This document shows, piece by piece, positions 1-39,774 of a stretch of DNA of 39,774 bases. A program made the position numbers and the translations under genes. How positions within the stretch are numbered: position 1 is the first letter of the stretch; every line of letters starts with the position of its first letter. A model generated the notes under the pieces. It worked only from the letters and a program-made list of their open reading frames with translations. It was not told the origin of the DNA and did not search any database. The DNA is from Candidatus Eiseniibacteriota bacterium (GTDB lineage: Bacteria; Eisenbacteria; RBG-16-71-46), in the NCBI GenBank assembly GCA_044222065.1, contig JBGAOA010000040.1, positions 1 to 39,774 on the forward strand. The letters are read 5' to 3'.

Positions 1-62
1 GCCGGGTTCTCCGCGACGACGGTCTCCACGGCGCGTCGGAACGTCTCCTGGAATGCGCTCAT
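1..62 (-). CDS. 5' end of a possible CDS running off the left edge (MSAFQETFRRAVETVVAENP...)
   Basis: ATG at 62-60 preceded by a purine-rich GGTGGTAAGGA, and open to the window edge. Only about 20 codons are visible. Confidence 0.4.
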   Translation of the reverse strand, partial: MSAFQETFRRAVETVVAENP

Positions 63-152
63 TCCTTACCACCCGGGTCTACGCGATTCGGCTCGCAGGC
101 GAGATTCCGTTGGCGCTGAACCTCGCGGGGAATCCTGCTCGCCTCCGCCCCG

Positions 153-3100
153 CTACCTCCCCACCCTCACCACGCTCGGCACGCGCCTCACCACGACCGC
201 GCCGTCCGCCGCCGTCGCGGGCTTCCCGTCCACGGTGACCCGCTCGGGCACGATGCCGGCGCGCGGCAACTGCACCACGATCCCGCCGCGCGGCACGCGC
301 AGCGCGCCGCCGATCCTCAGCACCGCGGAGTCGCCTTCGCGCTTCAACGTGTAGTCGAGCGTCCCGTACGCGGTCGAGAGCCCGCGAACGCTCACGCCGT
401 CCGCGTCGTCCATCCACTCGCGCGGCACGCCCGCGCACAGCACGAGCGACGAATCGGCGTCGCGCTCGTACGCGAGGCCGTCCAGGATCGAGCGCACGAA
501 ATCCGATCCGACCCACGTGTGCGGCAGGTCGCCGATGTACTTCGCCTGAGCGGGCGCGTTCCACACGACCTCGGCCCACTCGCGCCAGCCCTCGGGCGTG
601 CGCTGCGTCAGGAACCAGCGCGTGAGTTCGTTCGCGCGCTCGCGCCAGCCGAGCCGCACGAACGCGCCGATGTTGCGCATCTCGTACGGCGTGAAGGCGT
701 CCCACGACTCCTTGCCGTCGCGGCGGTTCGTGAAGTTCGTCCAGTACTGCTCGAACGTCGCCTCGAACGCGCTCGCGGGCGCGACGCCGCGCGATTCCGT
801 CGGCGAGAACGCGATCGTCGTGGACGTGGCGTCGAAGTCGCCCAGGTCGGCGCAGCCCGGCACGTACGCGATCTCGTGCTTCGCGCGCGCGGCCGCGATG
901 GACGCCGTGAACGCCGCTCGGAACTCCTCCCCGCTCGCCGCGATCCACTTTGCGTCGGCGGTCTTCCGAAGCGACCGCGCGAGCCACAGCGCGTCCTCGT
1001 AGCCTTGCAGCGCCCAGAAGTCGTCCCAGTACGAGTGCATCGGCTTCGCCGAGTAGCCCTCGTGGCTGATGGACGGCGGCAGCACGCCGCGGAACTCGGC
1101 GTTCTTCGGATCGTCCCACTCGCCGCCGAGGCGCTGGCGCCGCAGCGTGTCGAGGTACGCGACCGCCGCGCGCACGTGCGGCCACATCCGCTCCGCGGTC
1201 GCGCGGTCGCCGGTGTGACGCAGGTACTCGGCGACGAGAAAGACGAACTCGCCGTGGCTGTCGTGCTCGGGCACCGGGTCCGAACCGCGCCAGTCCACGC
1301 AGCACGGCACCTTGCCGTCCGCGTACTGGTGCGGCGCGAACCACTCGAGGTAGCGCCGCACGTCCTCGTGCTTGCCCCAGCGCAGCAGTGCGGTCGCCGT
1401 GAGCGCGCCGTCGCGGATCCACGAGCGCGCGTACGCGCGCGAACCCGGCTGCGTCGCGGCGCTGTCGCGGTTGACGAGGATCCAGCCGATCTGTGCGCGC
1501 AGCGTGTTCTCGAGGTCGCTCGCGCCTGCCGGCAGGTGGATCTCGGCGGGCCCGAGTTCGCGGCGCCACTGCGAGCGCACGTACGGCACCAGCTCGGACG
1601 TCGGCGGGAACGGGAACGGCGACCACGTGCGCTCGTTCGGCCGCGACAGCATCAGGTCGAGCGCAACGACGATCGAGTCGCCGGGCGCGAGCGAGAACGC
1701 GTGCGCCTGGGCGGCGGACGCGCGCGCGTTCGAGTCGGCGACGGTCGCGGCTTCGGGCAGGCGGTCCTTCGCGAGGTACTCGACGATGTCGCCAGCGTCG
1801 AACGTCGTCGCGCCGAAACCCTGCGGCACGGTGCCAACGATCCAGCCCGCGCCCTGGTTCAGGAACACGTTGCCGACGCGCCCGCTGATCGTCTTGAGCG
1901 CCACGGCGCCGCCGGGCCAGTTGAGGAACTGCACGGGCGGATTCACCTGGAACGGGCGGATCGCGAGGTACAGCGTGCCGTCCTTCCGCTCGGCGGACGT
2001 ATTGCGCACGGTGTAGAGCGCGCGCGTGAACTGCGCACCCTGGTGCGTGTACGGCAGTGCGGTCACGGTCAGCTCGACCGGAGCGCCGCGCCAGCGCGTC
2101 GTCGGGATCGGCAGGTCGCCGTCCATGAGCGTCTGCTCGGTCGTCACGTCGGCCCACGTCCACAGCCGGTCGTTCGCGAACACGAACGGCTCGATGCTCG
2201 GCTTGCCGAGTCCCAGGTCGATCGCGCCGTCGGTCGAGAGGAAGCTCTCTTCCTTGCCGAGCGCGGTGCCGACGACGGACCAGAAGCTCATCTCGTTCGC
2301 CATGCCGCGCGGGTACCAGCCGCGCGGGCTCGCCTTCGCGATTCCCGCGTAGAACGCGTTCACGCTCGCGCCGACGTCCAGCGGCAGCAGCGTCACACCG
2401 GCGAGCGCGATCGCCTTTCCGGGCACGTCGCCGGCGGCCTCGAGCCGCACGAAGCGCGCTTCGGACTCGGGCAGGTAGAACCAGTCGCGTCCGCCGTTGC
2501 CGCCGCGCACGGCGTCCACGCCGCGCCACGCGGCGCCGTCGTCCGACAGCTTCACGTCGTAGTCGCGCAGGTGCTCGCCGACGAGCCAGTCCACGGCGAG
2601 TCCGCCGAACTCGCGCGCGAGCCCGCAGTCGAGCTCGATCCACGGCCGCGCGTCCGATTCGGCCGGCCTCCACGCCGAATTGGCGTCGGCGTCCACGACG
2701 GCGGCGGACGGCGCCGCCGGCTGCTGCGACGACGCGCGCGCGACGATCGCGGGCGGCGCGTCGTTCGGCGGCGGCAGCTCTTCGAACGTCAGCTCGTCGA
2801 ACCACACGGTGCCTTTGCCGCCGCTCCCGGCCGTGATCGCGAACTCGATCGCCGCGATGTTCGTCGGCTCGCGCAGCCCGGTGGGGCCCCACGCGAACTC
2901 GATCTGGCGCTTGCGCGTCGTCACGGTCTGCCAGTCGCTCGCGAACACGAAGTCGCGCCGGTTCTTCCACCACACGTTCTCGCCGCGGTCGTCCACGAGC
3001 TTGAACTCGAGATTCTGCGGCGCAGTCGCGCCGCGCACGCGCACGGTGAAGCGGTAGTTCGCGGGCAGGTCGAGCCGCAGGGCGCGATGGATCACGGCGT

Positions 3101-3400
3101 AGCCGCCGCCCTTCTGGAAGTCGAAGTCCACGCGCAGCGCGTTGCCCTTCGCGCCGGGCTCGCTCGCGAGCTTCATGAGCACGCCGCTCGCGGGCATCGT
3201 CGTCCACGCGCCCGTGTCCTCGAACGCGTCGAGCACGCGCGGCGGCGCGAGCGCGCGCACCTGGGCCGACGTGGCCGCCGGCGCCGGAACCGCGGGAGCC
3301 GCGATCGCGCGGCCGTCGCGCGGCTTCGCCGCGGCCGCGCACGAAACGGCGCTCGCGCCGAACAGCGCGAGCGCCACGAGCGTCCACTTCGCGTCAGCGT

Positions 3401-3404
<4 letters not shown>
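153..3404 (-). CDS. Exported discoidin (F5/8 type C) domain protein with an N-terminal CBM-like domain and a C-terminal six-hairpin glycosidase-like domain, 1083 aa
   Basis: True start MNADAKWTLVALALF overlaps the upstream permease stop (ATGA, 3401-3404). Signal or lipoprotein-like N-terminus (SAVSC). Discoidin motif AVVDADANSAWR..WIELDCG..YDVKLSDDGAAW. (alpha/alpha)6-type motifs YARSWIRDG, EHDSHGE, HSYWDDFW, GDLPHTWV. Confidence 0.8.
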
Positions 3405-4218
<814 letters not shown>

Positions 4219-4222
<4 letters not shown>

Positions 4223-5115
4223 CGCGCCTCCTTCCGCTGCAGCCGCAGCTGCAGCAGCGTGCCGACCAGCATGAAGCCGAACAGCACGAACGCCATCGAG
4301 CTCGCGAGCCCCATGCGCCACCAGCGGAAGCCCTGCTCGTACAGCAGCAGCACGACCGTGACGGTGCTGCGCAGCGGGCCGCCCTGCGTCATCACGTACG
4401 GCTCCGAGAACAGCTGGAAGTTCCCGATCATCGTCAGGATGCCGACGAACACGAGCGTCGGGACGAGCGCCGGCAGCGTGATGTGGCGGAAGCGCGACCA
4501 GCCGCTCGCGCCGTCGAGTTCGGCGGCCTCGTAGAGTTCGCGCGGGATCGCCTGCAGTCCGGCGACGAAGATCAGCATGTTGTAGCCGAAGTTCTTCCAC
4601 ACGCTGAGCCCGATGATCGCGGGCATCGCCCACACCGGATTGCCGAGCCAGTCGATCACGGGCAGGTGCAGCGCCTGCAGCGTCGCGTCGATCAGGCCGT
4701 ACTTCGGGTGGTAGAGGTAGCGGAACACGATCGCGACCGCGACGAGCGTCGTGACGACGGGCGCGAAGAAGATGACGCGGAACAGTCCCTTCGCGCGCGC
4801 CGCGCGCGCGTTCACGAGCATCGCGGTCGCGAGCGACACGACGACCGACAGCGGGCTGCCGACGAACACGTAGATGAGCGTGTTCCTGAGCGCGCTCCAG
4901 AACTCGGCGTCGGTGAGCACGCGGCGGTAGTTGCCGGCGCCGAGGAAGCGGATCACCGACGGGTCGCCGATCGCGTAGATGTCGAAGTCGGTGAGGCTCA
5001 GCACGAGGCCGCCGATCACGGGCACGACGAAGAACACGGCGATCAGCAGCAGTGCGGGCGTCAGGAACGTCCACGCCGCGCGCTCCTGGCGCTGCAGGTC
5101 GTCGCGCCGTCTCAT
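4219..5115 (-). CDS. Carbohydrate ABC transporter permease (MalF-like)
   Basis: ATGA overlap at 5112-5115. LYEAAELDGAS EAA motif, WKNFGYNML, MTQGGP. Confidence 0.92.
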
Positions 5116-6401
5116 CGCGGCGCCCCCGCGGTCTCGACGCGGTGCCCGGCGAGCCAGCGGCGCTTCTCGAGCATGCGGTCCACGTCGCGATCGAGACGCG
5201 CGAGCGCCGAGTCGGGCGGCACCGCGCCGCGCACGGCGCGCTCCGCCCAATCCTGGAGCCGGATCGCGATGCTCTCGCACTCGGGCACGTTCGGCAGTCC
5301 CGCGGTGCGGCCGAGCTGGACGCCGAACGCGCGCGTGTTCGCGTCGTTCGTGAGCGAGGAGTCGCGCCACGACTCGGTGCGTGCGGGCAGGTCGCCGCAG
5401 ATCCGGTAGAAGCGCGTCTGCTGCTCGGGGCGCGACAGGAACTCGATCAGCTTCCACGCGCTCTCCTTGTGCTTCGACGAGCGCGTGATGACGAGGCTCG
5501 CGCCGCCCGCCATCGAGAGCCCGCTCTCGGGACCGTCGGGGCCCGGCAGCGGCGCCGTCGCCCAGATGTGCTGGCGGTCGGCGGGCAGCCGGCGCGCGAA
5601 CTCGCCGAGGTTCCACGGTCCCGTGATGTACATCGCGAAGTAGCCGCGGTCGAACTCCTGGTAGAGGTTCGCGATCTCGGTGTTCGAGACGGGCGGCGCG
5701 AGGCTGTCGCGGAACAGGCTCGTGAAGAACTCGAAGCCGCGCCGGAACTCGGGGCCCGAGAAGTCGCCGCGCGTGTCGCCGTCCTTCAGGATCTTCGAGC
5801 CCGCCTGAAGCCCGAGGATCATCTGCGGAGGCCACTCGTTGAGCGGCAGGAAGATCGCGTAGTGATCGCGCCCGCCGATGCGCCGGATCGCCTGCATCGC
5901 CGCGCGCCACCCCTCCCACGTCTGCGGCATCTCGTCGTATCCGGCGTTGGCGAGCAGGTCGCGGCGGTAGAACAGCACGCGCGTGTCCACGTACCACGGC
6001 ACGCCGTAGAGCACGGAGTCCACGACGTTCGTCTGCCAGATGCCGGGGAAGAACCCGTCGCGCCGCACGTCCGACGAGGCTGCGACCCGCGCATCGAGCG
6101 GCTCGATCGCGCGCATCGCGCTGAACTCGCTCACCCACGAATTGCCGAGCTGCGTCACGTCCGGGAGCGAGCCGCCGACGTGCGCGGTGAGCAGCTTCTC
6201 GTGCGCCGACGACCACGGCAGCTGCTGCACTTCGACCTTCACGCCCGGGTTCTCGCGCTCGAAGTCCGCGATCAGCTCCTGCACGACTTCGCCCTCGCGG
6301 CCCATCGCCCAGAAGCGCAGCGTCTCGCCGCGGCGCTCGCCCGAGCACGCGCCGAGTGCGAGCGCCAGCGCGGCGATCGCGAGCGAGCGGCGCGCGGTCA
6401 T
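5112..6401 (-). CDS. Sugar ABC transporter substrate-binding lipoprotein
   Basis: Start MTARRSLAIAALALALGAC (lipobox). FERENPGVKVEVQQLPW, YGVPWYVDTRVLFYR, AMYITGPW typical of CUT1 binding proteins. Confidence 0.92.
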   Translation of the reverse strand: MTARRSLAIAALALALGACSGERRGETLRFWAMGREGEVVQELIADFERENPGVKVEVQQLPWSSAHEKLLTAHVGGSLPDVTQLGNSWVSEFSAMRAIEPLDARVAASSDVRRDGFFPGIWQTNVVDSVLYGVPWYVDTRVLFYRRDLLANAGYDEMPQTWEGWRAAMQAIRRIGGRDHYAIFLPLNEWPPQMILGLQAGSKILKDGDTRGDFSGPEFRRGFEFFTSLFRDSLAPPVSNTEIANLYQEFDRGYFAMYITGPWNLGEFARRLPADRQHIWATAPLPGPDGPESGLSMAGGASLVITRSSKHKESAWKLIEFLSRPEQQTRFYRICGDLPARTESWRDSSLTNDANTRAFGVQLGRTAGLPNVPECESIAIRLQDWAERAVRGAVPPDSALARLDRDVDRMLEKRRWLAGHRVETAGAPR

Positions 6402-7882
6402 GGCGTCGCCGGCGCCGCGTCGAGCCAGCCGCCGGTGAAGCCGGCGCGGCGCAGACCCCGCACGAGGTGCGGGTTCCTGCGCATCGTGTTCCACACGAGC
6501 CCCGTGCGCGCGTTCTCGATCATCGCGACGATCGGGCCCTGGTCGATGCCGAGGTAATCGGTGTCGAACCAGCCGAGGCCGGGCACGACCCGGCCGTGGT
6601 GCGTGTCGGCGGCGACGTTCAGCGTCGGGTTGAACGCGTCCACGAAGCCGTAGCGGCCGAAGAGCGGCGCGCCGTAGCGCGCGCGCATCTCGAGCAGCGC
6701 GGCGACGCACTCCTTCGGCGCGAACGGGACCGAGCCGCCGGCGCCGGTCGGGGCGATCGTGCCGTCGTCGATCACCTCGGTGAAGCACGCGCCGCGCGCG
6801 GCGTACGTGCGGAAGTGGCGCTTGCGGCCGTCGATCACGAGGTCGGCGTCGAGCGGGCCGTCGCACGCCGACAGGCCCCACACGTTCTCGCCGTAGTCGC
6901 GGAAGCCCTCGGGATTCGCGATCGCGTACGCACGCTGGGACAGCGTCGCGCGCTTCGTGTTCTCGAAGTAGTCGAAGCCCTTGTCCTTCATCCACGCGTC
7001 CTGGATGCCGCGGAAGTCCACCCACACGTGCGAGTAGTGGTGACCGAACAGCGGCGCGAAGCCGAGCAGCGTCTGGCCGTGGAACTCGCCGAGCTGGTAC
7101 GAGCTCGTGTAGCCCTCCCACGCGCCGTCGGGAGCCGGGTGCGTCGGCGAGCCGAGCGCGAGCAGGTACAGGATCATGGTCTCGTTCAGGCCGCGGTAGT
7201 CGTACGGCAGGTGGCCTTCCTCGGGGAACCACCCGAGCGTCAGCACCGGCGGGCGCACGACGGCCCAGTCCCACTCGACGCGCGCGTACAGCGACTCCGC
7301 GATCGCGCGGACGTGCGCCTCGCGCGGCGTGTCGCGGTCGAACCAGCTCTGGCAGAAGAGCACGCCGGCCATGAGGATCGCCGTGTCCTGCGTCGAGAGC
7401 TCGACGCGCTCGAAGCGCACGCCGGTCGCGGGATCGAGGAAGTGGTAGAAGAAGCCGCGGTACCCGCTCGCGCCCGCCGCCGCCGTGTCCTGGCGCGCGT
7501 TCCAGAAGAACTCGAGCGTGCGCGTCGCGCGCTCGAGCGCCTGCTCGCGCGTGATCCAGCCGCGCTCGGCACCGATCGGGTACGCGGTGAGCGCGAAGCC
7601 GACGGCGGCGACGCTCGAGAACGACTTCGTCGGCCAGCGGTCGGGCGTGAGCCCGGTCGTGGAGTCGCTCGTGTCCCAGAACCACTCGAACGTCGCGCGT
7701 TCGAGCGAATCGAGGAACGCGATCTCGTTCGGCGCGAGCACGCCCGCGAGCGAATCCGCGGCGGGGCCGCGGGACGCGGAGCGCGGCGCGCCGCAGCCCG
7801 CGAGCGCGGCGAGCAGGAGCGCGAACAGGCAGGCGAGCGCCCGGGTACCGCGGCGAGGCTCCGTCCTCGGGGGCGCGATCAT
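6398..7882 (-). CDS. Glucoamylase-family / GH144-like endo-beta-1,2-glucanase, lipoprotein
   Basis: Lipobox LAGC. Motifs GFFYHFLD, ELSTQDT, LNETMILY, PLFGHHYSH, WGLSACDGP, DDGTIAPT, GIDQGPI characteristic of GH144/PF10091-type proteins. Confidence 0.85.
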   Translation of the reverse strand: MIAPPRTEPRRGTRALACLFALLLAALAGCGAPRSASRGPAADSLAGVLAPNEIAFLDSLERATFEWFWDTSDSTTGLTPDRWPTKSFSSVAAVGFALTAYPIGAERGWITREQALERATRTLEFFWNARQDTAAAGASGYRGFFYHFLDPATGVRFERVELSTQDTAILMAGVLFCQSWFDRDTPREAHVRAIAESLYARVEWDWAVVRPPVLTLGWFPEEGHLPYDYRGLNETMILYLLALGSPTHPAPDGAWEGYTSSYQLGEFHGQTLLGFAPLFGHHYSHVWVDFRGIQDAWMKDKGFDYFENTKRATLSQRAYAIANPEGFRDYGENVWGLSACDGPLDADLVIDGRKRHFRTYAARGACFTEVIDDGTIAPTGAGGSVPFAPKECVAALLEMRARYGAPLFGRYGFVDAFNPTLNVAADTHHGRVVPGLGWFDTDYLGIDQGPIVAMIENARTGLVWNTMRRNPHLVRGLRRAGFTGGWLDAAPATP

Positions 7883-7886
7883 GCGG

Positions 7887-8939
7887 TCAGCGTCCCGACT
7901 CGCCCAGTCCGCGGTTCCAGCGCGTGAGCCCCTCGGCGTCGGGCCACGCGACGCCGCACGAGCTGCGCACGACGAGCGTCGTCGGCAGCCGCTCGAGGCG
8001 GCCCTCCTCGTCGCCGTTCTCGGCGGGCGGCTCGAGCAGCAGGTGCACGGCGCGCTGGCCGAGGCCGAGCATGTCCACGCGCACCGTCGTGAGCGGCGGC
8101 GTGAGGTAGCGCGCGAGCGGAATGTCGTCGAAGCCCGCGATGCCGAGATCGCCGGGCACACTCAGCCCCGCGTCCTGGAACGCGCCGAGTGCGCCGACGG
8201 CCATGTAGTCGTTCGCGACGAACACGGCCGTCGGCCGCGGCTCGGCCTCGAGCAGGCGCTTCGCCGCCTCGTATCCCGAGTGTTCGGTGAAGTCGCCGCG
8301 GAACACGAGTTCGGGCGACGGCTCGAGCTGGAGCGCGCGCATCGCGTCGCGCCAGCCCTCGAGGCGCTGCTGCGCGTCCACGTTGCGCGCGGGCCCGCAG
8401 ATCGTCGCGATGCGACGGTGCCCGAGTTCGTGGAGGTGCCTGACGACCTCGACCGCGCCTTCGCGGTTCGCGATCGTGACGGCGCGCACGCCGGGGATGC
8501 GCGCTTCGGGGTTCAGCAGCACGGCGGGCACGTTTCCGGTGAGCGCCTTGAGCGACTCGGTGTCGAGGTCGGGCGCCATGACGAGCAGTCCGTCCACGCG
8601 CCCGCGCATCGAGCGCAGCGCGCTCGTCAGCTCCTGCGCGCTCGAACTCGTGCGCGACACGATCAGGTGGAAGCCGCGCTCGCGCGAGGCGATGTCGATG
8701 CCGTGGATCACTTCCGAGAAGAACTCGCCGTGCAGGTCGGGCAGCAGCGCGCCGAGCGTGTGCGTGCGGTTCGTGATGAGGCTGCGCGCGATGCCGTTCG
8801 GCCAGTAGCCGAGCCGCTGCGCCACCTCGACCACGCGCGCGCGCGTGTCTTCGCTCACGAGCGCGCTGTCGTTGAACACGCGCGAGACGGTCGCGATGGA
8901 CACGTTGCTCGCCTTCGCCACGTCACGGATCGTCGCCAT
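7887..8939 (-). CDS. LacI-family transcriptional regulator
   Basis: MATIRDVAKASNVSIATVSRVFN helix-turn-helix, hinge YWPNGIARSL, periplasmic-binding-like core (NDYMAVG, GFDDI, PPLTTV). Confidence 0.96.
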   Translation of the reverse strand: MATIRDVAKASNVSIATVSRVFNDSALVSEDTRARVVEVAQRLGYWPNGIARSLITNRTHTLGALLPDLHGEFFSEVIHGIDIASRERGFHLIVSRTSSSAQELTSALRSMRGRVDGLLVMAPDLDTESLKALTGNVPAVLLNPEARIPGVRAVTIANREGAVEVVRHLHELGHRRIATICGPARNVDAQQRLEGWRDAMRALQLEPSPELVFRGDFTEHSGYEAAKRLLEAEPRPTAVFVANDYMAVGALGAFQDAGLSVPGDLGIAGFDDIPLARYLTPPLTTVRVDMLGLGQRAVHLLLEPPAENGDEEGRLERLPTTLVVRSSCGVAWPDAEGLTRWNRGLGESGR

Positions 8940-9022
8940 GGATCACTCCCCCCGCGTCGCCGAGGGGCGCGCGGCGCGACGGCGGCCGTCGCGATCGGGT
9001 GAGGGGATGCGTGTTCCTTCGC

Positions 9023-10648
9023 TCATCGCACCTTCACGGTCTTGCACGCGGCCGTGCGCCCGCCCGCTTCCACGCGGACGAGGTACACGCCGGCACCCAG
9101 GTCACGGTCGTTCCACTCCACCGTCTGCTCCCCCGCCGAACGCGTGCCTTCGAACACGCGCGTCACGAGGCGGCCGTGGACGTCGAACACGTCCACCTTC
9201 GCCGTCCCCGCCGCGGGCAGGCGGAAGCGCACGAGCGCCGAGCCGCGGAACGGATTCGGTTCGGTCGCGATCGCGAGATCCGAGCCCGCGCGCGTCGGAG
9301 CCGGCTCGACGTCCGCGGTCGTGGCGGGCAGGAAGCCCGCCTTCGCGAGCCCCGCCTGCACGTACGGGTTCGACATGAAGCGGTTCCACACGGCGCCCGT
9401 GCGGTAGTTCTCGATCATGATCACGATCGGGCCCTGATCGATGCCGATGTGGTCCGCGTCGTACCAGTTCACGGTCGGGTTCAGCGCGTCGCGGAATCCG
9501 TACGGTCCCCAGATGTTCGGGCGGTAGTGATCCCACAGGTTGTGCATCACGCGCAGCGCCTCGACGTGCGCCCACGGCAGCGACGAGGCGGCCGCGGTCG
9601 GCGCGATCGTGCCGTCGTCGTTCATGCCGGGCGGCGCGCCGCGCGCGTTGTAGCCGGTCGGTCCGTCGCACGCGGTGAGCCCCCACAGGCTGTCCGAGTA
9701 GCCCGTCCAGTGCAGCGGATTGAAGGCGGCGTACTCGATCTGCGCCATCGTCGCGCGGCGCGAGTTCTCGAAGTACGTGATGCCCTTCGTGCGCATGTAC
9801 TGGTCCTGGATGTGGCGGAAGTCGATCCAGCAGTGCGAGTACTGGTGGCCGAACAGCGGCTGGAAGTACACGTGCTGGTAGCCGTACCAGCTGGCCCAGA
9901 AGTAGCCGCCGGTCCAGTAGTTCCAGTCCGAGGCGGGCACGGTCTTGTTCGGGTTCGGATGCCCGAGCGCGAGGATGTACATGACCATCGCTTCGTTGTA
10001 CCCGCGCCACCGCCCGAAGCCGTTGAAGTTCGTGCCCGGCTTCCAGCCCATGAGGAGGCCGTCGCTCAGGTTGCGCATGAATTTCCAGTCGGCGCGCCGG
10101 TAGAGCGTGTCGGCGAGCGCGCGGATCGCCACCTCGTCCGTGTCGGGCTGGTCGAAGTACTGCATTGCGTCGATCACGCCGGCGAACAGCAGCCCCGTGT
10201 CGATCGTCGACAGCTCCGAGTCCCACGTGCGCGTGCCGGAGTTCATGTCGAGGAAGTGGTAGAAGAGCCCCTTGTAGCCGGTGTACGCCCCGCTCGAGCT
10301 GCTCTGCGGGCCGTCGTAGAGCCACTGCAGCGTCGTGCGCACGCGCTGGCGCGCCTGCGCGCGAGTGATCCAGCCGTGATCGCTGCCGATGCAGATTGCG
10401 GACAGGCCGAAGCCCATCGAGGCGATGCTCGCGGGCGAACTCGGCGTCGAGCGGTCCTTGACCATGCCGTTCGCCGGATTCGCCTCGTTCCAGAAGAAGT
10501 TGAACGACGCGTGCTGGAGCGTGTCGAGCAGCGCGGTCGAGGAAATGGCGTGCGCCTCTCCCGCGACGAGCGCCGCGCCGAGCGCGCCGGCGAGCGCGAG
10601 GGCCGCGACGCGGCGCGCGGCTGCGGATGCGAATGCGAGATGTCTCAT
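9023..10648 (-). CDS. Secreted GH144-like beta-1,2-glucanase with a T9SS type-A-like / FlgD-Ig C-terminal domain
   Basis: Signal peptide ending AHA. Same GH144 motifs (ELSTIDT, YNEAM, PLFGHQYSH, GIDQGPI). CTD PNPF..VDVFDVHGRLV..AGVYLVRV..KTVKVR. Confidence 0.87.
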   Translation of the reverse strand: MRHLAFASAAARRVAALALAGALGAALVAGEAHAISSTALLDTLQHASFNFFWNEANPANGMVKDRSTPSSPASIASMGFGLSAICIGSDHGWITRAQARQRVRTTLQWLYDGPQSSSSGAYTGYKGLFYHFLDMNSGTRTWDSELSTIDTGLLFAGVIDAMQYFDQPDTDEVAIRALADTLYRRADWKFMRNLSDGLLMGWKPGTNFNGFGRWRGYNEAMVMYILALGHPNPNKTVPASDWNYWTGGYFWASWYGYQHVYFQPLFGHQYSHCWIDFRHIQDQYMRTKGITYFENSRRATMAQIEYAAFNPLHWTGYSDSLWGLTACDGPTGYNARGAPPGMNDDGTIAPTAAASSLPWAHVEALRVMHNLWDHYRPNIWGPYGFRDALNPTVNWYDADHIGIDQGPIVIMIENYRTGAVWNRFMSNPYVQAGLAKAGFLPATTADVEPAPTRAGSDLAIATEPNPFRGSALVRFRLPAAGTAKVDVFDVHGRLVTRVFEGTRSAGEQTVEWNDRDLGAGVYLVRVEAGGRTAACKTVKVR

Positions 10649-11691
10649 TCTTCATTGCCTCCGAACGTGATTCCGAAGCTCAGGCGATGGACGTCTCCGA
10701 GACGTCCGAAGTCCGCCCAGGCGTAGTCCACGCGATAACCGTAATCGTCGTAGCGGCCGAGGTACCCGAAGCCCGCGGTCGGACCGGTCTCGGCGTCGGT
10801 GAGGAACGCGTCCTGCCAGCCCGCGCGCAGCGCCATCGTGCGACGGAGCACGAGCTCGAGCCCCGCGCTCACGCTCTCCTGCTGGTCGTTCGGATGGAGC
10901 GCGTCGAGCACCGCGTCGAGCTTCGCGTCCTTGCCGAGGTCGAACGTCTGCCCCACGCCGACGCGGAACACGACCGGCATGTCGAACGCGTCCATCGCGA
11001 GGTTCGCCGGCAGCGAGCCGTTGTCGCCGAAGCGCTCGGGATCCGAGTCGTACAGCAGACGAAGGTCGCTGCCCGAGTAGCGGCCCTGCGTGCCGAAGTA
11101 CGCGAGGCTCGAACCGAGGCGGAAACCGCGGTCCGAGACGCGGTAGAGCGTGCCGAAGCTCGCGGTCGCGGCGCTCGTCGTGCTGTGCCAGATGGACTCC
11201 TGCATCCAGTGCACCTGGCCGCCGACCGAGAAGCGGTCGGTGATCTGGCGCGCGTAGCCGAGCCCCAGCGCGACGTCGTTGACGCTGAACTGCTCGCCCG
11301 TGCCGAGCGGCGACTCGACCGTGCGCACGAGCATGTCGCCCGATCCGAGCGACGTGAACGTCGCGAACACGCCGCCAAAGCGCCCGAGCGGCATGCCGAA
11401 GCCGATGTAGTTGAGCCGCGTGCCCGCGAGCCACTCGGCGCTCGAGAACACGGCCTCGTAGCGCTCGAGCTCGGCGGCCGAGGCCGGGTTGTAGTACACG
11501 CCGTCGATGCCCGCGTTGAACGACGAGGCAGCGTTGCCGAGCGCCGCCATGCGCGCGCTCGGCTCCACGAGCAGGAACTGTCCGATCGTCGTGCCGGCCT
11601 TGCTCTGCGCCGACGCGGCGCCGGCGCAGGCGAGCAGCGCTGCGAGGGCCGCGAGCGCCGTCCGTGCGAGGAAACCCGTGCGCGCGCTCAT
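10645..11691 (-). CDS. PorV/PorQ-family outer-membrane beta-barrel (T9SS shuttle-like)
   Basis: Signal peptide, then K.GTT..QFL...SARMAALGNA..YYNPA, FSVGGQV, LRAGW, VDYAW..FGRLG.VHRLSF. ATGA-coupled at both ends. Confidence 0.83.
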   Translation of the reverse strand: MSARTGFLARTALAALAALLACAGAASAQSKAGTTIGQFLLVEPSARMAALGNAASSFNAGIDGVYYNPASAAELERYEAVFSSAEWLAGTRLNYIGFGMPLGRFGGVFATFTSLGSGDMLVRTVESPLGTGEQFSVNDVALGLGYARQITDRFSVGGQVHWMQESIWHSTTSAATASFGTLYRVSDRGFRLGSSLAYFGTQGRYSGSDLRLLYDSDPERFGDNGSLPANLAMDAFDMPVVFRVGVGQTFDLGKDAKLDAVLDALHPNDQQESVSAGLELVLRRTMALRAGWQDAFLTDAETGPTAGFGYLGRYDDYGYRVDYAWADFGRLGDVHRLSFGITFGGNEE

Positions 11692-14600
11692 TTGATCACC
11701 GCGAACTTGCCGACGTGCGTGCCGAGGCCCGGCGCGTCCACGTGGAACAGGTAGAGCCCGGGCGCGACGTCGAGGTTGTCCTCGTTGCGCAGGTCCCACG
11801 CGACGAATCCCGCGCTCGTGCCGTCCTGGTGCAGCGTGCGGACGAGTCCGCCGCGCACCGTGTAGATGCGGATCGTCGAGCCGAGCGGCACGGAGCGGAA
11901 CTCGATGCGGCGGTCGCCGCGCCCCGCGGTCGCCGTCCGCTGCGGCTCGAAGCTCGCGGCGCCGACGTAGGGGTTCGGGACCACGTACGGACGCTCGCCC
12001 CACTGGTCCTGCGCGAGCGTGCGATCCACGTACTGCCCCTTCGTCGTGAAGCGGTACATGTCGTTGTCTCCGAGCGGCAGCACGAGCTTCACGTCGAGCG
12101 TGTCGCCCGCGTGGGGGCGCACCGCCGGGACCGGGAAGCGCGGATCGAAGTCCACGCGCCAGGTCGCGTCGAACTGCGACGGCGTCGCGCCCTTGAAGGG
12201 CAGCACGAGGTCGAAGTACTCGCTGGACTGGTCGAGGTAGCCGTTGTTGTTGAGATCCTGGAAGCGGATGTCCACCTGCCGGGGGCCCGAGTCGGTCTTC
12301 ACGTACACGAGGAAGCGCGAGACGTGGCGCAGCACGGGCGACAACTGGAGCCCCGTGTCGCGCACCGCGTCGTCGAAGACGACGTAGAAATCCTCGGGGT
12401 ATCCGGGCCGCCGCCGGTTCGCGCTGCGCCCCGGCTGGTACGTCACGCGGAAGCGCGCGTCGCTCGTGCCGCCCGTGCGGAGCTTCACGCTCGCCGAGTC
12501 CACGGTCGGCACCGCCTGCGTGTACACGACCGGCAGCAGGCCGCCGCCCGCGACGCCGACGCCCGCGCTGTCGAAGTCGGCGCCGTTGTCGAGCAGGGTG
12601 CGGCCTCCCGCCACGGTCGTGTCCACGAGCACGTAGCGCCCGGCGCGCACGCTGTCGGGCGCCGGCGCGTGGAAGCGCAGCACGAACTCGTGACCGTCCG
12701 GCACCGAGTCCGTGCCGACGACCTCGACGCGCACGTTGCCCGTGCCCTTGCCCGAGAATTTCTCGAGCGACCCCGCGGAGGCGCGCGTGAAGCCCGGGGC
12801 GCGCCGGTTCGGCCGCACTTCGACGACGTTCGACGGATACAGGAACCCGCCGCGCGGCGTGCCGGTCGTGAAGAACGAGTTCTCGGACGGGAAGTACACC
12901 TTCGACTCCGGCACCTCCGGCGTCGAGCCGTAGTCGTACGACGTGATCGCGTAGAAGTAGCGCTGGCCGTTCACGACGTCGGTGTCGGTCCACGTGTGCG
13001 GGATGCCGGTGTCGTCGCCCATCCAGAAGCCGACGCCCTCGACGGTGCGGCGCGTGTAGTACCCGCGCAGGCTGTCGGCGAGGTCGAACTGGACGAGCGG
13101 CCTGCCGGGCAGCGTCGAGGGATTGCCCTGCCCGGTCGTGAGCACCTTCACGTCGCGGAAGTCGGGATCGGTCGAGCGGTAGATCTTGTAACCCTCGAAG
13201 TCGCGCTTGTGCGTGACCGGGTCCACCGAACGCTCGGCGACGTCGTTCCACGACAGCTTCACGAAGCCGTCGCCGGGCTCGGCCGTGAGCGTCGGCAGGT
13301 GCGGCGCGACCGCGAACTGGTAGTTCGCGTCGTAGATCTGCTGCACGGTGCGCACGTTCGTGCGGAGTTCCGAGAGGTCGGCGCCGTAGGCGAGCGCGAG
13401 GCTGAAGCGCTCGGTCGCGCCCGCGGGCAGGCGGAACGGCCCCGACGCGAACAGGAACGCGATGTTGTAGTTCTCGACGAGCGCCGAATCGAAGCGCGCG
13501 GCGGGATTGGGATCGGAGAACTTGTTGTAGAGGCGCTCGGGCCAGTGCTGGCCGTCCTCGTAGAACACGATGCCGTCCACCGTGCGGTCGACGTTGTTCG
13601 GATCCGCCTTGATGCGGTTGAGCTTGAAGCCCGTGAGGCCGATCTGGTCCGACTCGTTGAGGTCGGTGCGGCCGAAGTTCGGTTCGCCCTGCGTCGGCGC
13701 GCCGTCCCCTTCGCCCGTGTCGTGCGTGTCCTCGAGCCCGTCGGCGCCGACGTCGTCGAACTGCGGATCCCAGTCCATGTCCTCGTCGCCCGGGTACCAG
13801 ATGCCGGCAATGAACGCGGGCCGCAGATCGAGAGCGCCGTAGCTCGCCACGAACTTCGTCGTGTCGTAGCGGCCGTCGTGGAACGCGGCGCGAATCGCGT
13901 CCGCGCCGACGAACGGCGTGCCCGGACCGTTGACGCGGCTTTCGTTCCGCAGGCCGTCGCCGTCGTTGTCGAGCCCGTCGTACTCGTTGCCCGGCGTCTC
14001 GAGGTACGCGTAGCCGAGGTAGCCGGTGCGCTCGCAGCCGAGCAGGTCCACGCCGCGCCCGCGCTTGTCCCACGTGTAGACGAGGTTCAGTCCGGCGTTG
14101 CGGTCCCAGAAGCAGTTGTCGTCGTCGGACTCGTAGACGTTGTCGCACGAGTACTCGGAGCCGCCGACGCCCGAGTCCATGTAGAGGCCGAAGACGATGT
14201 TGTCGTTGTAGTCGGTCGTGCTCTCGTTCGTGATGTCGTAGTGCCAGAAGATCACGTTTCCGGCCTGCGGATTCGACCACTGGAACCCGCGCACCTCGAC
14301 CCGCAGGCCGAGGCCGTGCCGCGTCGAGTCGCGCGTGTCCGGGATGTACGGCAGCGTGAAGTACGCGTCGTCGTCCATCACCGTGAAGCTCTCCTGATCC
14401 GCGGCGGGGCGCTTGCCGAAGTAGCCGTTCCACGCGCCCGACCAGCCGGGATCGTCGCCGGAGTCGAGCTTGTCGGGCCAGAACGACGGCCACGTGCGCG
14501 AGTCGCTGCTGATCGCGGGCGAGTTCGCCGAGTTCGTGCGCGGATCGTCGTTGAAGTAGCCGGGCCGCGGCTCGAAGCGCAGTTGGCGCTCCTCGAACGG

Positions 14601-14972
14601 GCTGCGCTCCTGGCGCTCCCGGAAACCCGTCTCCATGTGGTACTGCGTGCCGCCGAAGCGGTCCGTGATGCGCGCGAGCACGAACGGCGTGATGCCGTCC
14701 GTGTAGTTCATGCCGCTGCCCTTCGGCACCTCGGCCGAATGGAACAGCGCGAGGTTCGCGTCGCCCGGATTCGACGGGTAGTCCCCGACCATGCCCCAGT
14801 TGTAGAAGCGCGTGCGGATGTTCGCCGCGTCGTGCTGCCCGAGGCGCTCCGCCGAGATCTTGCCGCGCTGCGGCGCCGGCACCGGCGTGGGCACCGCCGC
14901 GCGCGCCGCGGTCGCGACGAGCGCCGCGGCCGCGAGCAGGGCGAGGCCCGCCGCCATCGTCTTCGAGCCCAT
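11688..14972 (-). CDS. Large secreted hypothetical protein (~1090 aa) with Asp-rich Ca-binding-like motifs, an Fn3-like domain and a CTD ending KFAVIK
   Basis: ATG at 14972 has a GGGAAGGGA RBS; an alternative start at 15005 overlaps the TBDR stop. Signal peptide, DGLDNDGDG, DDVGADG..DTGEGDG, Fn3-like VKLSW..FEGYKIYRS..YFYAITSYD, CTD VVPNPY..IRIYTVRGGLV..WDLRNED..APGLYLFHV..GKFAVIK. Confidence 0.8.
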   Translation of the reverse strand: MGSKTMAAGLALLAAAALVATAARAAVPTPVPAPQRGKISAERLGQHDAANIRTRFYNWGMVGDYPSNPGDANLALFHSAEVPKGSGMNYTDGITPFVLARITDRFGGTQYHMETGFRERQERSPFEERQLRFEPRPGYFNDDPRTNSANSPAISSDSRTWPSFWPDKLDSGDDPGWSGAWNGYFGKRPAADQESFTVMDDDAYFTLPYIPDTRDSTRHGLGLRVEVRGFQWSNPQAGNVIFWHYDITNESTTDYNDNIVFGLYMDSGVGGSEYSCDNVYESDDDNCFWDRNAGLNLVYTWDKRGRGVDLLGCERTGYLGYAYLETPGNEYDGLDNDGDGLRNESRVNGPGTPFVGADAIRAAFHDGRYDTTKFVASYGALDLRPAFIAGIWYPGDEDMDWDPQFDDVGADGLEDTHDTGEGDGAPTQGEPNFGRTDLNESDQIGLTGFKLNRIKADPNNVDRTVDGIVFYEDGQHWPERLYNKFSDPNPAARFDSALVENYNIAFLFASGPFRLPAGATERFSLALAYGADLSELRTNVRTVQQIYDANYQFAVAPHLPTLTAEPGDGFVKLSWNDVAERSVDPVTHKRDFEGYKIYRSTDPDFRDVKVLTTGQGNPSTLPGRPLVQFDLADSLRGYYTRRTVEGVGFWMGDDTGIPHTWTDTDVVNGQRYFYAITSYDYGSTPEVPESKVYFPSENSFFTTGTPRGGFLYPSNVVEVRPNRRAPGFTRASAGSLEKFSGKGTGNVRVEVVGTDSVPDGHEFVLRFHAPAPDSVRAGRYVLVDTTVAGGRTLLDNGADFDSAGVGVAGGGLLPVVYTQAVPTVDSASVKLRTGGTSDARFRVTYQPGRSANRRRPGYPEDFYVVFDDAVRDTGLQLSPVLRHVSRFLVYVKTDSGPRQVDIRFQDLNNNGYLDQSSEYFDLVLPFKGATPSQFDATWRVDFDPRFPVPAVRPHAGDTLDVKLVLPLGDNDMYRFTTKGQYVDRTLAQDQWGERPYVVPNPYVGAASFEPQRTATAGRGDRRIEFRSVPLGSTIRIYTVRGGLVRTLHQDGTSAGFVAWDLRNEDNLDVAPGLYLFHVDAPGLGTHVGKFAVIK

Positions 14973-15004
14973 CACTCGCTGTCCCTTCCCTGTCGGCCGT
15001 CGCA

Positions 15005-17674
15005 TCACCGCGCGCTCCTCAGGTTCACGCCGATCTCGACGCGGCGCGGCTGGTAGAAGCGCGTCGCTTCGGCGAGCTTCGCCTGGTCGTGCGAAGGATC
15101 GGACGAATAGTCCACCTGACCCGAGTTCGCGAACACGAATCCGTTGAAAAAGCGCGTGTCGAACACGTTGAACACGCGCGCGAACACCTGCCCCGGCAGC
15201 CCGGCGACCTTGAACGACTTCTCGGCCCGCAGGTCCACGAGCCGCGCCGAGGGCTTGCGCGCCGAGTTGCGCGGCGTCGTGCCCCCGTACTGCGACGGCC
15301 GGTCGGGCTGGTAGGGCTGTCCGCTCGCGACGCGCACGACCGCGCTCATCGAGAACGCGTCGGGGCTCGCGAGCTGCAGCGTCACGTTGAGCGTGTGGCG
15401 CTGGTCCCAGTTGAGCGGGATGCGCTCGGGGCGCGGGTCGAGCCGCTGCTCGGCGAGATGCGCCGTCTCGAACGGATCGCTCGTGTTGCCCTGCGCGTTC
15501 TGCCACGTGTAGTCGAGCGTCGAGCTGAACAGCCCCTTCGAGCGCTGGTCGAGCGAGAGCGTGAAGCCGAGCACGTTCCCGAAGTCCACGTTCGCGAGCC
15601 GCGCGTACTGGGCCTCGTTGTAGGTGACGATGATCTCGGAGCCGAGCAGGTCGCTCACGTCCTTGTAGAACGCATTCGCGTCGAGGCCGAGCCAGTCGGT
15701 CAGCGCCTGCCGGTAGCCGAACTGGTACTGCACGGTCTTCTCGGGGCGGATGTCCGGATTGCCCATCGACGTGAAGTTCGCATCGCCCGACTGGAGGTTG
15801 TAGAGCGTGCGGTAGTTCGCGTTCTTGAACACGTCGCCGAGGCCGGGCATCTGGTAGAAGTGACCGTACGCGAAGAACACCGAGGCGTTCTTGCCGATCG
15901 GGTACGACACGCCGATGCGCGGCGAGATCGTCATCTTCGCGGTCGTCGCGACGAGCGGCGAACTCGGGGCGCCGGGGATCGAGTCGGCCGGGTTCTTCAG
16001 GTCCGCCGGCAGCGCCGACCGGGCGCTGAAGTACTCGAACCGCGCGCCGGCGCGGATCCTCAGGTCCTCGATCTCGATCTCTTCCTGCGCGAACGCGGCG
16101 CCGATTCGCGGGTGGTACGTGAGGATGCCGGGCTTGAAAGGCTCGGCCGCGGCGAAGTGGTCCACCGTGAGCTGTCCCGACGCGACGACGTAGCCGGGAT
16201 CGCCGAACTCGAGCGTCGGCCACTGGAACTCGCCTCCGAACTGGAGCTCGTTCGTCGCGTTGAGCTGCGTGACGAACTTGCCCTTGAGGATCGGCGCGTT
16301 CGTCACCTGGCGGAAGCGGCCGAGGTCCACACCCTGCACGTACGCGCCCTCCTCGAGGACGGGATCGCCGTGCAGCGGACCGGCCGCGTCGTAGTTGCCG
16401 TCGAGGTAGCTCTCGTACGCCATGTCGGTATAGCGGAAATAGTTCTGGCGCAGGCTCAGCGTGTAGTACGTGGACGGCGCGAGCGTGTGCGTCCAGTCGA
16501 GCCCGTGCGTGATCGAGAACGTGTTCTGCGTCTTCGCACCGTCGGGCAGGTAGCGGAACGCCCACTCGGCCTTGCGTGCCTCGATCGCGTTCACGATCGC
16601 CTGATAGCTCAGGTTCAGATCCTTGAGGCTGCGGTTGTCGAGCTTCGCGATCGCCGACCACTCACGCGTGTAGCCGAGCGGTTCGCGCGCCCCGTCGCCC
16701 GTCGGGAAGAAATAGTGGTTCTCGAAGTCGGCGCGGTCGGTGATGTTGAAGATCCGCCAGCCGCGCAGGTAGTCGCGGTTGATCGCGCGCCGCACGTTCG
16801 TGAGGAACGTCGTCGCGGGCAGGCCCGTCGGGCCGGTGAGGCTGAACTGGTAGTTCTGCGCGTCGTTCGCGTCCACCTTCGATGTGAAGTCGAAGAAGTC
16901 GCCGCCGTAGTCGCGCGGCTTGGCGTCGAACGCCCACGCGCCACGGTAGATCTCGCCGTCCCATTCGAACTTGTCGCTGCCCTTGCGCAGCACGGCGTTC
17001 ACGACGCCCGACAGCGCCTGGCCGTACTCGGCGTCGAAGGTGCCGCTGATGACCTGCACTTCCTCGAGCAGCGAGCGGTCGAGCCGCAGCGTGGACTTGT
17101 TGTCGTACGCGTTGTTCACGCTGACGCCGTCCACCTGGTACTGCACTTCGCCCACGCGCCCGCCGCGGAAGTGCCCGTCCACGACGCCGGCTTGCAGGTT
17201 CACGACGTCGGCGAGTTCCTGCACCGGCAGCTTCGCGATCTCGCTGCGCGACACGGCGACGGCGGAACTCGTGAGCTTCAGGTCCACGACCGGACGCTCG
17301 GCCGTGACGACGACTTCCTTCATGTCCACCGGCGCCACGTCCATCTCGCGATCGACTCGAGCGATGTTGTCCGCCGAGACGATCACGTCCTTCACCATCT
17401 GCGTCTGGTAGCCGAGCAGCGCGAGCCGCACCTCGTACGAGCCCGGCGCGACGTTGAGGATCGTGAAGCGTCCCTGCGCGTCGGTCACGGCGCCGGTGCG
17501 CGCCGCGGGCACGACGACGTTCACGCCTTCGAGCGGCTGCTTCTTCTTGTCCACGATGCGGCCGGCGATCTTGCCCGTCGTGCCCGCGAACGCCGCGGCG
17601 ATCGCGAACGACACGCCGAACACGGCGACCAGCGCGAACCGCAAGACCCGCACTCCCACCTCCCGAACGCTCAT
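15005..17674 (-). CDS. TonB-dependent receptor with N-terminal carboxypeptidase-regulatory-like domain
   Basis: Signal peptide, GKIAGRIVD..GVNVVV..G.F.ILNV.PG.Y, plug HFRGGRVGEVQYQVDG, GTFDAEYG, ISPRIGVSYP, GNPDIRPEKT, FNVFD. Confidence 0.92.
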   Translation of the reverse strand: MSVREVGVRVLRFALVAVFGVSFAIAAAFAGTTGKIAGRIVDKKKQPLEGVNVVVPAARTGAVTDAQGRFTILNVAPGSYEVRLALLGYQTQMVKDVIVSADNIARVDREMDVAPVDMKEVVVTAERPVVDLKLTSSAVAVSRSEIAKLPVQELADVVNLQAGVVDGHFRGGRVGEVQYQVDGVSVNNAYDNKSTLRLDRSLLEEVQVISGTFDAEYGQALSGVVNAVLRKGSDKFEWDGEIYRGAWAFDAKPRDYGGDFFDFTSKVDANDAQNYQFSLTGPTGLPATTFLTNVRRAINRDYLRGWRIFNITDRADFENHYFFPTGDGAREPLGYTREWSAIAKLDNRSLKDLNLSYQAIVNAIEARKAEWAFRYLPDGAKTQNTFSITHGLDWTHTLAPSTYYTLSLRQNYFRYTDMAYESYLDGNYDAAGPLHGDPVLEEGAYVQGVDLGRFRQVTNAPILKGKFVTQLNATNELQFGGEFQWPTLEFGDPGYVVASGQLTVDHFAAAEPFKPGILTYHPRIGAAFAQEEIEIEDLRIRAGARFEYFSARSALPADLKNPADSIPGAPSSPLVATTAKMTISPRIGVSYPIGKNASVFFAYGHFYQMPGLGDVFKNANYRTLYNLQSGDANFTSMGNPDIRPEKTVQYQFGYRQALTDWLGLDANAFYKDVSDLLGSEIIVTYNEAQYARLANVDFGNVLGFTLSLDQRSKGLFSSTLDYTWQNAQGNTSDPFETAHLAEQRLDPRPERIPLNWDQRHTLNVTLQLASPDAFSMSAVVRVASGQPYQPDRPSQYGGTTPRNSARKPSARLVDLRAEKSFKVAGLPGQVFARVFNVFDTRFFNGFVFANSGQVDYSSDPSHDQAKLAEATRFYQPRRVEIGVNLRSAR

Positions 17675-17719
17675 CCTTTCGCCATCCTCACGCTTGGTCC
17701 GGCACGGGACACGACGGCA

Positions 17720-17743
17720 GAGCGGACCCGCGAGGGCCCGCTC
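17720..17743 (-). other. Intercistronic stem-loop between the first gene and the TBDR
   Basis: Minus strand GAGCGGGCCC-TCGC-GGGTCCGCTC (10-bp stem, one G-U pair). No U-tract. Confidence 0.5.
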
Positions 17744-17764
17744 CGCCGCGTGAGACCGGATCTC

Positions 17765-19651
17765 CTAATCCACGAACATCAGCTTGCCGGACACCGAAGA
17801 CTTGGGCTGGCCGCTGAGCGGATCGGAGAAGCGGATGCGAGCCAGATAGAGGCCGGTGGCGAGTCCCTGACGCGGAATCAGGGCCTGTCGGACGCCGGGC
17901 GAATGTACTCCCAGCGCCTTCGTCGCCACGAGACGGCCCTGGACGTCGAACAGCTCGAGATCGGCGCGGCTCGGAGTCGGAACCGAGAAGCGCAGGTTCG
18001 CGAACGTGCGCGCGGGATTCGGCACGGAGCCGAGCAGCGCGAAGTCCGCCGACAACGGGCCCTCGTCGCCGACGCCGGCGACGAGTTGCAGGCTCGGGTC
18101 CATGTACGCCCACGGCGAGCAGCAGGAGGTCTCGTACTCGCGCGCCCAGTGCGTGCGCGTCCCGTAGCTGTCCGTGAACGGGGTCCACGAATCGCCGTCG
18201 AGGTGGTTGAGCCCGATGAACACGATGCCGTCCCCGCGGCCCGACGGATAGCCGAGCTTGGTCAGGTCGATCACCATTTCGGCGGTGTAGCCCTCGTCGA
18301 AGTCGAGGCCGAGCGTGTCGACGGTCGTGTTGGGCTTGAGCTGGCCGCGCACGCGCGCGCCGACCGTCGGAATCGCGAGGTCGTCCGAGGGAATGAACGT
18401 GCCGCCGGTACCGACGCGGAACGACAGGCGCCGGCCGAGAAGAACGTTGTCCACGTTCACCGCCTGGCGCTCCTGGATGCTCACGATCATCCCGTCCCAG
18501 CGATCGAAGAACGGGCTGTTGCCGACCGCGAGATCCTGGACGTCGAAGCCGAAGTAGAGCGAGTCGCCCTTGAAGAAGTACTTCACGGTGCAGAGATTCG
18601 GATCGATGACGGGCGCCGTGCTCGCGTTCACCGTCGGCTGGTACTGCCCGGCGCGCCAGCGCATGAGACCCGGGTACGAGTCGCGCAGCACGTCATTGCC
18701 GTACTGCATCTGGATGCTCGGCGCGAGCCCCCACACCGGATCGTTCAGATTGCCGTCGATGACGGGCGCCGCGGCGCCGCCGGCGCTCGGAATGCGGAAC
18801 TCGGGCGCGAGCGAGGACGCGGGCACCGGTCCCGAGGTCACGGTCACGCTCGGCTTCGCCATCAGGCGGACTTCGTTGTAGCTCGCGTTGTTTCCCCACG
18901 GGCCCTGGAACCAGGTGCGGTTCGCGCTGAACTGCGGGATCAGCGGCCAGAACCAGTCACAGTCGTACACGGAGACGTTCCACTCCACCGTGTCGCCGTC
19001 GGCCGTCGTGATGTCGTAGCCCTCGGGCGTGAGGTTGAAGCGCATCTCGGTCACGTACTTCGTATCGTTGACGGCATCGGTGTTCGAAGTGCCGGTCACG
19101 ACCGTCGCGGCGTCCCACGCGTCGATCTGCTCGGGCGTCCGCGGCGTCGTGCCGCTGCCCCACTTGCCACGGAACGACGGTCCGAGCCCGGCGGGCAGCG
19201 GAGACGTCAGCTCGGGATACCACCACGAGTAGAAGTACTCGTCCGGCGGCGCGGGGTGCGAGCCGCTCAGGTGGTCCTTGATCGCCATGAGGAAACCGTC
19301 GAAGCGATTGAACGTCGGATCGCCGCCGATCGACTTATCGAAGACCGTGGCGCCCATGTAGATCTGATTGTCCTTCGCCAGCACCTTGATCACGGCGTAG
19401 GTCGGATCGCTCGGAAGCGTTCCGCCCTCGGCGCGGAAGCCGCTGCCGGGAATGCCCGTGACCGTCGCCCATTGCACGACCACCGATTCGGCGAGGGCCC
19501 ACTCGGGCTCGCTCAAGACGCCGTCGAGCGTAATCGGGGCGCCGTTCGTGAAGCGCGCCCACAGCACGTCCGGGCGGCCAGACTGCGCCCACGACGTCGT
19601 GGCGACGATGAGCAGCGAACAGACAGCGATGGTGGTTCTCAACGTCTTCAT
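17765..19651 (-). CDS. Secreted protein with two CBM9/DOMON-like sugar-binding domains and a T9SS-type CTD, 628 aa
   Basis: Start MKTLRTTIAVCSLLIVATTSWA with a GAGGG RBS. Internal repeat ITLDGVLSEPEW / VIDGNLNDPVW. CTD PNPA..LELFDVQGRLV..TGLYLARI..KLMFVD. Confidence 0.8.
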   Translation of the reverse strand: MKTLRTTIAVCSLLIVATTSWAQSGRPDVLWARFTNGAPITLDGVLSEPEWALAESVVVQWATVTGIPGSGFRAEGGTLPSDPTYAVIKVLAKDNQIYMGATVFDKSIGGDPTFNRFDGFLMAIKDHLSGSHPAPPDEYFYSWWYPELTSPLPAGLGPSFRGKWGSGTTPRTPEQIDAWDAATVVTGTSNTDAVNDTKYVTEMRFNLTPEGYDITTADGDTVEWNVSVYDCDWFWPLIPQFSANRTWFQGPWGNNASYNEVRLMAKPSVTVTSGPVPASSLAPEFRIPSAGGAAAPVIDGNLNDPVWGLAPSIQMQYGNDVLRDSYPGLMRWRAGQYQPTVNASTAPVIDPNLCTVKYFFKGDSLYFGFDVQDLAVGNSPFFDRWDGMIVSIQERQAVNVDNVLLGRRLSFRVGTGGTFIPSDDLAIPTVGARVRGQLKPNTTVDTLGLDFDEGYTAEMVIDLTKLGYPSGRGDGIVFIGLNHLDGDSWTPFTDSYGTRTHWAREYETSCCSPWAYMDPSLQLVAGVGDEGPLSADFALLGSVPNPARTFANLRFSVPTPSRADLELFDVQGRLVATKALGVHSPGVRQALIPRQGLATGLYLARIRFSDPLSGQPKSSVSGKLMFVD

Positions 19652-19920
19652 GCTCGAACCCTCTTGCGCTGCGGTTGCGAGGTGAGTGCGGAACGCTTCG
19701 AGCCGGACGACGCGCGAGCGATGCGAAACCGGATCGAGAGCGCCACGAAGGAAACCGGTGCTGCGAGACGGCGCGAGCGGGGCCTTGCGCGAGCGGGACG
19801 TCGGTCCATCGACGACGGATCGCGATCCCTTGGAGTGCGACGCGTCCAGCCGATACGGCGCGAGAGGGCGGGCGGGTCGGGAGTGCCTCGAGCAAGAATT
19901 CGCTGCCGCGCCGGCAGCAA

Positions 19921-19934
19921 TGAAAACGGTTACA
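19921..19934. promoter_or_regulatory. LacI-family operator O1 (TGAAAACGGTTACA)
   Basis: 14-bp imperfect palindrome with central CG, fitting the LacI/GalR/CcpA pattern TGnnAnCGnTnnCA. An AT-rich island upstream of the operon that encodes the LacI. Confidence 0.75.
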
Positions 19935-19954
19935 CAGAGAGGGATGATCGTCAA
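19926..19954 (-). promoter_or_regulatory. Putative sigma70 promoter of the glycan operon
   Basis: TTGACG (19954-19949), 16 nt, then TAACCGT preceded by TG. The -10 is non-consensus and lies within O1. Confidence 0.5.
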
Positions 19955-20182
19955 CAACTTGTTTCGAACAGGTCGCTTCGCCCCGACGGAGCGATCCGTG
20001 ATTCCGACTTCGACGCCGTCCCGATCCTCCCCGCCACCACTATCAATGAGCGAATGAGGGGCGGCGGGCTGCTCATCCGAGCACTCGAGACACGGAAACG
20101 AGCCTTCGCGCGACGATCGGACCGAGATCGCGTGCCGCGGGAGGCGAAAAACCCGTCGGGAGCGTTTCAGCGAATCTTTTCG

Positions 20183-20209
20183 TTGACAGTTACTTGCGAC
20201 TCATGAAAT
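20183..20209 (+). promoter_or_regulatory. Putative sigma70 promoter for the divergent unit
   Basis: Perfect TTGACA at 20183-20188. The expected -10 position falls within operator O2 and is weak (TGAAAT). Confidence 0.55.
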
Positions 20210-20218
20210 CGTTTTCAT
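20203..20218. promoter_or_regulatory. LacI-family operator O2 (ATGAAATCGTTTTCAT)
   Basis: 16-bp palindrome with one mismatched pair and central CG, similar to O1. Confidence 0.75.
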
Positions 20219-20330
20219 CAACGGAAGTGAGTGGCCTCCACCTCGCGTGCCGCACTTCGACGCGTCCGTGGTCCCCCGCACTCGGCCTCCTCAAGGTAGT
20301 GCGCCGGATCAACTCGAAGCACCGGATTGC

Positions 20331-20387
20331 GCCGAACCGCGAGAACTCGGAGCTCGCTCACGTCTGAGATCGCAGTTCGGCTTTTTT
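20331..20387 (+). terminator. Intrinsic terminator-like hairpin with U6 tract, upstream of the 20448 CDS
   Basis: GCCGAACCGCGA (20331-20342) pairs with TCGCAGTTCGGC (20370-20381, one mismatch). Inner CTCGGA/TCTGAG stem, followed by TTTTTT at 20382-20387. Confidence 0.6.
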
Positions 20388-20447
20388 CATTCGTCCCGGG
20401 ATCCGCAGATCCAGACAGTGCAACATCCACCAGGAGGAACCGAGATC

Positions 20448-21290
20448 ATGAAGCGGATCGGCTACTGCCTTCTGACCCTCGCGGCGCTCGCCGTGATGGT
20501 CGGCGCTGCGAACGCGACGCCCACGATCAATGGCGCCGCGATCAACGAGCGCGTGTTCAACGACTGTCCGTTCTCGACGCCGTCGATCACGAACAACTAC
20601 CCGTCGTCGATCGTGATCTCCGACGCGATCGCGGCGAACAGCTGCGGCGGCTGGGCGAACCTCCACGCATGGAGCTTCTCGGCCGACGGCGGCGCGAATG
20701 CCGCCGTGTTCGACAACAACTCGTGCTTCAGCTTCGGGTGCGACCTCGTCATCACCGGCAATTGCCAGGTCGAGGCGGGCATCCGCATTTCGCCGTGGTG
20801 GAGCAAGTACGCCGACGGCCGCATCAACGTCCGCATCCCGGACGGCGAGATCGCGGCGTTCGGTGGCCGCATGCCGTTCATCAGCTGGACGAACCCGGGC
20901 CTCCCGCCGAACCTGAATCCCTGGGGTGCGGCGCTCCACTACGTCGCGGGCGACCCGATCCACCTCGAGATGCACTACGACGCGAACAGCCTGTCGTCGT
21001 CCGACCCGGGCGCGGTGATGTACGTCGTCGTCTACGGCGGCAACACCTACGCGACGCCGTGGCTGCTGCTCGACCAGGGCAATCCGGCCGAAGATCCGCC
21101 GTACGGCCTGTGGGGCATGCTGAACGACGGCCGCGTCGGCGGTCTGTTCCAGATCGACAACGGCGCGAGCCCGATCAGCCAGGCGAAGAACGGCACCGCG
21201 ACGTTCACGAACATCCAGTACACGAGCTGCACGAAGCCCACCCCGACGAAGGCGTCGACGTGGGGCCGCGTGAAGGCCCTGTACCGCTAG
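20448..21290 (+). CDS. Secreted hypothetical protein with C-terminal PTPTKASTWGRVKALYR tail, 280 aa
   Basis: AGGAGG RBS at 20432-20437. Signal peptide MKRIGYCLLTLAALAVMVGAANA, beta-rich body, short W/G/K/Y/R tail after a PTPT linker. Confidence 0.88.
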   Translation: MKRIGYCLLTLAALAVMVGAANATPTINGAAINERVFNDCPFSTPSITNNYPSSIVISDAIAANSCGGWANLHAWSFSADGGANAAVFDNNSCFSFGCDLVITGNCQVEAGIRISPWWSKYADGRINVRIPDGEIAAFGGRMPFISWTNPGLPPNLNPWGAALHYVAGDPIHLEMHYDANSLSSSDPGAVMYVVVYGGNTYATPWLLLDQGNPAEDPPYGLWGMLNDGRVGGLFQIDNGASPISQAKNGTATFTNIQYTSCTKPTPTKASTWGRVKALYR

Positions 21291-21302
21291 TCGCGCAACG
21301 CA

Positions 21303-21349
21303 CGAAACGCAGCGACGGCCACCTCGATCGAGGTGGCCGTCGTGTTTCG
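21303..21349. terminator. Bidirectional terminator-like hairpin between convergent genes
   Basis: Perfect 30-bp palindrome CGACGGCCACCTCGATCGAGGTGGCCGTCG (21313-21342) flanked by CGAAAC and GTTTCG. Confidence 0.7.
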
Positions 21350-21354
21350 GGCCG

Positions 21355-21915
21355 TCAGTCGGCGAGCGGCGCGGTCGCGCGGATCGAGTAGCGCGAACCG
21401 CCGGGTCCGAGTTCGCTGCCGACGACGTCGATCGAGCCGACGGTGAAGCGCGCGTCGGCGCTGCGCTCGGGCCAGTGCGCGTGCAGCAGCGTGCTCGTCC
21501 AGTCGGCCGGCTCGCGGATGCGGCCGAGCGTGAGGTGCGCGGTGAACTCGCGCGCATCGCGCTCGAACCCTCGCCGCTCGAGCGCGACCTCGAGCGAGTG
21601 CGCGAGCTGCGCGAACGGCTCGACGCCGTCGAGCAGGCCGAGCCACAGCACGCGCGCCCGCTTCGCGGTCGGGAACGCGCCGGGCGGGCCGAGCGTCGCG
21701 CCGAACGACTTGTGCAGGGTCGCGGCCTCGAACGCCGCGTCCTCGACCTGGCGAGCCTCGATCTCGCCGACGTCGCCGATGAACCGCAGCGTGTAGTGCA
21801 GGTTCTCGGAGCGCACCCACGTCACGCCGTCGCGCGGGCGCTTGAGCGAGCGGATGACCGACCCCGCGAGCGCCTGCGTGCCCTCGGGCGGAAAGACCGC
21901 GAGGAACAGCCTCAC
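21355..21915 (-). CDS. thpR: RNA 2',3'-cyclic phosphodiesterase (2H phosphoesterase)
   Basis: GTG start overlaps the cinA stop. RLFLAV, two HxT motifs (HYTLRFIG, HLTLGR), ARVLWLG. Confidence 0.92.
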   Translation of the reverse strand: MRLFLAVFPPEGTQALAGSVIRSLKRPRDGVTWVRSENLHYTLRFIGDVGEIEARQVEDAAFEAATLHKSFGATLGPPGAFPTAKRARVLWLGLLDGVEPFAQLAHSLEVALERRGFERDAREFTAHLTLGRIREPADWTSTLLHAHWPERSADARFTVGSIDVVGSELGPGGSRYSIRATAPLAD

Positions 21916-23168
21916 GACAGCGCCGCCTCGAGCGGCAGGCCCTGGAGCTGGCGCCGCACGAGGTCGAGCGCGAGCTGCGCCGCGCGCTCGCGCACGGTGG
22001 CGCGGCTGCCGACGAAGTGGAAGCGCCGCACCGCCGACCCGCGCGGCGAGGACACGCCGATGAACACGAGCCCGACGGGCTTCTCCTCGCTGCCGCCGTC
22101 GGGCCCCGCGATGCCCGAGAGCGCGAGGCCGACGTCCGCACCCGACTTGCGGCGCGCGCCTTCGGCCATCTGCTCGACGATCGCGGCGCTCACGGCGCCG
22201 TGCGCTTCGAGGTCCGCGGCGCGCACGCCGAGCAACTCGAGCTTGGAGGTGTTGGAGTAGGTCACGAAGCCGCGCTCGAACCAGCGCGACGATCCCGGCA
22301 CGTCCGTGACGCGCTTCGCGACGAGTCCGCCCGTGCACGATTCCGCGGTCGCGAGCTTCCAGCCGAGCCCGAGCAGCGCCTCGCCGACGACCTCCTCGAT
22401 GCTCTTCGCGCCCTCGGCGTACACGACCGGCGCCACGAGCGCGCGCAGCTGCTCGTACGCCCGCCCGGCCGTGCGCTCGACGGCCTCGCGCTCACGGCCC
22501 GCGACCGTGACGCGCAGGTCCACGCCGAACCAGCTCGGCAGGTACGCGAGGCTCGCGCCCTCCCACTCGTTCGGGAGCGCGCCGATGCGCTCGTGCAGCT
22601 GGCTCTCGATCGCGCCGAGCGTGCGCAGCGTGAACGACTCGACCGCGAGCCCGCTGCGCTCCTGCAGGTACGGCAGCAGGTGGTCGTTGGCGAGCGTCTC
22701 CATCTCGAGCGGCACGCCCGGCAGCAGCACGACCGGCTTGCCCTTCACTTCGAGCAGGATTCCCGGCGCGGTGCCGGCGCGGTTCGCCCACGCGGTCGCG
22801 CCGAGCGGCACGAGCGCCTGCGTCTCGACCGACGCCGGCACCTTGCGGCCGAATCGGCGGATGCGCTCGCGGATCTGCCCGAGCACCGCCTCGTCGAGCT
22901 GGAGCGGCCGCCCGAGCGCGCTCGAGATCGCCTTGCGCGTGAGGTCGTCGGGCGTCGGGCCGAGGCCGCCGGTCATCACGACGGCGTCCGCGCGGCCGAG
23001 CGCGCGCTGCAGAGCGTCCGCGATGCCGCCGGCGTCGTCGCCGACCGTGGAGTGCCAGCCGACGAGCACGCTCACGCCCTCGAGTGCGCGCGCGAGCCAG
23101 GCGAAGTTCGTATCCACCGTGCGGCCCGACAGCACTTCGTTGCCGATCGTGACGATTTCGACGCGCAT
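21912..23168 (-). CDS. cinA: Competence/damage-inducible protein CinA (MocF-like domain plus NMN deamidase PncC domain)
   Basis: IVTIGNEVLSG..DTN, TGGLGPTPDDLT, GTAPG, LPGVP, AESCTGG, GAVS, SGIAGPDGG. Confidence 0.95.
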   Translation of the reverse strand: MRVEIVTIGNEVLSGRTVDTNFAWLARALEGVSVLVGWHSTVGDDAGGIADALQRALGRADAVVMTGGLGPTPDDLTRKAISSALGRPLQLDEAVLGQIRERIRRFGRKVPASVETQALVPLGATAWANRAGTAPGILLEVKGKPVVLLPGVPLEMETLANDHLLPYLQERSGLAVESFTLRTLGAIESQLHERIGALPNEWEGASLAYLPSWFGVDLRVTVAGREREAVERTAGRAYEQLRALVAPVVYAEGAKSIEEVVGEALLGLGWKLATAESCTGGLVAKRVTDVPGSSRWFERGFVTYSNTSKLELLGVRAADLEAHGAVSAAIVEQMAEGARRKSGADVGLALSGIAGPDGGSEEKPVGLVFIGVSSPRGSAVRRFHFVGSRATVRERAAQLALDLVRRQLQGLPLEAALS

Positions 23169-23340
23169 GATTCGGACCGCGGAAGGAGTGGACGGCGGAA
23201 GTGCCGGCACTCTGCCCGATCGAACGTGACGTGGCAACGTCGTCGACCTCGTCCGCCGGGGCCGCCGCGGGCTCGGGTCTCGGCCGGGGGATGCCGCGAG
23301 CGTGCGGGCCGGCGCCGGGCGCGAGTCGCGGTCGAACCGA

Positions 23341-23919
23341 TCAGGAGTGCGGGCGGTGGACGGCGCTCGCGAGGGACAACAGGTTCGAGCTGATCTTGAG
23401 TCCCGAGCGATCCGCTGCTCCCGCGTTGATCTCGAAGCGGAGCTTTCGCGCCTCGAAGTACAGCTCGATCATGCCGCCACGGATCGCGAAGTCCTCCGCC
23501 TCTCCGACCGTCAGCACGGGCTCGTCACGCAGCTGCTCGACCGCACGCCCCGCGAGTTCCGCCGCACCGAGCCCCACGAAGACGACGTCGAAGCCGTGCA
23601 GCTCTCGAAGGCTCTGGACCGTGGCCACGCGGATTTCGCGGCCGTCGATCTGCTTGCCGTGCGAGAGTCGTTCGAGTGCGCGAGCGAGCGCCTCGTCGCC
23701 CAGGACGGCGATCTCGACGGGTCCCGTCGGCGGCGTCGCGGGCTCGTGCTCGCGCCGGACGAATCGTACGAAGTTGTAGAGGTAGGCGGCCTTCAGTTCG
23801 GACTCGGACACGACGGGCGCCGACGGCGCGACGCGCGTCACGGGCCCGGCGGGCCACGCGAGCGCCGGACACGCCAGCCATGCGAGCGCGCAGAGTCCGA
23901 GGAGTCGCGGGCACTTCAC
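23341..23919 (-). CDS. YfiR-family (DUF4154) periplasmic protein
   Basis: GTG start, signal peptide, ELKAAYLYNF, VLTVGE..F...GGMI, LRFEIN..AA..SGLKISSNLLSLA. Confidence 0.85.
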   Translation of the reverse strand: MKCPRLLGLCALAWLACPALAWPAGPVTRVAPSAPVVSESELKAAYLYNFVRFVRREHEPATPPTGPVEIAVLGDEALARALERLSHGKQIDGREIRVATVQSLRELHGFDVVFVGLGAAELAGRAVEQLRDEPVLTVGEAEDFAIRGGMIELYFEARKLRFEINAGAADRSGLKISSNLLSLASAVHRPHS

Positions 23920-23921
23920 GA

Positions 23922-25961
23922 TCAGAACCTCGCGTCCAGGCGCACGCGCAGGGTGCGTCCGTCCTGCGGCACGGCGGTCTGCGTGAGTTCCGGACCGCCA
24001 ATGTCGGAGTACTCGGCGTCGAAGAGGTTGCGCACGGAGATCGCCGCGCTCCACCGCCCGGAGGGCAGCCGGGCGGTCAGGTTCGCGTCCGCCACGACGA
24101 AGCCCGCGGCTCGCTCGCTCCGACCGTTGATTCGGCGTCCGAGCGAGCGCGCCGCGCAGGCGATCCACACCCGTCGCGGCACGACGGGCGCCCGCACCGA
24201 GAGCTGGGCGACGCGCTCCGGCGAGTTGGGCAGCGCGCGACCGTCCTCCGCTTCGAGCGGGCTCTGGAGCGCGCCGCTGAGCCGCAATTCGGACTCCGTC
24301 CACCGCCCGAGGATCTCGGCTTCCACGCCCGACGACGTCACGACGCCGGTGTTGAAGTACTCCTGCTCCCCCGCGACGTCGCGCTGGCGAATGACGTCCT
24401 CGCCGCGGCCGCGGAACGCCGACAGCGAGGCGTGGTAGTGCCCGGCGAAGTAGCTCTCGAGCACGACCTCGCTGCTGAAGAAGCGCTCGGGTTTCAGGTC
24501 GGGATTGGCCGTATAGCCGTCGCCTCCGAAGTACAGCTCGTACGTCGTCGGCACCCGGAAGGCCGAACCGTGGAGGAGCTTGACCACCGTTTGATCGCGG
24601 AGCTCCCAGATCAGCCCGAGACGCGGGTGCGTGCTGCCGCCGAACGTGGAGTACGCGTCGTGCCGTACTCCGGCATCGAGGGTCACGCGCGAGAGCGGAT
24701 GCAGCGCGCATTCCGCGTAGACCGCCCACACGCGCGAGCGGCGATGATCGTCCAGGTAGAGTGAGTAGGGATCCACGTCCCAGTTCATCTGATCCTGGCG
24801 GTCGTTTTCGCGGACCTCGCCCCCGATCACGACGTCGTTGGGTCCGAACATCGTCCCGTGCGCGTTGGCCTCCGCGCCCCACCACTTCGCGAGCGAACGA
24901 TCGCGATTCACGGTGATCGGGCCCGTGTTCGTCCCCGTGTAGTCGTACGGGTACGCGCCGTCGTACCGGTAGTCGTCCACGTACGTGCGCGCCGAGACGT
25001 CCACCCGGCGGGCCAGCGTCCCGTGGTAGCTCAGGTCCACGAAGCCACGCACGTCCCGAGTCCAGCTGTTCCCGGCGTTGAATCGCGTCCCCCACGGCGC
25101 GGTCGGCACGTCCTTCAGCCGCGTGCCCAGCACGGACTGGAGTCGGAAGCTGCCGGCCTGGAGGTCGGCGAAGACGCGTTGCGCCTCCTCGCCGTCGAGT
25201 CCTTCGGCCACGCCGCCGTTCGTCAGCGGATCGTCGAATTCCCGGTAATAGAGTCGGTCGAAGCCGTCGATCGCCACGCCCGAGATCGCGATCTGGAACC
25301 CCGACGACGGCGACAGCCGCCGGCTCCAGCCGAGGCGTGCGGTCCGCGTGCCTGCGCTCCCGAGTCGCAATCTCGTCTCGACGCCGTTCGTCTGCTTGGG
25401 CCTGCGCGTCACGACGTTGATGACGCCGAGCAGGGCGTTGCTGCCGTACAGAACGGAGGTGGGACCGCGGATGATCTCGATCCGGTCCACCTGGTCGAGA
25501 TCCAGCGGGAAGTCCTCGCCGATGCCGGCGCCCTCGTAGAGATTGTCGTTCAGGCGGTGGTCGTCGACGAGCACGAGAACGCGCGCGTTGTAGTCGTCCT
25601 GATGCCCCCAGCCTCGCAAGCCCACGTACTCGTAGTTCCGGTCGTTCGTGACGAACAGGCCGTTCACCGACCGCAGCGCCTCGGCCAGGGTCTCGAACCC
25701 GTACGCGTGCAGATCCTCGGCCGTGATGACCGAAGCGCGCGTCGGCGCATCCAGGTCGCGCTGCACGAATCGTGAGGCGCCGAGGACGGCTCCGACTTCG
25801 AGCCGCATCAGTTCCTCGATGCTGAGCCGCGTGAGGTCGTCCGGCGTCGGTGCCCCGGGCGCGGCCGCCTCCACGCCGGTGACGGCGAGGCCGATCGCCA
25901 GTGCGGCGGCGCAGGCCGCGGCGAAGCGGCGCGGCAGGGCGCCGCGAACGACGACGGACAT
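23922..25961 (-). CDS. TonB-dependent receptor (YfiR-associated, BtuB/CirA-like)
   Basis: LTRLSIEELM, AP..ASVIT, RIEIIRGPTSVLYGSNALLGVINVVT, NPDLKPE, RNLFD, C-terminal Phe. Confidence 0.92.
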   Translation of the reverse strand: MSVVVRGALPRRFAAACAAALAIGLAVTGVEAAAPGAPTPDDLTRLSIEELMRLEVGAVLGASRFVQRDLDAPTRASVITAEDLHAYGFETLAEALRSVNGLFVTNDRNYEYVGLRGWGHQDDYNARVLVLVDDHRLNDNLYEGAGIGEDFPLDLDQVDRIEIIRGPTSVLYGSNALLGVINVVTRRPKQTNGVETRLRLGSAGTRTARLGWSRRLSPSSGFQIAISGVAIDGFDRLYYREFDDPLTNGGVAEGLDGEEAQRVFADLQAGSFRLQSVLGTRLKDVPTAPWGTRFNAGNSWTRDVRGFVDLSYHGTLARRVDVSARTYVDDYRYDGAYPYDYTGTNTGPITVNRDRSLAKWWGAEANAHGTMFGPNDVVIGGEVRENDRQDQMNWDVDPYSLYLDDHRRSRVWAVYAECALHPLSRVTLDAGVRHDAYSTFGGSTHPRLGLIWELRDQTVVKLLHGSAFRVPTTYELYFGGDGYTANPDLKPERFFSSEVVLESYFAGHYHASLSAFRGRGEDVIRQRDVAGEQEYFNTGVVTSSGVEAEILGRWTESELRLSGALQSPLEAEDGRALPNSPERVAQLSVRAPVVPRRVWIACAARSLGRRINGRSERAAGFVVADANLTARLPSGRWSAAISVRNLFDAEYSDIGGPELTQTAVPQDGRTLRVRLDARF

Positions 25962-26209
25962 GGTGCGGCCCTCCGAAGGTCCGGATTCCGTGGGGGGGAT
26001 CGCCGGGCGCTCATCGTGGGCCCGGAATGCGTTTCGGTCCTTCCAGTCTCGGTTCGGCCCGGCCGGATTTCAGGACGAATCCGCCGACCGGCGATCCGAG
26101 TGCGTGAAGCCGGCTGCGTAACCGTCAAGCCGAGGCCGGGTCCGGCGATACTCCTCGGGGCGCTCCCTCGCCCGAGGCGGTGCCGCGAACTCCGTGAAGA
26201 GGGCCGCTC

Positions 26210-28171
26210 GTGGCCGAGTCACAGGAAGGTCGAGACCGACGAACCAGCGATTCCCCGCCGCCTCGGGAAACCGCGGTTCGCTCGCTGGCCGGCGCGCTCT
26301 CTCGTCTGAGCCTCGCCCGCAAGCTGATGCTCATCCTGATGGTGACGAGCGTCGGTGCGGTCGTGCTCGCCGGCGGAGCGATCATCGTGCGCGAGACTCA
26401 GTCGTCGCGGCAGGCGACGATCCGGGAGATGAGCTCCGTGGCCGACGTGGTCGCCGGCAACAGCGCTGCCGCGCTCGGCTTCGAAGACGCGGAGGCCGCG
26501 GCCCGGGTGCTCGAGTCGCTGTCCGCGCGCGCCGACGTCGCGCGTGCGGCGCTCCTTCGGCCGGACGGGAGCGTGTTCGTGACCTATGGCCGCCCGGGGG
26601 AAGCGGCCCTCGCGTCGCTCCCGCCGCTGCCGGACGGCGCGTCGCCGGGTGTCGGCGGCCGCCGCGCGCTCGTGCGGCCGGGCGAGGCCCGGGGCGAACG
26701 GCTCGGGTCGCTCTACCTCGAGTTCACGATGCAGGCCCTGCGCGCGCGCGTGGTGGACATCGTGCTCTCCGTGGTCGTCGTCGTCCTGCTCGCCGGCCTG
26801 TTCGCCTACGTCGTGTCCTCGAGACTCCACCGCGTCGTCTCCGAGCCGATCGAGCGGCTTTCGAGCGCCGCCGAGCGCGTCACCGAGGCGCGCGATTTCT
26901 CCGTGCGCGTCGAATGGTCGAGCGGCGACGAGCTCGGAGTCCTCACGGAGACGTTCAATCGCATGCTGGCCCGCATCGAACAGCAGGAGCGCGACCTGCG
27001 GGTCAGCGAGGAACGCCTGAGACACGCGCAGAAGATGGAGGCCATCGGGCAGCTCGCGGGCGGGGTCGCGCACGACTTCAACAACCTGCTCACGGTGATC
27101 AGCGGTTACGCGACGCTGCTCGAGTCGCGGACGCCGGCAGACGACCCGCGGCGGAACAGCGTGCGCGAGATCCTCGTCGCGGCGGAACGCGCGGCGAAGC
27201 TCACGCGCGAACTGCTCGCGTTCGGCCGCAAGCAGGTGCTGGAACCGCGGCGGCTCGATCTGCGCGAAGTCGTCGGCGGCATGGAGGGCATGCTCCGGCG
27301 GCTGATCGACGAGAGCATCCAGATCGTCGTGTCGCTCGCGCCCGAGACTCCGGTGGTGAGGGCGGACCCCAACCAGATCGTGCAGGTCGTGATGAACCTG
27401 GTCACGAACGCGCGCGACGCCATGCCGTCCGGCGGCACGATCACGATCGAGGTCGCCGCCTGCGAACTCGATCCGCACTACGCGGCGACCCATCCCGACG
27501 CGCGTCCGGGACGCCACGCCGTGATCTCGGTCAGCGACACCGGATGCGGGATCTCGCCCGAGATCCGTCCTCACGTGTTCGAACCGTTCTTCGCGACCAA
27601 GGGCATCGGCAAAGGCACCGGCCTCGGGCTCGCGAGCGTGTACGGCATCGTCAAGCAGAGCGGCGGTCACGTCACGTTCTACACCGAGGCCGGGATCGGC
27701 ACGACGTTCCGGCTCTACCTGCCCGCGGACGCGGGCGACGTCGCGCTGCCGAACGCGCCGCCCGCGGACGAAGCGCTCGGCGGCGACGAGACGATCCTGC
27801 TCGTCGAAGACGAACCGGGAGTGCGCGAGTTGACGCGGCGCGTGCTCACCTCCCGCGGCTATCGCGTGATCGCGTGCTCCTCCCCCGAAGAGGCGCTCGC
27901 CGTCTTCGAGTCGGATTGCGGGAGCATCCATCTCGTCCTGACCGACGTCATCATGCCGGGCATGAACGGCCGCGAGATGGTGCGGCGGCTCGAAGAACGC
28001 TGCTCCCGCCTGCGAGTGCTCTTCATGTCGGGCTACACCGGCCAGGCCATCGAGCGGCACGGCGTTCTCGAGCCCGGAATCGACTTCATCCCGAAGCCGT
28101 TCACGCCCGACTCGCTCGCCGCGCGCGTGCGACGCGCGCTCGACCGGCAGGGCGGACACGCGGCCGCCTGA
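26210..28171 (+). CDS. Hybrid sensor histidine kinase (periplasmic CHASE8-like, HAMP, HisKA, HATPase, REC)
   Basis: Two TM segments flanking AAALGFED..AA..VL, HAMP DELGVL..FNRML, H-box AHDFNNLL, NARDAM, DTGCGI, GTGLGL, receiver LLVEDE..TDVIMP..KPF. Exact start uncertain. Confidence 0.92.
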   Translation: MAESQEGRDRRTSDSPPPRETAVRSLAGALSRLSLARKLMLILMVTSVGAVVLAGGAIIVRETQSSRQATIREMSSVADVVAGNSAAALGFEDAEAAARVLESLSARADVARAALLRPDGSVFVTYGRPGEAALASLPPLPDGASPGVGGRRALVRPGEARGERLGSLYLEFTMQALRARVVDIVLSVVVVVLLAGLFAYVVSSRLHRVVSEPIERLSSAAERVTEARDFSVRVEWSSGDELGVLTETFNRMLARIEQQERDLRVSEERLRHAQKMEAIGQLAGGVAHDFNNLLTVISGYATLLESRTPADDPRRNSVREILVAAERAAKLTRELLAFGRKQVLEPRRLDLREVVGGMEGMLRRLIDESIQIVVSLAPETPVVRADPNQIVQVVMNLVTNARDAMPSGGTITIEVAACELDPHYAATHPDARPGRHAVISVSDTGCGISPEIRPHVFEPFFATKGIGKGTGLGLASVYGIVKQSGGHVTFYTEAGIGTTFRLYLPADAGDVALPNAPPADEALGGDETILLVEDEPGVRELTRRVLTSRGYRVIACSSPEEALAVFESDCGSIHLVLTDVIMPGMNGREMVRRLEERCSRLRVLFMSGYTGQAIERHGVLEPGIDFIPKPFTPDSLAARVRRALDRQGGHAAA

Positions 28172-28238
28172 GCGTTGCGGCGCGGCCAGCGCCGCGCGCC
28201 CCCCTTCGTGCCGGACTCGGATCGCGCCCGCAGGCGCG

Positions 28239-28733
28239 CTACGGCACGAGCACCTCTTTCGGCGAGTGCATGCAGAACATCCCGGTGAACGGTCCGGCCG
28301 CCGCCCGGAAATCCTCCCAGTTCATGCGCAGCGCCTCGTGGTGCGTGCCCGCCTCGAACCAGATCTCGCCCGGGCTCGCGAGGCAGGGGTCCACGTACAT
28401 CGGCAGGTGGTACAGCTCCCCGAAGGGAGGCATCGCGCCGGCCTCGCAATCCGGAAACAGCCGCTGGATCTCGAGCTCGTCGGCGAGTCCGATGGCCTGC
28501 CGCCCGGTGTGACGGCGGATGGCGCCGAAGTCCACGTGCTCGTGCGCGGGGACGACGGCGAGGAAGTAGTTGCGCAGTCCCTCGCGCAGCACCAGCACCT
28601 TGGCGAAGCGACGGCCGCTCACGTGCGCCGCGTGCGCCGCGTCCTGCGCCGTGAACGCCTCGGCGTGGGGCACGACGTTGTAGCGCACGCGCGCGCCGTC
28701 GAGCGCCCGCGCGAGTCTCTCGTGAATCGCCAT
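28239..28733 (-). CDS. YbaK/EbsC-family aminoacyl-tRNA deacylase-like protein
   Basis: Start MAIHERL, H.EAFTAQ, AKVLVL, FPDCEAGAMPPFG. Confidence 0.87.
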   Translation of the reverse strand: MAIHERLARALDGARVRYNVVPHAEAFTAQDAAHAAHVSGRRFAKVLVLREGLRNYFLAVVPAHEHVDFGAIRRHTGRQAIGLADELEIQRLFPDCEAGAMPPFGELYHLPMYVDPCLASPGEIWFEAGTHHEALRMNWEDFRAAAGPFTGMFCMHSPKEVLVP

Positions 28734-28783
28734 GATCGCCCTCCTCGCGCAGCCGGCGCCGCGCGGGCGCCGGGCGCGTCCGG

Positions 28784-29452
28784 TCAGTGCGCGTGCGTGA
28801 GCGGCGCGCGCGCGCCGACGTGTCTCGCGAACCAGCCGAGCGTGAGATCCGCGACCGCTTCCAGCGTTCCCGGCTCCTCGAACAGGTGCCCCGCGCCGGG
28901 AACGATCGCGAGCCGCCTGGGGCCTCCGAGCTGATCGAGCACGCCGCGGTGCAGCGTCAGCACGGCGCGGTCGCGCTCGCCGACGACGAACAGCACCGGC
29001 GTCCGCACGCTGCCGAGCGCGGACCCCGCGAGATCCGGCCGCCCGCCGCGCGTCGCGATCGCCTCCGCGTGCACGCCGGGCTGCGTCGAAGCCACGAGAG
29101 CCGCCGCCGCGCCCGTGCTCGATCCGAACAGGCCGAGCGGCAGACCGGCGAGTTCGGGCAGGGCGCGCGCCGCGAGCACCGCCGCGACCACGCGGTGCCA
29201 GAGCAGGGTCACGTGGAAGCGATGGGCGGGATTCGACTCCTCGACGTCGGTGAGCAGGTCGAACCGCAGCGTCGCGAAGCCGCCGTTTTCGAGCGCCAGC
29301 GCGACGAGCCGGTTGCGCGGGCTCGCCCGGCCGCTGCCGGTGCCGTGCGCGAGCACGATCAGCCCGATCGGCTCCGCGGGGAGCGTCAGCAGTCCTTCGA
29401 GGGAGACGCCGCCGTGACGGACTGGCAGCAACCGGTGATGGACGTTCGGCAT
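28784..29452 (-). CDS. Dienelactone hydrolase-like alpha/beta hydrolase
   Basis: AHGTGSGRASPRN, nucleophile elbow G-S-S-T-G, RGGRPDLAG, VGERD, GAGHLFEE. Confidence 0.85.
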   Translation of the reverse strand: MPNVHHRLLPVRHGGVSLEGLLTLPAEPIGLIVLAHGTGSGRASPRNRLVALALENGGFATLRFDLLTDVEESNPAHRFHVTLLWHRVVAAVLAARALPELAGLPLGLFGSSTGAAAALVASTQPGVHAEAIATRGGRPDLAGSALGSVRTPVLFVVGERDRAVLTLHRGVLDQLGGPRRLAIVPGAGHLFEEPGTLEAVADLTLGWFARHVGARAPLTHAH

Positions 29453-29714
29453 GGCGGAGAGCGAACCGCATAGGGCGTGCCCGTGACGACGCGCGCGAGG
29501 CGCGAGGCCGCGGGGCGCGAAAGCGGATCCCGCGGCGCCGCCGCTCCCCATCTAGTGCGCTCGTGCGAGCGAGTTCCGGGCGCTGGGTCGTTTCGTCCCG
29601 CCCCGACTCCGCGGTCCGATCGCGGCCCGGCGCGTGACCGATTGGCAGCGGCGCGCGGCAGTGCCCTCCAGATCCGGCAGTCCGCTTCGGGGCGTGCGTG
29701 CTAGCTTCCGCCCG

Positions 29715-30746
29715 ATGCCGCCCGCCCTCCGCTCTCGACCGATCGGCGCGCGCGCTCGAAGCGCGCGATGGGCGATCGCCTCGGGCCTCGTGGCGATCGT
29801 GCTCGCGAGCTGCGGCGAAGGCGTCGCCCCGCCGACCGAACCCGGCCCGACGACTTTTCCGGTCACCGGCACGCGCCTCGTCGCGTTCGCGAGCGACCGC
29901 GGCGGGAGCGTCGGCGCGTTCGACGTCTACCTCTACGACCTCGACAACCGCGGGCTGCTGCCGCTCGACGGCCTGAACAGCGCGACCGGCGTGGACGCGG
30001 GACCGACGTTGTCGCCCGACGGGCGCTGGATCGCGTTCCATACGCTGAGAGGCGGCGCGAGCGGCTTCGACGTCGCGCTCTACGACCGTTCGATCCGCGC
30101 GCTCGTGCCGCTCGCGGCGGTGAACACGACGGCGCTCGAGCTCCACCCCGCCTTCTCGGGCGACGGGCAGCACCTCGCGTTCGTGCAGTCGTTCGCGCTC
30201 CAGCAGCGCATCCGTCTCACCGCCGACTTCCCGCCCACGGCGCTCGCCGCACTCCCCGGGCTCGACACCGTGACGACCGGACTCCACGACGACGCGCTGC
30301 CCTCGCCCGATTCGACCGCGCGCCGGATCGCGTTCATGTCCACGCGCCGCGGCGACACCGACGTCTTCGTGTGGGACCGGGACTCGAGCCGCACGCTCGC
30401 GCTGCCGGCGCTCGTCTCGGACGCGACCGACACCGAGCCCTCGCTGTCGCCGAACGGCCGCTGGCTCGCGTTCGCTTCGGCGCGCGGCGGCACCGTGCTG
30501 CAGATCCTGCTCTACGACCTCGTCGCGCGCGCGTTCGTCGCGACACCGGGGCTCGCGGACGCGGCCGACCAGCGACGCCCGAGCGTCTCGGACGACGGCA
30601 CGCGCATCGTGTTCGAGTCGGCGCGCGCGGGCGCGCTCGGGCGCACGGACCTGTGGGTCTACGACCGGATCGCGGGGACGGTCACGCAGCCCGCGGGGCT
30701 CTCGAGCGCCGCGGACGACGCCGACGCGTGGCTGCGCTGGAAGTGA
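29715..30746 (+). CDS. TolB-like PD40 beta-propeller lipoprotein
   Basis: Lipobox LASC. Repeats PTLSPDGRWIAF, PAFSGDGQHLAF, PSPDSTARRIAF, PSLSPNGRWLAF, PSVSDDGTRIVF. Start uncertain. Confidence 0.8.
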   Translation: MPPALRSRPIGARARSARWAIASGLVAIVLASCGEGVAPPTEPGPTTFPVTGTRLVAFASDRGGSVGAFDVYLYDLDNRGLLPLDGLNSATGVDAGPTLSPDGRWIAFHTLRGGASGFDVALYDRSIRALVPLAAVNTTALELHPAFSGDGQHLAFVQSFALQQRIRLTADFPPTALAALPGLDTVTTGLHDDALPSPDSTARRIAFMSTRRGDTDVFVWDRDSSRTLALPALVSDATDTEPSLSPNGRWLAFASARGGTVLQILLYDLVARAFVATPGLADAADQRRPSVSDDGTRIVFESARAGALGRTDLWVYDRIAGTVTQPAGLSSAADDADAWLRWK

Positions 30747-30755
30747 GGCGCCCGG

Positions 30756-31226
30756 TCAGCCGAGGAACGGCAGGCCGGCCGCGCGCAGTCCCGCCGCGAG
30801 CAGGTGGAACACGACGCAGGTCGTGACGCCCGCGATCACGTCGTCCGCCACGATGCCGAATCCGCCCGGCAACGCCTGCGCCTCGCGAGCCCCGAGCGGC
30901 TTCCACACGTCGAAGACGCGGAACAGGAAGAACGACAGCGCGAACGCGACGAGCGTGTGGGGCACGAACAGCAGCGAGAGCGTCTGGCCGACGGCCTCGT
31001 CGGCGACGATCGGATGCGCGTCGTGTCCGAGTTCCTTCTCGGCTTCGCCGCACACCCAGATCGCGACCGCGGTCCCGGCGAGGATCAGCGCGATCGTCAC
31101 GGCGAGCGGCGGCACGGGCAGGAACCAGCCGATCGCCGCCACGACGGCGCTGCCCGCGGTCGCGGGCGCGATCGGCGCGTAGCCCGAGGGGCCGAGCGTC
31201 GCGATGAAGCGGACGAGCGCCTTCAT
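30756..31226 (-). CDS. pgpA: Phosphatidylglycerophosphatase A
   Basis: G..P.APATAGS, HDAHPIVADEAVG, FFLFRVFDVWKP, GGFGIVADDVIAG. Confidence 0.92.
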   Translation of the reverse strand: MKALVRFIATLGPSGYAPIAPATAGSAVVAAIGWFLPVPPLAVTIALILAGTAVAIWVCGEAEKELGHDAHPIVADEAVGQTLSLLFVPHTLVAFALSFFLFRVFDVWKPLGAREAQALPGGFGIVADDVIAGVTTCVVFHLLAAGLRAAGLPFLG

Positions 31227-31231
31227 GGGCG

Positions 31232-32215
31232 TCAGCGCGACCGGAACGGGTTGAGCCAAGACGGCAGGCCGGTGCCGGTGCGTTCGGGACGCGGCGCCGT
31301 CGGCGCGGGCGGCGCGATCGCGGGGGACGCCGGCAACGGGCGGGCGACGGCGGGCTGCGGCGCGGGCGACGCGACGGGACGCGGCGCTTCCGAAGCGGGA
31401 CGCGGGCCCGGCACGACCGGCACGAGCGCCGCGGCGGCGGCGGGCGCGATCACGGCCGGCTCGTCGGCGCGAATCGCGGGCGACGGGCGCACGGTGGCGG
31501 TCGCGGCGACGGCGGCGAGCGCGGGTGCGGGTGCGGGTGCCGGTCGCGCGACGGCCGGACGCGCGGCGGGCTCGAACCCCGCGGCGCCCGCTCCGGCGCC
31601 CGCGGCGACGGCCGCCTGCTGCGTCTGGCCCGCGAGCCGCGCGAGCACGAGCTTGCACATCGCGCGCAGCGTCTCGCTCACCCCGCGCCCCTGGTTCGCG
31701 ATCGCCTCGAACTCCGGGCGGTTGTCGCGGTTGAGCATTGCGTGCATTCGGGCGACGGGCATCGCCACGGGCAGGTCGCGCTTGTTGAACTGCACGACGC
31801 GCGGCAGCGCCTTGATCTCGGGATCGGTGAGCCCGTGCGCGCGCAGGTGCCGGACCAGGTCCACGAGCGATTCGAGGTTCGACTGCTCGCGGGCCGGGTG
31901 CGAGTCCGCCACGTAGACGATGCCGTCCACGCCCTGGAGCACGGCGCGCCGCGAGAGCTGGTAGTAGACCTGGCCGGGCACCGTGTAGAGGTGGAAGCGC
32001 GTCTGGAAACCGTTCACGACGCCGAGATCGATCGGCAGGAAGTCGAAGAACAGCGTCCGCTCGCTGTCGGTCGCGACCGAGATCAGCTTTCCGCGCCGTT
32101 CGGGCGGCAGGCGGTCGTGGAGCACGCGCAGGTTGGTGGTCTTTCCGCCGAGCCCGGGACCGTAGTAGACGATCTTGAAGTGGATTTCGCGGGTGCGGTG
32201 ATTGATCAGCGCCAT
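31232..32215 (-). CDS. mglA: MglA-family small GTPase with a ~130-aa Pro/Ala-rich C-terminal extension
   Basis: KIVYYGPGLGGKTTNL, ERTLFFDFLP, FHLYTVPGQVYY, NKRDLP, EAIA. Confidence 0.92.
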   Translation of the reverse strand: MALINHRTREIHFKIVYYGPGLGGKTTNLRVLHDRLPPERRGKLISVATDSERTLFFDFLPIDLGVVNGFQTRFHLYTVPGQVYYQLSRRAVLQGVDGIVYVADSHPAREQSNLESLVDLVRHLRAHGLTDPEIKALPRVVQFNKRDLPVAMPVARMHAMLNRDNRPEFEAIANQGRGVSETLRAMCKLVLARLAGQTQQAAVAAGAGAGAAGFEPAARPAVARPAPAPAPALAAVAATATVRPSPAIRADEPAVIAPAAAAALVPVVPGPRPASEAPRPVASPAPQPAVARPLPASPAIAPPAPTAPRPERTGTGLPSWLNPFRSR

Positions 32216-32375
32216 GCAGTCTCCCGCTCTCCCGCGGCGCTCTCCCGCGCCGGGCGCGATCCAGCGGGCCCGAGGGCGAGACGGCGAGGGAGAGAGGATC
32301 GAGGTGTTTCCGCCGGATACTCCGCAGTGACGATCGACCGAGCCAATGCAGCCGTCGGGCCGCTCGAACGGTGAC

Positions 32376-32864
32376 CTAATCGCCGAACAGCGCGTCGACC
32401 TCCTGGGCGGCCGCCATCGCGTATTCGGGAGTGGCCGCCACCGGTTCGCCGATGCCGACCTTCTCGAACAGCTTGCGGAACACCCCGTCGAGCACCGTCG
32501 CCGCGCGCTGTGCCCGGAACCGCACGAGTCCGAGCGTGCTGCGCTTGTCGAAGACGGTGGACATGATGACGCGGTCGGCGAGCAGACACGAGTGCACCGA
32601 ACGGCGTTCCCCTTCGCTCACGACGGCTTCAACGCCCTGCGCCTCGCCGAGCAGCTGGGCGAGTTCGGCATTGGCGGTGAAGTCGGCGGCGATGAGGCTC
32701 GCGAACGCGGTGACATCGAAGTCGTTCGCACGGCCCGCCGAAGCGATCAGCTGCCCCGAGCGGTCCACGAGATGGACGGACAGCGCGTTCGTGCGCTCCA
32801 GGAGTTCGGAGAGCACGGCGTCGATCGCCTGGAAATCCTTTTCAAACAGAGTCCATTGGGGCAT
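32376..32864 (-). CDS. mglB: MglB roadblock/LC7 protein (GAP for MglA)
   Basis: LVDRSGQLIA, FASLIAADFTA, FDKRSTLGLVRFR, C-terminal EVDALFGD, located upstream of mglA. Confidence 0.9.
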   Translation of the reverse strand: MPQWTLFEKDFQAIDAVLSELLERTNALSVHLVDRSGQLIASAGRANDFDVTAFASLIAADFTANAELAQLLGEAQGVEAVVSEGERRSVHSCLLADRVIMSTVFDKRSTLGLVRFRAQRAATVLDGVFRKLFEKVGIGEPVAATPEYAMAAAQEVDALFGD

Positions 32865-32991
32865 GGCACCCCCCGCGCGCAGCGGAGATGGGATGTCAGA
32901 GGTCAGGGACTCGTGGCACGTCCTGTGGAGCGCTTTGTAGCACGGCGCGAGCGAGCGGAGCAAGAGAATGCGTCGCGCGTTCGACGAACTT

Positions 32992-34086
32992 CTAGCTCGA
33001 CGCCGGCGGCGGCGCGTCGTCCTCGAGCCAGCGCGGATCGTCGTGTTCGTCTTCGATCTCGCCGACGATCTCCTCGAGGATGTCTTCGAGCGTCACGATG
33101 CCGAGGAACGTGCCGCGCGCATCGCGCACGACCGCCATCGGACGCTTCTCGCGCTTGAACAGCTGCAGCAGCCAGCCGACGCTCTGGTTCGGATGCGCGA
33201 ACAGCGGCGGGTACATGGCATCCATCACGATCACGAGGCCCTCGAGGCTGAACAGGTGGAAGAGGTCCTTCGTGTTGACGATGCCGACGATGTTGTCGAG
33301 TTCCCCGTCCCACACCGGCAGCCGCGTGTGCGCGGTCTCGCGGGCGGTCTCGAGCACCTCGTCGGGTTTCGCGTTCAGCGACAGCGTCACGACCTTCTCG
33401 CGCGGCACCATCACGTCGGCGACCGTCTTGTCGGACAGCTCGAACACGTTGCGCGCGTAGGTCGCCTCGTCGGGCTGGATGACGCCGGCCTCCTGCCCCT
33501 CCTCGATCAGCATGTCGATCTCGTCGGGCGAGTGGACCTGGTGGCCGACCTCGACCGGCGGCAGCCGCAGCTGCTTCACGACCCAGTTGCCGGCGCCGTT
33601 CATGAAGCGGATGAACGGCCGGAACGCCCGGCCGAACAGGAGCAGCGGCCCGGCGACGACGAGCGCGACGTCCTCGGCGCGCTCGAGCGCGATCGCCTTG
33701 GGCGCGAGCTCGCCGAGCACGACGTGCAGGAACGTGATGATGAGGAACGCGAGCGCGACGGCCGCTCCGTGGGTCAGGGCGACGCTCCAGCCGCCCGGGA
33801 TCGCCACGAACAGCGGGTGCACGAGGTGCGCGAGCGCCGGCTCCCCGATCCAGCCGAGCGCGAGGCTCGAGAACGTGATTCCGAGTTGGGTCGCCGCGAT
33901 CGCGTCGTCGCGCTTCTCGATCGCGTCGCGCACCGCGGTCGCGCCGAAGCGCTTCTGGTTCACGAGCTCCTCGACGCGCGTCCAGCGCACGGTCACGAGC
34001 GAAAACTCGGCCGCGACGAAGAACGCGTTGAGGCCCACGAACAGCAGCACGAGCAGCAGCTGCAGGACGTCGAAGAGGTACGGCAC
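32992..34086 (-). CDS. HlyC/CorC (CNNM/DUF21 plus CBS pair) membrane protein
   Basis: GTG start. LNAFFVAAEFSLV, QLGIT..SLALGWIGEP, GELAPK, VMVPR, HTRLPV, GIVTLEDILEEIVGEIEDEHD. No C-terminal CorC_HlyC domain visible. Confidence 0.9.
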   Translation of the reverse strand: MPYLFDVLQLLLVLLFVGLNAFFVAAEFSLVTVRWTRVEELVNQKRFGATAVRDAIEKRDDAIAATQLGITFSSLALGWIGEPALAHLVHPLFVAIPGGWSVALTHGAAVALAFLIITFLHVVLGELAPKAIALERAEDVALVVAGPLLLFGRAFRPFIRFMNGAGNWVVKQLRLPPVEVGHQVHSPDEIDMLIEEGQEAGVIQPDEATYARNVFELSDKTVADVMVPREKVVTLSLNAKPDEVLETARETAHTRLPVWDGELDNIVGIVNTKDLFHLFSLEGLVIVMDAMYPPLFAHPNQSVGWLLQLFKREKRPMAVVRDARGTFLGIVTLEDILEEIVGEIEDEHDDPRWLEDDAPPPASS

Positions 34087-34097
34087 GGCGCCCGCGC

Positions 34098-34715
34098 CTA
34101 CTCGACCTCGCGCCGGCCTTCGAGGGCGCGCGCGAGCGTGACGAGATCCGAGTACTCGAGGTCCGAGCCCATCGGCACGCCGCGCGCGATGCGCGTCACC
34201 TTCACGCCGAGCGGGGCGAGCAGCTGCTGCAGGTAGAGCGCGGTCGCCTCGCCCGCGACGTTCGGGTTCGTCGCGAGGATGATCTCCTTCACCTCGGGGC
34301 CGCCGCCCGAGGGCTCGGGCCGCAGGCGCTCGAGCAGCTCGCGGATGCGCAGCGTGTCCGGCGAGGCGCCGTCGAGCGGCGACAGCGCGCCGCCGAGCAC
34401 GTGGTAGCGGCCGCGGAACTGGCCCGTGCGCTCGAACGCGATCACGTCCCCGGGCTGCTCGACGACGCACACGATCGAGCCGTCGCGCTTCGGATCCCGG
34501 CACAGCAGGCACGGGTCCTCTTCGGTGAAGTTGCCGCACACGCGGCAGAAGTGGACGCGTTCCTTCACCGCGCGAATCGCCTCCGCGAGCCGCAGGGCGT
34601 CTTCGGTCGGGGCCTTGAGCAGGTGGAGCGCGAGACGCTGGGCGCTCTTCTGGCCGATCGTCGGGAGCTTCGTCAGCTCTTCGATCAGCAGCTCGAGGTA
34701 TTTGGAGGAGTACAT
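34098..34715 (-). CDS. recR: Recombination mediator RecR
   Basis: [14 protein letters not shown]4 zinc finger CRVCGN..CLLC, Toprim [27 protein letters not shown]. Confidence 0.97.
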
Positions 34716-34728
34716 GGGGGCGTGCCGG

Positions 34729-35034
34729 TCAGAACGGCAGCTGGAAGCCTCCCGTCAGCTTGCCGATCGTCTCGTTCATGCGCGTCTCGGAGGTCTTCTG
34801 CGCCTCGCCGACGGCGGTGAGGATCAGGTCCTCGAGCAGCGTGACGTCCTTCTCGTCGAGAGCCTTCGGGTCGATCTTGAGCTCGCGCAGCATCTGCTTG
34901 CCGTCCACGACCGCCGTGACGAGGCCGCCGCCCGCGCTCGCCTCGATGCGCTCGTCCTTCAGCTTCTCCTGCAGGTCCGCCATCTTCTTCTGGACCTTCT
35001 GCGCTTCCTTCACCATGTCGCCGAAGCTCTTCAT
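34729..35034 (-). CDS. ybaB: Nucleoid-associated protein YbaB/EbfC
   Basis: [33 protein letters not shown]. Lies between dnaX and recR. Confidence 0.95.
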
Positions 35035-36928
35035 CCGTTCTTCCTTTCGCTGCTTCGCCGCGGGTCGATGACCTCGCCGTCGAAGAATTCGATCGCCCGA
35101 TCCACGAGCGGCTTCACGTCGTCGTTCGCCGGCGGACGCGGCGCCTCGGCCGGCGCCTCGCCGATCGCGCGCCGCACGTCCATCGGCCGGCCGAACGCGC
35201 GCGCGAGTTCCTCGGCGAGCAGCGCCCGGTTGTCCTTCTCGTGCACGACGGCCGCGTGCAGGTCGTCCATCGCGAGCAGCACGGCGTCGTCCGCCACGCC
35301 CGCGAACCGGCTCTCTTCGAGGAACGCGCCGAGCATGCGCTTCTTGGAATTCACGCCCGCGAGCGTCTGGCGCCACTTCGCCATCACGGGATCGCTCGTG
35401 TCGGCCTCGACGTCGGCGAGCGCGACGGGCGCGGACGCGGCGGCGCGCGGCGGCGCGGCGGCGGGCGCGGCGGGAGCGCTCGCGGCGGCAGCGCGGCGCG
35501 GCGGCGGGCGCGGCGGGCGCCGCGGCGCGCGGGGCGGTCGCGACGGTGGCGGCGCGGGCGCCCGCGGTCGCGTAGGGCGCGGCGCCGGCGGCCGGCGCCG
35601 AGGCGCTCGCGCTCGGCGCGCTTCCCGGGCCGCCGCGCGCGGGCGGCGCGGGAGCGCGGCGTCGCGGGCGGGACGTACGGTGCGGCCGCGCGCGGCATCG
35701 CGCCGCCGCCGCCGCCCGCGGCGCGCGGCGGCGCGCCGGGCGCGCCCGCGAGGCGCGCTTCGAGCGCCTCGAGCTTCGCGAGCACGTCGCCGAGCGCCTC
35801 GCCCGATTCGAGCGTCGCCATCTGCATGACCGCGGCCTCGAGGTGCACGAGCGGCTGCGCGCTGTCGCGCATCGGCCACGCCGCCTCGGAGGCGATCTTG
35901 AGGAGCCGCAGCAGGTCGCCCTCGGACCAGTCCTTGCCCTGCTCGCGCAGGCGCGCGAGGTCTTCGGCCGCGAGCGGCACGAGGTCGCCGCCCTTCGGGT
36001 CCACCTTGAGGACGAGCAGGTGCCGCACGTGCTCGGCGAGCCCCTCGACGATGTCCTTGGGATCGAGCCCCTTGTCGAACGCCTCGTGCACGGCGCGCAG
36101 CGCGGCCGCGGCGGCGCGGCGCACGACCGCTTCCGCCATCGTGAAGAACACCTCGCGATCGGCGATGCCGAGCACGCGGCGCACGAGCGCCTCGTCGATC
36201 TCGGGTTCGCCCGCCGAGACGACCTGGTCGAGCGCGCTCACCGCGTCGCGCATCGAGCCCTCGCCCTTGTGCGCGATCAGCAGCGCGGCGCCTTCGGTGA
36301 GCGTGAACTTCACGCCGTCCGCGTCCTTCGACTCGCGCTTCTGGATCTCGATCAGGCGGTCGGCGACCTTGCGGATCGGCACGCGCGCGAAGTCGAAGCG
36401 CTGCGTGCGCGAGCGGATCGTGTCCGGCAGCTTCTGCGGATCGGTCGTGGCGAAGATGAACACGAGGTGCGGCGGCGGCTCCTCGAGCGTCTTCAAGAGC
36501 GCCGCGAACGCGTCGTTCGAGAGCTGGTGCACCTCGTCGATGATCACGACGCGGTGGTTCCCGCCCGTCGGCGCGAAGCGCACCTTCTCGCGCAGCGCCT
36601 GGACGTCGGCGATGCCGCGGTTCGAGGCGCCGTCGATCTCGGCCACGTCGAGCGACACGCCGGAGGTGATCTCGGTGCAGCTCGTGCACGCGTTGCACGG
36701 GTCGGCGCCCTTGAGCTTGCCGGCCTTGCGCCGCTCGCAGTTGAGCGCCTTCGCGAGGATGCGGGCGCTCGTCGTCTTGCCGACGCCGCGGGCGCCCGTG
36801 AACAGGTAGGCGTGGGCGGCGCGGCCGGACTCGATGGCGCGCGTCAGCACCAGGCTGACGTGGTCCTGGCCGATCAGGTCGGCGAACACCTGCGGCCGGT
36901 ATTTGAGCGTCAGCGCACGATGCGACAT
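35031..36928 (-). CDS. dnaX: DNA polymerase III subunit gamma/tau; reading frame broken in the Pro/Ala linker
   Basis: KYRPQ, GARGVGKTT, EIDGASNRG, IIDEVHQL, LKTLEEPP, GSMRDA. The tau-like C-terminus (KWRQTL..LGAFL..VDRAIEFFDGEVI) is in another frame and ends at 35031, overlapping the ybaB ATG. Confidence 0.93.
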
Positions 36929-36963
36929 GGGGGCACTTTAGGGGAGCGCGAGTCGAGGGAAAA

Positions 36964-37061
36964 GGGCCAGGGTGACAGCGGCGCACCCGAAGGTTTGCTT
37001 ACCGCTGCTACCTTCCGGTCCTGACGGGGTTCACAAGTCCGAGTCGCGCTGCGCCTGGCCC
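36964..37061 (-). ncRNA. ffs: Signal recognition particle RNA (small, 4.5S type)
   Basis: Domain IV motif GTCAGGACCGGAAGGTAGCAGC, terminal stem GGGCCAGG/CCTGGCCC, classic position upstream of dnaX. Confidence 0.95.
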
Positions 37062-37079
37062 ACAAACCGGAAAAGAAAA

Positions 37080-37155
37080 TGGTGGAGATGATCGGATTCG
37101 AACCGACGACCCCCTCGTTGCGAACGAGGTGCTCTCCCAACTGAGCTACATCCCC
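37080..37155 (-). tRNA. tRNA-Ala(CGC)
   Basis: GGGGATGTAGCTCAGTTGGGAGAGC, anticodon arm CCTCG-TTCGCAA-CGAGG, GGTTCGAATCC, encoded CCA, G3:U70 Ala identity pair. 76 nt. Confidence 0.97.
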
Positions 37156-37232
37156 ACCGATATTCGCGATGTCGTCGCCGGCGGCCTCTGCGATCCCGTG
37201 CGGAACGGGCCCGGAACGCCGAGCGGGCGCGC

Positions 37233-37260
37233 ATTCTAGCAGGCGCGCCGCTTCGGTCAA
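37233..37260 (-). promoter_or_regulatory. Sigma70 promoter for tRNA-Ala, ffs and dnaX
   Basis: TTGACC (37260-37255), 16 nt, TAGAAT (37238-37233) with an extended TGn. Confidence 0.7.
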
Positions 37261-37326
37261 GCGCACCCGCGGCCGCCGATCGCGGCCGATGCGCGCCGAT
37301 TTCGTGCGACCGGAGCAACTCGAAAC

Positions 37327-37417
37327 TGGCGGAGAGAGTGGGATTCGAACCCACGAGGCGGTATTAGCGCCTACACGATTTCCAATCGTGCTCCTTCAAC
37401 CACTCGGACATCTCTCC
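37327..37417 (-). tRNA. tRNA-Ser(GGA)
   Basis: GGAGAGATGTCCGAGTGGTTGAAGGAG, anticodon arm CACGA-TTGGAAA-TCGTG, long variable arm, GGTTCGAATCC, CCA. 91 nt. Confidence 0.97.
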
Positions 37418-37705
37418 GCGAAGGACGGACCCGCAGGGCGCGGGCACAAGGGCGGAACGGTTACCACGAGGGTTTGGAGCGGAGCAAACGTCCGAGCGAG
37501 CCTTCGCGCGCGCGCGACGCGCGCCGGCGAGCGCGGCCCGACGCGCCGCCGCACCGCGAATGCGCCGCGCGGCCGGGGCGGCGTCCCGATGCGCGCCGGA
37601 GCGCCCCATCCGCACGTTCCCCTGACACTCGCCTCGCCTCTTTCCTTAGAATGTCCGCCTCGTTCTGGGCTGGCGCTCCCGGCCCGACCCCTTCCGGAGA
37701 CTCGA

Positions 37706-38944
37706 ATGCCGCTTCGGCCCCCGATCGTCCGACCTTTCCTCGCTCTCGCGTGCGCCGCGCTCGCCTCGCTCGGCGCGCTCATCGCCGCCGCGCCCGCGCG
37801 CGCCGCGCAGCAGATCACCGTCGAGCAGGCCCGCGGCTGGAACACGGCCGCGAACGATCCCGCGAAGGCGGCGGGCATCATCCCCGAACTTCGCGCCTAC
37901 CTCGCCGACCCCGATCCCGCCTACGAGGGCCTCGTGCGCCAGCTGCTGCTCGCGGCGCTCATCACGACGAAGCAGCCCGGCCCGCAGATCGTGCTCGCGG
38001 CCGATTCGACCGGCGTCAAGGTGCCCGAGCAGCGCCGCGGCATGTTCTACGCGCAGGTCGCCGAGCAGCTGCTCGCGCGCGACCTCGAGCCCAAGGCCAC
38101 GCTGCGCTACGCCCGCTGGGCGCGCGACTACGTGCCCGCCGACGGCGATCCGCGCATGGCGCCGCTCCGGGCCATGGTCACGGGCACGCTCGGCCGCGCC
38201 TACCTCGCGAACGGCCAGTCCGACAGCGCGCTCTCGCTGCTCCGCGAAGCGCTGCCCGCGCACCCCGAAAGCTCGATCGTGCTCACCGCGATCGGCGGCG
38301 TGCACGAGAAGCGCGGCAGCCTCGACGAAGCCGAGCGCTGGTACCTGCGCGCGGCGAGCGTGTACCTCGCGCGCGACACGAGCGCGAACGCGCCGTTGCG
38401 GAAGTTGTGGACGAAGCGGCACGGCTCGCTCGCCGGCCTCGACGCGAAGCTCGCCACGTCGCGCAAGGCGTCCATGAAGGCGGTCGCGCTCGATGCGCGC
38501 AGCGAAACGCGCGCCGCGCCCAACTGGACGCTGCAGAACCTCGCCGGCGAGAGCGTCTCGATGTCGCAGTTCAAGGGCAAGGTCGTCGTGCTCGACTTCT
38601 GGGGCTCGTGGTGCGGCCCGTGCCGGCAGGAGCTGCCGATCTTCCAGCGCGTGTACGAGAAGTACCGCTCGAAGGGCGTCGCGTTCGTCGGCATCAACTG
38701 GGAGCAGCCGGGCAACAGCGCGGACGTGCGGCTCAAGAAGGCGAAGGACTACATCGAGGCGAACAAGTACACGTTCCCCGTCGTCGTGGATCCCGACCGG
38801 CTCGCGGTGGACCCCTACCAGATCACGGGCTTCCCGACCGTGTTCCTCGTCGACAAGTCGGGCAGCATCCGCTACCGCAACACCGGCGTCGCCGAGGGCA
38901 TCGAGACGATCCTCCAGGACCAGATCGAATCCCTGCTCGAATGA
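37706..38944 (+). CDS. Exported TPR-containing TlpA/ResA-family redoxin
   Basis: GGAG RBS, signal peptide ending ARA, TPR-like LGRAYLANGQSDSAL..IGGVHEKRG.LDEAERWY, thioredoxin fold GKVVVLDFWGSWCGPC..FPTVFLVDKSG. Confidence 0.9.
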   Translation: MPLRPPIVRPFLALACAALASLGALIAAAPARAAQQITVEQARGWNTAANDPAKAAGIIPELRAYLADPDPAYEGLVRQLLLAALITTKQPGPQIVLAADSTGVKVPEQRRGMFYAQVAEQLLARDLEPKATLRYARWARDYVPADGDPRMAPLRAMVTGTLGRAYLANGQSDSALSLLREALPAHPESSIVLTAIGGVHEKRGSLDEAERWYLRAASVYLARDTSANAPLRKLWTKRHGSLAGLDAKLATSRKASMKAVALDARSETRAAPNWTLQNLAGESVSMSQFKGKVVVLDFWGSWCGPCRQELPIFQRVYEKYRSKGVAFVGINWEQPGNSADVRLKKAKDYIEANKYTFPVVVDPDRLAVDPYQITGFPTVFLVDKSGSIRYRNTGVAEGIETILQDQIESLLE

Positions 38945-39774
38945 CCCCGCACCCACGATCCCGCCGAACGCTCGCCCTCGCGGCGGCGCTCGTCGCCCTG
39001 CTCGTCGCACCGTCGCTCCGAGCCGCTCCGAAGGGCGGCGCCGAAATCGAGCCGAACTCCGCGGGCTCCGAAACCGCGACCGACGCGCGCAATCGTGAAG
39101 AGGTCGCGCGCCGCTCCGCCGCGCCGAAGGCGAAGGCGTGGACCGCGCGGCAGATCCGCGACGCCGCGCTGACCGCGACGCGCACCGCGAGCGCCGAGTC
39201 CACCGCGCTCGCGATCCTCGAGTACCTGGGCAACGGCGGCGATCCCGCGCACGCCGAGGTGCTGCGCTGGACCGACATCCAGGCGCGCTACCTCGTCGGC
39301 GGACACTCGAGCGTGGCGCACAACGGCCTCGGCCGCCTGCTCGCCGAAGTGCGGGGCGACACGCTCGCGACGATCGGCTACATCCTCGAGACCGCGCAGC
39401 GGATCGCGGACCAGCTCGGCGCCGACGGCTACGTGAAGTCGTACGGCAATCGCATCCTGAACCTCGCGCCGAAGCTCGCGGAGCCGGGCCCGTTCGCGGC
39501 GCTCGCGTGGGGCTACCTCGGCCGCTACGACATCGGTGCTTCGAAGGACAGCGCGATCGCGCGGCTCGAGCGCTCGACCGCGAGCGCCGCCGACCGGCCG
39601 CGGCTCCTGCGCTGGCTCGGCCGCGCGTACGAAGACGCGGGCCGCACCGACGACGCGCTCAACGCCTACCTCGCGAGCCTCGGCGCGTACCCGGGCACGG
39701 ACAGCACGGCGCGCGAGGCGGCGCAGAAGCTGTGGAGCGCGAAGCACGGCGGCCTCGAAGGCTACGGCGCGCGC
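38941..39774 (+). CDS. Exported TPR protein, paralogue of the preceding gene, truncated by the window edge (absent from the ORF track)
   Basis: ATGA overlap with the upstream stop. MTPHPRSRRTLALAAALVALLVAPSLRA signal, open to the end. LGRAYEDAGRTDDALNAYL..QKLWSAKHGGLEG aligns with RKLWTKRHGSLAG upstream. Confidence 0.82.
   Translation, partial: MTPHPRSRRTLALAAALVALLVAPSLRAAPKGGAEIEPNSAGSETATDARNREEVARRSAAPKAKAWTARQIRDAALTATRTASAESTALAILEYLGNGGDPAHAEVLRWTDIQARYLVGGHSSVAHNGLGRLLAEVRGDTLATIGYILETAQRIADQLGADGYVKSYGNRILNLAPKLAEPGPFAALAWGYLGRYDIGASKDSAIARLERSTASAADRPRLLRWLGRAYEDAGRTDDALNAYLASLGAYPGTDSTAREAAQKLWSAKHGGLEGYGAR

Follow-up and report, generated by a model that had tools for sequence, protein, structure and literature searches.

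The window, i.e., the whole stretch of 39,774 nt analyzed here, comes from an Eisenbacteria-like genome and carries three genes that lie head to tail on the minus strand: a TonB-dependent receptor (TBDR) of 889 aa (15005..17674), a large secreted protein of 1094 aa (11688..14972, with the ATG at 14972), referred to below as the partner, and an operon-linked barrel of 348 aa (10645..11691), assigned to the PorV/PorQ family by profile matches. An alternative start of the partner, the GTG at 15008, overlaps the TBDR stop and gives 1106 aa; there are 4-nt overlaps at the two downstream junctions (partner/barrel and barrel/GH144). GC3 in the triad reading frames is 0.92-0.96. The profile matches also identified, on the same strand, a GH144-like beta-1,2-glucanase bearing a CTD of type A (9023..10648; PF10091 and TIGR04183 over cut-off), a LacI-family regulator (7887..8939), a second GH144-like enzyme with a sugar-binding protein and two ABC permeases (3401..7882), and, upstream of the receptor, a 628-aa protein that combines a CBM9-like region with a type A-like CTD (17765..19651), which is likely a surface glycan-binding protein. 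The GH144 neighbour is a homologue of XcSGL/CpSGL (8xul XcSGL, E 1e-104; 5gzh, E 1e-56), its catalysis being predicted from this homology. The triad's locus is likely a beta-1,2-glucan locus; hydrolases, the LacI regulator and the inner-membrane transporter are co-located with the triad, as in the core of a PUL. A pattern scan of the window with a presumed LacI-type consensus gave two matches only, i.e., candidate palindromes at 19921..19934 (no strand assigned), upstream of the operon, and at 20204-20217. Thus, the three contiguous genes in a glycan locus described in the sequence-only reading were recovered, with their coordinates, GC3, overlaps and domains. That reading, limited to 10645..17674, leaves out two neighbours: the GH144-CTD gene downstream (9023-10648) and, upstream, a conserved gene (17765-19651). 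Short, low-depth contigs from sludge metatranscriptomes span the locus, which is no demonstration of transcription or co-transcription.

The receptor has a signal peptide, a CarboxypepD_reg-like N-terminal extension (PF13715), a plug and a PF00593 barrel, as determined by profile search. It scores 56.7 bits against the SusC model TIGR04056 (cut-off 368.25), with a match in the N-terminal part only, and is therefore not of the SusC type. The claim that this receptor lacks a SusD-like lipoprotein was borne out: PF07980 was not found in the 94%-complete source genome, the same search was positive in the B. thetaiotaomicron control, and the partner has no lipobox. SusD is also absent from all 18 genomes of the Eisenbacteria phylum that were tested. 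A genome-wide mutual exclusion of SusD and the triad is ruled out by 18 of 50 partner-bearing genomes, which also have SusD (1-6 genes).

The N-terminus of the partner is signal-peptide-like, as judged by eye from the sequence, without a cysteine lipobox. The AF2 model (pLDDT 88.3, pTM 0.82) is mostly beta and suggests four regions, all on the minus strand: (i) a predicted beta-supersandwich domain, mature residues about 12-524 (13329..14867), carrying two inserts, one aromatic (about 92-168) and one rich in Asp/Gly (about 302-420) that likely binds Ca; (ii) a predicted Fn3-like beta-sandwich, about 531-697 (12810..13310), recognized by the strand pattern of the model and by generic Fn3/Ig Foldseek matches only; (iii) two variable beta domains, 698-966 (12003..12809; pLDDT 96.4), likely a spacer; and (iv) a variant T9SS CTD, 968-1070 (11691..11999). 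The variable domains are missing in shorter paralogues and show 32-41% identity within the close clade; their best structure match is FlgK (Z 8.4, rmsd 2.3, 85 aligned), and structure comparison gave no match to a carbohydrate-binding module, although they may still be of that kind. A Foldseek search with the whole model returned generic Fn3/Ig chains only. The partner family is unannotated and large, comprising at least 4228 proteins at 90% clustering, with 479 representatives at E<=1e-30. A fusion search among 6164 candidate proteins of 1916-5000 aa scored none, which is weak evidence.

The partner had been expected not to belong to a known enzyme family, and this is what the searches indicate: it has no Pfam match at E<=0.01, no significant PDB sequence match with either the whole protein or the supersandwich profile, and no profile similarity to a GH94. 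Only the supersandwich resembles GH15/GH65/GH94; the model has no (alpha/alpha)6 catalytic barrel after it, unlike these enzymes. The partner could still be an enzyme of an undescribed family, trimming or epimerizing glycan at the receptor mouth with a supersandwich active site comparable to those of mutarotases, GH174 and some lyases. Consistent with this, the supersandwich without its acidic insert shows 67-79% identity within the close clade, i.e., more than the barrel (49%), has clade-specific invariant polar residues (e.g., E18, H54, E90, R96, D253, E257, N428, R429 and D442), and shows mutarotase-like and GH174 structure matches with Z of 13-14. However, the best matches, with Z of 17-20, are the non-catalytic N-terminal domains of GH15/GH94 (9ju0: VIA Z 19.7, rmsd 3.1, 268 aligned; 1lf6: VIA Z 19.1, rmsd 2.8, 236 aligned), the near-universal residues are mostly Gly, Pro, aromatic and Asp-rich motif positions, and one family serves many different glycan loci (neighbours include GH144, GH94, GH3, GH16, GH130, GH13, GH9, GH26, GH30, GH5 and GH2). 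We consider an enzymatic role quite improbable.

The CTD of the partner has seven predicted strands (972-1068 in the AF2 model), a VVPNPY...E...GRG loop and a conserved terminal Lys motif GKF[AV][IV]IK, realized here as GKFAVIK. It matches neither the type A models (TIGR04183/PF18962) at E<=0.01, whereas the GH144 neighbour passes, nor the type B models (TIGR04131/PF13585); there is a weak match to the PorZ model at the C-terminus (E 0.0036). In the source genome, 8 proteins carry this kind of CTD, which forms a subtype of its own. The barrel scores 144.4 bits against NF033709 (PorV/PorQ family; cut-off 90) and falls below the equivalog cut-offs for PorV (32/250) and PorQ (79/220). Its sole PDB sequence match is PorV (6h3i_F, E 4e-6), and it has no match to TIGR03519 (PorP/SprF family). 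The barrel gene is not part of the housekeeping porU-porV pair, which sits on another contig.

The gene order is strongly conserved. Among 50 close loci, the TBDR is upstream of the partner in 48 and the barrel is downstream in 49, all misses being contig ends; three of the loci are duplicated, the 628-aa CBM9-like protein gene is upstream in 44, and the GH144-CTD gene follows the barrel gene in 45. The triad was present in 40 of 40 distant loci, one of which has an inserted gene, and in a further 100 loci the same order was observed in 97, the other three being TBDR-barrel-partner. The neighbourhood survey therefore confirms that the triad is a conserved unit; the phylum range of distant homologues is as labelled in the sequence records. 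In the source genome, each of the five receptors of this TBDR subfamily shares its operon with a partner of this kind, and the four barrels scoring over 200 bits all sit in these receptor-partner operons; there are also three supersandwich paralogues without an adjacent receptor and one receptor-partner pair without a barrel. The trees of the three proteins agree (r 0.88-0.93 for 124 triads). It should be noted that matching trees do not demonstrate binding because linked genes share their history.

Residue covariation was calculated for 204 triads (124 in an earlier set), with swapped pairings serving as controls. For the CTD and the barrel, Arg1011 of the CTD (11868..11870, minus strand) covaries with Arg330 of the barrel (10702-10704) with z of 12.2, compared to control maxima of 7.8-10.2 in 12 swaps. 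Tyr1013 of the CTD also covaries with R330, and six of the top seven pairs that held in both halves involve CTD residues, the CTD representing 10% of columns. These results favor the proposal that the CTD protein is held by its own PorV paralogue. For the receptor and the barrel, Tyr591 of the TBDR (15902..15904, minus strand) and Thr181 of the barrel (11149-11151) form the first-ranked of 207,192 pairs (z 14.2; control maxima 7.6-10.1 in 25 swaps), and the pair retains rank 1 in the odd, even and distant subsets. Tyr at receptor position 591 is accompanied by Thr/Ser at barrel position 181 in 80 of 84 rows, and non-Tyr by other residues in 113 of 120. Strand alternation, as read from the sequence, suggests that both residues are lipid-facing. 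Within the close clade, the pair falls to rank 14, and the receptor-barrel signal is that of one receptor residue, the patch without Y591 not being enriched (mean z 0.15 versus -0.23 to 0.41). By the tree co-change test alone, this pair does not stand out (z 3.6, with 29 receptor-barrel pairs above 5). No receptor-partner covariation exceeded the controls in the 204 triads (maximum z 9.0 versus 8.3-11.3), nor did any exceed the periplasmic-domain control in the 124 triads, a set too weak to place a contact. Covariation thus supports two contacts, namely CTD with barrel and receptor barrel with PorV-like barrel, and the link between partner and receptor seems to run through the barrel-barrel contact.

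The same pattern, i.e., CTD-barrel and barrel-receptor covariation in the absence of a receptor-partner signal, would be expected if the partner were a barrel-anchored surface glycan-binding or scaffold protein of the SusE/F kind that stands beside the receptor and does not close over it, and the existence of receptor-less partner paralogues points in this direction as well. Conversely, the upstream CBM9-like CTD protein already suits such a role, the partner is one-to-one with the TBDR subfamily, and 204 rows are too few to exclude direct receptor-partner contact. We regard this explanation as unlikely, but as deserving serious consideration.

Export by the T9SS, as claimed in the sequence-only reading, was upheld in part. 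SprA (530, cut-off 200) and PorU (469, cut-off 420) are present in the source genome, as is a PorV-family gene beside PorU, i.e., a housekeeping PorV apart from the triad barrel; the ring and motor, GldK/L/M/N, were not found. In detail, GldM was not detected in the source genome, GldK gave weak matches below cut-off, and GldL and GldN gave none, with the positive controls likewise silent. GldM was over cut-off in 0 of 50 partner-bearing genomes versus 13 of 30 others. In Flavobacterium, GldK/L/M/N are described as powering release from SprA (PMC10994853); since they were not found here, the T9SS used for export would be a reduced one. The presence of PorU speaks for another possibility, that the barrel merely shuttles the partner transiently or aids assembly, and that PorU releases or processes the exported partner. 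Canonical PorV is reported to be recycled (PMC12618676), and BamG, a FadL-family barrel, serves membrane-protein assembly (PMC12611786). However, a separate PorV adjoins PorU, every operon has a private barrel covarying with both neighbours, and the partner CTD is a distinct subtype, so that we give this possibility very little credence.

We favor, with a probability of roughly 0.55, the interpretation that the triad is one outer-membrane uptake complex, in which the barrel packs on the receptor and holds the partner by its CTD, and the partner serves as a non-catalytic, non-lipoprotein glycan-capture subunit at the receptor mouth. Given a barrel that likely grips the CTD and likely sits against the receptor, the partner would capture sugar in place of the SusD lid known from gut Bacteroides. 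Judging from the signal peptide, the CTD and the presence of SprA, the partner would pass the inner membrane via Sec and then leave through SprA in the outer membrane. Its own barrel would then very probably collect and keep it, instead of handing it over to PorU, as the observed covariation suggests. The barrel probably docks on the receptor near strand 583-591, where the one strong covarying pair lies. The supersandwich may bind beta-1,2-glucan pieces from the GH144-CTD enzyme and feed or cap the channel, a putative role that we consider about evenly balanced. By family annotation, the periplasmic GH144, the ABC transporter and LacI would complete the pathway.

SusC/SusD (RagA/RagB) pairs of Bacteroidota PULs are described as a pedal-bin lid (PMC13543919). 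The triad is similar in that a receptor with an N-terminal extension is directly followed by a surface partner, and in that the surrounding glycan locus is regulated and includes hydrolases as well as binding proteins. The differences are that the receptor is not SusC by TIGR04056, that the partner, whose lid action is putative, is a beta protein of 1094 aa that ends in a CTD and not a TPR lipoprotein, and that there is always a linked third subunit, a barrel. PorU-PorV and PorZ-PorQ pair up in the T9SS attachment complex, and the triad resembles them in that a CTD protein, weakly similar to PorZ in its CTD, would be kept on a PorV/PorQ barrel; unlike them, the partner has no sortase or propeller domain, and the genome's own PorU-PorV is elsewhere. 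This complex is described as comprising PorU, PorV, PorZ and PorQ (PMC11285876). Type B CTD substrates have cognate PorP/SprF shuttles (PMC12618676, PMC9143113), and there, as in the triad, a substrate gene is directly followed by a private barrel gene whose product carries and anchors the substrate. In contrast, the triad barrel belongs to PorV/PorQ (NF033709), and the partner CTD, which no type B model matches, resembles type A in its seven predicted strands; moreover, the triad is tied to a transporter, whereas type B units are associated with gliding or with the cell wall. BamG of the Flavobacterium BAM complex, a 14-strand barrel beside a larger barrel, is a pillar for the extracellular canopy (PMC12611786); by analogy, the triad barrel would stand beside a larger barrel and support an extracellular part, except that BamG holds a lipoprotein on BamA, whereas the triad barrel would hold a CTD protein on a nutrient transporter.

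The only published mention of the triad gene order that we found is a figure legend without interpretation: in the Rhodothermus marinus alginate PUL, tonB is followed by a protein listed with a T9SS type A sorting domain and then by a PorV/PorQ protein (PMC9530828, Fig. 2 legend), a likeness of gene order and annotation, the 726-aa protein being compared by its description. The beta-1,2-glucan cluster of Ignavibacterium album (PMC8861115, including its supplement) resembles the triad locus in GH144/GH94/ABC/TBDR content, its grey genes being compared by description. The passages of these two papers on the clusters assign no roles to the triad-like genes.

In the Bacteroidota superphylum, SusC/SusD serves as the standard by which glycan uptake is recognized and understood. 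If our interpretation is correct, a capture subunit has gone unrecognized in the "SusD-less" loci of Eisenbacteria, Rhodothermales and other relatives, and PorV-family barrels would also act as adaptors that join a secreted protein to a transporter, a role new for them. A broader proposal, to which we assign slightly less than an even chance, is that of a second, independently built glycan-import machine across Bacteroidota relatives: a T9SS shuttle barrel, docked on a TonB receptor, would bear a supersandwich lid that is delivered by a T9SS devoid of the Gld ring and motor. Such a three-subunit machine may occupy lineages where SusC/SusD and GldM are scarce, and it raises the question of how cargo is released from a T9SS that has no GldM. 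Homologous triad loci occur in named groups with cultured members, e.g., Rhodothermales, so that the model can be tested there, and point mutants can be chosen from the covarying residue pairs.

We found three contiguous genes on the minus strand, as the sequence-only reading had described: a TonB-dependent receptor with an N-terminal extension, plug and barrel (15005-17674), a large protein without a Pfam family, hereafter the partner (11688-14972, alternative start 15008), and a barrel above the PorV/PorQ family cut-off (10645-11691). The gene junctions have 4-nt overlaps, and the close homologues are proteins named Candidatus Eisenbacteria. The receptor scores far under the SusC cut-off, and SusD, noted earlier as missing beside it, was sought and not found anywhere in the window's genome, in which TonB domains are present. 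The triad plausibly works like SusC/SusD, although receptor type and partner place it outside that class. Its best reading is a three-subunit complex, in which the barrel would be docked alongside the receptor and the partner would be held through its C-terminal domain (CTD). Our results are gene linkage, protein families, fold prediction and covariation; we infer, with falling certainty, that the partner is exported, that it is retained, that the barrel docks and that glycan is captured.

Every compared locus was selected because it matched the large protein, and the counts hold on that condition. Of 50 close loci, including 3 duplicates, 48 have the receptor upstream and 49 have the barrel downstream; where one is missing, the contig ends. 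Both genes adjoin the partner at all 40 more distant loci, one with an extra gene; at 100 further loci the order is kept in 97, and barrel and partner are swapped in 3. Complete triads accompany 142 of 193 partner matches (80 metagenome loci included) and contig ends truncate 30; the remaining 21 are mostly split genes, plus true exceptions, namely reordered operons, one inserted gene and two loci without a barrel. The partner family occurs in 115/121 genomes of the window's own phylum at E<=1e-10, many through the CTD alone, and in 123/301 genomes of the phylum of a Bacteroidota-titled record at E<=1e-40. The triad is real and widespread. The adjoining enzymes vary from locus to locus, according to a scan that covered four extra genes and representatives of 113 of the 153 clusters of neighbouring genes. 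At distant loci the triad often has a PPIC-type prolyl isomerase gene beside it (L069, L074-L083), and one locus has a 595-aa ORF without Pfam match between receptor and partner (L065:6154-7941).

The literature searched, with subscription journals outside its coverage, contains no description of the triad as a unit and no characterised example of the architecture, in agreement with the earlier claim; apparently, the triad is uninterpreted in print. In the text available, a figure legend gives the same gene order without comment (PMC9530828), a similar Ignavibacterium cluster is described with some genes given no role (PMC8861115), and the terms T9SS, type IX, Rhodotherm- and Ignavibacteri- are absent from the accessible part of a 2026 review of glycoside transporters.

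The expected T9SS core was recovered in part: the window's genome encodes SprA, PorU and a PorV adjoining PorU, whereas GldL, GldM and GldN gave no matches there and GldK weak matches alone. We compared 80 genomes chosen from those first listed, 50 partner-bearing and 30 others, which include kin and thus are not independent; "others" lacked a partner match at E<=1e-40 when two candidates were scored, and distant paralogues may thus have been overlooked. SprA was found in 47/50 versus 18/30, GldM above cut-off in 0/50 versus 13/30, and SusD in 18/50 (1-6 copies; 0/18 in the window's own phylum) versus 15/30. Nearly all genomes of the panel with a partner thus have SprA but no GldM above cut-off, which suggests a T9SS lacking the known motor. 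In Flavobacterium, release from SprA is reported to be powered by GldLM (PMC10994853); T9SS in other FCB phyla has been mentioned as possible.

Covariation was calculated with a home-made Gaussian score with product correction in 204 non-redundant triads (first batch, 131/142 passing coverage and 124 left after removal of near-duplicates; second batch, 96/97 passing and 80 kept), with partners swapped between close relatives as controls. The top partner-barrel pairs, R1011-R330, Y1013-R330, L1051-L88 and L1049-V137, reached z values, which are not probabilities, of 9.5-12.2, compared to control maxima of 7.8-10.2 in one run and up to 11.7 in another. These pairs alternate along CTD strands, as for one face of a sheet, and R1011 and R330 changed on the same branch 15 times versus 3.4 expected. 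The coupled changes argue for the proposed pairing of the CTD with its own PorV-like barrel. Type B CTDs have known cognate shuttles (PMC12618676). A barrel that acts as a transient shuttle is an alternative that we consider very improbable. BamG offers a structural analogy (PMC12611786). Between receptor and barrel, the top pair among 207,192 is Y591-T181, in the full set as well as in the odd, even and distant subsets; in the close subset it ranks 14th. Y591-L192, its cross-hairpin neighbour, ranks third or fourth. Where the receptor has Tyr the barrel tends to have Thr/Ser, and where it has Phe the barrel residue tends to be hydrophobic; two barrels that touch within the membrane, by hydrogen bonding or by hydrophobic packing, would be compatible with this pattern. 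Counting against this contact, the surrounding patch shows no enrichment, and the tree test by itself is not decisive. No receptor-partner pair exceeds controls in the 204 triads, unlike the CTD-barrel pairs, as would be expected of a bystander binding protein; we regard this alternative as unlikely, and assign a probability of about 0.55 to the partner being a true lid on the receptor.

The AlphaFold2 model of the partner is confident and mostly beta (pLDDT 88.3, pTM 0.82). Residues about 12-524 are predicted to resemble the supersandwich with which GH15 and GH94 enzymes begin (Z 19.7, rmsd 3.1, 268 aligned). After it come a domain of the Fn3-like type, a pair of variable beta domains and a seven-strand CTD. 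Supersandwich identity by segment is 59-79% inside the beta-1,2-glucan clade versus 27-44% outside, as expected of a ligand-specific domain, binding or catalytic. We consider a new enzyme quite improbable. The model has no catalytic helical barrel after the supersandwich; this and the missing Pfam family uphold the placement of the protein outside known enzyme families. The partner in the window has no cysteine lipobox, and a loose lipobox pattern was matched in just 3 of 124 partner N-termini.

The window's genome carries five receptor-partner modules, four of them with a barrel. Apart from the module in the window, none of them has obvious glycan enzymes alongside in rough gene calls; therefore, the module may serve other nutrients as well. 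Two related modules lie amid housekeeping genes, one followed by a GWxTD-domain gene (C55:30888-39086) and one without a barrel (C51:11342-16987); a further partner gene (C84:5486-8484) appears as two ORFs because an assembly gap (run of N) interrupts it. Three supersandwich paralogues adjoin neither receptor nor barrel (C23:3105-5510, C89:71513-73873, C117:8665-10017), two of them bearing the variant CTD and preceding lipoprotein-like genes; these paralogues might work with a receptor or a barrel supplied in trans.

Downstream of the triad is a GH144-like enzyme bearing a type A CTD, whose best PDB match is XcSGL, described as a beta-1,2-glucanase (PMC12102758). Genes for LacI, another GH144-like enzyme, a sugar-binding protein and ABC permeases come after it. 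Upstream is a CBM9-like CTD protein, preceded by two putative LacI-type palindromes. GH144 family membership and gene context thus point to beta-1,2-glucan as the likely substrate. A 1083-aa protein (153-3404, minus strand), which recurs at related loci, has an F5/8 type C domain, a weak oligosaccharide-amylase-like match and no sequence relative in the PDB; it is a candidate glycoside hydrolase outside assigned families. At 23341-28171, a second TonB receptor and a YfiR/HmsC-like gene lie opposite a CHASE8-HAMP hybrid histidine kinase, unrelated to the triad. A secreted-looking 280-aa protein without Pfam match (20448-21290, plus strand), often retained at homologous loci in relatives, terminates in a short [ST]WG-x-x-K-x-x-YR tail; tails of this type, possibly a minimal sorting signal, end 38 predicted proteins of the genome.
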